A DNA stretch of 64,000 nucleotides from Hormiphora californensis. Its lineage: Eukaryota; Animalia; Ctenophora. Positions 1 through 64,000 of this stretch are shown piece by piece. A model generated the notes under the pieces. It was not told where the DNA came from, did no database searches, and was given only the letters and a program-made list of their open reading frames with translations. Positions within the stretch are counted from its first letter, which is position 1. Every line of letters starts with the position of its first letter. The position numbers and the translations under genes are program-made. Location: assembly GCA_020137815.1 (NCBI GenBank), contig CM035359.1, forward strand, positions 4,650,001 through 4,714,000, in the 5' to 3' direction.

Positions 1-1454
1 AAGGACTCCAGGGGGGGGAGGGGGGGGGTAGGGGGGAGGTAGCGATTTGGAATTTGGAAAGGGGGAGGGAGGGGGGAGAATTTGGATGTATGGTTTTATG
101 GTTTTTGGGAGAAAGGAAGGGGAGGGGAGGGGGGGTTTTGGGGAGATTCGGACAGGCCTGACAGGGGGAGGGGAGGGGTTTTAAAAACGACAAAAAATCA
201 GGACGTCCCCTTTTTAATCGCCCCCTTTCCCCTCGCGCACGGACGAGTGATTCGAACCAAGGGGTACGTCACATCTGAAAATGGGGGATTTATTTTTTTA
301 AAAATCTATGATGGTGTCACTCTAGTAATTTTAACGTGTTGACAATCCAAACTTTAGCCGTTTTTTTCTTCGTTCTCAAAAAACATGGGTAGGATCCATT
401 TTTCCCTTTTTGAAAAACAACCCCCCAGGACCTATCACTTATCACACACACACACCCCTTTCTCTCTCTCTCTCTTTCCCCCTCTCTATTTTCCCTCATT
501 TCCCCCCTCCTCTCCCTCTACTCTCTCTCTCTTCCTTTTCTCTCTTTCTCTCTCTTTTTCTCAGGTCCCCTCAATGGAAAGGGGGGGAAAAAAATCTGCT
601 GCTGTGTTTTGCGTACTGTTTCAGAAGAAGACCAATTTTTTGGAAAGAAGAAGAGAAGAAAAGAGAGAAAAAGCAAAAAAAAAAAGTGAGAGGGAAAGGG
701 AGAATGAGAGAGAAAAAAGGGGAGAAAGAGGGGAGAGAGGAGAGAGAGAGAGGAGAGAGAAGAGGAGGAGAGAAAGGGGAGAGAAAAGAGGGGGGAGAGA
801 GAGAAAATGATGGTGCGGGTGATGGGGGTTTTCCTTTCATTTTTCGTTTTATTTGGGGTTTCCCTGAAAACGCGACAAAGGGTCCCTTTTTTTTTTAAAA
901 AGGATTATAATATAATCGTTTGATTTTTTAATCTCTTTGAAAGTTCTCTTGAACTTTCACCCTATATAAGACTCCATTGTCCCTTTCTCTCTCTTTCTCT
1001 CTCCCACCTCTATCTCGTTATAAGGTTACCAGCTGCGCCTAGTTGAGTGTAAATATTATATGCCTTCCCTAGTCCAATCATTGTAGCCCCTATGTTTTCA
1101 TTGTTCTGTCTCTCGCCCTCTCTATTTTTTATATCTATCTCTCCCTATCTTTTTAAAGCAACTCTCATAGACTTCTCTATCTCGACCTTTTTCTTCATGT
1201 TCTTCCTTTTCTCTCATTCGCTTGCCTTGTTTCCCTACCTCGTAACAACTACGCACTGTTTGAATATGCTGGTCGCTCGATATGTGCTATAAATATACTA
1301 TCTAGATTTTTTTTGTCGTATCGGAGTTTTTTTTATCAAGCTTCATTTCTTGAAACATATATATGGTCGGATTTTTTGAAGTTGTCACACCCTTCTCGTG
1401 CGCAGAATGTTTTTGTGCGTCACATCACATGTTAACATAACGCTGAATTTCTCT

Positions 1455-1759
<305 letters not shown>

Positions 1760-2977
1760 CACGGTTTTGACACGGTTTTGACACGGTTTTAAAATAATTC
1801 TGCACGGGTTTCCCGGTGCGTAAGAATGTTGGAGCATCAACCTGTCGACATCCAAGGACAGAGGGTGTCAGGTTGGTGCTCCAGATTCTGGGAATATAAC
1901 ACAGTAATATAACACAAAGATAATTAGTCAGGAGTGTAGTGAAGTTTGTCCTAAGTGGTGTGAGGCAGCTAAGCCGGTTAATGTCCTTTAGCAAATTTTT
2001 CGCGAGTTGAAATGATGGCGTGAGTAAAACACGCCACCAGGCCTGCGATCCGCGGGGTGTAGTTATGAAGATTGTGGAAGATGTTCGTGAGTGAGTGATG
2101 TGATAAAAGGAAAATTTCCGGGTCTTTCCTCAAGTTGTCTCGGCTGTCTTCGTAGAGGCTGCAGTGGTCCAGAGCATGTTCCTCAGTCTCTACTTCATGG
2201 ATCTTCAAGCTCTCGCACCAGGGGCAGTAGCGGTTGTCTCTGGGGATGTTGGTGTACCGTCCGGTTTCTATTTTGAGAGGGTGGGAGCTACTTTTCAGTT
2301 TGGCGATAGAAGATCGGTAGTTGAAGTTGTTCAGTCCCAGGTACGATCTCAAGGTAGGTTCGTCCAATTTTTCGCAGGTGTTGTAAAACGAGAGTTTTGA
2401 AGAGTTGGTTGTCGCTGCTACCCAGCTCCCGTTGAAGGTGTCCCTCAGGCATGAAAGGATTATATCTATTCGAAACTTCTGGGAAATGAGAGGTTTGACG
2501 TCGAGAGTGGGAGGTAAATAAGTGGTGTTGGTCGTGAGGTTAGTTTTTGAAGTGAGTGTTTTATGTGCCGATACATGATCCTGGCTGTAAATTGGGTCTC
2601 TCTCTAGGAGAGGTCGTAGGGAGTTGTACCACGGCAGGTCTCGTGTCTTTTGTTCAATGTAGGCTTGATGTACGAGGCTAGTTCCACTGGATGGTAGCTT
2701 GGCTATCCGTTGGAGGTATTTAATGGTGATATCCAGAGCCTCTAGAGATAGGGGTCGTGTGCCGGTGTCTCCATAAACTGCGGCGTTTGTAGTCTTCCTG
2801 TTGACTCCCATTGTCCACTTGAGATAAGAGAGATGCAATCTGTTAAGTTTGCTACTTGAGAGTTTCCTGATTAAAGTTGGGTCATTGGAGCCAATATTCT
2901 TGATGGTGGTCTTGGCCTCCGGCAGCTGGGGTGACCAGATTGGCGCTCCGTAAAGTGCAATCGGTTTGATGAGGGCG

Positions 2978-2978
<1 letters not shown>
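1760..2978 (-). mobile_element. 5'-truncated non-LTR retrotransposon (CR1/L2-like) ORF2 C-terminus and 3' UTR
   Basis: ORF 1978-2838 has LKSSSHPLKIETGRY...NRYCPWC...VETEEHALDHC, typical of the LINE ORF2 C-terminal CCHC region. It ends in an (AAAACCGTGTC)3 tail and is flanked by TG tracts. Confidence 0.8.
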
Positions 2979-3051
<73 letters not shown>

Positions 3052-3439
3052 CCTGGATATAACCGTTCCTGGATACCGTTCCCAGGAACGGTCAGCGGCT
3101 CAGGAAAGTTGCACTTACACCACAATGCGTACCACACATTTCATGAAAATGTGCCAATGAAGGAGCAGTTGCGTAGCAGGTAGCGGTGGATGGTCTACCG
3201 ATTTAGACTTAGTTAGAATTCTATAATAGAATGGCAATGATAAAGTTGTTCAAATAATCACACGTAAAGCTTTCTCTTTAGAGATTAGAGTTGTAAAGGG
3301 CCGGTCATGGGAAACTCTCAGTCGACGGTTGCAATATTCCACAGTATGATATTAATATCACTGGATCATCCCCTCCCTTCATTAAACCACGGCTTTCCTC
3401 TCTTCTCTTTCTCTCTGATCTATATCTCTATATCTCTCT

Positions 3440-3526
<87 letters not shown>

Positions 3527-3874
3527 AATGTAGGGAAAGACGAGGTGAAATGATTATCTTTTGTGATCGTCATGACTGTCTCTGCAACTATAATTATCTT
3601 CTCTATCCCCCTTCTGTGATCATTGTCCCATCTCTATTACATCTCTATCATTGTCCCTCAACAGCTGTCTCAGTTTCGTCTCAATTTCGCATCTGAACCC
3701 ACCATCTCCCTATATAACTATAGTTTCCGGAGCAACTCTGCAACCATTAAATTGTTGCAATATTTAACTAGTTTAACCACTCATTCCCTCCATAAACCAA
3801 CACTCTTTAATTCACTCTCTTTAGCCGTTCTAATCCCTCGTTTTACCTTCTAACCTTCCACTCTTTCTATGTCA

Positions 3875-3959
<85 letters not shown>

Positions 3960-4844
3960 TCCCTCTCTCTCACCCTCCCTCTCTCACCCTCCCTCTCACC
4001 CTCTCTACGATTGCTGTAACGCTTGATTGAGGCACCCCACCACACACGTATAGTGTACTGTGTAGGCCATTTTCTCCCTTATATGGATCAACCTCATTTG
4101 CCAATTGTTCTCTTGGTCATGCCTTTTCTCACTGTCTCTATCTCCGTCTCACTGTCTATATCATGACCATATGTGTCTCTAACATGACCATGGGTCTCTA
4201 AATGTATCTCTATTATGTCTCACTGTATGTAACTGTCTTTCTATCTCCCTCTTCTTCATTCTCTTTTTTTCTCTGCCCCTCTTTCAATCTCGCATAATAT
4301 ATGAATGTCGAAATTCTGTTTTCTAGTATGTGTGCGTCAAAATCACAACGCAATCTTAAATATTATATGATGTTCTAGTCAAATCTTTAATTTCTTTAAC
4401 TTTAATTTCTTTAACTTGTTGCGCTTATGTTACTCTTCAAATCTTTAGTTCTCAATCATTAGGAGTTCCGACTCACTTCTCTTGGTGCCTAAACTTTTGT
4501 CGTAGGCTGGCTTCATCAGAAACTAAAAACAATCACATCAAAATCCCTATACCAACAACTGTTTCAACTCCCAACTGTTTCAACTTCCAACTGAAGTTCA
4601 AATATCTAGGCTGCAGCTACCAAGCCCCCAATTATTCCAATACCTAGGCTGCAGCTCCCAACTATCCCAATCTCAAGCCCCCAATTATTTCAATATCTAG
4701 GCTGCAGCTCCCAACTATCCCAAGCCCCCAATTATTCCAATATCTAGGCTGTGCAGCTCCCAACTATCCCAATCTCAAGCCCCCAATTATTCCAATCTCT
4801 TATAGGCTGTAACTCCCGAAACTCCCAATTATTCCCATATCTAG

Positions 4845-7800
4845 GCTGCAGCTGTCAGTGTCGATGTCACCGCGTTCCTGTTGTCACGGTAACCATGGTA
4901 TACAGCTCATCAGCAGCCCCGGAAACACCCGAACTACAGCACCACATCACACGAGAGAGAAAGGAGGTATATGCCATTCCCTTTTTCTTTAATACTAGCG
5001 CACCCATTGGGTGCGCCTCAAGTAAGGGCTTTTTGATAACCCACCCGGCTTCGCCGGGCGGTTCTATTCGTCCCTTTCAACTTCAACACACGTCACACCG
5101 GTTGCCATGGCAACTGAATTGATAACTATGGGGACTGGCGTGTCAAAATTCATTCGAAATATTAACAACTTCCACTGGAAGATCCAAAACTGTGAGCAAC
5201 AGCTTTACAGCTTTGGGCACACACAGAGTGTTTTATGAAGGAGCAGTCTGTCGCTTAGATACCGCCTAACGAACGACCACTTCGACGTTCATCTCCAAAT
5301 TATAATAGAGACTAGCGCACCCATTGGGTGCGCCTCAAGTAAGGGTTTTTTGATGAGGATAACTATGGTAACTATGGGGACTGGCCTATTAAAAGTCATT
5401 CGAAAATATCAAAAAAATTCCACTGGAAGTTCCAAAAGTGTGAGCAACAGCTTTACAGCTTTCGTCATATGAAATGTTTTATGAAGGAGCACTGTCGCTT
5501 AGATACCGCCTAACGAACGACCATCACGACGTTCATCTCCAACTTATAATAGAGATTTTAATATTTTGATATTTTTTATTTCTAATTCATTTCCAATAGC
5601 GGACCTATTCTTCATAATTTTCTATGGCAGTATCCAGGAACCGACCGGATTAAGTAAAAAACCAATCAGAACTCGTTATTCAGGTCATGTGACTGGTTAT
5701 CAGCCAATCAGGGACCAGTATTTCCTGATTCGGTCGGTTCCTGGCAGTATCTCTTTCTCTTCAGGTGATAGAGACAGAGTTGGAGTCTGTAGTTGTTATT
5801 CTTGGTGAGGATAGCAAGTGTCTCATTCCCCTGGTATCTAACTTTGATCCACTCCTTCGAGACTTTGACAAGGTATAATTGCATATCCCCCCTCCCATCT
5901 CTCATTCCCCTGGTATCTAACTTTGATCCACTCCTTCGAGACTTTGACAAGGTATAATTGCATATCCCCCCTCCCATCTCTCATTCCCCTGGTATCTAAC
6001 TTTGATCCACTCCTTCGAGACTTTGACAAGGTATAATTGCATATCTCCCTCCCATCTCTCATTCCCCTGGTATCTAACTTTGATCCACTCCTTCGAGACT
6101 TTGACAAGGTATAATTGCATATCTCCCTCCCATATCTCATTGTGTAGTCTTTATCCCTCATTTATCTAGCCCTCGTTTGCAGCCCTCCCTAACCACTTAC
6201 GCATAATATAACGTTTACCCCAGAGTATCATGCGTGGCCAACGCCCCTTTTTTCTCTTTCTTTCAATAAAAGTATTCAACATCTTCAACATATATATCTC
6301 TAAAAGTATCACTCTTTTGTCTAGAGACGTAAAGCTTTGACTTTTTTCTTTCAATACTAGAGACTGAACTTTTCGCTCTCGGATCTCTCTCCAGCTGTTC
6401 TAACATTGCCCCTCCAGGTTCTAACATTGTCTCTCCAGGTTCTAACATTGTTTCTTCAGGTTCTAACATTGTTTCTTCAGGTTCTAACATTGTCCCTTCA
6501 GGTTCTAACATTGTCCCTCCAGGTTCTAACATTGTACCTCCAGGTTCTAACATTGTCCCTCCAGGTTCTAACATTGTCCCTCCAGGTTCTAACATTGTCC
6601 CTCCAGGTTCTAACATTGTTTCTTCAGGTTCTAACATTGTTTCTCCAGGTTCTAACATTGTTTCTTCAGGTTCTGACAGAGTTGTCCCAAGCGGAGGTAT
6701 GCTGCAGGGAGTTCCAAGAGCAATGGCAGCAAGAGGAGGTATATGTTAAAACTCTAAAACAACAGAAGAAGAGCCTTGAACTGGTGAGAGAATTTAGTTT
6801 TTTTTTATCCGCAAGGTGAGCTTGGGATGAGCTTGGGGTGATTGGTGAGAAGGGGTAGTAAATTAGACTAGGTAACTAACAGTATCATACTGAGTGTTGG
6901 TTTGTCTGTTTGAATCAGCTAGTTCGTTAGACTAATTCTAAGCACGCTTCCCCGGTACCGCATTAAAAAAGTGTTTGATAGTCAGCACAATCGAACAATT
7001 CATGAAGTGTAGTTCTATAATACTACATGAAGTAATGTCCCCCTCAAGCAGACGATTCAGAACAGAGCTACCCTTACACTTAGAATTAAACATCGTACTC
7101 TCAAGAGCTCTATCAAACTCTTCTCTATTCGTAATACCATGAAAATTATTCATCCTAAAACACCTGGCTCACACTCCTGGAGAGAGATAAATCCCAACTC
7201 AAACACTCACAGTACGTTCTTAATAAGCCCACAGAGATTTACGTAACTATAAAGATATCGAAGATTGGAAAATAACCTCTGACACGGATCAATCGATTAT
7301 AAGTGGAACACTCAAATTAATTTGTTTAAAGTAGTGTTGAAAAGTTTGAAACTACATGAAGTGTAGTATAAGTAGTTCTATAGAACTTAAAACGCTCAGG
7401 CATCACCAGATATTAGTGAAGATTTAACCTCCATTTCCCCCTTCTCAGAGAATTGTAGAGATAGAGACGTTGCACCAGGCAGAGCTGAGAAGATGGACAG
7501 AGGAGAAAAAGACGATGGAAAGACGAATTGAAGACTTCGAATGGAAACTAGGTAAACAGTTTCTTCTGTGCACAGACAGTCTTTGAGCCCACGATGTCCC
7601 CCTTCTCGTATACTGGTGTAACCCCCCTTTTTTGTTGGGGATTTGAATATACCCTTCACCAGGAACCGACCGAATTAGGAAATACTGGTCCCTGATTGGC
7701 TAATAATCCAGTCACGTGACCTAAATAACGGATTCTGATTGGTTGCTTACTTGTTTCGGTCGGTTAAGTTCTTACCCTTCACGATGTAACAGTTCATCAC

Positions 7801-10800
7801 GTGTGAATATATCCCTCACCTTAACAGAGCAGAGAGATCTAGATATGCAGAGGTTAACCAAGGTTAACACCGATCTACAGCGACAACTGTCTACCTCCAG
7901 TGAGCAGATGCAGAACATCAAGAAAGCAAGGAATGCCACTAAGAAGTTTAGTACTGCCGTCCGAATGGTGAGGGAGTTATAACAGGGTTTGATACCTTTG
8001 GTAGTCGAGTGATCGATTTAGGGAGCTATATCAATGAACCAAATTTTGTTATTTCTTGATTTTGGGAAGATATATTCATGTTTATTTCAACAATTTTACA
8101 ACAATCTGTTTCAGATCCGTCAGCAGAAGGATAGTGAGGTGACCCAGAAGATTATAAAGAAGCTAGAGGAGGATAGTGAGCAGTATTGTGACCGATTTAA
8201 CCTCCTAGACAATGAGGTAACGACTAATGTACAGACCCCGATTTAGTGGCACCCCGATTTAGTGGCACCCCGATTTAGTGGCACCCCGATTTAGTGGCAC
8301 CCCGATTTAGTGGCCCCCGATTTAGTGGCACCCCGATTTAGTGGCACCCCGATTTAGTGGCAGGATTTTTTTCCGCCGATACACGAAAATTAACATTATT
8401 TGAACCCGATTTAGTGGCACCCCGATTTAGTGGCAGGATTTTTTCCCCCGAGGATGCCACTAAATCGGGGTCTGACTGTGTTTGTAACGCACTTAGTAAT
8501 TTGACTCAAACTGTGAAGCACGCGGGACATTATGACAGTAGCCTAAAGGTTTTACCCTCGTGACACCACATGGGCCCGGGCATCCAAACTTATTTATTTA
8601 ATTGGTTTTTGGACTAAATTCACTTCTGATCATTAGGAAAATACGTGTGAAATTGAAATATTCTCTTCCAGAATTCAGCGCTGGCAAGGCAGCTGGAGGA
8701 GGCCCATGATATGCTAGATGAGATGAGGAAGAGAGACGATCTGATGAGTGGGGAGAGAAGGGAGTGGAAGGTTGAGAAAGAGGATTTATTGGAGGAGAGT
8801 GCCCACCTTACTGGACAGGTATTGACATGCTGTGCACCTTGTTGCCTAAAATGGTATTTCTTTCCTGCACGTCCGTTAGAACATGTTTAAATGTTCTAAC
8901 CCTCCTCCGGGGCGCGCGAAACACAGTCTAGCTAGGCAAGTTAGAACATGATAACAATTTCATTTTCAATAACGAATTCCAGATAAAAGATCTAGAGACA
9001 GAACTTCGTAAGCACAGGACAGCTTCCAAGAACTTACAATCACTGATAAAGAAGGCTGAACAGGACGCTATTACTGCGGAGAAACAGGCAAAGAAAATGG
9101 CAGATGAGAATCAGGTATATGTACATTTAACTCCCTAAATTATTTGGGCCTAATTTATATGATTTCTCTTCTTCCCGCTATGCCTATTTAATAGCAGATA
9201 GCTCTCTGGACCCACTTTCTGAAAATAGCTTCCATTTGGTAGTCAATTTGAGATCAATATAACCCTATAACCCTACCTAATCTCCCTAATACCCCACTGA
9301 TTCTCACACCACCTCTATCAGCTGCTAGAGTCGAGAATGGTGCGGATGAGAAATATCTTGGTTGCTGAGGGTGTGAACCTGGAAACATACCCTGAATTGG
9401 ATCTAAACACTCCTGTGCCAAACAACAACCAACAACTGGTAGGTAGTCTTTCTGGTTAGCCAAATTTAAATTGTAAAAAACATAGCTTTCTGATGAAACT
9501 GACACCCAACCACGTGGAACATCATCGGAAACAGGGGTTCATGCCCATGGCAACCGCTCTTATCAAGTCACATCAACAACACCGGACCTCAATTACAATA
9601 TTGGTCGGAGCTACCACAAAGTTGGTCATCACAAAACAATCTAATCATTATACCTTCTCCTATAATCTCTTCAGAGCCCTATAAGGAAGGCATCAGATTC
9701 TGTGTTCTCTGGTTCCCTGGCCTTCTCGACCCCTCTAAAACATGATAATATGATCTTGAAACACGAGGTTTCACTTCAAGATGAACTCGATTTTGTTGGT
9801 ATGTTTAGACCTCTAGATATGTAGATCATAATAATATGTCCGATCAGAGGTGAAACTCAGGGGGAATAAGTTTATCTTGGTCATGGCTGTTTATGGCAGA
9901 AGTGTTATGTTTGTTTGTGTTCATGTTTGTTTGTTTGTTCATGTTGTTTGTTTGTTTGTTTGTTTGTTTGTTTGTTCATGTTGTTTGTATTCATGTTTGT
10001 TTGTTTGAGTTTTACTAATATTTTGTACCCTTTTCCAGGTTCTGTGGATAACAGTGGACGGTTTAGAAGCATATCTAGTGAGGGTGAACAGATTGAACTC
10101 AAGGTAAAATATAGATGAAATCTTTATTATTGTGATATTGTGTCCCGATTCCCTTTCTCCATGGTATGATTTCCCAACACTGCCTCTCCTATTCCCTCTC
10201 ATCTCTCTCCCTCTCATCTCTTTCCCTCTTTATCCCTCTTTCCTCCACTCTCCATCCCCACTATCTCCTACTATCTCTCCTACTCTCTCCCCTCCCCTCT
10301 CTCCCCCACTCTCCATCCCCTTCTCTCCCCCACTCTCTCCTATTATCTCCTACTCTCTCCCCTTCTCTCCATCCTCACACTCTCCCCTTCTCTCCAGTAC
10401 GCCCAGCTGGAGCAAGATATGATCCGTTGTGAGACTGAGAAAAGTGCCCTCCTCGTCTCTCTCTACCTCTCCCTCTTTATCCCTCCTCACACTCTCCCCT
10501 CTCCTTCTCTCCAGTACGCCCAGCTGGAGCAAGAGATGATCCGTTGTGAGACTGAGAAAAGTGCCCTTCTCGTCGATGTCCGACGAGCTGAGAAGAACGG
10601 GGCAACTAAAGACAAGGAAATTGTTATTCTCAAGGATGAGGTGAAGTCTCTGAATCTGAAGATTTCCCAGCTTCGTGCTGAGGTGAGTTGTTTCGAATCC
10701 TAACAGATCCTTTGATTAAAAGGAATCTCCGACAGAAAAAAAACCTTATTTTTTAAGAAATTTTCTACTGTGTCCCGAATGGAAAATTGTTTTGCGATCG

Positions 10801-13800
10801 ATTCGGGAACACTGTTTTGTTTCCAAGAATTCTGGAGTTAGCCAGAAACACATAGCTTTAGAGGATGAGGGATCATGTTACTTCAATAGTTCTAGCAATT
10901 GCAGCTATTCAGGCTGTCTCTTCTCACTTTACCACATCGTCTCAGTCAGCCGTCGTTGATTCACTTTTGCTATTCATAATTTCTGTTTTCATGAGTTGTT
11001 ACAGTTCCACACCAGGTGTCAACTCCAGTACAGGTGTCATCTCCATTTTCAGCTTTCGCATTCGTACCATCCTCTCGTGTTGGAAGGGCCAAATTCACGG
11101 CGAGAGTCATTCATTGATTAATTCGATGCTGTATTCTTTCTTTTTGGTTTAGGCTTCAGTCAAAAATCGGTTCGCCCGCCTTTAGAGAAATTGGTAGTTT
11201 TTGTTTGTACTTTTTCTTACCTCATTTTCCGTGAATTTCTTTTTGTTTTTGTATTCCGGGTATGAAAGTGTGACAAAAGTGAATTCAAAACAATCATTTT
11301 TGTACGCATGACCTATTACTATTTCAAATCACACCTAGTTTAACCCCTGAATCCCTGCAGTTGGACGACGAAGAAAAAAGGGGTAAGGAGAGCGAAAAAA
11401 GTAAATTGCATCCCAAATCGCCGAGATACGGGCAAGAGGGCCGGGGGGAGGAAAAAACAGAAGTCTCCCTGATTTGAACACTGAAAAAATTTTAGAATCT
11501 GTTTGAAGAGAACATGCAACTTATGAAAGAGAAGTAAGTGCTTGGGGAATTTGAGAAGTATTGGGATTATGTGAAACTGGCATAAGCCCCCATCCTCCTA
11601 ACTGCACCATTCCCTCCCCTCTCCAGACAGTCAGTATTTGAGAAATACACCAAGCTGGAAGCCACCTCCCTACAAGTGGAGAGAACATTAAAACAGGACA
11701 AACTGGAAGCTGAACGAAAACTTTCCCGGCTCGAGGTAATGAAATCCTTTCTCTCTCTCTCTCCAGCATCCACGTGATTCTCACAGTTTCCAAATCGATA
11801 TCCCCAAAATATTTCACCCTAAATGTCACCCTAACCTCACCCAAACCTCACCTCAAACCTCACCTCAAACCTCTACTTAGGAGGACTACTCAAACCTAAT
11901 GAGATCCGAGGAAAAGTTAGCAACTGAGCTGAGAGATGTCAAGGGACGACTGGAGAAGCTGAAGATCCTTTACAGTCTATTGCAAAGCGAGGACAATGAG
12001 GTATGAGTGGTTAATGAGATTGAGGTGCGAGGTAGTATAGGACTCAGTTAGGTGTGAGATAGAATAAGTCTATTCAGGACCTAGCCTTGATAAATTTGTC
12101 TCAGACTAACCTGTCTAAACCACTTGTGTTTTTTCACATGAATATTTCAATCAATAAACTTCAATATCCCTTTACCTAGTGTGAAGACCCGGAGGAGCTG
12201 GTAGCCCGTTTGAAGTACAAGCGAGGTGAGGTGGAGGCACTACTTCGGGACAGGACAGATATGAGGACCCAGATAGTATCTCTGCAGAAGATGCTCAACT
12301 TGAGGGGGAGTGAGGATCAGGAGGGGGATAGTAACCGAGATGTCAATAGCGGAGGTGAGATCCACTAGGTGGTAACTAGGTGGTAACTAGGTGGTAACTA
12401 AGTGGTAACTAGGTGGTAACTAAGGGGGAGTGAGGATCAGGAAGGGGATAGTAACCGAGATGTCAATAGTGGAGGTGAGATATCTGGCTGGGATTCTGGG
12501 AAGTTTTGGAGATGGGAAGTTTTGGAGATCATGGGGAGTTTTGGAGATGGAAATGGGGAGGTACTTCCTTTTTACCTGTAGTATCTATTTTAACCATAAA
12601 CTTACATTTCAGGAATTGTTCAGAGAGTTTTGTCGGCAATAAGGAACAGACGAAGGAGTAGTGGTAACAAGACTATTAGCGCCATTGGGAGTATCGCCAG
12701 AACATCTTCTGGATCAATCGGTCAGGACTTGGGGTGAGTTAACCATATAATGGAGTGCTTGGGGTGATTTTGTTTATTATGTTCGAACCATTTACCATTT
12801 ACCATGTTCATAATATTTGGGCGTGGTTTTTTTTGACGGGCCGGGATCGTTTTCATGGGAGCTTCTATATCGGGGAGTTTAAAGAACGATCTCTTCACAT
12901 GTAGGTACTCAGTGGTAGACCGAAAAAAGAGATCTCGACCTACCGTTCCCCAACTTGATAGACTCAAATCTGATCCTAACATACGGAAAATAGAGGACCT
13001 GAAGGAGCTGAGTAGCGTTCCACGTCGAGTTGCAAACGGTAAGGACACTACGAAACAGAAACAAACCTTTGGAGTTCAGCTGTGTTAATATCACGCTTGT
13101 TATTACAGGTTGGACATATTCCCCCGCTGGTCTGTTCTCCATGGGTCTGCCATCATGTGTACCAACGTATAGCAAGTTGTTGGTAATGGACGACAGGCCC
13201 CAGAAGGTTATCTGTACCTGTTTTGTTCCCAGCTGGCCATTTCCTAGGATGGGAGGTGTCAGGATACAACTCAAAAGGTAAACAGGAGTTCAACTGTAAT
13301 CAGGAACCGACCGAACCAAGTAAACAACCAATCAGAACTCGTTATTTAGGTCACGTGACTGGTTATCAGCCAATCAGGGACCAGTATTTCCTGATTCGGT
13401 CGGTTCCTGACTGTAATCTATCATATTGTGTGTACTATGAATAGAGACAAGAAGTGAATAGTGAACGGTGCGAAAATATTCTAAAAACACTTATCCCACT
13501 CTCTAGGACCAGCTCAGGATCTCCAGAGTCTATCAGAAGTAACAGGGGCTCCCTAACTCGAGACTCATCTGGGAAATCCAAAGATTCAAGCTCTCGGTAA
13601 GCTCTATTTTTATTTTTCACTTTTCATTTCCGGACTATTTGACTATCTCAATCGTCCTTTTTTTCTCTCCGTAGAGAGAGAAAGGCACTCGGAGACGAAA
13701 CAGCGGACCAATTAACGCAATTAACCCCTCCCCTAACCCTCCCCTAACCCCACCCTTGCAGTGGTCCAATTAACGCAAGTTAACCCCCCTCCCCTAACCC

Positions 13801-16800
13801 CTCCCCTCAGCGGTCCAATTAACGCAAGTTAACCCGGCTCCCCTAATCCCTCCCCTCAGCGGTCCAATTAACGCAAGTTAACCCCCCCTCCCCTAACCCC
13901 TCCCCTCAGCGGTCCAATTAACGCAAGTTAACCCGGCTCCCCTAATCCCCTCCCCTCAGCGGTCCAATTAACGCAATTAACCCCTCCCCTAACCCCACTC
14001 CCCTAACCCCTCCCCTCAGCGGCTCGATCCGGTCCCTTGAGAGTAAGGACTCGATCCGATCAACACGATCCCTCGAGGGCACAACTAACTTCCCACTACT
14101 AGAGGAGGCCCTATCCAGTACTGAGCATGTTGCCATGGGAGCATTGTGTCTCAGTTCCTTTAAACCGCTTACCGCCCTGGCTGTTGGACCTAAACTTGCC
14201 AGTAAGTGGGATTAGCTAATTAATTAGTTAATTAAAGAGAATATATTATGTTGTATCTACTCGAGTTGTTCTATTCTGTTCCTCTCATCTCTCCCTTTTC
14301 CAAATCACATTCACCTTCTCCCTTGCAATCCCATCCATTATTTGACCCTCTCTCACGACGACCTCTCTCACCTCAACCCCATTAGTCGACACTCACTCCT
14401 TTCCTAACGACCCCATTACATCAGGTGAGATCAGTACCCAGGTTGAGGACAGGTTCAGTGCTGCCCTGTTCTCCCAGGACTTGGTTAGAAATGCTACGGC
14501 TGCTACTCGGGCCGCGGGTCCTACCTGTTCAACCACCAATCAGACACGAGGTATTAACTGGACAGATTAAATGTTAATTTGTACAAATTAACATGAAATT
14601 TAATTCCAAGTTAAGTTCAGGTTAGCTCCATCATCTGCTGTACAATCCAACTACTGCACCACATAGGAGAGTGTTCTCCGTAAAACCCAACTATTACCCC
14701 CCACCCTCCACCACCCTCTTCCCCTCAGGAGAGTGTTCCCCGTAAAACCCAACTATTACCCCCCACCCTCCACCACCCTCTTCACCTCAGGAGAGTGTTC
14801 CCCGTAAAACCCAACTATTACCCCCCACCCTCCACCACCCTCTTCACCTCAGGAGAGTGTTCCCCGTAAAACCCAACTATTACCCCCCACCCTCCACCAC
14901 CCTCTTCCCCTCAGGAGAGTGTTCCCCTTAAAACCCAACTACCCCACTCCACCACCCTCTTCCCCTCAGGAGAGTGTTCCCCGTAAAATCCAACTACCCC
15001 ACTCCACCACCCTCTTCCCCTCAGGAGAGTGTTCCCCGTAAAACCCAACTATCCCCACTCCACCACCCTCTTCCCCTCAGGAGAGTGTTCCCCGTAAAAT
15101 CCAACTATTACCCCCTCTCCACCACCCTCTTCCCCTCAGGAGAGTGTTCCCCGTAAAATCCAACTATTACCCCCACTCCACCACCTTCTTCCCCTCAGGA
15201 GAGTGTTCCCCGTAAAACCCAACTATTACCCCCACCACCCTCCACCACATAGGAGAGTGTTCCCCGTAAAATCCAACTATTACCCCCACCCTCCCCCTCT
15301 TCCCCTCAGGACAGTGTTCCCCGTAAAACCCAACTACCCCCACTCCACCACCCTCTTCCCATCAGGAGAGTGTTCCCCGTAAAACCCAACTACCCCACTC
15401 CACCACCCTCCCTCCACCACCCTCCCTCCACCCCACCCTCCACCACCCTCCACCACCACCCTCCACCGCCCTCCACAGTCCACCACCCTCCCTCCACCCC
15501 ACCCTCCACACCACCCTCCACCACCCTCCACCACCCTCCACCACATAGGAGAGTGTTCCCCGTAAAATCCAACTATTACCCCCACCCTCCCCCTCTTCCC
15601 CTCAGGACAGTGTTCCCCGTAAAACCCAACTACCCCCACTCCACCACCCTCTTCCCATCAGGAGAGTGTTCCCCGTAAAACCCAACTACCCCACTCCACC
15701 ACCCTCCCTCCACCACCCTCCCTCCACCCCACCCTCCACCCCACCCTCCACCACCCTCCACCACCACCCTCCACCACCACCCTCCACCCCACCCTCCACC
15801 CCACCCTCCACCACCCTCCACCACCACCCTCCACCACCCTCCACCACCCTCCACCACCACCCTCCACCACCCTCCCTCCACCCCACCCTCCACCACCCTC
15901 CACCACCACCCTCCACCACCCTCCACCACCCTCCACCACCACCCTCCACCACCCTCCCTCCACCCCACCCTCCACCCCACCCTCCACACCACCCTCCACC
16001 ACCCTCCCTCCACCCCACCCTCCACATCACCCTCCACCACCCTCCACCACCACCCTCCACCACCCTCCACCACCCTCCCTCCACCCCACCCTCCACACCA
16101 CCCTCCACCACCCTCTCAGGAGAGTGTTCCCCCGAGATGGCGTTTGTCGAGGAAGAGCGCCCTGAGGGATCCAGTTCTCCTACCACCAGGGGAGAAGGGG
16201 AGACACCTGCAGCAGGGGATCAAGAGGGAGAAGAAGAGGAGGAGGGAGACGAAGGGGAAGACCCTGCTGATATAAGGAGAGAGTTGTTTAAACAGACAAA
16301 GGAAGCTTTCCTGAGGAGACCAGTATCTTCCTTCAGACATAAAGTCTCACAAACTTCAAGAAGGTATTGTTTAATGTTAAAATCAATCTTGAAAGTTGAA
16401 AATTGTAGCAGTTCCCCAGGTTTGTCCCCCAGATTTTCGTCTCATCTCTAACTACAATTCCTAAACTAACGGCCTCTTCTAACCCCCACTACCCCCTATC
16501 CCCAGTCTGTACCCATATCTGTGGGCGGTGGCCCACGCTCTGGACGACAACCTGTCCTTCCTACACGTCGTCAACCTGAACTTCCCAACACGGGTCGACC
16601 GGACTCAGTTCCTGTGCGAGGGTAAAGTGTTGACAATGTGTGTTGTGAAGAACTCTGCTACTGATGATACTGAACAGGTAACTATAGCAACAAAATAATT
16701 CATCCACCTAGTTACCTCTTAGTTACCCCCTAGCTACCACCTAGCTACCACCTAGTTACCACATCGTTACCACCTAGTTAGCTCTTAGTAACCACCTAGT

Positions 16801-18372
16801 TACCTTCTAGTTACCACCTAGTTACCACCTAGTTAGCTCTTAGTAACCACCTAGTTACCACCTAGTTACCTCTTAGTTATCATGACCCACATATATCAGG
16901 TAACAGCTAAGCGTGTACTGTTTGGTGGTCAGCGTCCTGACTGTACCTACAGTTGTTGGATGGGAACCACCTAGTTACCACCTAGTTACCACCTAGTTAC
17001 CACCTAGTTACCACCTAGTTACCACCTAGTTAACACCTAGTTACCACCTAGTTAACACCTAGTTACCACCTAGTTACCACCTAGTTACCACCTAGTTACC
17101 TCTTAGTTACCACCTAGTTACCTCCTAGTTATCATGACCCACATATATCAGGTAACAGCTAAGCGTGTTCTGTTTGGTGGTCAGCGTCCTGACTGTACCT
17201 ATAGTTGTTGGATGGGCACCTAGTTACCACCTAGTTACCACCTAGTTACCTCCTAGTTACCACCTAGTTACCTCTTAGTTACCACCTAGTTACCTCCTAG
17301 TTATCATGACCCACATATATCAGGTAACAGCTAAGCGTGTTCTGTTTGGTGGTCAGCGTCCTGACTGTACCTACAGTTGTTGGATGGGCACCAGTGAGGG
17401 AAGGATCTTTGTTATCGAACTAACGGAACCATTCTCTCAAGTCTTCTCAAAACAATTCACTGATAGGTCGGTGTGAGATTAATGTAGATCAGTATCTAGA
17501 AACTAATAGGGGAGCTTTATTACCCTATGTGTCAGTATTATTACATATACTTACTACTGTTATTACATCTAGAGTAGCAAGTTGAATATACCTCACTGCA
17601 GACATGTTGTTTAGTAACAATATATATCCGGGTTCAAAATCTTGTTGAGTACCCCTTATCTCAACCCATCACATCTTTGTTCAGCGTGCTACAGATCGAG
17701 TACAGAGAACCTCGTGTTCTTGTGTCTCTCCGTAATGGGGCTCTGGTGGTGTTTAACAGGGACAGAGAGGGGAGGTGGGATGTTGAGAACTACCAGATTA
17801 TTGTCATAGACACCACAGGTTAGTGCGGGACGGGAAATGAACACAAGAAAATAGTGGTTTTTTGGGGGGGGGAGGAGAAATGTTTAGGGGGGACATGATG
17901 TGGGGGGGGACAAACATGAGACAAACTAAAACATTTTCATAATATTATAGCTCCAAACTAACGGTATTATATCCTGCAGGACGGAAGGTGAGGCGTATTG
18001 CAGAGGTAGAGGGGAAGGCATGGTGCGGTAGTGGGCCCACCATCTCTGTCTGTGATGTCAACTCATATCGTGTACTGGAACGGGTATGTTTACTTACTCA
18101 TTTTATGTTCTAACCCTCCTTTACAGTTTACTGTAAAAAATGCCCGTACATTGCCTTGTTCGACCCTCTTTCCGTGTGCTCCGCATGTAAACTTTACATG
18201 CGGAGCGCACAGAAAGAGGGTCGAACAAGGCAATGTACGGGCACCTCCAAGCTGTCAGAGCTCTTTTCTGACTTCTATGTCTTGTTGTGTATCATTCATA
18301 CTGAGCTATTATTATTATTATATGGAAGATACTGAGCCGGTCCGAACTAAAACAAGAAACACCCCAGCTCCC

Positions 18373-18427
<55 letters not shown>

Positions 18428-20246
18428 GAGCCACTAACAGCCCCCTCTTTCTGGCAGATCGATGTGGTTATGAATAACAACGAGCACATTAGAGAGATAT
18501 GTCCAGTGGGCGACACCGTCTGGGTGTCTCTCAGCAAGTCGACCAAAGTTGTTATATTTGCAACTCAAACTAAACAACTTATCCGAGTTATATCACTCAA
18601 GGTATGGCTAGTATGTAAGTAGTAACCACCCAAAGTGTAAGTAGTAAGTAGTAACCACCCAAAGTGTAAGTAGTAAGTAGTAACCACCCAAAGTGATTCC
18701 AATCGGTGTTGGGGAAGTGTATGTTAGATATTTTTATAACAGCTCTCTCTCCCCCTGTAGGGTTATCTGCTACGTACCGGATTGAGACACGGTCTGGATC
18801 TCCAGAGAACTGATCTTTACATTACCAGCCTATTCTACGATGGTTCACTAATCTGGATCGGTAAGGGGACAAAATTAAATCTGTAGCACTGATATATCTC
18901 TCTTGTTTTTTGTTTGTTTTATCTGCACATATCTCTCTTGAAGTAGTAAATGAAACATCAGCGTAGAGCGGGCTATTTCTGACCCCCTCCCACCCCCCAG
19001 GAACTAATATTGGTGTAGTGCTGGCGATTCTGTTTCCCGTTGGCGACCCCACCTGTTCCCATGGACTCGGTGAGGAGCCAGGAGAGGGGGGACGATGCTC
19101 CAACCTCTCTAGTCTTGATGATGAGCTGTGTTGGGACCCCTGCGAGAAGGTGAGTTTTATGCTGTATAAGTAATATTAGATTGGGAGCCTGTTAGCTAGC
19201 TAAATCCATGTCAAATTATTTCGAATTTGAATGATTTGAACATCGTTCATGTTTTGTGAAAGAGACTTACCTTCTCTAACATTGCCCAACACAATCTCAA
19301 CTTTATGAAGCCCCTATACTTTACCCCCACCCTCCCTGCAGTTATCCCTGGGAGCGGGGAGTGGAGCAGCCACTACCGCAACCATCACCACCTTCCCTCT
19401 ACCACCATCCACCACGACCCCTAAAACAACGGCCTCGTCCTGGAAGTCCCGGGGATCATCTCTCACTGATTGTAGTCCACCAAGTTCAGTGGATGAGGGG
19501 GCTGGGACAAGTAACTCTCCACCGGTAGAGAGAGGGTTGCTAAGCAACAATGTGGGTGAACATGTGGTATCTAATGAGGAACACCATATCACCTCCCCTC
19601 CCCGTCCTATTGAACTGAACAAGGAATCTACTTTTGATTATACTGATGTCGATGAAATTGCTAATGCTACATCTCCAACAAAATCAAGTGAGTGAAGATG
19701 TTAGTTTGTTCCTTGTGAAGAATAATGTTCTCGAAACCTTCCGTTAATTTAGTAATTAGTACCACACTTATCCATGTACCCCTAATATGTTACTGTTTTG
19801 ACAGCGGACGAGATATCAGAGATGCTGGCATCTTTTGATTTGGATTCTGGAACTCAGGAGAAGGTTCTCAATATTACCGAGGAACATATTCTGTTCAGCA
19901 TCTACGGAACTCAGGTATATTATTTGGCAAATATCTATCGCTCTCTCTCTCTCTATCGCTAGCTGTGAGAGAGGTATTACGCGGGTCACTCATCAATATA
20001 TTTGTATATTTTTAGTAACTTATCTAACCCAATCCCCCGACTGTTCAGGGTCCAGTGACATGTTTCACGGGTGTGAGTGGGGACGATGATCTTCCATCGC
20101 TTCTCTGTACTGCTGGAATCGGGTTTGACGATTACGAGGTGAAAGGGTTGAAGAATCTGAGGAGAAAAGACACGATAGAGGCCGATACCCCCACTGATCC
20201 AAAGTTCCTTGCTCAGCTACTACTTTGGAGTTACTCCAGGAATTGA
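4845..20246 (+). CDS. JIP3/JIP4 (MAPK8IP3/SPAG9)-like coiled-coil and beta-propeller scaffold, more than 25 exons; 5' end uncertain
   Basis: GT-AG exons give an RH1-like N-terminus (VIETELESVVVILGEDSKCLIPLVSNF) and long coiled coils. The C-terminal propeller has VLVSLRNGALVVFNRDREGRWDVENY, KAWCG, VWVSL, AGIGFDDY and AQLLLWSY, resembling the JIP3/ARHGEF17 C-terminus. No DH domain seen. Confidence 0.72.
4995..5555 (-). mobile_element. Two head-to-tail non-autonomous Helitron copies (4995-5311, 5312-5555)
   Basis: On the minus strand each starts TCTCTATTATAA and ends with the hairpin GCGCACCCAATGGGTGCGC running into CTAG. Inserted between A and T with no TSD. Confidence 0.75.
5635..5743. mobile_element. 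hAT-type MITE
   Basis: TIR CAGGAACCGACCG/CGGTCGGTTCCTG with 8-bp TSD GCAGTATC. Family copies at ~7660-7765, 13301-13409 and ~62915-63043. Confidence 0.85.
5821..6131 (+). repeat. ~79-bp tandem repeat x4 spanning an exon end and splice donor
   Basis: Unit CTCATTCCCCTGGTATCTAAC...GACTTTGACAAG|GTATAATTGC. Confidence 0.9.
6397..6674 (+). repeat. 21-bp tandem repeat (~13 copies) built from a splice acceptor
   Basis: Unit GTTCTAACATTGTYYCTYCAG; the last copy precedes exon VLTELSQAEV. Confidence 0.9.
7034..7353 (-). pseudogene. Inserted cDNA fragment of a putatively trans-spliced mRNA (SL-like leader, 5' UTR, CDS start)
   Basis: Minus strand begins AGTTTCAAACTTTTCAACACTACTTTAAACAAATTAATTTGAG, then a UTR and ATG (MNNFHGITNREEF...). 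Flanked by the direct repeat ACTACATGAAGT at 7022-7033 and 7351-7362. Confidence 0.65.
8232..8478. mobile_element. Tc1/mariner-like MITE with expanded internal 16-bp repeats
   Basis: Array of CCCCGATTTAGTGGCA, end AAATCGGGGTCTGACTG; same family as 44097, 47272 and 56992. Confidence 0.75.
13301..13409. mobile_element. hAT-type MITE
   Basis: Same TIRs as 5635 with 8-bp TSD ACTGTAAT. Confidence 0.88.
13700..14022 (+). repeat. ~50-bp minisatellite containing the acceptor CCTCCCCTCAG
   Basis: Repeated CCCTAACCCCTCCCCTCAG|CGGTCCAATTAACGCAAG. Confidence 0.85.
14665..16133 (+). repeat. C-rich minisatellite containing an acceptor and the first bases of the next exon
   Basis: Repeated TTCCCCTCAG|GAGAGTGTTCCCCG with (CCA/CCT)n expansions; the final copy leads into exon ECSPEMAFVEEE. 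Confidence 0.85.
16705..17392 (+). repeat. 12-bp CTAGTTACCAC(C) satellite with a triplicated acceptor and exon start
   Basis: ATATATCAG|GTAACAGCTAAGCGTG...TGGATGGG occurs three times (~16900, ~17152, ~17324). Confidence 0.88.
18141..18243. repeat. 103-bp intronic near-perfect palindrome
   Basis: TGCCCGTACATTGCC...GGCAATGTACGGGCA with two mismatches and essentially no loop. Confidence 0.9.
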
Positions 20247-21787
20247 GACAATTAATTGTATATCAATTAGTTAATTTAATGGGAGTATCTTTTAAATCTT
20301 TCTCAGAGACTGATTTGCAGATGTAGTACGTTTCTTACATTTGATCTGGAATCTATAGGTGTGGTATTTAGATATTTAGATATTTGAAAAGACGTTTATT
20401 GGTAGATTACTGTTTTAGTTTTTTTGGAAGTGCATTGCCCGTATATTAAAACTGGGATAATGAAGGCTTGATTTTTCCCTGCAGTTTCAGTTATCGGCGT
20501 TTGAGTATTTGGATAATATTAACACGCTAATATTCTGTCTGAGCGCACTGTTGTTATCAAAACAGGGTCTAGGAAACGCCAGCTATAAATATCTTTAAGT
20601 TATGATAGGATATTTGCTAATGTTATCCTTATTCAACAAAGTTATCCATGGGTTTATAGACATCCCCTAGTTTCCTTCTTGAGCCCCTAGTAATAGTTTC
20701 CTTCTTGAGCAGTAGAAGAATATAATTTAAAATATTTTACTTTTTGACCTTTCTTGGGTGCTGGCACCCATTCATGCCTAAAAATAAATAATAATTAATT
20801 ATTTAAAACAGCGACAGTGGCACGTATATATCTTTGTTTTGAAATCAATTCAACTTTAAATTGAAATGATCGTTAAAGAATGCTATGTGTGCTATAAGTG
20901 GCAATATTACTGTTAGAGACAGTGTTTTATTGTTTTAATAAAATATATATGGGTTGTTAGTATAATTTTGTTTTTAATGTTTTTCTCCACAATGAAACCC
21001 GCTGTTTAATCGATTTTCAAAAGGTTAGGGCATTCTATGTATAGTCGAATTTTTTCCCTGCCCGGGTATGCCTTTTTACTTTGTAAAAAGGCATAGCAGG
21101 GTTAGAATTCGAAAACGACATTTTGGTATACTAACTAATCGGTAGAGGGACCATTTTGGTCACACTTACGTTGCGAGGGGCAACACGGTACCACCCGGTG
21201 TACTCAGCGTAGCAACTGAGCCGCGCGCACAACAACAAGTTGCTCCTTTATCAAAACTTACAATGGCACAGTTTGATGGACGTGTATGCGCGCGCCACTC
21301 AACAAAACATGAATAGCGCTGCCGCGTGTTTCGCGTGTTACATACACATTGTCATCTTGCGAGTCGAGTGTGATAGGTTAGATAAGTAGTTAAGTTGGAA
21401 TGTCAAAAGCTGGTTAGCAAGTGTCATGTGAGTAAACTAAGCTATGTGAGAAGTATACTGACAGCTAGATCGTATGCATCTCACATTACATTATGACCAA
21501 GCCTTGATCCTGTTGACAGTGACACGTGAAACGGGAGGGCAGGGAAACACAGCATTATGAATACATAATGCAATGATTCTTGTTCACCTGCCCAGGTAAA
21601 TGCTGAAGGTATTCACCCTGGTTGCTGGTTAGAATTCGAATTTTCATCTCTTCTTTCACCCCACTGGACCTGCAGCAGGCTTTCTTAGCCCCTGCCAGTC
21701 AGTGATGTCATGCTTCGGTTATCTTGGTTAACATAGAACGTTGGTGTTAGGTGTGAATGTTACTTTTAGGAGGTTGGTGTGACTATT

Positions 21788-22573
21788 AGTGTTAGGTGTG
21801 GAGGTTGGTGTTAGGTGTGGTGGTTGGTGTTAGGTGTGGAGGTTGGTGTTAGGTGTGGAGGTTGGTGTTAGGTGTGGAGGTTGGTGTTAGGTGTGGAGGT
21901 TGTGTTTAGTTGTGTTGTTTGTTTTATGTGTGTAGGTTAGGTGTTGTGGTTTTTATTTTTTTTTTAGGATTTGGATTTTTTGGTTATTTTTGCTTTTTTT
22001 TTTAGAGTTTTCTGTTTTTTTTTCGTTTTCAAGGTTTTCTGTAGTTGTGTCTGTTTTGGTTTTTTGTTTATTTATTTTTCTGTGTGGCCGTTTTTGTATT
22101 TTTTTTCTTTTGTGTTTTCTTGTTGGAGGTTTTGTGTTAGGTTTTGATCTTGTTTTTTTTCTGGTTGTTTATGTTTTTGTGTCTGTGTTGTCTTTTTGTT
22201 GTTTTTTTGTCTGTGTTTTACCTTAGTTTTATGCGTGTTATTTTTAGTTTTTTGAGTTTTATGTTGTTCCGTTTTTGGGGGTGGTGTTAGGTGTTTCTTT
22301 TTTTGTTCTTTGTTATGTTTTTTGTCTTTTTTTCTTTTTTTTTGTTCGTTTTGTGCCGGTTTTTTTTCATGTTTTTCGTTTGTGTTACTTGTTGAGGTTG
22401 GTTTTAGGTTTTTACTGTTGTGTAGTTTACTTTGTGTCCGAGGTGTGGTGCAGGTGTGGAGGTTGGTGTTAGTGTGGAGGTGTGGTTAGGTGTGGAGTTT
22501 TGTGTTAGTGTGGAGGTTAGTGTTAGGTGTGGAGGTTGGTGTTAGGTGTGGAGGTTGGTGTTAGGTGTGGAGG
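21788..22573. repeat. 19-bp satellite GGTTGGTGTTAGGTGTGGA with a degraded T-rich middle
   Basis: Clean units at both ends; the same satellite occurs at 49030-49145. Confidence 0.8.
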
Positions 22574-23345
22574 CTGTCAGGCGGTGTTGTGGCCGGGAGC
22601 TGGAGCATATTTGTTTGTAAACTTTTAACCTATAAAACTACCCTCGAGGGTAAGATCTTACCGATGGCTGATCCTGCTAAGTTCAGCTGAGGGATACCAG
22701 GTTTTAGTGGAACAGGAAATGGAGGAAGATCCAGATCCAAAGGGTAGTATTCATCTCTATTGTTATGTTGCTCCCATCTTGTTGGGCTGGCCATGATGTT
22801 TACCATGAATATTTTACCATGGTATCCACGGTAACGGCATCACACAGCCCTGTGAAGATGTAAAACAGTTGTCCAGTGTTGTACTTTAGAGCCCGGACTT
22901 TGCCGTGTTGAACTGATTAGATACCGTATTCTTACTACAATCACCCATCACCCATGTAAATTTTAATCACGTATCTATCTAAACATAAATATCAAGGGTA
23001 GCTAAAATCACTACGTGGCTGAATATTGCCAGTAAGTAGTAGTTTTTAAAATTCCAGCATAACAGATCACCAAGCACTAGATAAAAATTTAGGAATGCTA
23101 AATTTGGAAATGAGTAACTTATCAGCAGCCATAAATGGAGCCTTTATAAATTCAGCCCATCGCAAGATTTTCTTTACTTCTACAAAGTACTACTTTACCG
23201 GAGTTATTGTTATTATCAAGGTAACAAAACGTTAGATGCTATTTTTGGATATATTTTTGGACTAAATCGAAACATATTCTGTAGTGATATCAACCTATAT
23301 ATTAGGTATCTCCTAACCCTTCATCCTATTCCAGGTGTTCCCGAT

Positions 23346-25186
23346 ATGAAACGCTTAATACTGTGCCTCCTTCTTCTGGCGGCTATGACAGGGGCGTGGA
23401 GACGGCGGCGTAGAAGAAGGAGATCCTGTGTAAGAAACGGCGGTTGGAGTGGCTGGTATGACACTTCTGGCTGTATTTGTAACCACGCAACGGGCACAGG
23501 GTACATCTCTAGAGGACGGAGCTGCAACAGCCCCTCCCCTGCTTGTGGTGGGAGCTATTGTCCTGGGTCTTCGACATCCTCTAGGTACTGCAGCTGCTGT
23601 AGAACTGTCAATGGAGGATGGAGTGGTTGGAGATACACTTCTAGCTGTGTATGTAACCATGCTACCGGAACTGGATACCGCCCAAAGACAAGATCCTGCA
23701 CCAGTCCAGCCCCTACTGTGGGGATCAATGCTGCTCTGGTAGCTCAACTAGTAGAGACGACTGCTCCCAGCTGCTGTAAACTGTCAATGGAGATGTAGTG
23801 GTTGGAGCTAACTTCTAGCTGTGTCTGTAACCATGCTACCGGAACTGGCTACCGCCCAAAGACAAGATCCTGCACCAGTCCAGCGCCCTACGTGTGGGGA
23901 GCAAGCTGCTCTGGCAGCTCAACTAGTAAGAGACGACTGCTCCAGCATGCTGGCTAAACCATCCATGGAGGATGGAAGTGGTTTGGCTACACTTCTAGCT
24001 GTTGTCGTAACCATGCACCGGAACTGGCTCCGCCCAAAGCAAGATCCTGCACCAGTTCCAGCCCCCTACTGTGGGGGAGCAAGTGCTCTGGTAGCTCAAC
24101 TAGTAGAGGACACTGCTCCAGCAGCTGCTGTAAACTGTTCATGGAGGATGGAGTGGTTTTGGAGCTACACTCTAGCTGTGTATGTGACCATCTACCGGAA
24201 CTGGCTACCGCCCAAAGAAACATTCTGTACCAGTCCAACACCCTCCTGTGGGGGAGCAAGCTGCTCTGGCACTCAACTAGTTAGAGACGACTGCTCCAGC
24301 AGCTGCTGTAAACTGTCAATGGAGGATGGAGTGGTTGGAGCTACACTTCTATGCTGTGTAATGTGACCATGCTACCGGAACTGGCTACCCCGCCCAAAGG
24401 CAGGATCCTGCACCAGTCCAGCGCCCTACTGTGCGGACAAGCTGCTCTGGCAGCTCAACTAGTAGAGATCGACTGCTCCACAGCTGCTGTAAAACTGTCC
24501 ATGGGATGGAGTGGTTGGAGCTACACTCTACTGTGTATTGTACCAAGCTACCGGAACTGTACCTACCGCCAAAGGCAAATCCTGCACCAGTCCGCGCCCT
24601 ACTGTGGGGGAGCAAGCTGCTTCTGGCAGCTCAACTAGATAGAGACGACTGCTCCAGCAGCTTGCTGTAACATGTCAATGGAGGATGGATGTGGTTGGAG
24701 CTACTCTTCTGGCTGTGTATGTGACCAAGCTACCGGAACTGGCTACCGCCCAAAGAAACGATTCTGTACCTCCAGCCCATACTGTGGGGGAGCACGTTGC
24801 TCTGGCAGCTCACCTAGTAGAGACACTGCTCCAGCAGCTGCTTAAAACTGTCCTAGGAGGATGGAGTGGTTGGTTAACCATGGGTAACTGTTCCCTGTGA
24901 TATACCAGGAACCGGAACAAAGCTTCGAAATAGGACATTGCACCAGTCCAAGCCCTGCCTGTGGAGGAGAGACCCTGCAGTAGTGGTACGAGTGAGGGGT
25001 GGAGACCATGTCCTGTGACGATGAATGTTGTAAGACATCCATGGTGGCTGGACTGAGTGGGATAGTGGGCGTGCAACTGTGATTTCGAGACCGAGGAAGG
25101 TGTGACGGAACGAGAACGGGAGGTTCAACCCGACCCCCGCGTGCGGAGGTAAGACGTGCGAGGGTTATGCTAAAGAAAAACTATAA
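23346..25186 (+). CDS. Secreted thrombospondin type-1 repeat protein (frameshifted in this assembly)
   Basis: Signal peptide MKRLILCLLLLAAMTGA, then WR8, then ~60-aa repeats (NGGWSGW...C.C...R.RSC.SP.P.CGG..C.G). Many indels after ~23715; the terminus matches the clean copy at 50131-50322. Confidence 0.8.
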
Positions 25187-25305
25187 CTCTGAAGATTGGT
25201 CATGGATCGAATGGTGACCATTTGTAGCGTGTCAAAGACGATTTGTCAACAAAAAAAAGAAGAAAAAAAAGCAAAACTCTTTATACTTTTTCTAAGACGT
25301 TCTTG

Positions 25306-25512
25306 AGTAGTATAGAACTGGTGAACTGACGTCAAATTTTGATTGGCACGCTGTCAGAACTGGTTAATTGGCGTCACATTTTGATTGTCACGGTATCACA
25401 ACTGGTGAATTGGCGTCACGATTTTCACGATATCACAAGTGATGAATTGACGTCACAATTCTACTAATGCACAATACTGTAGTATGAGAGAGAAGGGGGA
25501 GGGGTGTAAATA
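25306..25512 (+). repeat. Left terminal inverted repeat
   Basis: Reverse complement of 48650-48834 apart from a few substitutions and ~22 extra bp; internal TGACGTCA/TGGCGTCA repeats. Confidence 0.95.
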
Positions 25513-25557
25513 CCAGGTGACAGTGATATGCTCATTTCTTAACTTTTCGTTTCTGAT

Positions 25558-26076
25558 ATGTTTAACATTGCTTGGTGGCCCGAAGAGGAGTTTTGCATTG
25601 AGAAGGTGAAGGAGCACTTTGAGGACATTGTTTGCTTCATGGTTGACAAACGCCTTGAAGAGGATATCTATCGTTTCCCAGTGCAACATACTCATGAGGT
25701 TGAAGAAAAGGTTGGAGAAGTGTTAAAAAAGTATGGTGGTGCTAATTTTCCTATATCCATAGAGTTTGCTTACTACAGTCAAGATGATAAAACCGAAGTT
25801 TGTTCAGTGAAAAACTACCCGGAAAGAATTATTTACGAAAGTTTACCAAAGGATTTATTGAGTCTTGTTGTAAGCTCATCGCGTGAATTAGTGATGTGTC
25901 TCGCTTTTGTGAGGATCTTTGTCGACACAACTTATCAATGTGAAGATGACAACGAACCGTTTTTGTTAAAAGGAAATGTAGAATCTTTGTTCAAAGCTCC
26001 GTCTGAGGAAGATGAATGTGATTGTGGGAGGTGTGAACTTATAGAAGACTTTTTGAATAAGTTGGATACCTCTTAA
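25558..26076 (+). CDS. Polinton hypothetical protein, 172 aa
   Basis: Intact acidic ORF just inside the TIR; no motif recognised. Confidence 0.6.
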   Translation: MFNIAWWPEEEFCIEKVKEHFEDIVCFMVDKRLEEDIYRFPVQHTHEVEEKVGEVLKKYGGANFPISIEFAYYSQDDKTEVCSVKNYPERIIYESLPKDLLSLVVSSSRELVMCLAFVRIFVDTTYQCEDDNEPFLLKGNVESLFKAPSEEDECDCGRCELIEDFLNKLDTS

Positions 26077-26119
26077 GTTAATCAATGAAACTTTTATTTT
26101 TATTTAAAAAAAACTGAGT

Positions 26120-26609
26120 TTATTTTAGAAAACAACAATCAAAAATTTTATCAATCAATTTTTCTCGTTCACTTATTTGCGAAAGTACATATAATCTGTC
26201 AACAAACTGTGTGTTACCAAGCGAGTCCTTGTCATCACAAAAGTAGTTTCCACACTCCTTGGCATGTAAAAATCCCTCGACAATAGTTCCACGATCACGA
26301 CATTCTGGCAAACCATGCGATTCAATGAGTTTAAAAGTAACTCGTCTTGCTTTTTTGCGTCTCAAAGCTCCATTTTCAACTACTTTCTTATCAAAGAATA
26401 TGTTTCCTTCTTTGGAGATGTCAAGTTTGGCAAGGGAATCCGTGAAGTCAAACTTAGGTAATGATGCTTTTGACATCTCTTTAGCAAAGAACAATTTTTA
26501 CAGAAGCCACGAAATTTCTTGGAGGAGTCTCCCGAGAAAAAATCAAACAAATTATAACTCTGCATTACGGTAATGATCAGTTTTGATGAACTACATCAAG
26601 ATATTTCAT
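26120..26609 (-). CDS. Polinton hypothetical protein (5' part probably frameshifted)
   Basis: ORF 26120-26494 has coding-like composition; overlapping ORF 26380-26565. Confidence 0.45.
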
Positions 26610-27200
26610 ACTTTTAGCTATTGTGTTAACGATATTGATGAAGGAATCGCTATTCTTTACTATCTCTTGTTTCAACACGGTATTTGATGCGCTATCTAAC
26701 TTTCGAATAAAATTTCTGTCTGCATTTGTTAGTTTGCGTCGTTGTGGAGTGGATATTGGAATGATTCCATATATCAGTGCCTGTAGTATATTCTGAAATG
26801 CAGATAATAGTTTAGTTGATTTCACAAAAGCACTCACATTCCCTGCATCAACAAGATCTTTAATTTTAAAGAAACTGGTTATTGAGTTGGTGTTGATAAC
26901 AGATTCTGAAAAATTATTGTAGTTTGGATCATCAAAATTTGTTTTGAATTCGTTTAACTGTTGGTTAAGGGATTTTATTTTGCGCTCGCTTTCATTTCTT
27001 ATCTTTTTGAAGTCCTTTAGTTTGTTGCTATATAACCGCTTAAACTTATCACTATTTGGGTTGGTGGTGTTGTTGTAGAGATTTTGGTCTTTTTAGGTAT
27101 GACTTTGGTTGGAATATCGGTTTTGTGCTCTGCTCTATGCTGTAAAAAACTAGTATAAGTTGAAAAAGATTTGGAACAAACAGCACAATCCATTTTAGCA
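26577..27200 (-). CDS. Polinton hypothetical basic protein (frameshifted, start uncertain)
   Basis: C-terminal ALIYGIIPISTPQRRKL...FIRKL resembles small conserved Polinton proteins. Confidence 0.4.
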
Positions 27201-27234
27201 TAAAAGGGGTCTTATGTAGAGTATTTATAGTGTT

Positions 27235-28268
27235 ATGGATCGTTACACTGATCCAAATTCTCTGGTGCATTTACTGGACAAGAAGCATTTCGTCGTGCTC
27301 TAGGTAGGACCGGTAAGAAAAAAGTAAAAGAGTTTCTACAAGGAAATGACGCATATACTTTACACAAGCCAACGAGAAAACCTCGAAGATTCAGAAGAAT
27401 CTATACGTTGGGTATTAATTACCATTTTCAGGCAGATTTAGTAGACATGTCTATGTTTGCAAAAGAAAATAACGGATATAAGTGGATCTTAAATGTAATT
27501 GATACGTTCTCGAAAAAACTTTGGGCCTTTAAGATAAAGAACAAATCAGCTAAAAGTGTTTTAGATGCAATAAAACCTTTGCTTGAAAAATACAAACCGC
27601 AAAAGTTGGAAACAGATCTTGGTACAGAATTCAAAAATGAAAAATTACAAAAGTTTTTAAAAGAGCATAAAATTGATCATTATTCTGTTTCATCAGACCG
27701 GAAGTGTGCTATTGTTGAGCGCGTTAATCGAACTTTGAAAACTCGTATGTATAGAGCATTTACTGCTCAAGGTTCTCATCGTTGGATTGATATTTTAGAA
27801 GATTTGGTAGCTGGTTACAACGATACATATCATAGAACAATATAAATGAAACCGAATGAAGTAAACAAAAATTACGAAGAGGAAGTTCGCGAGAATCTCT
27901 TCCCCCCACTCCCAACCAGATCCCCTCCGAAGCTTAAAGAAGATGATTCCGTACGAATTACAAAAAAGAAAAACATTTTTGAAAAAGGTTATGAACGTAC
28001 ATGGAGCTTTGAAGTATTTTTCATTTCAAAAATCAGAAAAACAAATCCTGTAACGTATGCTATAAAAGACTATAAAGGTGAAGAAATTGAAGGCAGTTTT
28101 TATGAATCAGAAGTTCAGAAAGTTGACAAGTCAAAGGATATATATTTAGTCGAAAAAGTTGTTAAGAAAAGGAAAGTAAAAGGTAAAGTTGAGTATTTTG
28201 TGAAGTGGAAGGGATATTCGAGTGCAGCTAATAGTTGGATAAAGCATGAAGAACTATATGATCTATAA
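27235..28268 (+). CDS. int: Retroviral-like DDE integrase with C-terminal chromodomain (early frameshift and in-frame TAA at 27843)
   Basis: YTDP, YTLHKP, FQADLVDM, ETDLGTEF, IVERVNRTLK; chromodomain YLVEKVV...EYFVKWKGYSSAANSWI. Confidence 0.93.
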
Positions 28269-28870
28269 TGCCAATTAAATTCTTAGCTAACCATAATACA
28301 ATAGTTTATGGTCAAACTGGAGCAGGGAAAACGCAATTTATTTTGCGAGTAATTAGAGAACGTTTAATTGAACCCTTTCCAGAAAACATATTTTACATGT
28401 ATTCTGTTGAACAAGACTTTATGAAAGAACATGCTGAAATTACGTTTATCAAAGGATTGGATTTCTCACAGGTTGACACGAGTAAACCAAGTATGCTAGT
28501 TATAGATGATCTGTTGCTAAAACTCAATAAAGAAGTAGCTTCGTCATTTATTATGGGATCTCACCATCAAAAAATCAGTTTGTTTTTTATAACTCAGAAC
28601 CTTTTTCCAAATTGTGAAACCTTTCGAACAATGTCTGCAAATACTCATTACTACGTATTACTTTTTCAAAATCAACGCAATTTCCGACAAATTAATACAT
28701 TAGCACGTCAGGTTTTTGTTGGTAAAGATGTAAATCGAATTCTAGAAGCCTATAAAAGAGCCTGTCAATCACCTCGTGGCTTTATTTTGCTAAGTTTTTC
28801 CCCGCTACTCCCTAACGAGCTTACTGTCACTACAGACTACTGGCAGCCATGGTTAAGCGTGTACCTCTAA
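28268..28870 (+). CDS. A32/FtsK-like packaging ATPase
   Basis: Walker A GQTGAGKT, Walker B LVIDD, SHH..ISLFFITQNLF. Confidence 0.93.
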   Translation: MPIKFLANHNTIVYGQTGAGKTQFILRVIRERLIEPFPENIFYMYSVEQDFMKEHAEITFIKGLDFSQVDTSKPSMLVIDDLLLKLNKEVASSFIMGSHHQKISLFFITQNLFPNCETFRTMSANTHYYVLLFQNQRNFRQINTLARQVFVGKDVNRILEAYKRACQSPRGFILLSFSPLLPNELTVTTDYWQPWLSVYL

Positions 28871-29160
28871 AACCACGGCGATCAAAGAGACTACAAAAGA
28901 AGAAGAGGAATACGAATAGTACTGGAATCCGTGCACATAGATTTATATTGAAGAAATTTGTTGATTCATCACAGTCAAAAAGAAAAGAAATTATTCGAAA
29001 CGCACCAGCTGTTTTCTTTACAGTTATTCGAAAGATAAGCAAAAAGGCACCAACGAAACGTCAAAAGTTAAAGCATGCAATACTTTCAGCCAAGGCTATA
29101 AAAGACTATGTGTTGCGAAACAGTAGCAGTGTTGCCTCCCTGATTAAATCGGTGCTGTAA
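28849..29160 (+). CDS. Small Lys/Arg-rich protein, candidate virion core protein
   Basis: 103 aa, highly basic, overlaps the ATPase stop. Confidence 0.6.
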   Translation: MVKRVPLKPRRSKRLQKKKRNTNSTGIRAHRFILKKFVDSSQSKRKEIIRNAPAVFFTVIRKISKKAPTKRQKLKHAILSAKAIKDYVLRNSSSVASLIKSVL

Positions 29161-29162
29161 AG

Positions 29163-29435
29163 ATGAGTCGATTTATTCTTTTACCAATGGATGATTCTGA
29201 TAATGAACGTACCATTCAACTCCCACCCAACATTTATAGTGCACCAAAAGGAGACAAGAACTTGATTCGTTTGTGTTCAACTGTGTTTGAGATTAAAGAT
29301 GGAAAAATACATCATAATGGAATAGATCTTGAAATTCCATTCCAGCAATTTTTAGATGACACTTCGAAATGTAAATTTTTAATTAAGTATGAACCTGTAT
29401 ATGATATTCTTAGTTCTAATGGTTACCAATTTTAA
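29163..29435 (+). CDS. Polinton hypothetical protein, 90 aa
   Basis: Intact ORF abutting the previous gene. Confidence 0.55.
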   Translation: MSRFILLPMDDSDNERTIQLPPNIYSAPKGDKNLIRLCSTVFEIKDGKIHHNGIDLEIPFQQFLDDTSKCKFLIKYEPVYDILSSNGYQF

Positions 29436-29445
29436 AACATGTTTT

Positions 29446-29886
29446 TTATTTTGTAAAAATTAATTTGCAGATAGATACAATTTCATTTTTTTCATAATCA
29501 CTTAAAAAATCATCTACGCTTAGTCCTATAGAAAATATGTAAATAAAATGCATGCAATGTAGTCCACACCACGGAGTTTCGGGATGCTGCACAGTTATTG
29601 AGACATAATTACACTTTTTGAACTGGTCCGCCAAGTCTGCAAACGAGTGGGGGAAAGAAGCATCATATGGGGAACGGCCAAAGGAATCAAAAAAGAAAAT
29701 TTCATTGTTTTTTATAAACCAAACAACCCATTGTTCACCTTGCTCATGATGATTCTCTGTGTTACTGATGAAACAGTAATTTGTTTTTCTTGAGACTGGA
29801 ATTTTACAGGAAGGATATACTCCAAGAAAGTTTTTCTTGGTGTACAAGTTATCTTTTAAAATTGAGTTGAGCTTCCGAGCATTCAT
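29446..29886 (-). CDS. Adenain-like cysteine protease
   Basis: FLGVYP, ISNT...GEQWV, FFDSFG, VQ...WCGLHC; the expected catalytic His reads Gln. Confidence 0.9.
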   Translation of the reverse strand: MNARKLNSILKDNLYTKKNFLGVYPSCKIPVSRKTNYCFISNTENHHEQGEQWVVWFIKNNEIFFFDSFGRSPYDASFPHSFADLADQFKKCNYVSITVQHPETPWCGLHCMHFIYIFSIGLSVDDFLSDYEKNEIVSICKLIFTK

Positions 29887-31335
29887 TCGATAATTTCAAC
29901 CACGCGATCACCATTTATTTTCACCAATCTATCATACAATGCATAGATTATCAGAATGACATCCTTCTCAGGAGCAGATTCCAGTTCGATTTCCAAGTTT
30001 GTAGAACCAATTTTTTCGGGGCTTAAGTAGCCATGCTGTGTCTTTCCGATTCTGTCTGGCTTCAAACTAATTCCAACCATAAAGTTTGATTGAAAATTGT
30101 ACTATTTATGAGACAAGATCCTTTTTCAGAAATTCCAATACTGGAATAAAGCTGCTGCAAAAACCTACTTTCGTTATCATAAATTAGTTTTCCGTTGCTG
30201 GTAAAGGGTTTAGTTGTTAATGGATCAGAAAAATATGGTCTACCATCAACATGGAGCTGGAACCGTGTGAACGGGAGGAACGAAAAGGGGTTTCCCTTCA
30301 AATCACCCTGGAAATGATCTGTATACTGTAGACAGAAAAAAGCATGATGGGGAAGCTTGTTATCAGTAAACAAATTGTTGAGTTTTATATACTGACCATT
30401 ATCGCCAATTGGTTTTACTATCAACTCTGGTTTGGGATGTAAAACGATGCTGCTTCTTTCGCTAATCGTTCTTCAATCAAGCTTAAAAAAATCGGCGAAG
30501 GTTTCAAAAACGTGGTCTTCAGAAACACATCAGTTATAACAAGTGAATTACCGTTATCTGTGTTTTCCATAAGGATAAAAGAATCTTGATTCTTTGTTAG
30601 TGTAATTCGCATATTTAAATTAGAGGTAGAGCTTTATGTGAGTTTAATAGCGGACAGTGGAGCTTAGCTGTTGATGTAAATGGATTGAACAGTGCACGTC
30701 TCCTCTCGATACCAGCCTTATTTGACGCAAGTTTAAGTTTTCTCTGTGCTCTTCTTTCATCTGCTGCTATTTGTTCTGCAGATCTAGTTTCACCTCCACC
30801 TTCACCTTCTCCTCCAGTTACTTGGTCGGGTATAACATCTTCTTCGAAATCCAGACCAGCAAGAGTTGTATCATCTGAGTCCTCTTTTGTTAAACCAGTG
30901 TCCAACACAAAGTTTTGTGTTTTTTTCAAATAGTCTAAGCGGTTTGGATCTGTGTTAAATATTGTATTGAAGTATGTTGTGTAGGCATAACTGTTACGCA
31001 TAGATTGCATAATATCAGTCCGATCGGAGATATTTACTTCCACCATTCCCCATATTGCATTCGCTATATTATTAATGACAGTAATTTGATTTGCTACTGA
31101 CACACGCCTCTCCACTGCTGCTTTGAAGTTTAAAAGTTGTAACAACATCTATATTCGATAGCATTCCTTGTGGCTGTGGTGGAATGACAAAAGTTGTGGG
31201 ACCATATTTTGAAATTGTGTCTCTTGGGTAGATTTTCAGTTCGTAACAGTCTTCAATGGATACGTTTGAGGAAGGTTTATCCCACAGAAGCAGTTCGTTT
31301 GACAGAGCTTCGGGACTCTCTGTAAACGTCCTCAT
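29883..31335 (-). CDS. Major capsid protein (double jelly-roll), split over five ORFs by frameshifts
   Basis: N-terminal NELLLWDKPSSNVSIED..ELKIYP, internal GDLKGNPFSF, C-terminal IIYALYDRLVKINGDRVV; expected size and position. Confidence 0.85.
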
Positions 31336-31627
31336 AGTCTACCTTTCTTTGGAAAGGGTCGGTTTCGAGTGTTTACACGTCTCTTTCTGTTAGAATTCGC
31401 TATAGCGTTTGTGGTGTGCTCTACTGCTTTAGATGTTAGCCCTTTTATAGCCTCAGCGGCAAGGGGGGCAACTATTGGTAAAGCACCCGTAGCAATGAAG
31501 AAAAAAACGAACCTATCCCCTCACCTTCTTGGTTGTACACATAATAACCATCTCTATCTAACCCTTTACCATGTTGCATCATGATTCGGCGGTAAGAAGG
31601 TGTGTTTTTAAATGTAACAGTCTCCAT
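31332..31627 (-). CDS. Small QxGxG-motif virion protein with amphipathic helix (one frameshift; absent from the ORF track)
   Basis: Manual translation METVTF...MMQHGKG...NQEGEGIGSFFSSLLR/GALPIVAPLAA...RKRRVNTRNRPFPKKGRL; the stop overlaps the MCP ATG. Confidence 0.7.
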
Positions 31628-32135
31628 AATTAATTGCTATAAGATTCATTCCCCTTTTATAGTTGAGCAATGTCAAGTGTAACAACAGTATCAAAGAAAC
31701 TAAAAAAAGAACAAGCTCACCTTTTAAATTTCTAATTGAAACTTCAAGATAAGCGAACTGATTTACATCCAACTTTGCATACGAAGGTTTTTCCCATTCA
31801 AAATGACAATACTTATCATCATGTTTCAATGGCGCAACGGCTAGCAATCTCGATTTCATTCCATTCAGAAAATTCCATTCTACAACATTTAGGTAAATAA
31901 ATCCTATCGTTATTTCTGTCTGATCAATAACTTCTGATTTAACAAGTGTCTTGTTAAAAAAAGACAATATTCCATCTTCATCATATGTAGCATCCAGCGC
32001 CTTAGGTAGTTCAACAAGTTCAATACCTTCCCCTAATTTAATATTATATTGAGTAGTAACACCAACTCTTTCAAATATCAAAAAAACAGAATCACTCAAT
32101 TTCAAGTTAAGAGCAACATTTTCAACATCTTTCAT
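31608..32135 (-). CDS. Minor capsid protein (penton)
   Basis: GFIYLNVVE...LNGMKSRLL...FEWEKPSYAKL...FAYLEVSIRNLKGELV matches the Polinton penton C-terminal pattern. Confidence 0.8.
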   Translation of the reverse strand: MKDVENVALNLKLSDSVFLIFERVGVTTQYNIKLGEGIELVELPKALDATYDEDGILSFFNKTLVKSEVIDQTEITIGFIYLNVVEWNFLNGMKSRLLAVAPLKHDDKYCHFEWEKPSYAKLDVNQFAYLEVSIRNLKGELVLFLVSLILLLHLTLLNYKRGMNLIAINYGDCYI

Positions 32136-32363
32136 AACGACGAAAAATATCTAAACGATTTCTAATGTTTTGAGCAGCAGGAAATGTCAAGATTTGATTG
32201 TTGTGTTTCAATTTTACAACCATATTGTTTGAAGATAAGGCTCCATAGTAAATAGATTTGATTGCAACGCCTACATTTCCCCAAAGATACTGGATCAATG
32301 GATGTTTTTAGCAAAGCTGGATTACCATACTTTCCACCGACAATAACATGTTGTACAACCATA

Positions 32364-32918
32364 TTATAAAGCAGTTGTTTTGAAGGCTGACTCAGTAGGG
32401 ATAGTCTCACGGTAAGTGTGTTGTTGTGTTAATAACTTAACTGCTTTTATAGCATCTGGTAGTCTGTTACCAAACACAAAACTAATCAATACCAGAAACG
32501 AAAGACCAATTAGCGAGGAAACTACCGTTTTGTCTTCCCATCGACAGTGCACTAGTGGTTCTGTGTAATTAATAGAAAGAGGTAGCAAATTATCCATCCC
32601 TATACTTGTTATGGGACAATAAAACGTTACTCTATCTAAAGTTAATTGAACGTCTCCTCTGCTGTATGTCAGATGCATAGGATGTCCGTTGATTGATTTT
32701 GTTGTCCAATCAAATGTATTAATAGTTGTATTTGGGAAACGATACTGCTTATAATCACCACTTTTATTCATTAGCATAAGTTCAATATATTCACCCCTTC
32801 TAAGAACCACCTGACTCCATTTACCATCACCCATACTCATAAAGTTTGTGCAATTATTATCTTCGAATACAACAACCATGCTATTAACTAGCAATTGAGA
32901 GAGAATGTATCCAAACAT
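32364..32918 (-). CDS. Predicted small type I membrane protein, 184 aa
   Basis: Hydrophobic N-terminus, beta-rich middle with NCT and NYT sequons, TM-like VVSSLIGLSFLVLISFVFG, short tail. Confidence 0.55.
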   Translation of the reverse strand: MFGYILSQLLVNSMVVVFEDNNCTNFMSMGDGKWSQVVLRRGEYIELMLMNKSGDYKQYRFPNTTINTFDWTTKSINGHPMHLTYSRGDVQLTLDRVTFYCPITSIGMDNLLPLSINYTEPLVHCRWEDKTVVSSLIGLSFLVLISFVFGNRLPDAIKAVKLLTQQHTYRETIPTESAFKTTAL

Positions 32919-33042
32919 TTTGTTTCTTTTTTTCTGTTACTATCTCCCTTTTATATGATGACGTTGCGTTACCTAACGCGTTAGCCGATGAACATAAGTC
33001 TCACTTTTTCTCACTTCTCATTTTGCACGTTTTTGTTTCGTT

Positions 33043-33495
33043 ATGGCTGCTCAGTTTACAGACATGTGGATCAGCTCCGTTATTGGACATCTATTTGAAA
33101 AAGTTGTGGATGCAACAGTGAAGAATTGCCCGGGACATCGATTCAAGTGTGTGGTGCTTCATCGCTGTCAACAACTCTCACTCTTTGATAAACTAGTAAT
33201 GCACTTTGAATCAGCAAAATCAGAAATTATTGAGGAACTCCCAAAAATATTTGAGGTGCATGCCAAACTATTTAGCTGTGACCCCAGCCAAAAATCAGGG
33301 ATGATTTCTTTTGCTGTAAATTATCTACGAGTCGCAACACCCGAATCGATATATTTTGGAAAGGTATACAAAGAACAATATGAAGTCTTTATACAAGAAG
33401 AAGAGAAATCTAAGAAGAAAAAGAGAAAGACTGTACCTGTCACAGATCCTGTTGGTCAGGCATTTAATCAAACATTTGACTCTTACATCTTTTAA
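33043..33495 (+). CDS. Polinton hypothetical protein, 150 aa, Cys/His cluster and NLS-like KSKKKKRK
   Basis: Intact ORF convergent with polB. Confidence 0.65.
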   Translation: MAAQFTDMWISSVIGHLFEKVVDATVKNCPGHRFKCVVLHRCQQLSLFDKLVMHFESAKSEIIEELPKIFEVHAKLFSCDPSQKSGMISFAVNYLRVATPESIYFGKVYKEQYEVFIQEEEKSKKKKRKTVPVTDPVGQAFNQTFDSYIF

Positions 33496-33544
33496 TTTGA
33501 TTTGTACAAATTTAAAATCATTTATCTAATTTGAGAAAAAGTGT

Positions 33545-36500
33545 TTAATTATTTCTAAAATGCCCATGCGGACGAGTTGAAACTCCATCACTCAAAATAA
33601 ATCGCTTGTCATCATACCTAGTGAGTCCTACTTTACAACTGTCGACAGTAAAAATTGTATGTAAAAATGAACGAAACGAGGTTTGACGTATCATATAATC
33701 CTCCTGATCTCTCTCACCCAGTAAAACTTGACGATACAGATCATGTGTCAGTTTTTTAGCAACATACTTTTTTACACCAGCTGCAGTGTTTTTTTGTTCG
33801 CCCTCAACTGTCAATAAACTGTACATTTTAGAACGTAAACCCACAAACTCTGATATTGGTATGCCATGGGTTTCGTCTTTAAATTTACCGACTACTGCCT
33901 TATTTTCCACTGAATGCAGTGGATGGTGTTTTTCATAATTGCTAAAATCAAAGAACCCTTTCAACTCACTCAGTTGTCCATATAAATCCTCTGTTTCAAT
34001 ATAGTACAAAAAGCTGTCTGTATCTGTAAAGCAAAGCACGCTCCTCGGAAATGATGGTTTAATTACGTCGTAGTGGAACCGATACATCAAAAGCTTCGAG
34101 AGCTCCAAAACTGTGAAACCAACCTAAAAAAACTAGTTTTAGAGAAAATTTGTAGAAAATACTTGCATACTTTTTGTTAAATGCAGCACATACTTACATA
34201 AATTGGTTTGTTCAAAACAATGTTCGTTTGAGTGAGTTCAACTCCCACTAAATTTTCATCAAAGATAGAAAATCGTTTGTATGTTGGTTTTGAATGCTGC
34301 CAGTTTGCGCTTTTTGTGTTGTTCACGAGAACAATTTTGATTCTGTTGCGGAGATTTTCCATAGTTTTACCTGAGAATAAAAGAATTTGATAAACAAAGT
34401 TAATTGTTTTCCTAAATAACTTACCAAAAAACGCGTTATTGAGAAGTTTGTAGTAATCTTTTTCAAATGCATCCTGAGCATTCTGTCGCAATTTGGTGTT
34501 TTCAGAAATGTAAGGTTCAATCCATGCCTTTTGACGAAATGATATCGCACGATGAACTTTGGTTAGAATAACACCATTCATCAAATAAAACTGCAAGTTT
34601 CGAACATGCACCACATATTTCAGTTTTGGAAACAAGTTTGGTGCGAGTTTTTTATTTGAAAATTTTAGTGTTGCTCCCCGTAATTCACGAATTTCCCTGA
34701 AAGGTTTTTTTTTTTTTTTTTTTTTTTGTAAGTAAATGAATTTCAGAAATATCTGTCCTTAACTTACGCTGATTTGGGTGAAATCATAGACTCCTTAATT
34801 ATCAAAGGGTTGGGACAAAGTGGATAGTCAGATGTAGAGTCATGAATGCTTTCAGGAATTTCAATATCAACTTCAAATATTAATCCTATATTTGACTCTG
34901 CGTCGAATTCCAGTATTTCTTTAGATGACCAAGAACTACAATCTTCCCATTTAAATCTGTCCATTGGAACTTTTTGAGACATTGCATATCCATAAAGGTT
35001 CTGAAACATTTTTTGGTCATAATTAGTTAGGTTTTTGAAATTTAAATACATACATTTGCATCCAAGTAAATAAGGTAGCTTTCTGGTTTCGAGGGATCAA
35101 AGGAAGTGAGTGGGTTGTTAGCGACAGCATGACGATGTGATATTACGGATATTCCTCCCCTGATACCACTCTCAATCATTTGGAGCATATCCATATCTTT
35201 TAAAATTTGGAGTCTTGTACTGGTTAGTTTAAGACAAGCATCATATGTAAGACTAGGAAGCGAGATATAGTGGAGAGGTTCCAAACCCATTCTGTTCCAG
35301 CACATTTCTCTATATCGCTCCATAACATCAGCTAATAGCAGAACATCTGTTATTACGTACCTGTGAATAGTTTTGTCTTGGTATAGATTACACTAGTGAG
35401 CATAAAATACTTACAAGTTGTGTAGGTCTCCCAAATTTGCCAGATTAAATTCACTCCAAACAGTCTTTACGTGACAAAAATCTTTGTCGGAAAGTTCTTC
35501 ATCCGTAAGATCGTTATAAAAGGCCTCTTTTGAGGGTAAGGACTCCTCAAACTTTTTCACACTGTCAATGTAACTATAAGGATACACCCCTTTTCGACTC
35601 AAAAGTTCGAGTTTGTTGTTGCATCCAGAATAAAATTTGTCGATAAATTCCTTAAGATTTTCTAGTCTTTGAAAACCATCTTTTGTGAGGTTTGAAACCA
35701 GCTTATCGAGGGAAGCAGACAAATGTTGTGCTGAGTCAATAAACCTGGAAAAAAACTTTAAAGATGGGAAGGTAAAATTGAATTAAATACTTACCTAAAT
35801 TTTCCTGATGAAACGCTAGAGTATTTTTCCATACTATTAGGAATAATACGGATTAAACTCATGTCATCTTCATGCTTAGCCAACGCTCTTATCACCATAT
35901 GAACATCATACGAACTGAAAAAAATATTCGCTTTAGTTGCTGTAGGTAAATTATCGTATATTAGTCTTACCGAAAATTATGGAACACAATAGGTAAGCGT
36001 GTATCCATCTGTCTCTCTAGGTTGCATCTGCTGTGTGCAGCACCAATATAGCTACCAGTGTAGTGGCAATGATCACGCACTTTTTTAAGGTGTTTTGTGT
36101 TTTGAAACCTTTCGTTACACAAGTAACACATTTTGCTATTAATGAAACTCTTTTTCTGCTCCGACGACAGCGGTTTGATTGGTTCGTCAGCTTCTAAGAG
36201 TGGTCGCAACCGTTCATACTCCTCATACATAAACAAAATAAAGGTCTCTTCAACATCATTGATACCATCATCTCTCCATACAATGACATCTTTTTTATAT
36301 TCTTCATATTCTGTAACTACTTTGTAAGCGAATCCACAAGCCCTGTGTTTTCTTGTTTTTGTTGTGACTGCTTCTATGTTACCAGTGTCCTCAAGATATG
36401 CCTCAAAATCTGAAAAAAATATGGTCATGATAGCAGAACTCAATACTTTAAATTCTTACTACATACCAGCTACGATGTATGCAGGACATTTAATCATCTT

Positions 36501-38089
36501 TCTGTAGCTTTTAAAGAAAATGAAGTCATCGGATGGAAATTTACAGCCTTGGACTCGGAACTTAACACAGTTTGGTTCGTGTTGTAAAAGCAAGTCATAT
36601 CTGGTAAAGCCATGAAAACACCTGAAAGTATTTATTTTTAGATTATTGTTCTAATCATGTGTATTATATACGTACCGTGCGCAATGAAATTTTTGTCTAT
36701 TGGTGTTTGACTTCCTCAGTAGGGTATCGATACACTTTACAAGTACATAGTGTGAAGATTGTTCGCCTGCAAGCAACAGTACAGTAACCAATGTTTGTTC
36801 AATATCAGTGCTTGAGCTGACACTAACTGGATAAAACTCCTTCTTTTCTTCGTCATATCCAATAACGTTGATGCGTACACTATAAGAAAAGAAATGTCAC
36901 AACATCATCTACCCAACTTGAATTCAACATACTTGTTTAAGCGTTCAAATTTAGGAATTTGTTGTAGGGGTACAGGATAGTCAATACCATCTGATATGAT
37001 CTCATTTTCAAACTGTTTATAGTATGTCACTCTGTTTGCATTTTTATCATTGTAGGGATATGGATGTTTTGCAGCTAACACACACCACTTTAGACACCTG
37101 AAACGTAAAAAGTTTTTGATTTTTAAATTATTAGATATATAAAAATAAACTTACTGAAAGTCTTTGTTTTTGATGTTTAGTATACATCTCTTTGCTTTAC
37201 ATGCTGCAGGAAGTGGGTGATAACATCCTCCCACTAGCGGGTTGTACTTTGTTATGTTTATATGCAGATTTGAAAGTTTGTCCAATCGCCAACCTGATCC
37301 TGAAAATTATCTATTATAATATAGTACTTGGAGATTTTGAAATGACTCATAAAAATAAATATTACCATTTCGAACAAATTCTTCTATACGCGAGTAAATA
37401 GTAGAGAGCTGCTGATCAACTGCATCTTCAATTTTTGTAGAAAGCAACACTGAAGTTATTTCACCACGAAAATAGACACAATCCTCCTTGAATTCATCAG
37501 TTGCTTTATTCATGGTACCATAAACGGAAATATGGAAACGAAATGATTTTAACAGATCTTGTTGCAATCTAAAGTAAAGAGTGATTAGGTAAGGGTTATT
37601 TAGAACATTTTGAGCGTCTTTACCTTAGTATCTCAACGATCCTTGGTATTTCCTGCTGTAGAGATGGGACAAGTTCTCCTTGTAAAATATCTGGTAGCTC
37701 AATAATTCGAAAATTGTCCCCAAGTGCACTTGATATCACTTTTCCAGATCTACGTTTTACCAAACAGCGTCGTTTTGCCAAAGAACAGTTATTGTTGTAA
37801 TGATATTGTCTAGCTGATCCAGTTGGAAACTTTATTCCACAGCGATCACAGGGGTAACTAAAAATAAATTTTATATAATTAAGTTACATAGATACAATAT
37901 ATTTATGTATATTTACTTTTTCCTACTGCAATTAATTAGGTGATTGTCGAGTTCATCGCCTGTTAAGTCCAATAATGTTTCACATGTAGGACAGAAACAT
38001 CCATCGCCACAACAGCTTTCAAGATGATTTCGCAAATTGTAATAGTTCGTAGTTTGTTCACATTTTGGACATTTTATCTTTCTAACCAT
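33545..38089 (-). CDS. polB: Protein-primed DNA polymerase B, 15 exons, 1243 aa
   Basis: Exons 38089-37917, 37857-37624, 37568-37366, 37299-37155, 37097-36933, 36879-36676, 36621-36467, 36409-35971, 35914-35795, 35744-35415, 35360-35054, 35000-34768, 34696-34425, 34370-34198, 34123-33545 (3732 nt). Splicing restores NGSGW, VADFE, HNFRSYD, RKGVYPY, YVITD, YLDANNLYG, KLLNNAFFGKTMEN and FTDTDS. Confidence 0.93.
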
Positions 38090-38247
38090 GCTAGAGATTT
38101 TGAAAGGGTAAAACTTAGGTTAATGTTATAAAGATACACTATTTTTACACAAAAAAACGACTTTAAATTATTAAAATAAATCATAATCATATTAAGCAGT
38201 CCTATATATCTCTTGGTGGTTGTAGAATAGTGTTGGACCTATTTTGC

Positions 38248-38616
38248 TCATTCTTCACTCGCAATTGCCTGAAAAAATTGTTTTGATTGAAAATAGGAAA
38301 TTTTAAAATACCTACAAATATAGTTGAGGGGTAAAAATACTTACAATTATAGTTGAGGGATAACCCTCCCGCTCCATGAGTACAAGTGACAAAATAGCTT
38401 TCCCTACCATAGAGAGCAGCTGGGGAAACAATGGGGCATCAAAACATACAAGGTTACCAACATCTGATTTCATAGATCTGAAATAATTGGGAACTTAAGC
38501 GAAAGAAAATAATATACTCACATAAATTTTGGAAATACTTACAAGTATTCCCTGGGGTTGGATGACTTTGTCTTTTTTTTAATTGCAGAAACTATAAAGA
38601 CGTCGGTAACAGCCAT
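38248..38616 (-). CDS. 3-exon 75-aa protein, OB-fold/SSB candidate (paralog 1)
   Basis: Exons 38616-38543, 38477-38345, 38268-38248: MAVTDVFIVSAIKKKTKSSNPREYLSMKSDVGNLVCFDAPLFPQLLSMVGKAILSLVLMEREGYPSTIIAIASEE. Confidence 0.75.
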
Positions 38617-38760
38617 AGCTAAGATATAGAGGATTTTAACAGTGTTTAAAATTTTTTTTAAATTCAAGCTCCATTTAATTAATATAACAATGTATTGTAC
38701 TAAAGTAACATCTTCACATTTTCAAACTCATGCAACAATTCATTTTTCTTCTTCCCTGGT

Positions 38761-39136
38761 TCACTCTTGACTGAGAACTGCCTGATAGGATAAAATGCAG
38801 TGTTAAAAAAAACAAGTGTTAAATAAATTCGAACTTACAACGAAGTAATACTACTAATGTGAAAAAATAATTCGAACTTACAATTATAGAATCTGGGTAA
38901 TCGTCTTTTTTCAATATTACTACCGTTGCTAGTTCTCCCTCTCTCAATTCATCAAAAATGTTGCTGTCAAACGATACAAGGTTTCCAATGTCCGTTTTAA
39001 CTTTCCTGAGGACAAAAATTTTTTTAAAAAAAATACAAATCCTGTGAAAAATATCAACTTACAAATAATCACGAGGAGTTGAGGTCTTGGTTTTCCTGGT
39101 TTCAATCTTAACAATAAAAATTTCTGCTACTGGCAT
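38761..39136 (-). CDS. 3-exon 72-aa protein, OB-fold/SSB candidate (paralog 2)
   Basis: Exons 39136-39063, 39005-38882, 38781-38761: MPVAEIFIVKIETRKTKTSTPRDYLKVKTDIGNLVSFDSNIFDELREGELATVVILKKDDYPDSIIAVLSQE; same intron positions as paralog 1. Confidence 0.75.
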
Positions 39137-39221
39137 TGCTAGGTTTTCAAAAGGGGGTTAATAGCACTACAAAAATGTGAAACGAAACAGAAAAACACAA
39201 TTTGAGAAATTAATAATGATA

Positions 39222-39511
39222 CTAGCGTGTGTTTGATGCAGTGTCTCCTTTAATTAAATTTAGTAATACAAGAACAATGTTCATTCGCTCTTGAAGCAAG
39301 CTCTCGTGACGCCGCAAACTTGAAGACCTTATTCGATAATTGTGAAGGTATTCTTGCGTCACACGAAGTGCATCCAGGTGTTCATGTATTAAAGTGTTAC
39401 TGAGGAAAGGGGTGTTATAAATAATTGTTATTTTATAGAAGAACTGTAGTAAAATTATACTCACGTTCTATCTTCTTCCTCATAGTCACTCTCACTATCA
39501 CTGATGTTCAT
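39222..39511 (-). CDS. 2-exon 74-aa acidic/helical protein
   Basis: Exons 39511-39465, 39399-39222: MNISDSESDYEEEDRTNTLIHEHLDAL...LLQERMNIVLVLLNLIK. Confidence 0.62.
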
Positions 39512-39589
39512 TGCAAACTAATAAAAATTAAATGGTCAATTGAGCTGATAAAAACAAACAAAACCAGAATGTAAAAACAAGAAATTAAT

Positions 39590-39842
39590 TTAACAAAATC
39601 TATAGTCTTCATTGCATATCAATTCCACAAGATCGGTTACTAATTCCCATCGTTCTGTTAATAACTGCTGGAAATGCTCTTGATTGCTCGCACCAAATAA
39701 CTGTCCATGGGTGCGCCCGAGTTGGTTAATTAGGTCAACAATTCGATCGTTCCTGAAATTTTTCATTATAAATTATATCATGATTTAAAGAAATTGTTGT
39801 TACTTACATAGCGTCCACATCATAATCTTCGCTTGTGTGCAT
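39590..39842 (-). CDS. 2-exon 65-aa helical protein, likely paralog of 39222-39511
   Basis: Exons 39842-39808, 39752-39590: MHTSEDYDVDAMNDRIVDLINQL...LLTERWELVTDLVELIC. Confidence 0.62.
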
Positions 39843-39938
39843 ATTGTGCTAAGGAATTAAAGTAAGGTTAGAATACAGTGTCGCAAAAATCATGATCATT
39901 TCTTCTGCTCGATTCTAGTTGACGTTTCAGCTCGTATA

Positions 39939-40520
39939 ATGTGTGTTTTGATATTATTAGACGGTGTTAATTTGAGAAGTGGGTTCATTCCCCGAGAAGT
40001 TGTTATAGCATTTCGCTCATTTGGAGTTATCAGAGTTCGTCAATATTTCTTATCACCGAAACCGTACCTATCACTGACAGAAAATGATAAAGAAACTGAT
40101 TGGTGAGTCAAAAAAACAAATTTTCATAATTTTTAAAAAAAAAAATCGCTACCTATCATCACAGGTATACGAAGCATGTGTTGAAAGCAACTGGATTGTT
40201 TGAGTCGATCGATTGCGCATTACCATACAACACAGTATTAGAAATTATCGCTTGTCAAAGAGAGAACGAAGTTATTACATATGGTTCTACATCATTGCGG
40301 TAAGTTTTGAAATTCTGTGAAGTATTTTTCAAATTTTCAGTATATTTTTTCAAATTTCAGATTCCTCCATCAAATGGGATTTACAAACGTGCGCGATATA
40401 AGTGGAGCTTTTCCTGTTCAACCTACGCAAAGCTGTGGTGAAATGCATTCTCCAATTTTCTGCCCGTGGGCAAAGTATGAACTTTTGCTTCCTAAACTTG
40501 TTGATGCTAATTTGTTATAA
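39939..40520 (+). CDS. 3-exon 152-aa Polinton accessory protein, possibly a degenerate exonuclease-like fold
   Basis: Exons 39939-40102, 40165-40299, 40361-40520 join in frame: MCVLILLDGVNLRSGFIPREV...SPKPYLSL...ITYG...SCGEMHSPIFCP. Confidence 0.68.
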
Positions 40521-40932
40521 CTGTAGAAGCTATGAGCATGATTATGCATACATGTATAATATACAACAAATAATTAAACACTTCATTTCAGAATTATCTT
40601 GAATCAAACTAAAAATAAAATAAATGTAAAAATAAAATATAGTCGGATTTTTTGAAGTTGTCACCCCCTGGGTGGTGGATATTTTAATTAGCACGCCAGA
40701 AACTTTTTTATTTAAAATTTTTTTTCTGGGTCTCATACCTTTGTTTCTTGACCAATTATTTAAACAAAAAAACTTTACGAACTCACAAAATTATGCTCTT
40801 TCCGATGATAGGTGGCTTTTTTGTCGAAACGTAAGAGCAAATGGTGACTCTCATGACATTTCACAAACAAATATGGCGCTGAGTTTGAAAAGGGTTGTGA
40901 CAATTTCAAATTATCCGACTTTACACTTTTCC

Positions 40933-41555
40933 TTAATTAATTTCCTTCATTTTCTTTAAAAATTCTATTCCATCGTTTATCGCATCGTCAATTAAGGCTC
41001 TTTTTCTTTTTAAATCATCTATTGATTTTTTCATTGAAAGCTGAAAATATGATTAATTTAGTTAATAAATTTGAAAAAAGAAGAAGAAAAAAATATGTGT
41101 ATTGATACAAATTAAACTTACATGTATATCGGATGCATTATCACAGTCGGTTTTCTGCGTCTTACGTACATATTTCCTGAAAAATATTGGTTAAGTCTTT
41201 TTTCATTATTTACAAAGATCAACAATATCATAACAGTAGTATCGTACTTTACCTTTTTGGAGGAACTTGTGCTGTTTCCTCCTCACTTATTTCGTTTTCT
41301 TCTAACGTTTCCTGAAATAATTTTTGATGTTAAGGATAGATAGTTTGTTGGATAAATTTATAAAATACAATTCACAACATTCTTACACTTGTCAGACTCA
41401 TCCCTTTATTCCTCTCATTTTGACTTGTTTTTGGTATCTTGAATCTGAGATTAATTTTGTGTTAATAAAATATTAATATTTACAATAAAAATTACGAGTT
41501 TTACTTACTTATTTACGATTGGTAAACGGGAATTCTTTAACATTGCTGTTGCCAT
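40933..41555 (-). CDS. 5-exon charged protein with NLS-like PPKRKY
   Basis: Four short GT-AG introns; exons join in frame from MATAMLKNSRLP to FLKKMKEIN. Confidence 0.6.
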
Positions 41556-41689
41556 GACTACAGCTAAGAAAAATTGAAAGTGGTTAGTGTTATGGTAATA
41601 AAACTATTGTAACAAAATAAAACGGTTCATTTGGTTTTGAATAAATTGTTTAATTGGTCACACAAGTAGAAATAAAATTTTATTTGCTA

Positions 41690-43173
41690 ATTGGTCATTC
41701 AAGTAGAAGTCAATTGGTTGTTTCAAGTATAAACCAATTGACTTCTACTTGAATATTCATTGGTGGCTCCTGCAGAACCAAGTGAATTGGTTCTGCAGGA
41801 GCACAGGTCCCTACAGGACATAAAAAGATTGCTCCCGTAGGGACAATTACTGCACATGCAGAAGAGTTCGGATTCTCCAACATATTTGAAATATCAAATA
41901 CAGTTAATTGGTCATTCAAGTAGAAGTCAATTGGTTAGGTCAAGTATAAACCAATTGACTTCTACTTGAAGATTAATTGGTGGCTCCTGCAGACCAAGTA
42001 AATCGGTTCTGCAGGAGCACAGGTCCCTACAGGGCTAAAAAAAGATTGCTTCCGTAGGGACAAATACTGCAGATGCAGAAGAGTTTTGCTTCCAATTCTG
42101 ACTAGGACAAGAAAATCCGCAGGGTTCTGCAGGAGCACTTTACGCTCCCAACATATCTTTTGATCATCCACACTTCTCAGAACATCTCGTGGCGATCAAT
42201 AACCTGAATTGAAAGATATGGTTAGAACTAGCTACGTCCAAACTAAATTATCAACAGCAAAGTCGAAACATGTACCACAACAGAAAATTTACCTTTACAT
42301 GGGTGGATTCGTTGAACTTGAAAAAAGGTTGTCTTTAAAACCATATGACATTCTATGTGGGAATATGTTGGTTACATTTGTGGAGGGGAGGACTATTTTG
42401 CTATAATTAGAGGAAAATTAGCGAACTTTGTACACGAAAAAATTTCAAAATAAAAGTATACATTATATAAAAAAATTGTCCAATCTCCAAATAATCTGAG
42501 CTGCTCTAGCTTCTCTGTCTGTTTTCTAGTACTGAAAAACGTGATATTGGTTAGTTTTTTGAAATATGAATATATGTATTAATTTTTCAATAAATATGTC
42601 GTTGAGAAATAATCTTTATAAAACTTACTCTTTTGCCGAAGTTTTCTTATTTTTTGAACCTTTTGAAATTTCAGCTCTATTTCCTCTAACACTTTCAGCT
42701 CTTGTTTGAGCAAGAGCTCCTCTCTATTTGCCTGAAAAAGTTTTAGATTGGAAAATCTTCCTAAAAACAAAACAGAAAATCAGATTCTACTTAGTGATAT
42801 ACGTACCTTTTTCACCTTTTTGGGAAGTTTCCCCAACACAATCTCCTGTTGTTTTCTGCATCGCTTGCAGCGTTTCTGAAGGAGTGGTATGTTAGCACAA
42901 AAAATCTTGGATAGATATAAATTGAAGGTATATTTTAACTTACTGGGGTACCGTTCTTGAAAACAACCACTGGCAGCTCACATTCTATCGTGCACTGAAA
43001 GTTATGAATTTGAGTGGTTGTCAAAAAATATGTGCTATCTGTTATGATATCTTAATTGATATTCTAGAAATAATAAATTCAATACTTACTTTTGGTTGTT
43101 GAGGTTTAGGGACAGTGTTGTTGTTGTTGTTGTTGTTGAGGGCATTCTCAAATGTTGAGTCTAATTTGTACAT
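41690..43173 (-). CDS. Multi-exon hypothetical protein (Cys cluster, coiled coil, duplicated 3' exons); 3' end uncertain
   Basis: Starts MYKLDSTFENALNNNNNN; exons CTIECELP, KRCKRCRKQQ, ANREELLLKQEL bounded by GTAAG/TTTCAG; ~215-bp duplication at 41690-42085. Confidence 0.45.
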
Positions 43174-43397
43174 AGCTATGTCTATAGAGAGAGAGAGAGC
43201 TGTGAGAGGTTAATTAGAAAATACTCAAACTTATGAAATTTGAGATTGGGGCAATAGGGGATAAGGAAACTTCAGAGAGGTTGTTGATGACTAATTAAAC
43301 TAAATTAAAAAAATTCAAATATTAATTAAAATGTCCCTAAAATCTGGAAGTGGGATCCAGGGATCCAGGGAGAGGGATCTCACCAATCAAGGAGGGT

Positions 43398-43979
43398 TTA
43401 CACCTGGGAGGGGATGTACCCGCATGCTACTAGTAGCACCTTTTTATGGGCATCCCCTTCCTGGTGCTCCCTCCTTGATTGGTGAGAGGTGTGCCTGACA
43501 TCACACCATCTGCACACCATTGCATCATCTTCCGGCATGTCCGAACCTGAAAAATGACCTAGTTAGATTGAATTAAGATTTGTAGCTACAATTTAGAATG
43601 AAAATCAAAAGCAGAACTTACAATAATGGGAGAAAATCAGTCGCCGCCAGAATCGGCGGTCTCCCTGCCATATGACCGGATATAGCTCCCGCCAGTTGCT
43701 TGGGAGGGTCTGGGGGGTCCGGTCAAGGACTGGCAGGGAGACCGAGGCCTCTCCAACAACATCGAGGGTCAAGACACCACTTTTATCTGAAAATATTTTG
43801 AGTGTAAGAATTCTGAAAGTTTAAAAGATTTAGATAATCATCCAAATGATTTAAAACAACTAGTTACCTTTGTTCTTTTGATGCTTTTTCCCCCCGATGT
43901 GTTGAAGGGCCTGCTTCCAATTCTGCCTAGGGCAGACAAACCCGCAGGGGCCACAGGTAAGAACTTGTACTTGGTCCAT
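43398..43979 (-). CDS. 3-exon 141-aa protein with two U1/matrin/JAZ-type zinc fingers
   Basis: Exons 43979-43868, 43786-43622, 43546-43398; CGPCGF...QHIGGKKH and CRWCDV...EHQEGDAH. Confidence 0.72.
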
Positions 43980-44096
43980 AGCTATAGAGAGAGAGAGAGA
44001 TGAGAGATGATAATTAGGAAGAGACTCATAGTTATGAGATTGGGGTAATAGGGGATAAGGAAACTTCAGAGAGGTTGTTGATAGGTTATATATATA

Positions 44097-44269
44097 CAGT
44101 CGGACCTCGATTGAACGACCCACGATTTAGTAACACCCCGATTTAACGGCAGCATAATCTTCCCCCCGATATAGAAAATTAACAGTATTTGACCCCGATT
44201 TAGCGGACACCTCGAGTTAACAGACAAAACCATTTCCCTCAAGGGTGGCGTTAAATCGGGGTCCGACTG
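44097..44269. mobile_element. Tc1/mariner-like MITE nested in the Polinton
   Basis: TA|CAGTCGGAC...GTCCGACTG|TA. Confidence 0.85.
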
Positions 44270-44399
44270 TATATAATACATATATTAAATAAAATATAAT
44301 TCGTCTCCTCTGCGTCACTTTGTCATTGTCAACCTAGGGAGAGGATGTTAGGAACAGGTAACTTCCAAAACACATCATAACTCACGAGTTTAATCTAGC

Positions 44400-45029
44400 G
44401 GTTAAAACATCAATTTGTTCCTGTAACACCTGACAGCTGGTTCGGAGGCGATCAGTTTCCTGAAACGATGTATAGATTAGATTCTAAATTAACTAGAGTG
44501 TCGATATTACCTTCGAAGAATTTCCAGGTGTACATTCCAGCCATTCAGCCCACGAGCTAGTCTGGATGGGGTTAGTTTCCTGAAAAGATGTTAGATCAGA
44601 AACCAACTCAGAAGAATATATCATTCACTCCAAGGGTTCAATAGATCAATAGTTTGGTAACCCCCCTATATACAGAACGACGCCATACAGACCGGGTTAG
44701 GGTTAGTCTGTATGACGTTGTTCTGTATGTAGGGGGGATTCCAATATATTACCTCTGTGATTCCCAAAGACGGGAAATTTTTAGGGTCATTAGCTGGTGG
44801 GGGTTTAATCCAGCCAGCCTGATCCATCTGAACTGCTTCAGTTGGCGTGGGCGTGGGAGGAGGTAAAACAATTTGTTGCCCGGTCGCATTCTGATGTGGA
44901 GAACCTGGTGCATATGCAAATTAGAATTAAATTTTGAAAAAAAAATCTGATAACCTTACCCCAACAGATGCTTTGACCAAGTTTAATTCGCATGTTCCTC
45001 CCTCTGCCGTCTCTTAACTTCTTTCCCAT
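44400..45029 (-). CDS. Multi-exon hypothetical protein; 3' end uncertain
   Basis: MGKKLRDGRGRNMRIKLGQSICW|GSPHQNATGQQIVLPPPTPTP... with GTAAG/CAG junctions. Confidence 0.45.
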
Positions 45030-45843
45030 AGCTAGGTACAGAAGGTGATGGTGAGGCAGGGGTTTCGGATAGAGCGGTATAGGGCAGGGAGAAATAAACA
45101 AGTCAAATGAATTCTAAATGTGTTATCCTGGTCCAATCTGGTCAACAAAAAAACCTCTTGACGGTCACCTGAAATCTGAAAAAAAATGAAAAAAAAAGAG
45201 CACTGTGAGAGATATTTACCTGTTATAACACGCATAGCTCGTATCTTACCTGTGGTATCATTGTTATTGTAAATTGAGAGAGGAGAAAGAGGGAGGGAAA
45301 GAGAGAGGGGAGAGAGCGTGTAAGAAACAGTGAGAGAAAGAGTGAGAGAGCGAGAGAGAGAGAAAGGGTGAGGGCCTGGTGCATATGCAAATTAGAATTA
45401 AATTTTGAAAAAAAATCTGATAACCTTACCCCAACAGATGCTTTGACCAAGTTTAATTCGCATGTTCCTCCCTCTGCCGTCTCTTAACTTCTTTCCCATA
45501 GCTAGGTACAGAAGGTGATGGTGAGGCAGGGGTTTCGGATAGAGCGGTATAGGGCAGGGAGAAATAAACAAGTCAAATGAATTCTAAATGTGTTATCCTG
45601 GTCCAATCTGGTCAACAAAAAAACCTCTTGACGGTCACCTGAAATCTGAAAAAAATGAAAAAAAAGAGCACTGTGAGAGATATTTACCTGTTATAACACG
45701 CATAGCTCGTATCTTACCTGTGGTATCATTGTTATTGTAAATTGAGAGAGGAGAAAGAGGGAGGGAAAGAGAGAGGGGAGAGAGCGTGTAAGAAACAGTG
45801 AGAGAAAGAGTGAGAGAGCGAGAGAGAGAGAAAGGGTGAGGGC
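44904..45843. repeat. ~471-bp near-identical tandem duplication
   Basis: Units start at 44904 and 45375. Confidence 0.9.
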
Positions 45844-47051
45844 AGAGGAGAAAGAGGGAGGGTGAGAGAGAGAGGAAGTGAGGGAGAAAGAGAGGGTAGG
45901 GAAAGAGAATAAGAGAGAGAAGGAGAGAGAGAGAGGAAGAGTGAGAGAGCAGATTTTTGTGATAAGTCTTGACTGGATTAGGAGATTTCTTTTTAAAAAC
46001 AACAACAATTAACAAAGTTTTGAAATTTTGAAGAAAAAACAATTGAAAATTTTCAGTGTTTGATGCGCAGCTTTTGAGAGAGAGCGTGCAGAGTGTACTG
46101 TTAATTGTGGTTAAAGTGCGTTTCAAACGACTTGACCCGAGATTCCTGGAAATTCAGGATTTCCCCTTTGTAAATACACGCGCAATGTACCAAATTCCAG
46201 GAATCACGGGTCAAGTCGCTTGAAACGGACTTTAGAGTCAGAGCATGGTCCAAACAGCGCGAATTTTGTGAAAATTGGTTGAGATACGTGACTTGGGAAG
46301 GGTTAAAATGTGTACCATGTTAGATACTACTGTAGATACTACTGTAGATACTACTGTACCATGTTAGATACTACTGTAGATACTACTGTAACTACATGCC
46401 ACTGTGTCACCTCAATACTAGTAGGGGGCGGTAGTGGGAAGTTGGGTCTAGAATTTCAAATTTAACCACCTGACATTCAGCTGAGAAGTAGTGAAATCTA
46501 CAGCAGAGTGTATCTCTGTCCAGATCGGACTATTGAGGAGAGACGAGAGAGAAGAGAGAATCTACAGACACTTGAAAAACCCTGAGAGACAGTTCGAACT
46601 GAAGAGAGGGGTTATACAGTTTTTGTGCAATGGCCCCACTAATAGTTAGGATTTTCGATTTATTACGTGTCCACCTGGTAATTTCTAGGATTAATCCCGA
46701 CATCTACTTGTGTGGCCACAATGTGGACTCCACATATTTATTATCTAACCAGGAGTGTGTTTTATAAACTTGCACACAGAGCATAGCTCTCATTTATTAG
46801 TGCTATCCTCCAATCTGCACGCCCATGATCACATGAGGTCAGATTATGTTCAAACCATGTCAAACCGTGTCAAACCGTGTCACACTAACCTTATTGGATG
46901 TAGATGAAGCATGAGGACGGGTTGATAGATCTTGCTGCAGGTTGTTGTTGTTGGGTGATTCTTCAGAATCTGGTCCTGGGGGAGAGGGATTATTAGGGGT
47001 ATCAAGCAGTGTGATCTTACACGAAGAGAGTGAGAGAGAGAGAGAGAGAGT

Positions 47052-47171
<120 letters not shown>

Positions 47172-47271
47172 AAAGTGAACTTTAGTGATACTATATTCTC
47201 TTAGTATCCCGATCAGATCATTATATCTAGATACCTTTCCCCTGTAAGTGTTGCATATCATATATGATATA

Positions 47272-47444
47272 CAGTCGGACCCCGATTTAACGGCCCCCGA
47301 TTTAGCGGCACCCCGATTTAACGGCAGCATAATCTTCCCCCGATATAGGAAAATAACAGTATTTGAAACCCGATTTAGCGGACACCCCGATTTAACGGAC
47401 AAAACCCTTTCCCCCGAGGATGCCGTTAAATCGGGGTCCGACTG
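47272..47444. mobile_element. Tc1/mariner-like MITE nested in the Polinton
   Basis: TA|CAGTCGGACCCCGATTTAAC...GTTAAATCGGGGTCCGACTG|TA. Confidence 0.88.
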
Positions 47445-47516
47445 TATATATCTATTATGATTCTCCCTGAAAACGAAGTTTGGCCCATTTATCTTTTCGT
47501 TTAAGCTCATTCCTCC

Positions 47517-47559
<43 letters not shown>

Positions 47560-47646
47560 TTCATGTAGTACAATGTATCATCAAGGGTGAGAGTGAGAGA
47601 GTGACTCAGGTAATAAATATAGTTAGTGTTCTGTACGTTCAATTTG

Positions 47647-48184
47647 ATGCCACCGAAACGAAAAGATGTTGTTGTCTGCCCACTTAGTCAGTTGGCGGAT
47701 CTGGACCCGGTCAGGAGGGAAGAAGAAATGAAGAAGAGAAAAACGGATCAGAAATGTTTGAGACAAAGAAAATGTCGGGCTAAAAGGAAGGCGACGGACC
47801 CGCTGGCGCTCCTAAGTGTCGATATATTTGGCTGCTCTATGACAGAAGAAGAAGAAGAAAAGAACACTGTAAAACAGCTCAAAGGTTAGTAGAGACGAAT
47901 CTTTTGACTATTTGGTGAAGAGAAAAGTCCAGTTGCAACCCAGCTATTTTGAACTTCTTTTGATAAGAAATTCATCCCTACTAGTTGAGATAAAAAACAT
48001 GAAACAAAAACATAAGGTGGAGATGGCGGAGATGGCGAGAAAGTTGAATTTGGCGCTCGGGGAATCGGAGAGAATGAAAGTAGAGAATGAAGATTTGAAG
48101 CGAGAGTTAAGCGATAGAGCCAGGGAACACCCAGTGACGGCGGACATGGCACTGAATATGCCAACTTTAGAAGGTACAATTTAA
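47647..48184 (+). CDS. Basic-region plus coiled-coil protein, bZIP-like (one frameshift near 47882)
   Basis: MPPKRK...EEEMKKRKTDQKCLRQRKCRAKRK, then heptad-rich LVEIKNMKQKH...MKVENEDLKRELS. Confidence 0.55.
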
Positions 48185-48649
48185 ACTATCTCAATTACAA
48201 TATGTGGGACGGGGAGTTTTGTACAGATTATAGAACACTTAATATTTCAGAAATGGGGTTTGTGGACGATTTGTGAAGTGCTGAAGCCCAAACTGCTCTG
48301 ATTGGTGATATATCTAACGGCACGTCTACTGTGGGAGATGTGACTGAGACAATACCTGTGCGGGGAGGGAGACGGTAGCGTAGCTGATAGAACTTCGATA
48401 GTACTCCATTGCAGTACAGTGCGGTTGTAGTTGAGTTTGTAGGGCTGTTTGGTAGGGAGGTAGGCGATCAAAAACAAGAACTGGTGGGGAATATGGGGTT
48501 TGAACCGATCTTTATACTATCATCTGACTAGAGATAAAATCTCTCTGTGAGGGTGACTTAAAATCTTGCTCATGTCACCCTTACACAAAGATCTCTCTAT
48601 ATCGGGTATCACATAGAGCACTGTTTACTCTACCGTTATACTAAATAAA

Positions 48650-48834
48650 TATTTACAACCCTCCCCCTTCTCTCTCATACTACAGTATTGTGTATTAGTA
48701 GAATTGTGACTTGTAATATCGTGACGCCAATTCACCAGTTGTGATACCGTGACAATCAAAATGTGACGTCAATTAACCAGTTCTGACAGCGTGCCAATCA
48801 AAATTTGACGTCAGTTCACCAGTTCTATACTACT
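48650..48834 (-). repeat. Right terminal inverted repeat
   Basis: Ends ...CAGTTCTATACTACT followed by TTCTTG. Confidence 0.95.
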
Positions 48835-49645
48835 TTCTTGGTTGTGATTCTTGGTTGTGTGGTGTGGTGTGTTTGTACTTGTGCAGTTTAATGACGTAAT
48901 GTGTTATTTGTTTTCTCTCTCTCTTTAGACCATGGCTGTTTTCTAGCTACATATATATCAATTCGCTTTCAGCTCCAGACAATTGTATAAACCATATAAG
49001 TTACCTAGTTTGAGTCACATTTTGATTTGGTTAGTGTTAGGTGTGGAGGTTGCTGTTAGGTTTGGAGGTTGGTGTTAGGTGTGGAGGTTGCTGTTAGGTG
49101 TGGAGGTTGCTGTTAGGTGTGGAGGTTGCTGTTAGGTGTGGAGGTTCGGTCACGTGATCGCAGATGTCGTTCGCATCTCGGTTTACCAGGAGTTTCCCAG
49201 CTGCAAACTGTCGTCCGTTTCCAATCTGATGTCAGTTTCCAATTTGTAACGGCATCACATAATTCCCTATGAAAAATATAAAACAGTTATCCAGTGTGTA
49301 CTTTAGGGCCCGGACTTTGCCGTGTTGAACCTGTCAGAGCATTGGCCTGACCCATTCTCGTTTCTCTCAGTCTCAAATATGGAGCGCGCGATAACTGTGG
49401 TCAGAGCATTGGCCTGGCAGTGCTGAACTGATACCGTATTCTCACTACAACCACCCATCATGTCAATGACTAAATTCTATACTTTGGTAATGAAATTAGT
49501 AATTACCCCTCCGCGTTATAATGACTCACATATGCAATAAAAGGGGTGACTTTGTAACCAATTCTATACTAAAATATAAATATCATGGTAGTTAAATCAT
49601 ACTGGGCTGAATATTGCCAATAAGTAGTAGTATTCAAAATTCCAG

Positions 49646-50322
49646 TATACACTTCTAGCTGTGTATGTGACCAAGCTACCGGAACTGGCTACCGCCCAAA
49701 GAAAAGATCCTGCACCAGTCCAGCGCCCTCCTGTGGGGGAGCAAGTTGCTCTGGTAGCTCAACTAGTAGAGACGACTGCTCCAGCAGCTGCTGTAAAACT
49801 GTCCATGGAGGATGGAGTGGTTGGAGCTACACTTCTAGCTGTGTATGTGACCAAGCTACCGGAACTGGCTACCGCCCAAAGACAAGATCCTGCACCAGTC
49901 CAGCGCCCTCCTGTGGGGGAGCAAGCTGCTCTGGTAGCTCAACTAGTAGAGACGACTGTTCCAGCAGCTGCTGTAAAACTGTCCATGGAGCATGGAGTGG
50001 CTGGTTACCATGGGGTAACTGTTCCTGTGATCATACCACGGGAACCGGAACAAAGCTCCGAAATAGGACATGCACCAGTCCAAGCCCTGCCTGTGGAGGA
50101 GAGACCTGCAGTAGTGGTACGAGTGAGGGGGTGGAGACCATGTCCTGTGACGATGAGTGTTGTAAGACCATCCATGGTGACTGGACTGAGTGGGATGAGT
50201 GGGCGTGCAACTGTGATTTCGAGACCGAGGAAGGTGTGACGGAACGAGAACGGGAGTGTTCCAACCCGACCCCCGCGTGCGGAGGTAAGACGTGCGAGGG
50301 TTATGCTAAAGAAAAACTATAA
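49646..50322 (+). pseudogene. 5'-deleted duplicate of the TSP1-repeat gene
   Basis: Clean 180-bp repeats (YTSSCVCDQATGTGYRPK.RSCTSPAPSCGGASCSG...KTVHGGWSGW) and the same C-terminus; upstream sequence joins directly to the repeats, removing the signal peptide. Confidence 0.75.
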
Positions 50323-50770
50323 CTCTGAAGATTGGTCATGGATCGAATGGTGATCATGTGTAGCGTGTCAAAGACGATTTGTCAACAAAAAAAAAGAAGA
50401 AAAAAAAGCAAAACTCTTTATACTTTTTCTAAGACGTTCTTGGTTGTGATTCTTGGTTGTGTGGTGTGGTGAGTTTGTACCATTTTGCTTGTGCAGTTTA
50501 ATGATGTAATGTGTTTTTTGTTTTCTCTCTCTTTAGACCATGGCTGTTTTCTAGCTACATATATCAATTCGCTTTCAGCTCATTAGACACACATTAATAC
50601 AATGTCACATTTTGATTTGGTAATACGTCATTTGAATTATTACACTAAATGATACAAAAATTAAAAAAACATGTCACGCATCGGTCCATCATATCCACCA
50701 AGCAACAGTTAAAACGAACCGAATGTATGTACATTGCAACTTCCCTTTGTTGAATATTGTGTGATTTAAA

Positions 50771-53700
50771 TCACTTTTTAGCACCGAATGCTGACGTCAG
50801 GGTAGATACATCGAACACCATGGACTCCATCTTAGGAACGGTCCTAACCTTTGTCGCGTGGGGATTTCCAATAACTGCACTGGTCACCGTTAGAGGTGTC
50901 CCCCTTCGTTTCCTCCGAGTACCCGGATGATTTTTCTTCATCACTCCACCCGGTTTTTGAAGCATCTCCAGCACACTTTTTCTCCGCGGTTTCTCATGGC
51001 CCCCATTGGTGCTCTCCGTCGGGCAGCTGTTCCTAGTTTTCAGAGAGTTGGGATCTGATGTTGAGGGGGTCGGGGGAGTTATGACGCTGCACCGCTTATA
51101 CGGCATCAGCAGGGGTGAGGGAGAGGCGGTGGTGACAGGAACGGCCGGCCCACCGTGGGGTGATGTTAGTTTCAGCCCAGATGGTTGGAGCATCACCAGA
51201 GAAATCTTCCGAGGCGGTGAGGGTGGTCGGAGAGATTCCACGGAATGAGCAGTTGGAATTGTTTGTAGGACCTGGGTTTCACTGATAGTCGGTGGTTTGC
51301 TGTTCACCACCTCGTCGGATCCGTCCGCCGCCGTTAGAGAATTAGATGACCGTAACCGTGACAGAAAGTCCCGCTGACTCGCTTCTATAGTTTGTTTAGG
51401 CGGTGAATTGTGGGCCTCTAAAATTGTCTTTGTGTACGCTGATAAACCCCGTTCTAACGTCCGTCGTTTTTTCTGTTTACTGGACGTTGCCCTTCGTAGG
51501 CGGTCCGTTATCGAGTTGGACCGTGGTTTGGCAAACTTTGGAGGTGGTGCTTCACCCGGGCTACCGACCCACACACACGTGGTGACAAACCGTGGGTTGC
51601 TACTGCTAAACGGCACGACAATCTCGCTATACGTTACTCTCCTCCGGTACGCAGCTATCTGTTCCGCGGAGTTCAACCGAGCAGGCTTGCTGTTCCACGG
51701 GAGGGACCCTTTGAATCGGGATCCTTGGAAGTAATACACAACAGGATTCAATATACTATTGATAAAAAGGAAGATAACGCTGGGGAGGAGGTAGACATAG
51801 TGGTGGGATTTGTATCCTAGGGCTTCAGAAGAGGTGAACATGTCGATGAAGGTGTTACAAGGAATCACGTTGAGGGTTTCAAGCAGCGGCTCAAAGCTAC
51901 AATCCAGTAGAGAATGTAGCAGAAGATAAAGGCACAAATAATGATTGCTAGCGTTTGAATTGCTGTTCCCTTGGATTTTGGACCGTGATCTGGGAAAGGA
52001 GGAAGAGGATCATCAGGGCCACTAGATAATTTTAAGAAAATTTAGTCAGGCTACTAATTGGGGTTCACAAACATGTTTTTACACAAAAAATAACAATACA
52101 TAATCGAATATAGTATGATCTGAAAATGAAATACGTACGTTTTACCCCCTCTTGAAGCATAGACCGGACCTCCAACTTTCGGCCAAAGGATGTATTGTTA
52201 AGTCGTAGCAACCGTAAAATGCTGAAAAGGAACTGGATGAAGTTGTTTTCATTACGACCCAATTCAATGTATAAATTAACTTGCTGTGACGTGGTATTAC
52301 CACTGCAGGCAAGAAACCATAAAATCTCACCTTAAAATGCATCCACATTTAGGTTGGTGAGTCTCAGTTTCACTAGGACCACTAAACTGCTCATGATTAT
52401 GACAGCCCCGGGGAGACAGATAGGAACCACGCTAACCCAATGTAGAGATGAATATACCATCCATCGTACTCCTAGAAGACGGGAAATATGCTTTTTGTCA
52501 AACTGAAATTGTTTAATATACAACATTTTGGACAAAAAGAATTTTGGCTTCATCAGTATGTGCAGTACCTCGTGAAGAGAGGTGATTTTGTATTGGCAGC
52601 TTGCCACGATTGGAATGAACTCATAATCCGTTCCAGTGAAAAAGGGAATAAGGGAGAAGAGGAGGCCGATAACCAGCAAACTCCTATTATAATAAGGTTG
52701 TTTCTGCCCTTCCTCCAACACTTCTTCATAAACGGGAACCCCAATACCAGTGCTCGTGTTACGCTGATCATGGGAATGTAGATTAGATGTTAGTGGGGGC
52801 GTCAATTGAAGCGTTTCTGTTCGATGTAAACATTGTAAACCTTGTTATGTTTAAACCCTAAAGAGGCGCGGGTGAAAAAAGGGTATAATGTTACAAGGCT
52901 CAATGTAAACCATGTTATGATAATGGTTTGTATACCTGATGTAGACGATAAGGCAGATACTGGTCCTGGATGCAAGGTTGAAAACCACTCCACTCAGACT
53001 GCACAAACACTGTTTACCTTATCACTGAACAACTGAGTCCGCCTGAAAATATTAAATAGCTGTCAACTCTCCATAGGCATAAGGGTGAGGTATCATACAT
53101 TGTATCATGTAGTTTCCATAAGACATGTTATGATGAAATATTTAATTCTTAACCTTTTTAGATTTACCTCGACCAAAACGCGGAGTTTTTACGTCAGCCG
53201 ACCCGAAACCTGATTAAATTTGGCCACCCGCTGGTCTCAGAGCCTCAAATGTTCAAAATATGTTCTAAATTGTCATTTGGGGTCATTTAGACCTTTTAAT
53301 TACATGTAATTACCCTTTAATTACATGTAAACATTTTAATTACATTAATTACTTCCAATTACATTCCAATTACTCTCGTACCTCGAGAGCTTTCAACGCA
53401 CCCTAGAACACCTTTCTACTCCTGTCAAATTGCACGAGTTTGATGACCCCTATTTTGACTGTTTTTCGCGTCCTACCCCTTATGGGTTTGGGCACACCCA
53501 TCGCCACACCCCCTATACGTCGCGGGACCTCGAGACCTTTCCAACGAGCCATAGAACACCTCTCTACTACTTCAGGGGGCTTCAAAACTTTCACTCTAAA
53601 AATATCTATGGTTATGGTTTTATGGTTTATGGTTATCGACCAAAACGCGGAGTTTTTACGTCAGCCGACCCGAAACCGGATTAAATTTGGCCACCCGCTT

Positions 53701-54796
53701 GTCTCAGGGCCTCCAAAGATGTCAAAATATGTCTGAATTGTCATTTGAGGTCATTTGGACCTTTTAATTACATGTAATTACCCTTTAATTACATGTAATT
53801 ACGCTTTAATTACATGTAATTACTTCCAATTACATTCCAATTACTTCAGCACCTCGAGAGCTTTCGAACGCACCTAGAACACCTTTCTACTCCTTCCAAT
53901 TGCCGAGTTCTGTATACCCCTTATTTTGACTGTTTTTCGCGTCCTACCCCTTATAGGTTTGGGTATGGCCATCGCCACACCCCCTATACGTCGCGGGACC
54001 TCGAGACCTTTCCAACGAGCCATAGAACACCTCTCTACTACTTCAGGGGGCTTCAAAACTTTCACTCTAAAAATATCTATGGTTTTATGGTTATGGTTTA
54101 TGGTTTATGGTTTATGGTTTATGGTTTATGGTTTTTTTTTCATCTGGTATTAAGGGCCTGTCGGCTCGGCCCCGTTGTTTTAGTTTTAGGGGGGATGTTT
54201 TAGGGGGGATGGGTTGAGTTTGGGTTATATTCGGGTCGGGGGGCCTTGCCAGGCCCCGAATCTAAAAATCGGTTGAAAATCGGTTTCTAGAAATTAAAGC
54301 CTAGCTATGCCATATACTCACTCATTAGCCAGCACAGCTGCAGTGAATGGCATCACAAAAACTGAAATTGAAATGTCACATAGAGCGAGATTGAGGAACA
54401 CTGTCACTATTCCTTGGTCCTCATTCTTCCTCTTTCGTCCGTAAAGACTGAGTACACGACATATCACGTGTATCTGTGGGAGAGAGAGAGTGAGTTGCTT
54501 TGCTCGACCCTGTTTCACATTTGTTAATTTTGGTACAATGTTCAACTACCTTCAATGTGAGTAGTCGATTCACACGAGCGAGCTCAATCGATCCAGGACC
54601 GAGAGCAGAAAACAAGTGGTTTTACCAGACAATTGTTTTGATCCATATTAAGTCCAAAAACCAATTAAATAAATTAGTTTGGATGCCCGGGCCCATGTGG
54701 TGTCACGGGGGTAACACCTTTAGGCTACTGCCATAATTAACGGCATATCTCGTTAATTGTTAATTGTTATTATCCTTCAATCTTTCTATCTCTATC

Positions 54797-54885
<89 letters not shown>

Positions 54886-57247
54886 TCTTACACACTATTT
54901 CTCTCTCTCTCTTTCTCTCTCACTGTTTCTTTCACTATATCTCTCTTTTTCTCTCTCCTCTAATCTATCTCTCCGTCTTTCCTGATTATATCTCACTCTT
55001 TCTATCCTAATTTCCTTTGCCTTTATCTCTCTCGATATCCATCATTTATGATAGTAGCCTAAAGGTGTTACCCCCGTGACACCACATGGGCCCGGGCATC
55101 CAAACTAATTTATTTAATTGGTTTTTGGACTTAATTTCTGTTCTTTTTGGTGTTAAATAGAAAAAGCTATTTTTTATGATTTCTGCATATTTTCGAATTT
55201 AAATAGTTCATAAACAGTTGATAAATATGCGAATAACGACTAAACGGTGAGAGATACGACTTTTTGTCAGGGGGACGACCCCCCATAAATCGACTATTTT
55301 GCGCCGGAATATGTCCATGAAAACGTTCTAGGATCAGCCGAAGTGGAAATATTAAGAATATGCATTAAATCATGAATCGGTGCATAAATATGCAAATAAC
55401 GGCTTAACGGTGCCAGATAGAGATTTTTGTCCCGAGTAAGACCCCCCATAAATCGACTATTTTACGTCGAAATATGTCCATGAAAACGTTCTAAGATCAT
55501 CTGAACTGGAAATATTCAGAATATTCATTAAATCATGAATCGGTGCATAAATATGCAAATAACGGCTTAACGGTGCGAGATACGACTTTTTGTCAGGGGA
55601 ACTACCCCCCATAAATCGACTATTTTGCGTCGAAATATGTCCATGAAAACGTTCTAGGACCAGCCGAAGTGAAAATATTGAAAATATGCATAAAATCGTG
55701 AATCGGTGCATAAATATGCAAATAACGGCTTAACGGTGCGAGATAGAGATTTTTGTCCCGAGTAAGACCCCCCATAAATCGACCATTCCGCGTCGAATAA
55801 GACCGGTTTTAATTCTTTATGACCTTCGAGTCGTGTCATATCGCAACCATAGTTTAAATGAATATTTAATGACTAATTAATGAATAATTAATGAACCATG
55901 GCGATTTCGAAGTTCTCACACAGCTATTACCGAGCGCAATGATGTAAGGAACCACTGTTCCAAACGGCAAGTCTCTACTATTTGTGGTTTAGGAGAACAC
56001 TCAAAGATAAAAAAGCGTCCTCCCCCCCCCCCCTCCCCTCCCCCTCCCCCTCCCCTCCCCCTCCTTACATTTTTGCATTTTGGGACCCCTCTGGCAAATT
56101 TTTACCTTACATCCGATCGTTCTGAAAATTTGTATGCCTCTTTTCCTATATGAGGGCCCTCAGAGTACAAAATTTCAGCTCTCTACTTTATCTGTAACAT
56201 GCTTTTTTAAAGCATCAAAAACCCCGAAATCTGCAATGGTATATAGTAGCACTGGCAGGTTTTCACGCGCTTGTGTGTAGAAGTGTTGCGTGTGCTCTCT
56301 CTTTTGTTTTTTGAGTTAGAGGGTATTTCTAAGGTGGGGGCTCTGCCCCCACACCCCCGTTTATGGTGGGGGCTGTGCCCCCACACCCCCCTTTTGGGCC
56401 CGGGGCACTTGCCAGTGCTATGATGGATCTCATCAGTGGAATAAATGATCCTTCTGGATCGAAACAATTGTCTGGTAAAACCACTTGTTTTCATTTGTAC
56501 AATGTTCAACTATTAATCCTTCTGCAAATGTGAGACATGCCGGAATTAGGTTGATCTACTGAACCCCAACAGAGCGCGGCGTGTTCATTTTATGAAATAA
56601 AATACGGTGTGATCTGATCGACACACAGGAATAATATGGTAACCATGGTAACCATGTTGCGTTTATATAAGTTGTTACTATAATGGTAACATCACTTGTT
56701 ATTTGTCTTTAATTTCTTACCGCAATACTGTTTCCAATAGTTCCAAAGATTGATAGGGACGCAACAAACACAGCCAATGCTATATCCAAGTTTCCGTAGG
56801 GCTTTAGTAGCTCTGAAAAGTTTGCCTGATTTAGTGTTTTCAGTTTCGTCATCTGCAGGGAGGCAGCATACACATATGACAAACTAGCTCTATAAAACAT
56901 GTGTCAAACAGCTCCATGCACAATGCAAACAAGTCACTCAGCTAATTGGGCACGTCCCTTTGTGTGAATCACAGAGGGGCGCGAGTTATTACAGTCGGAC
57001 ACCGATTTACCGGGATAACTCCCCCCGATATTTGACCCCGTTATCCGGACAAAACCCTTTCCCCCAAGAAGGATCCCAGTAAATGGGGGTCCGACTGTAT
57101 AATATACCCAATGCAGCGCATACCTAGCTCAACATTCTGATGCAAGTCATCATGATTCAATGGCTCAGCATGGTGGTCCTCAGTACCCGAGTCAAGGGAT
57201 GAGTTGCTATGAAGGGAACAGTCGTACTCGCTGGATAGAAACACCAT
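50771..57247 (-). CDS. Class A (rhodopsin-like) GPCR, multi-exon, long C-terminal tail
   Basis: TM1 SIFGTIGN, TM2 FLNLALCD, TM3 ending ISVTR (DRY equivalent), ECL2 ASCQY, TM5 VVPICLPG, TM7 FINSILNPVVY. Two 1-bp indels near 53015 and 52670. Confidence 0.85.
53169..54130. repeat. ~470-bp tandem duplication in a GPCR intron ending in (GGTTTAT)n
   Basis: Units start TCGACCAAAACGCGG at ~53169 and ~53636. Confidence 0.85.
54647..55135. repeat. 83-bp inverted repeat pair flanking a CT-rich spacer
   Basis: 54647-54729 is the reverse complement of 55053-55135; a solo copy lies at ~8537-8615. Confidence 0.85.
55205..55800. repeat. 163-bp satellite with alternating A/B monomers
   Basis: AACGGTG at 55243, 55406, 55569 and 55732, with alternating diagnostic variants. 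Confidence 0.85.
56992..57097. mobile_element. Short Tc1/mariner-like MITE
   Basis: TA|CAGTCGGAC...GTCCGACTG|TA. Confidence 0.8.
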
Positions 57248-57630
57248 CAGCAGCCTGCATCAGAGTTGCACAGTGATGTAGTTACATGTTGGGGTGCTGG
57301 GATGGTGACATATTCTGGAAATATAGTTGGATGACAATCTGTATTGCAGTCTCTCAGTATAATAGTGGAATATCATAAAACAATGGAGAAATTTTTTGAG
57401 TATTTTGAGGTGGAAATATAGAAAAAACTATCAATATCATAGCATGCTATCAATAATGTTACATGTCGACCTCTAAAACATCTTTATTTACGTCATGTAT
57501 CAATACAGTGCAATGCGGAAATAAAAAACCGGTAGCTGGCAGCAAACAACATAAAATACTATGGGTGGAAATCTAGTTATCATACTACTACCAACCTCCA
57601 TTTTTTCTATCTTTCCTTCCTCTCTCGTTT

Positions 57631-57661
<31 letters not shown>

Positions 57662-58376
57662 TTCATTTTCTTTCTCTTCCTCTCTCTCTCTCTCTAAGCC
57701 TGGCCTGTCCATCTCTCTATCTATATCTCTCTATCACTCCATATTTCTCCCTCCATTATTTTTTGCCAACAATAAAAATGTGGTTTCCATGCGACATAAA
57801 AGAAATTCCTCTAAATCAAATATAATAAAATTCAAAGCTACTGAAAGTTCTTCATGGGTTGAGTTATATGGTTAAATTATTGTAACTCATGTAACTATGA
57901 CAGATATGGCGAAGCAAAACTAATTAATGTTAATTAATGATTTAATTGGGCCTTCTACAGTCATGTTTACACACGCTTTGAATCGAACAAATCGATTCTG
58001 CTATTTAATTTGTACAAAGACTTGAAAGTTATCGAATAATCTAAACTGATCTAACACCACTATACAAACTGAACTGCCGTAAATGAATGAATTTGGCATC
58101 ACATGGAGATACGGGCACGATGTGTATAGTTCATTTTGTGTGAGAAGGGGAGGGGTTTGGCGACGGATTGAGTGAATTAGGTGCTAGACATGACGTAATA
58201 AAACAGTTGAGTTGACCTGCAGCAGTACACATATACCTAGTTGCGAGAATCGATTTGAATTTTGAACTAGGTGTGACGTAAGCCTCTAGATAGAACTCCT
58301 TTGAACCTTGTAACTGGGATAGTTTAGTTCAGCCTAAGCGGCTAGTCGGCCCTTTAACAGTTTATTAAGTGTCAGT

Positions 58377-58748
58377 GTCACCACACACCAACGTTAAAAT
58401 TAAAATTAAAATTTGACGTTTTTGGTCATAACTCTGCCATTTCTTGGCAAAATTGCTTCATTTTGGGCTGGTTGGAAAGAGGGCATCGAGCCCGTTCTGA
58501 AGAGCTCAAGAAACTTAAAATCGGCGCAAAGTGCGCGGCGTTAAGGCGCATAATGCGCACGTTAAAATTTTAAAATTTTAACGCACACATTTTGCACTGT
58601 AACGCCGCGCACTTTGCGCGGATTTCAAGTTTCTTGGGCTGTTCAGAACGGGCTCGATGCCCTCTTTTCAACAAGCCCAAAATGAAGCAATTTTATCAAG
58701 AAATGGCAGAGTTATGACCAAAAACGTCAAATTTTGGTGTGTGGTGAC
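58377..58748. mobile_element. ~370-bp foldback palindrome (MITE-like)
   Basis: Arms are reverse-complementary through the centre GTTAAAATTTTAAAATTTTAAC. Confidence 0.75.
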
Positions 58749-61700
58749 TCCAAAGGTTTCAGATATGTGGATGTTGAATACCAAAGTCTACTTTGGTTGA
58801 GTGCAATATCATATGTTTAATAAAGAATGATTAAATTTTAGAGTAAATTCGAAAAATAAGGTTCACAACGAACGTTGTTGGCTAGACTCACAGATCAATG
58901 GTAAAATGGGGGCGATACCCGCCAAATCAATAGCTGACATGACGGATTACGGACAATGATATAATAAGTGATAGGGCTAAGCGGTCACATCTATCGTTTG
59001 CACTGTGCCCGTGGGAAACGATTTAGGCTCAATACAGTTCGTGAGTCAGACAGTCAAACCTCAATTTACCGGAATCACCAGGGGGATAAGGATATTTTAT
59101 TAAATATGCACTGAACTGCTGTAGACATCACCCACTCACTTCATACACACACAAACACCCACACACATGACCAAGCCTGTACACGAACATTACGGCCCAT
59201 TCGCACGCCCTGAGTAATGCGTCTGGTAAAATTGTGTTGTAATAAGTTTCCAGGGGACTCGCTAGAGATCTTGGTTCTGCGGTGGTTAGAAAAAAGTTTA
59301 CAAAAGGTTTAAAATCTCGGCTCCATCCAATCTAAGTCACAAGATCGAAATTCCTGGGGGACATAAATTTCCTCCGAAATAATAGTTTAAATACGGTAGG
59401 CGGACTCTAGTGCTAACGGACTCTATATCTTAACCCAAGGAGGACTCTATATCTAACCCTAACCTTTACAATAACCCCTAAACTCGAATCCAAATAACGG
59501 CCCTAACACTTCTAAATGAGTATAGAGGCTCAGCATACTCTCGTTTCCGGCCTAACGGCCAAAATCTCGAGTTCGCTTTTTGTGATTTTAGCACAAGAGT
59601 CAGCTTACCATTATCGGCCCCATACCCCATACCGGAATGAGTTTCAATCATGTAGTAGATTTACATCACGTAAAAACTGTACATATAACGAAAACAGCAT
59701 GGAGACCCTGCAACAGCTGCTGTATTCACTGAACCGCAGTAACAATAATAACACATCCTGCAGAAGTGCAATGTGAAGCGAAAATTGGCTCCAGTTGCGA
59801 GTTATAGTACGAGCAATACAAAATAAAATAAGGCACAGTAAAAATAGTGGAGGTGCATCAAAATGCAGTAAAAAGAGTGCGGGACTGGGGTTTCACAGCT
59901 TCTGCATTTCCACATGCGTGTACACTTATAAACAGCAATTAAGAACTCACTAATACACATGCGGGGAGCACTCAGCGCCGCCGGTGAGTTTTCTGAACAT
60001 GTCTTCTGTATATGTGGGAGATGAATAAAATAAGTTTTCACTGTGGCAAAAGGTGTTAACTAGTGCATGTGTCAGTGTTACACATGCGAAACTTGAATAT
60101 ATGAAAACCAGGTGTTTAGGTTTGTTTGTCGAATCAACTTCCATCCAAAAGGGTCACGCGTAGAGGTGCAATCATGGACCTCAAAAATATATCACCTCAC
60201 TTTCTATCACCATTTTCCTGTTTGCATATATCATGGTGGTAATGTATTACGTGTGGTTTGTTATCGAGAAGCGTGCCCGAGTTCACCGCACACACACATG
60301 ATGGCCTCCTGCAAAACCACACATGTGTATAAAGGGCGTAACAAGTGGTGAACCTGACGTGAGAACACCAGCTAGTGATAATTGTCATGGCGACACAAGC
60401 CATGGATGAATAATTCTCGTCAGATACTATTATCGGTAGAATTAGAAATCAGTGTATTATTCGGCATAAGTGTGTGTAATCACTGAGCCATTGATGACTG
60501 TCATCATGACATCATGACATCTGAAAAATGTGATGCCTCAGATTCTGATATGAGTCGTATCAGAATCTGACCAGAATCACACTAAAATTTAACTGTCTCA
60601 TTCAGCAGCTGCATATAAAACCCACGTGGAGCCTTTAGTGATTCAAAGTACGTGATTCAGAGCAATTTTCGGCAAAACTAAACTGACAAACTCGGGCCTG
60701 GCTGGAACTCTAAACGACTTTAAACACAAATTGAAATTTAGAGTACAATTAGCGCTACATGCAACACAGCCAACACGTACGTTATACTGAGAGCTATTGC
60801 CAAGGGAGAAGCTATAATACGTTTTAGAGAGAAAAACAGAGCAGACATGTCAGGTATATATATTATAACACAAAGCATATAGTTTAGTTAGGAAAGTTAT
60901 CACCAATTAGACAACAAGGGAAAATAAAACATGATAAAACATTGCTGTAAGCTAGCCGAAACACAATGACATTATACATGCCAATACAGCTCGACCGACT
61001 GAGTAATAATTGATGGTGAGGTATTATAGACCATGTAAAGGGTGACACGTGTTATGCCACGTTCCAGCCAAGGAATGAACACGTACCTGCACTTCCACAT
61101 GTGTCCAATATATGACCTATCTGGAAGGGCAAATGTAAAGCGCAAATAGATCACATATATTGACGGGTTTTCCCTGGCTCCATTCCAGCTGGTTTTATTC
61201 CTGGGAGTTCTAATAGAACTTCTATCATGAGGGATCCATAATCTGCAGCCTTAGCTAATGTGCAGCCTTATAAGGCTGCACATTAGCTAAGGCTGCAGGC
61301 TATAGCTAATAGTACATACCTAATACTAAATTTACAAGATATAGTGAAAAGTGATTATTGATCTGTTTACTGTATCCGGTACTTTAGGCTAAGGTTGTCG
61401 TTTGCTATGGTCCGGTCCGTCACCATTTCCATCAGAGGACACCGTGGACGGCTGAGGGCAGAAGGCAGCAGCGGTCGGGATGACAGTATCTACCAAATAG
61501 ACTAAATCTGTTTTCTGTATAAATTATTGACCCCGTTTGTTTAATTTATTAGTGTCATTGTTAGTGTGTGTACCACTATTTATATTCAAGGCCAATATCG
61601 GCCGACCCATCAAAAAAAAGTTTACTGGAATAAAACTAAATTTAAATTTTGGATTTTACATCAATTTACATCAAAATAAATTAAGTTTAACACAGGTCGT

Positions 61701-62185
61701 TATTTAACCATTAGTTTAGGTAACACCGAATCTAAATCGAATCGGTAATGAACAAAGTCATGAAGTTCTCATGAATTTCACATGAATTTCACATCGGATT
61801 CTGTCCCAGAATCGAGCATGATATACAGCAGTTGGACATGAAGAAACAAAAGAACTCAACTTCAGATGATACACGACGCTCCAGACCAACAATTATAAAG
61901 GAGGTGTGTAACTATACGCACCATATTCAAGGAACTATATAATTTGCTGCAAAGCGGCACGACCTCTGAATTAAGAAAATTTTCATCTCCCCTACCCTTC
62001 CTAGACCTCCCCCCCCCCCCTCCCACTATATGGTATCTCACGTAGTCATGTGCAGGCACACAGACATTATAAAGAACCCTATAATAGGCGTCGAGGTGTC
62101 TATTGGAGCTTGGTTTTATATTTTCTCCGAATATCTTTCCCTCTCTATCTTCCCCTATGTCTATCTCTATCTTCCCCTATGTCTA

Positions 62186-62237
<52 letters not shown>

Positions 62238-62243
62238 TCTTTC

Positions 62244-62298
<55 letters not shown>

Positions 62299-63102
62299 AT
62301 CTCTCTCTCTTAGAATATTCACAGGGATGTGTGTCTGTGATGTGGTTAACGCAAGATATTCTCTATAGAAAATTATTATTTGACTAAAATTAAATATTCC
62401 GGCATCAATATGAGGTATACAGTATAACAGGATACTGGTGGCTTTTATAATGGCAAATAATATATTTACTATACTGGGTGAGCATCCTAATTCTAAAGAT
62501 ACCATTGGTCATAACCATACCAATGATCATAACCATAATAATATGATCGTCATAGTAATATTAGCAGACAATAGAAAAATGAATTTGGGAGGACTATATA
62601 GTTGCCATAGAAACTACACACGTAAATGCCAAGCCCAAAAGATGAATCGGTTAACTCTGCAGCTAATCATCTGCGAGATCACTAGAATGACTGTTATAGT
62701 CTGCTCTATTTTATTTTGGAAATGGATGTCGTCGATCTTATCCAGGAGAGATCTTGCCATGCATAACGGCGTGCGGTTTTGCGAATGCAGATCAGTTATC
62801 ATATTATCATATCAACATGACTACCATTTAATTTTAATTTTTAGGCAAACCGGCCCGGTTGAAATGGTAAACGGTGTTGTACTGTTGTGACTCTGTCAAA
62901 GGAAATATTGGAAGTAGGAAACGACCGACACAAGTAAACAACCATTGGTTGAACCAATCAGAGCTCGTTATTTAGGTCACGTGACTCAGTGACTGGTTAT
63001 CAGCCAATCAGGGACCAGTATTTCCTGATTTGTTCGGTTCCTGATTGGAAGGATATAAAGCTGAACGCTCCTTTGATCTTCGTCATAGATCAAGCATATT
63101 AA

Positions 63103-63984
63103 CCCTTTGGAGACGATTGGGTCACAGGTGACCCAATACTTTGAACCCATTTAGCGTCTTTCTAGACCACGTTTGAAAGTTTTAAATTGTTTCCAGGGTT
63201 GAAACATACATTTTTCTACCATTTTGAGGTCGTTTTGAGCCTCTGAAGTCGTCGACTTCGGAAAACAGGGCTAAAACAGTGCATTTGGTAGGCAAAATGT
63301 GTAGTTTAATGGCCATATCTCAAAATTGGTACGAGTATCCTTAAAATGGACTTGGAAAATGCAAGAAAAGTGTATATTTTACTCCGGGGTAAAGTTTCAG
63401 GGTGATATTGCAAAGTTTGTGCCTCTCAGAGGCCTTCAAAGTGCTGGGTCACCTGTGACCCAATCGTCCCCTAACGCTAAAACAGAAATTTGCATTTTAC
63501 GAGCATTTCTAAAGGAATGGCCGCCGATAAAAGTCCAAAACGGCATTTTTTAAACAGGTGCTAGCGACTAACCGACTCCATCATTGTTATCTCAACATCC
63601 AAGGGAGTCGATAAAAAAATTTGTGAGATCCGTGCTCCTTCAGAAAATTTTTCATCTCGGCCAATTTTGAAATTCTAAAATCGGCTACAGATGAGATAGA
63701 GAGGTCCATAGGGTGTGCAAAATGTGCAGAACGGCCGGGTTTATATAAGTGTTATGAAGAAACATAGGGCCTAAAATGAACAGTTTTCGAGTTATGGGGC
63801 AAAATAGCTGCGAAATCTCAATTCCTGTTTTAGCGTTAGGGGACGATTGGGTCACAGGTGACCCAATAGAAATACAGGTGGTAGAATCGAAATTCCTTTT
63901 CCTACGTTTAAGTAGGTTCAAAGTAAGTGTCTCCAGAAAGTTTTAGAGAATTCTGTCGACAGGGGGCTTATCGTCCCCAAAGGG
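63103..63984. mobile_element. Non-autonomous piggyBac-type element
   Basis: TTAA|CCCTTTGGAGACGAT...ATCGTCCCCAAAGGG|TTAA with internal repeats of GGGTCACAGGTGACCC. Confidence 0.88.
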
Positions 63985-64000
63985 TTAAGCGAAGAAGAAG

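Follow-up and report, generated by a model that had tools for sequence, protein, structure and literature searches.

The polymerase gene of this locus raises the question of whether a Polinton gene interrupted by many short intron-like segments is a decayed copy or an inherited gene that is expressed through splicing. The window (the whole stretch of 64,000 nucleotides that was analysed) was taken from the ctenophore Hormiphora californensis and contains a whole Polinton of 23.5 kb at 25306-48834. With a probability of about 0.8, the locus is an integrated Polinton/Maverick whose 14 polymerase introns are likely spliced by the host, likely date from an old gain in a lineage with a probable tie to ctenophores, and have been inherited since.

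Anatomy of the element and its polymerase gene

The coordinates of the features are collected in Table 1. The element has the hallmarks of a Polinton, namely terminal inverted repeats, a 6-bp target-site duplication, a protein-primed family B DNA polymerase (pPolB), an integrase, a packaging ATPase, a protease and a predicted double-jelly-roll capsid protein. The terminal repeats are 98% alike over 120 nt (right part 48715-48834), and a longer alignment of 207 columns with one long gap gives 87%. A 97%-identical polymerase fragment (P0303) occurs in metagenomes, and a contig from another sample has 0 substitutions against the window in 3950 nt; this contig, the alike repeats and the exact duplication point to recent mobility of the element.

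Table 1. Features of the Polinton in the window. The strand and, for the introns, the state in the metagenomic relatives L070 and L071 are indicated.
Feature	Position	Strand	Details
Target-site duplication, left copy	25300..25305	+	TTCTTG, 6 bp; identical six bases at 48835-48840
Left terminal inverted repeat	25306..25512	+	starts AGTAGT (AG-start end)
Retroviral-type integrase with C-terminal chromodomain	27235..28268	+	rve E 2e-14, Chromo E 9e-11; no intron
Packaging ATPase (A32/IVa2-like)	28268..28870	+	Adeno_IVa2 E 7e-5; single open frame, intron-free
Adenovirus-type cysteine protease	29446..29886	-	Peptidase_C5 E 0.004; single open frame, intron-free
Major capsid protein gene	29883..31335	-	no intron; end-to-end alignment with L071 protein
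Candidate minor capsid protein	31608..32135	-	weak match, E 4e-5, only to the L071 gene in the same place
ORF with weak homologue in L071	33043..33495	+	intron-free
Protein-primed family B DNA polymerase	33545..38089	-	15 exons, 1243 aa predicted, ATG 38089
Intron 14	34124..34197	-	74 nt, phase 0; absent from L071; in-frame insert in P0008
Intron 13	34371..34424	-	54 nt, phase 1; motif B; in frame, stop-free; absent from L071
Intron 12	34697..34767	-	71 nt, phase 2; L070/L071 same position; database fragments start just 3'
Intron 11	35001..35053	-	53 nt, phase 0; motif A; L070/L071 same position
Intron 10	35361..35414	-	54 nt, phase 2; at Exo III; L070/L071 same position
Intron 9	35745..35794	-	50 nt, phase 2; L070/L071 same position
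Intron 8	35915..35970	-	56 nt, phase 2; Exo II; L070/L071 intron one base further on
Intron 7	36410..36466	-	57 nt, phase 1; splits Exo I Asp codon; L070/L071 same position
Intron 6	36622..36675	-	54 nt, phase 2; L070/L071 same position
Intron 5	36880..36932	-	53 nt, phase 2; L071 same position
Intron 4	37098..37154	-	57 nt, phase 2; L071 same position
Intron 3	37300..37365	-	66 nt, phase 1; L071 same position
Intron 2	37569..37623	-	55 nt, phase 2; L071 same position
Intron 1	37858..37916	-	59 nt, phase 2; outside L071 coverage
Arm of about 8 small predicted genes	38248..44827	-	ab initio only; most with 1-4 short GT-AG introns
Two predicted small genes	38616-38248 and 39136-38714	-	apparent paralogues, first intron at same place (ab initio)
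Predicted three-exon gene	39939..40520	+	introns 40103-40164, 40300-40360
Predicted four-intron gene	41555-40933	-	ab initio
Right terminal inverted repeat	48650..48834	-	ends ACTACT
Target-site duplication, right copy	48835..48840	+	TTCTTG, 6 bp, exact

The element was compared with L071, a 13.9-kb marine metagenomic Polinton contig with the same gene order, of which the polymerase and capsid proteins are 59% and 30% identical to those of the window, respectively. The intact L071 capsid homologue was modelled as a double jelly roll (pLDDT 95), and in structure comparison the model matched the capsids of PBCV-1, an iridovirus, Sputnik and mavirus (E ~1e-15); the window protein, which aligns to it, is predicted to have the same fold. 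No Pfam match was obtained for the capsid protein or for the candidate minor capsid protein, and a scan of viral contigs with the L071 capsid as the query found nothing. Homologues of the ATPase and the protease were found in L071 and in a further locus (L047). As assembled, the window copy of the capsid gene has four frame breaks (near 31100, 30620, 30430 and 30100), and that of the integrase gene is interrupted by a premature stop (27843-27845) and a frame break (near 27250). Single-base indels occur in short-read contigs where the capsid gene is broken, and the contigs of all four runs compared differ from the window at the integrase stop. The capsid gene encodes an acidic loop near 30860-30740, and an apparent alignment gap of 81-117 nt was rejected as an intron, being an open acidic loop common to P0173 and others.

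Introns of the polymerase gene were searched for without the use of homology, by dynamic programming in which every GT..AG gap of 45-90 nt was considered. Exactly 14 introns of 50-74 nt (813 nt in total) were obtained on the minus strand between the ATG at 38089 and the stop at 33545, leaving a spliced frame of 3732 nt (1243 codons and a stop), which is the set proposed by the sequence-only reading. Spliced alignment of continuous homologues, the check suggested there, recovered all 14 introns with both P0009 (52% identity) and P0011 (46%), 13 of 13 in range with P0021 and 12 of 12 in range with P0073, with no stop and no frameshift in any of the four; the Mnemiopsis gene model P0013 gave only 9 introns exactly, because the model itself omits part of the gene. 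No spliced frame longer than 147 aa arose in 20 shuffles of the region, and the unshuffled opposite strand gave 70 aa; since the scoring model was trained on the same gene, only these lengths, and not the scores, serve as a fair control. The N-terminus of the predicted product is zinc-finger-like, and exon 8 encodes an endonuclease VII-like domain. Exon 11 matched PF03175 weakly (E 0.002, below the cut-off), the full-length homologues P0011 and P0021 carry this domain, and homologues align along the gene at 41-52%; a sequence search of solved structures with P0009 gave no match.

In the motif nomenclature of family B polymerases, introns 7, 8, 10, 11 and 13 lie at Exo I (a split codon), Exo II, Exo III, motif A and motif B, respectively, as originally claimed, and motif C (FTDTDS) is not split. 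Junction columns are more conserved than expected by chance (p ~0.001), a statistic of placement that says nothing on function in the catalytic motifs. The introns have the GT-AG ends, donor consensus and pyrimidine-rich acceptors of the U2 type (donors GTAAGT in six and GTATGT in three; acceptors ending CAG in 11 of 14), and their GC content is 24.1% vs 37.0% in the exons. A branch-point-like motif was found in 8 of the 14 (6.2 in shuffles, p 0.24) and in 13 of the 15 introns of L071 (p 0.0002). Nine of the 14 are in phase 2, seven of these with TAA as the first full codon, and six of the 14 downstream exons begin with GT. Exon sizes are more even than at random (CV 0.48 vs 0.91, p 0.0025). 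All introns have an in-frame stop except intron 13 (34424-34371), correctly described beforehand as in frame and stop-free, which runs against a strict rule of nonsense-mediated decay (NMD). The one run that was guessed to contain RNA matched the window once, over 49 nt at <90% identity, which speaks neither for nor against splicing.

Relatives and inheritance of the introns

A copy under a second species label is ~92% identical to the window over 3.6 kb. Its listed indels (12 of 15, at 11 places) are all intronic, although introns account for 16.7% of the compared span (p ~3e-9 for those listed). Among the 40 of 286 substitutions listed, 27 fall in the last exon, at third (19), first (8) and second (0) codon positions. 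Judged by these comparisons, the exons are under constraint.

The L071 polymerase has 15 introns of 87-211 nt. Ten of the 13 comparable introns are identical to those of the window in position and phase and one more is off by a base, a count with a hypergeometric p <1e-9 even if only 5% of sites were usable. At the shared positions the intron sequences are no more alike than other pairs, those of L071 being longer, so that positions and not sequences are conserved. Turnover is seen as well, with two window introns missing from L071 and four L071 introns missing from the window. The window groups in a supported clade (96/95) of 13 rows with L070/L071, the Mnemiopsis leidyi model and nine C-terminal fragments. 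Shared positions, intron-confined indels and this clade bear out the suggestion of an intron-rich lineage, not an odd copy. On this evidence from aligned sequences, the introns are inherited and are not damage.

Eight fragments of the clade (P0001-P0007, P0010) begin at or after exon 13, and P0302-P0304 end at intron positions. Simple gene finders thus see a polymerase cut by introns only as fragments, and ORF screens would misread the lineage, as had been anticipated. P0008, although it shares introns 13 and 14, is not part of the clade and branches beyond eight continuous-looking rows; therefore parallel gain may account for some of the shared positions, or introns may have been lost from the continuous rows. 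The position of intron 13 is also occupied by an intron in the distant locus L023 and by an in-frame insert in P0008. In a survey of 87 aligned loci, in which stop-free in-frame gaps in other loci were counted as coding insertions, 15 had a frame-disrupting GT/GC-AG gap; four of these (L054, L073, L075 and L076) were set aside as decayed, since each has several breaks and weak sites. Where other, distant Polinton polymerases have introns, the positions differ. Among the seven distant loci of the alignment query none had a frame-disrupting intron, and a viral-contig scan with the last polymerase exon found nothing.

Uneven distribution of the introns and competing explanations

In neither the window nor L071 was an intron found in the capsid, protease and ATPase genes; ~20 would be expected in 5.2 kb at the intron density of the polymerase. 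Most small genes upstream of the polymerase are predicted to have introns (Table 1). They gave no Pfam match, an atlas search with one upstream exon gave only scores <0.8, and the gene at 39939-40520 has a weak N-terminal match to an intron-free L071 ORF. At 8 of 10 predicted starts on the polymerase arm, a TAG acceptor-like site lies ≤13 nt from the ATG, mostly with no donor in range.

In the favoured explanation, host polymerase II would transcribe the integrated copy in the nucleus, and splicing of the transcript would yield the message for the 1243-aa protein-primed polymerase, so that the Polinton likely depends on host splicing. Polintons are copied from DNA to DNA without a reverse-transcription step; an intron once gained would therefore go to every daughter copy and not be purged. 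Gains probably occurred at proto-splice sites, held constant by conserved motifs, and we propose that they were tolerated because failed splicing leads to an early stop and clearance of the transcript by NMD; phase-2 donors giving an immediate stop and NMD-enabled intron gain have been described (PMC2809761, available text). Gain and loss would still be going on. The polymerase arm would be expressed from the resident copy as ordinary host-like genes, and the virion genes most likely lack introns because their expression would come late, as a burst from DNA that has already been replicated. Against this early/late contrast, the L071 integrase gene has one intron. This proposal has a precedent in the punuivirus of Chlamydomonas, whose latency genes carry spliceosomal introns and whose virion genes carry none according to the text available (10.64898/2026.10.09.758095). 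HUSH, described for human cells as silencing long intronless transcripts (PMC8770142, available text), was also considered as the selective force; it would not explain introns in short upstream genes and is kept as a lead.

More tentatively, ctenophore Polintons may be still-mobile, two-part viruses with a host-style spliced early arm and an intron-free late virion module. The early arm would comprise the small spliced genes and the 15-exon polymerase as one operon-like or alternatively spliced unit, and the mostly donor-less TAG sites near the ATGs would fit spliced-leader trans-splicing.

The unevenness could possibly also be explained, for introns that are real and inherited, by an exchange of modules in which an old intron-rich replication arm was joined to newer intron-free virion modules; this needs no difference in expression. 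The capsid proteins of the window and L071 are much less alike than the polymerases, so the modules may simply differ in history; moreover, in one run 151 contigs of varied identity fell on the structural module vs 9 on the polymerase region, and contigs become unlike the window at 32918, 33403 and 37001. Against such an exchange, two elements with very different capsids both keep the capsid, protease and ATPase genes intron-free and 14-15 introns in the polymerase, and the close relatives of the capsid include many that are complete and uninterrupted proteins (P0152, P0154-P0156, P0158-P0162), whereas those of the polymerase are fragments.

It is unlikely that the introns were gained in a domesticated, immobile host gene later retaken by a mobile element, or that the present copy is domesticated. 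The even exon sizes recall a host gene, the window copy combines an intact polymerase gene with broken integrase and capsid genes, and nematode Mavericks carry host-derived, intron-bearing cargo (10.1101/2022.07.12.499685, available text), but the terminal repeats and target duplication are fresh, the L071 polymerase stands in the same Polinton context, distant polymerases have introns at other positions, and the short-read contigs without the integrase stop and with indels at the capsid breaks indicate that the family need not be broken. Recent insertion of the segments into one resident copy after integration, as introner transposons or through decay, is very improbable: introners are known from eupolintoviral elements, where ~90% of tested cases fit post-integration insertion (PMC12166617, available text), but the 14 introns share at most 10-14-nt AT-rich matches and do not form an introner family, the constraint on the exons speaks against it, and it is contradicted by positions, not sequences, shared with a 59%-identical relative; the aligned junctions give no sign that L070/L071 were misaligned.

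Comparison with known systems and significance

Published systems are compared here as the available portions of the cited sources describe them. The vertebrate and nematode Polintons/Mavericks (eupolintoviruses, adintoviruses) have the same repeats, 6-bp duplication, pPolB, rve integrase, ATPase, protease, capsid and two gene modules (PMC8097293, 10.1101/2022.07.12.499685, PMC10748475, PMC8502044). Their described core genes are intronless: intact elements were defined by intronless ORFs, with no introns seen and long insertions taken as decay (PMC8097293), and in nematode Mavericks introns occur only in cargo genes (10.1101/2022.07.12.499685). The ctenophore polymerase, in contrast, has 14 inherited introns and departs from this trait, which is descriptive and not defining in PMC8097293.

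The eupolintoviral introners of dinoflagellates are likewise spliceosomal introns in Polinton-type elements, but they form repeated transposon families, are mostly post-integration and are depleted from coding regions (PMC12166617), whereas the 14 polymerase introns show no repetition, are old and conserved in position, and all interrupt a core gene in an element of an animal. The Chlamydomonas punuivirus is likewise an integrated DNA virus in which one set of genes has host-like introns and the virion set has none; it is a giant nucleocytovirus with introns in 61 of 506 genes (2.5 per gene, RNA-verified; 10.64898/2026.10.09.758095), whereas the present case is a 23.5-kb Polinton with 14 replicase introns identified from sequence. 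Intron-rich mirusviruses also have many short GT-AG introns in core genes, read as nuclear life, but belong to another realm, and their introns, which often encode endonucleases, are concentrated in virion genes, opposite to the distribution in the Polinton (PMC12768974).

No report of inherited spliceosomal introns in Polinton polymerases was found in the literature searched, outside which lie Repbase, subscription journals, Kapitonov and Jurka 2006 and supplements. Within the same literature, this would be the first described architecture of a ctenophore Polinton. In the E2 unit of adenoviruses, a protein-primed polymerase of a related lineage is likewise made from a spliced nuclear transcript; there, however, leaders are spliced onto a polymerase frame that is itself largely continuous, and the catalytic core is not cut into 15 exons.

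The rule of intronless ORFs can discard working lineages, and therefore counts of living Polintons and of their hosts may be low. Nuclear, spliceosome-dependent expression is implied, which bears on the site and mode of Polinton replication and on the range of hosts. An ancestrally intron-free gene that gained and turned over 14-15 introns in one clade, with other sets elsewhere, is a compact test case for intron origin that covers proto-splice sites, phase and NMD. If the Polintons are indeed viruses of an early spliced arm and a late intron-free module, the resident copy could pass as self by virtue of its introns, and its replication would be bound to hosts whose splicing matches. Lineages of this kind would then have arisen several times in animals and would make up a large hidden share of the diversity of Polintons, one that ORF screens have filed as dead.

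Intron structure of the polymerase gene

The polymerase gene was analysed by a homology-free search, in which every possible short GT..AG gap keeping a single open frame between the ATG at 38089 and the stop codon at 33545 was considered, and by spliced alignment with a purpose-written aligner, for which continuous database homologues were used as queries. Exactly 14 introns of 50-74 nt were obtained from the search, leaving a frame of 3732 nt after their removal, and the identical 14 were recovered by each of the homologues P0009 (52% identity) and P0011 (46%). With P0021 and P0073, two homologues of shorter range, 13 of 13 and 12 of 12 in-range introns were recovered, respectively, and no stop or frameshift was present in any of these alignments. 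The GT-AG-split polymerase and the stop-free frame claimed in the sequence-only reading were thus reproduced, also by the spliced alignment that it had suggested as a check, and the introns lay at or within the catalytic motif junctions as it had described, with motif C unsplit. The longest spliced frame among twenty shuffles (chance control) was 147 aa. GC content was 24% in introns vs 37% in exons, and GTAAGT or GTATGT donors were found in 9 introns and the acceptor TTTCAG in 8. The observation of an intron-split Polinton polymerase is considered real.

The tests of intron pattern were picked post hoc and are descriptive. GT, the usual proto-splice signature, begins the downstream exon at 6 of the 14 introns (5% expected, p 5e-5); junction columns were more conserved than chance (0.57 vs 0.41, p about 0.001; 12 junctions, 44 long homologues), exon sizes were evener than random (p 0.0025), and 9 introns were in phase 2 (p 0.017 under a null of equal phases). 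No introner family was found by comparison of the 14 introns with one another. An in-frame stop lies inside 13 introns, and TAA is the first full codon upon retention for 7 of the 9 in phase 2. This early-stop property of phase-2 donors is described in the available part of PMC2809761, where NMD is proposed to let new introns establish. The GT..AG segment ahead of the ATG (see table) may represent a 15th intron, lying in the 5' untranslated region, or a trans-splice acceptor.

The element and its flanks

The gene lies inside a low-GC block flanked by inverted repeats, and the testable Polinton features were all found save intronless core genes, a descriptive trait. In the assembled copy the integrase frame is cut short by a premature stop, and the capsid gene shows four frame breaks. 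At the integrase stop, the short-read contigs of all four runs depart from the window sequence, and single-base indels occur at each capsid break in the contigs of at least one run (among the 12 of 50 indels listed); because of these differences the breaks are taken as copy-specific or as assembly errors.

The short inverted-repeat elements are probably host MITEs nested in the Polinton. For the flanking cysteine-rich protein, presumably thrombospondin-like as judged by eye, no Pfam match was found. The GPCR-like frame shares 88% identity with EukProt 'sb/3462823', an id format that we take to be that of Pleurobrachia bachei gene models. Together with the Mnemiopsis leidyi polymerase match (below), this makes a ctenophore the probable host.

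Features in and around the element (window coordinates)
Feature	Position	Strand	Remarks
Polymerase gene	33545-38089	minus	
GT..AG segment	38091-38148		58 nt; ends one base ahead of polymerase ATG
Inverted repeats	25306-25512 and 48650-48834		start AGTAGT; first 120 nt 98% alike
Target duplication	each side of element		TTCTTG
rve integrase with chromodomain	left half		profile match
A32/IVa2-like ATPase	left half		profile match
Adenovirus-type protease	left half		profile match
Capsid gene	left half		intact homologue in marine contig L071 predicted to fold as double jelly roll
Capsid loop	30740-30860		acidic, glycine-rich; several relatives also bear 22-70 aa insertions there
Short inverted-repeat elements	44087-44275 and 47261-47450 (in Polinton); 8220-8451 (host DNA)		16-nt repeat unit
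Tandem pair, right arm	44904-45843		470 nt; 99%
Pair with inner palindromes, right arm	41688-42085		182 nt; 92%
Doubled gene start, right arm	43163-43288 with 43962-44082		81%
Host gene, secreted cysteine-rich repeat protein, two copies	23346-25175 and 49624-50322		flank Polinton; WRRRRRRRR stretch past signal peptide; many frame breaks in left copy
Host GPCR-like gene	50774-52844	minus	long C-terminal tail; in two frames
LINE-like reverse transcriptase frame	1978-3099		C-terminal part, by eye; no Pfam match

Inheritance and uneven spread of the introns

Comparison of intron positions across copies and relatives, another proposed check, was likewise favourable. Against a contig with a second species label (33403-37001, ~92% identity), indels were all intronic, at 11 places among the 12 of 15 listed, with introns making up 16.7% of the span; the 27 last-exon substitutions fell at the third codon position in 19 cases, at the first in 8 and at the second in none (among the 40 of 286 listed). 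In another sample, a contig with the window's own species label showed zero substitutions across 3950 nt. The Polinton L071 (13.9 kb; L070 is its near twin) has its genes in the order of the window, and its polymerase, 59% identical, is split by 15 introns of 87-211 nt. Ten of the 13 in-range window introns occur there at identical position and phase, with unrelated intron sequences at the common positions; one L071 intron is one base off intron 8, four are found in L071 only, and introns 13 and 14 are absent from it.

In the window, the capsid, protease, ATPase and integrase genes showed no introns; the density seen in the polymerase would predict about 20 there. The capsid, protease and ATPase genes of L071 are each a single frame, and its integrase has an 89-nt GT-AG intron (10439-10527) at the second catalytic Asp that the window integrase lacks. 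Upstream of the polymerase, ab initio models predicted some eight small genes on the polymerase strand and a single one on the opposite strand, with short introns resembling those of the polymerase; two of them resemble paralogues with a common intron. TAG stood at most 13 nt before the ATG in 8 of 10 predicted starts of the polymerase arm vs 15% of the element's ATGs, and in 1 of 10 correctly placed starts of the intron-free half (integrase start aside). The sites before the arm starts had weak cis-acceptor scores and mostly no donor in range; since trans-spliced leaders are common on ctenophore mRNAs (available part of PMC8527503), they may be trans-splice acceptors, a post-hoc lead.

The reading that we favour (probability about 0.8) is a resident Polinton whose polymerase arm would be expressed like host genes, its transcripts being spliced in the nucleus, and whose introns would persist since the element is copied from DNA to DNA. 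A difference between early and late expression, for which punuivirus offers a precedent by analogy, is proposed as the reason for the intron-free virion genes. Module exchange would also account for the uneven spread and is a reasonable, if tentative, rival to the early/late reason. Domestication of the polymerase gene fits poorly and is improbable, and recent insertion of the segments, set beside the ten common positions and the intronic indels, is scarcely credible. That the resident Polinton is operon-like and still infectious is doubtful.

Relatives, gene models and probable repeated gain

The tree was built from 39 sequences, picked from 79, over exons 13-15. The window, L070/L071, a Mnemiopsis leidyi model and nine database fragments formed a clade at 96/95 support. 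These fragments (339-396 aa) start no further upstream than the intron-12 position, and some show acceptor-like read-in; three shorter matches terminate either at intron 8 or where L071 has an intron; the predicted misreading of such genes by gene callers is borne out by these boundaries. The Mnemiopsis model (P0013), the best named polymerase match, exits the polymerase near intron 4, passes a hAT transposase piece, rejoins it at intron 7 and is short of 14 aa from an L071 intron position onwards, which points indirectly to the presence of the same introns in the Mnemiopsis genome.

Polinton core genes are described as intronless in the available parts of PMC8097293 and 10.1101/2022.07.12.499685, from which the window polymerase differs. 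Introns in Polinton-type elements (dinoflagellate introners, PMC12166617) and intron-rich DNA viruses (mirusviruses, PMC12768974; punuivirus, 10.64898/2026.10.09.758095) are already published, as far as the available parts of these sources go. No earlier account of a Polinton polymerase with inherited spliceosomal introns was found in the literature covered, an incomplete set.

The 87 relatives comprised 80 retained out of 171 loci from a metagenome scan and 7 from a viral scan. Among the loci that cover 800 or more reference residues, 37 of 45 had no frame-disrupting gap, so that most relatives are free of introns, in agreement with the literature. An intron at an AG/GT site, reference position 1061, is common to two separate distant clades (L024, L034, L030, L039, L055 and L058) and is likely a parallel gain. 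Convincing introns were found in 11 of the 87, nine of them outside the clade: at other positions in L001, L024/L034, L030/L039/L055/L058 and L050, and in distant L023 as one intron matching the intron 13 position; the database homologue P0008 has in-frame inserts at the intron 13 and 14 positions. Because convincing introns outside the clade use other positions, intron gain in Polinton polymerases, judged from sequence, has probably occurred repeatedly, in part as parallel gains.

Follow-up and report, generated by a model that had tools for sequence, protein, structure and literature searches.

Ten spliced genes of a Polinton in the ctenophore Hormiphora californensis each have an acceptor-like YAG, backed by pyrimidines, 1-8 nt before the start codon. 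Judging from the sequence, most of these sites probably receive the spliced leader (SL) of the host by trans-splicing (probability roughly 0.6), whereas it is less certain that the genes also form short operons. The window, i.e. the whole stretch of DNA analysed, comprises 64,000 nucleotides.

The Polinton and its spliced genes

The Polinton/Maverick element (25306-48834, 23.5 kb) has terminal inverted repeats (TIRs) of 120 nt each (25306-25425 and 48715-48834, 2 mismatches between the arms), a 6-bp target duplication and AGT-repeat termini (AG...CT). Besides the TIRs, the features found that place it in this class were pPolB, an RVE integrase (PF00665, E 2e-14, plus a chromodomain by Pfam; the gene is interrupted), a packaging ATPase (Adeno_IVa2, E 7e-5, above the Pfam cut-off), an adenovirus-type protease (Peptidase_C5, E 0.004, below the Pfam cut-off) and a double jelly-roll (DJR) capsid, of which one piece was assigned to DJR-like clusters at 0.97, with recognition under the tool's 2300 mark, while a second piece and a PDB comparison gave no match. 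The element consists of two halves: one is intronless with TATA boxes, the other intron-rich and TATA-less. The intronless half (25558-33495) holds the integrase-chromodomain gene, the ATPase, the protease, the jelly-roll capsid pieces and others. Eight of the nine YATAAAAG copies of the element lie there (27199, 28061, 28751 and 29097 on the plus strand; 31449, 31661, 32451 and 32955 on the minus strand) and none stands ahead of the ten spliced genes. An Rfam search returned nothing at gathering thresholds. The closest named relative of pPolB comes from Mnemiopsis leidyi (63%); viral contigs, metagenome contigs and prokaryote genomes yielded no close DNA relative of the Polinton, only distant pPolBs (80 metagenome loci at 41-51%; 25-45% in prokaryote genomes).

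For each of the ten gene models, splicing yields an open frame that closes in the last exon, with 36 introns in total and a median intron of 63 nt. On the minus strand, pPolB (33545-38089) has 15 exons, 14 GT-AG introns of 50-74 nt and a frame of 1243 aa. Its introns coincide with alignment breaks against uninterrupted relatives, its last exon was matched by 3316 of 3768 candidates (several with PF03175) and its homologue P0146 begins at the same Met; its own Pfam match is weak (E 6e-4, below cut-off). The pre-ATG TAG is at 38091, 1 nt before the ATG, and the best local donor scores 2.9. The cluster that ends at pPolB further contains, on the same strand, the paralogues 38616 (38248-38616; 3 exons, 75 aa; TAG 38619, 2 nt) and 39136 (38761-39136; 3 exons, 72 aa; TAG 39139, 2 nt, weak acceptor score of -3.1), both without local donor, 39511 (39222-39511; 2 exons, 74 aa; TAG 39518, 6 nt; 72 nt past the stop of 39842) and, at its head, 39842 (39590-39842; 2 exons, 65 aa), for which TAG 39849 (6 nt) is accompanied by a branch-like CTAAC and the best donor within 200 nt scores -4.9. 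The plus-strand gene 39939 (39939-40520) has 3 exons and 152 aa (119 aa with an alternative acceptor); its start and first intron are kept in a 72%-identical relative, and P0158 and P0159 begin at the same Met. The other minus-strand cluster comprises 41555 (40933-41555; 5 exons, 108 aa; TAGs 41558 and 41564, at 2 and 8 nt), 43173 (42506-43173; 5 exons, 110 aa; TAGs 43176 and 43182), the zinc-finger-like 43979 (43398-43979; 3 exons, 141 aa; TAG 43982, 2 nt), with a weak zf-U1 match below the Pfam cut-off, and 45029 (44315-45029; 5 exons, 127 aa; TAG 45032, acceptor score -0.5). Pfam named none of the small spliced genes above cut-off, and no homologues of the 39939 and 39136 exons were found among longer proteins.

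Acceptor-like sites before the start codons

The sequence-only reading had listed ten ATGs with a close acceptor, and all were recovered at their coordinates, the nearest AG lying 1, 2, 2, 6, 6, 8, 2, 2, 2 and 2 nt upstream; ORFs 25558 and 33043, described as lacking one, indeed have their AG at 34 and 44 nt. The choice of ATGs was not selective, since no in-frame ATG precedes any of them in its exon-1 frame (10/10), and 8/10 are the sole one there. A bare AG 0-8 nt before the ATG is frequent, occurring at about 45% of other ATGs and 6/13 intronless starts, and therefore means little alone. The feature tested was a YAG 1-8 nt before the ATG with at least 65% pyrimidine in the preceding 20 nt, a cut chosen after the fact as the lowest value among the claimed sites. 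This pyrimidine-backed YAG was present at 10/10 spliced starts versus 20/387 other ATGs in the spliced half; it occurred at 4.6% of 1070 matched non-coding positions and at 0/13 intronless starts. When the pyrimidine criterion was dropped, the background for YAG rose to 20%, giving about 3e-6 for 8/8.

The ten sites represent about eight independent cases, with 38616 and 39136 being paralogues and 43173 and 43979 sharing about 110 nt upstream; the start of 45029 has a duplicate at 45499. The two paralogues have 12/24 exon-1 residues in common and upstream DNA that did not align at score 40, and both retain TAG|C at 2 nt. For 41555 and 43173, the second AG at 8 nt scores better. No AG was found in the 30 nt preceding a possible eleventh spliced ORF (ATG 45261, 51 aa). 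In the distant pPolB loci, 26 of 81 had N-terminal cover; after removal of 2 with the ORF running off the contig, the pyrimidine-backed YAG was seen in 0/24, a set in which the first ATG lies inside the aligned region in 6/24 and 3 pairs are near-duplicates. As a separate observation, the same TAG|C context occurs at an in-frame ATG inside one of the intronless genes (32879).

Branch-like YTAAY motifs accompany 6/10 pre-ATG sites and 18/36 internal acceptors, as against 15% of 260 pyrimidine-matched unannotated YAGs (p=0.0016). Acceptor scores of the pre-ATG sites range from -3.1 to 8.7, being negative for 39136 and 45029, compared with a leave-one-out median of 11.0 for internal acceptors. 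The pre-ATG sites also differ from cis acceptors in their letters: TAG is used at 9/10 versus 5/36 internal acceptors (31/36 are CAG), and C follows the AG at 8/10 versus 1/36. Among 24 host cis acceptors picked by eye, 19 were CAG and 0 TAG|C. Donors 45-110 nt upstream score at least 4.3 at 36/36 internal acceptors and at most 2.9 at 9/10 pre-ATG sites, and 8/10 genes are without a donor >3.3 within 200 nt. About 68% of random windows likewise have no donor at 3.3, and the lack at 9/10 sites is no more than chance; as predicted by these scores, it rules out local short introns but is not proof of splicing. Altogether, branch site, pyrimidine tract and YAG without a paired donor are seen in 8/10 genes, 39939 departing from the pattern and 45029 being ambiguous.

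A single mechanism at 10/10 sites, as the sequence-only reading had it, is contradicted by these two genes. Upstream of 39939, a donor with a score of 8.2 opens a predicted 5' UTR cis intron of 69 nt (39862-39930, plus strand); so strong a donor has a chance of 2.7% per random window, and the acceptor is the only CAG among the ten pre-ATG sites. This gene likely uses an ordinary cis intron, as far as the predicted signals go. On the opposite strand, the branch-like motif of 39842 shares sequence with the donor at 39862. The two ATGs of this divergent pair are 97 nt apart (acceptors 39849 and 39930), as had been noted, but room does remain for a cis intron on the plus strand, where the distance had been taken to leave little space for leader exons. 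At 45029, donors and better acceptors occur upstream, and a possible spliced ORF (45032-45261, minus strand; 51 aa, intron 45249-45176) has as its stop the TAG before the ATG, leaving the site ambiguous between the readings.

Probable transcription units

In the cluster ending at pPolB, the gaps from stop to acceptor measure 72, 83, 142 and 157 nt, compared with a median spacer of about 100 bp given for C. elegans operons in the part of PMC7986045 available, and by this analogy they look operon-like. In the other minus-strand cluster, gaps of 222 and 333 nt occur, about 205 of the 333 nt being a MITE. An AWTAAA no more than 250 nt past the stop follows 3/3 unit-terminal genes versus 1/7 internal genes; poly(A)-type hexamers stand 220 and 244 nt past the stop of 41555. 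Strand and hexamers suggest about three units instead of one: from 45.3 kb to 41555, from 39842 to pPolB, and 39939 on the plus strand. Of the operon-like early unit proposed earlier, the short gaps in the pPolB cluster survive, while a single unit agrees poorly with the strand and poly(A) signals.

The spliced leader of the host

That the host has a ctenophore-type SL, as had been stated, is supported within the window, where 43/44 letters of a copy at 7311-7354 (minus strand) agree with the Hormiphora californensis SL and 516 contigs of the same-species run X1 fall on this copy, with differing listed loose ends. Run X1 was guessed to be RNA and is without cover at the host exons adjoining the copy. 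The copy is not followed by a GT donor and is probably, by its sequence, a retrocopy of an SL-capped RNA. Because its first long-ORF ATG is about 150 nt after the leader, a short distance between SL and ATG is not an established rule of the host. Across 33400-45250, X1 matched with 2 contigs, one through a partial match of 49 nt and one through a MITE, and with none at the sites, a blank that counts neither way. The same leader is described for Hormiphora trans-splicing in PMC8527503, which in the part available reports it on 56% of Iso-Seq reads and on over half of the mRNAs; operons are not mentioned in that part, Polinton/Maverick has 0 occurrences, and neither an acceptor consensus nor distances from SL to ATG are given.

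Proposed expression of the spliced half and its alternatives

We propose that the host spliceosome would join the ctenophore SL to the eight donor-less sites, so that each capped mRNA would carry a 5' UTR made of the 44-nt leader plus 1-8 nt. Within a unit, genes 72-157 nt apart could then be freed from one pre-mRNA by SL addition. By analogy with the RFC140/flp pair of Hydra, we give this resolving step slightly less than even odds. The TAG|C form might keep the sites weak and so avoid cis-splicing to the last donor of the upstream gene; such a guarding role is speculation.

A competing explanation, which we regard as unlikely, is that most sites are not spliced and transcription begins in the adjoining pyrimidine-rich DNA, with TAG-C-N-ATG serving as an initiation context (or, at 45029, as a stop-restart junction). 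It would agree with the dissimilarity of TAG|C to the cis acceptors of element and host, with the negative acceptor scores of 39136 and 45029, with further AGCTATG copies without pyrimidine tract at 45239, 45707 and 46788, and with the TAG before 45029 that closes the 51-aa ORF. A purine at -3 is found in 10/10 spliced starts and 11/13 intronless ones, so that where the gap is 2 nt (six sites) the G of the AG may belong to the initiation context. A fixed context, however, does not predict a gap varying between 1 and 8 nt. Also against it, the feature is missing from the 13 intronless starts, branch-like motifs are enriched at an intron-like distance, and a 3' UTR, a terminator and a promoter without TATA box would all need space in spacers of 72-83 nt. 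As a mechanism for all the sites, stop-restart coupling was rejected: the other eight TAG genes have no long upstream ORF ending on the TAG (1-36 open codons, with an ATG in 2).

Somewhat less probable still is that the sites are cis acceptors served by a leader exon encoded in the Polinton, either one shared exon at 45-47 kb or local ones. Adenoviruses, a virus group related to Polintons, have several acceptors just before start codons, with a virus-encoded leader cis-spliced from one promoter. Strong minus-strand donors without an assigned coding role are available at 45219, 45249, 45687, 45717, 46889 and 47020, the 69-nt intron of 39939 provides a local example, and in a TSP1-repeat gene of the host the ATG is preceded, at 11 nt, by a CAG, with a donor of 5.5 located 114 nt upstream. 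Yet the donors at 45-47 kb have close acceptors of their own (45176/45169, 45646 and 46976), and the arrangement in the Polinton, unlike the adenoviral one, involves both strands and about three units, most sites being without a donor. The common leader from 45-48 kb suggested earlier fits poorly, as it could not serve 39939 on the plus strand and would have to run past the poly(A) hexamers that follow 41555, as well as across 39939 in antisense, before reaching the pPolB cluster; for the cluster from 45029 to 41555 alone it is conceivable. Local leaders are opposed by the eight genes without a donor above 3.3 within 200 nt, given introns with a median of 63 nt.

Comparison with other systems

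If host SL addition does serve these genes, a virus-like element would rely on host-specific RNA processing to express its polymerase, would be tied to hosts with SL trans-splicing, limiting its horizontal transfer, and would be a compact, testable candidate for ctenophore operons. How Polintons time their gene expression could be approached through this division of the element, with intronless virion genes driven by TATA boxes on one side and spliced replication genes led by acceptors on the other. More tentatively, and with the odds against it, a ctenophore Polinton lineage may have had its replication half rebuilt as SL-dependent, intron-rich, TATA-less operons whose trans-acceptor, TAG|C, is distinct, the virion half keeping its TATA-driven intronless genes; this would amount to an SL-dependent early/late switch and the first ctenophore operon. 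A full-text literature search found neither SL trans-splicing described for Polinton genes nor a report of ctenophore operons; it covered main texts, and the supplements of PMC12220107 and PMC8527503 may bear on the novelty.

The surprise is tempered since, in the available parts of these sources, the SL is already common on host mRNAs and known from Hydra transposon RNAs: about 30% of Hydra TE Iso-Seq reads carry it and Maverick is among the expressed families (PMC12220107), as bulk counts that, in that part, give neither the acceptors of single Maverick genes nor their operon layout. In the RFC140/flp operon of Hydra, according to the portion of PMC3273482 at hand, a foreign gene follows a promoter-less spacer in which a polypyrimidine tract and AG acceptor receives the SL. 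The likeness lies in the foreign gene, the acceptor-led spacer and the non-bilaterian host; that case was, however, proven experimentally and is bicistronic, with a domesticated gene beside a host gene, whereas in the Polinton up to five genes of a mobile element would be involved, as predicted from sequence. In the accessible part of the work on nematode Mavericks (bioRxiv 10.1101/2022.07.12.499685), the terms 'trans-splic', 'SL1' and 'operon' are absent. These elements likewise combine TIRs, pPolB, integrase, ATPase, protease and capsids in an SL host, but their core genes are described there as intronless, with introns confined to cargo genes, in contrast to the 14 introns of pPolB in the present Polinton.

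Structure and gene content of the Polinton

The Polinton (25306-48834, 23.5 kb) was bounded by AGT-repeat ends, inverted repeats of 120 nt with 2 mismatches between the arms, and a 6-bp target duplication. It encoded an RVE integrase with chromodomain, an ATPase, an adenovirus-type protease, jelly-roll capsid pieces and the protein-primed PolB (pPolB). The element had two parts, an intronless half (25.5-33.5 kb) in which several genes were interrupted and an intron-rich half (33.5-45.3 kb) with ten gene models, here named by ATG position, comprising 36 GT-AG introns (median 63 nt) and keeping the frame open to the end in the last exon in 10/10 cases. Frameshifts or stops interrupted the integrase, capsid and right-end ORF (27235-31338, 47647-48184), so either the virion half is decaying or the sequence contains errors; all ten spliced genes were intact. 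The element was flanked at 23346-25180 and 49624-50322 (+) by two copies of one host gene, whose repeats looked thrombospondin-like by eye (Pfam without match). The flanking copy at 23.8-25.2 kb was likewise frameshifted, and in the first copy a CAG preceded the ATG by 11 nt. Three MITE-like inverted-repeat insertions (41660-42150, 44085-44290, 47265-47450) and a 470-bp tandem duplication (44930-45683) lay within the Polinton; the first insertion recurred in one contig of X1, a sequencing run labelled as the same species and guessed to be RNA.

The pPolB gene (33545-38089, minus strand) combined an intact 1243-codon frame with 14 short spliceosomal introns, and the predicted introns coincided with alignment breaks against uninterrupted relatives. 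The protein fragments P0001-P0006 start close to intron 12, and the N-termini of some look intron-like, so this intron is probably common to pPolB relatives. Some distant pPolB loci (L039, L053, L065, L073) also look intron-bearing, so the spliced pPolB is not unique. P0146 and P0148 (Logan), uninterrupted pPolB proteins of 1278 aa that cluster at 90% with fragments starting near intron 12, may represent spliced transcripts of a related element. The closest named relative was a Mnemiopsis gene model.

Acceptor-like sites precede the start codons of the spliced genes

A coordinate check confirmed for 10/10 genes the ATGs and upstream AG distances on which the sequence-only reading was built (38089, 38616, 39136, 39511, 39842, 41555, 43173, 43979 and 45029, minus strand; 39939, plus strand). 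Each ATG was the first in-frame one in its exon 1; homologues of pPolB and 39939 begin at the same Met, and a 72%-identical relative of 39939 shares the start and also stops at the first intron. A bare AG close to an ATG was common. A YAG 1-8 nt upstream together with a pyrimidine tract preceded 10/10 spliced starts versus 20/387 other ATGs of the same half, 0/13 intronless starts (picked by eye) and 0/24 distant pPolB loci. The pyrimidine cut-off was set post hoc, and YAG alone gave about 3e-6 for eight independent cases. This combination is a real feature, well above chance. Branch-like YTAAY occurred at 6/10 of these sites and at 18/36 internal acceptors; in a matched set of 260 unannotated YAGs the share was 15% (p 0.002-0.02 over the four motif variants tried).

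With leave-one-out scoring, all 36 internal acceptors had a donor of at least 4.3 at 45-110 nt, whereas at 9/10 pre-ATG sites the best donor reached at most 2.9, as in random sequence; local short UTR introns are therefore ruled out there, and splicing itself is left unproven. Two genes were exceptions. At 39939, the only CAG among the ten sites, a donor at 39862 scored 8.2 and would create a 69-nt 5' intron. This donor counts as probable rather than certain, since it overlaps the branch-like motif of 39842 on the opposite strand and would arise by chance in 2.7% of windows. A short palindrome (39890-39897) midway between the divergent acceptors could mark a bidirectional start. Upstream of 45029, strong donors (45219/45249) and better acceptors (45169/45176) were present, and one splice there would give a 51-aa ORF whose stop is the TAG of the pre-ATG site.

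Layout of transcription units

Stop-to-acceptor gaps from 39842 to pPolB were 72, 83, 142 and 157 nt, the two shortest being T-rich; in the upstream cluster they were 222 and 333 nt (including a MITE). AWTAAA within 250 nt of the stop was found for pPolB, 39939 and 41555, i.e. 3/3 genes ending same-strand runs, versus 1/7 others. The box YATAAAAG occurred nine times in the Polinton, eight of these in the intronless half on the genes' sense strand, and none preceded any of the ten spliced genes. It was shared before intronless genes (27199-32955), three times with ACGTCA upstream, a CRE-like motif that repeats in the terminal repeats. AWTAAA placement and box distribution point to about three TATA-less units in the intron-rich half, rather than the one operon-like early unit proposed before.

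Host spliced leader and possible role of the pre-ATG sites

A copy of the ctenophore spliced leader (SL) at 7311-7354 (minus strand) matched the published Hormiphora californensis SL in 43/44 letters. No GT directly follows it, and it is flanked by direct repeats of 12 nt with a spacing of about 330-350 nt, so it probably arose by retrocopying of an SL-capped host RNA. This probable retrocopy (7020-7362, minus strand) is located in a host gene intron and comprises the full SL at its 5' end, then about 290 nt of other sequence. In run X1, 516 contigs lay on the SL copy, with loose ends that differed from each other among those listed, and neighbouring host exons were without cover. SL copy, X1 contigs and the Mnemiopsis pPolB relative together make it very likely that the host is a ctenophore with SL trans-splicing.

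We consider addition of the host SL at the eight donor-less sites the most likely reading (probability roughly 0.6). The sites, the gene models, the host SL and the two-part architecture are shown directly, and splicing at the sites, with the SL as partner, is inferred; contigs of run X1 covered none of the sites, which speaks neither for nor against SL addition. Co-transcription of the genes of one unit as operons, yielding polycistronic precursors, would be a further step and is more tentative, at slightly under even odds. Transcripts might instead start unspliced, the TAG-type sites serving as initiation context. The best argument for this is that pre-ATG sites differ in kind from internal acceptors (TAG 9/10 versus 5/36; C after AG 8/10 versus 1/36). 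We regard such starts as unlikely. A cis-spliced leader encoded by the Polinton appears less likely still, and the single leader from 45-48 kb suggested earlier is improbable for the pPolB cluster, given the three-unit layout.

As far as the accessible parts of the sources go, SL is present on Hydra transposon RNAs (PMC12220107) and resolves a Hydra operon with a foreign gene (PMC3273482), and dinoflagellate RNA-virus transcripts carry SL (cited in bioRxiv 10.1101/2022.04.12.488082). A full-text literature search found no published account of SL at Polinton genes. In the available excerpts, Polinton repeats serve another, non-SL trans-splicing at C. elegans eri-6/7 (PMC11414722), core genes of nematode Mavericks are described as intronless (bioRxiv 10.1101/2022.07.12.499685), and trans-splicing in Ciona favours the first acceptor, often where a donor is also present (PMC11155486), so that 39939 could still receive the SL despite its local donor. 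Passages searched in PMC12221973, PMC12859917, PMC5580712 and PMC12220804 gave nothing further on the SL question.

Upstream of 45261, the minus strand of 46470-47020 contained more exon-like pieces with donors and acceptors, including an open, Asn-rich one (46975-46890); they may be leader exons or belong to a further spliced gene. The 39593-39751 exon (minus strand) gave a weak XPC-binding match (E 0.014, below cut-off), and a 62-aa ORF (42218-42403, plus strand), which resembles ubiquitin by eye, had no match in the Pfam search; both are possibly Rad23-like pieces.
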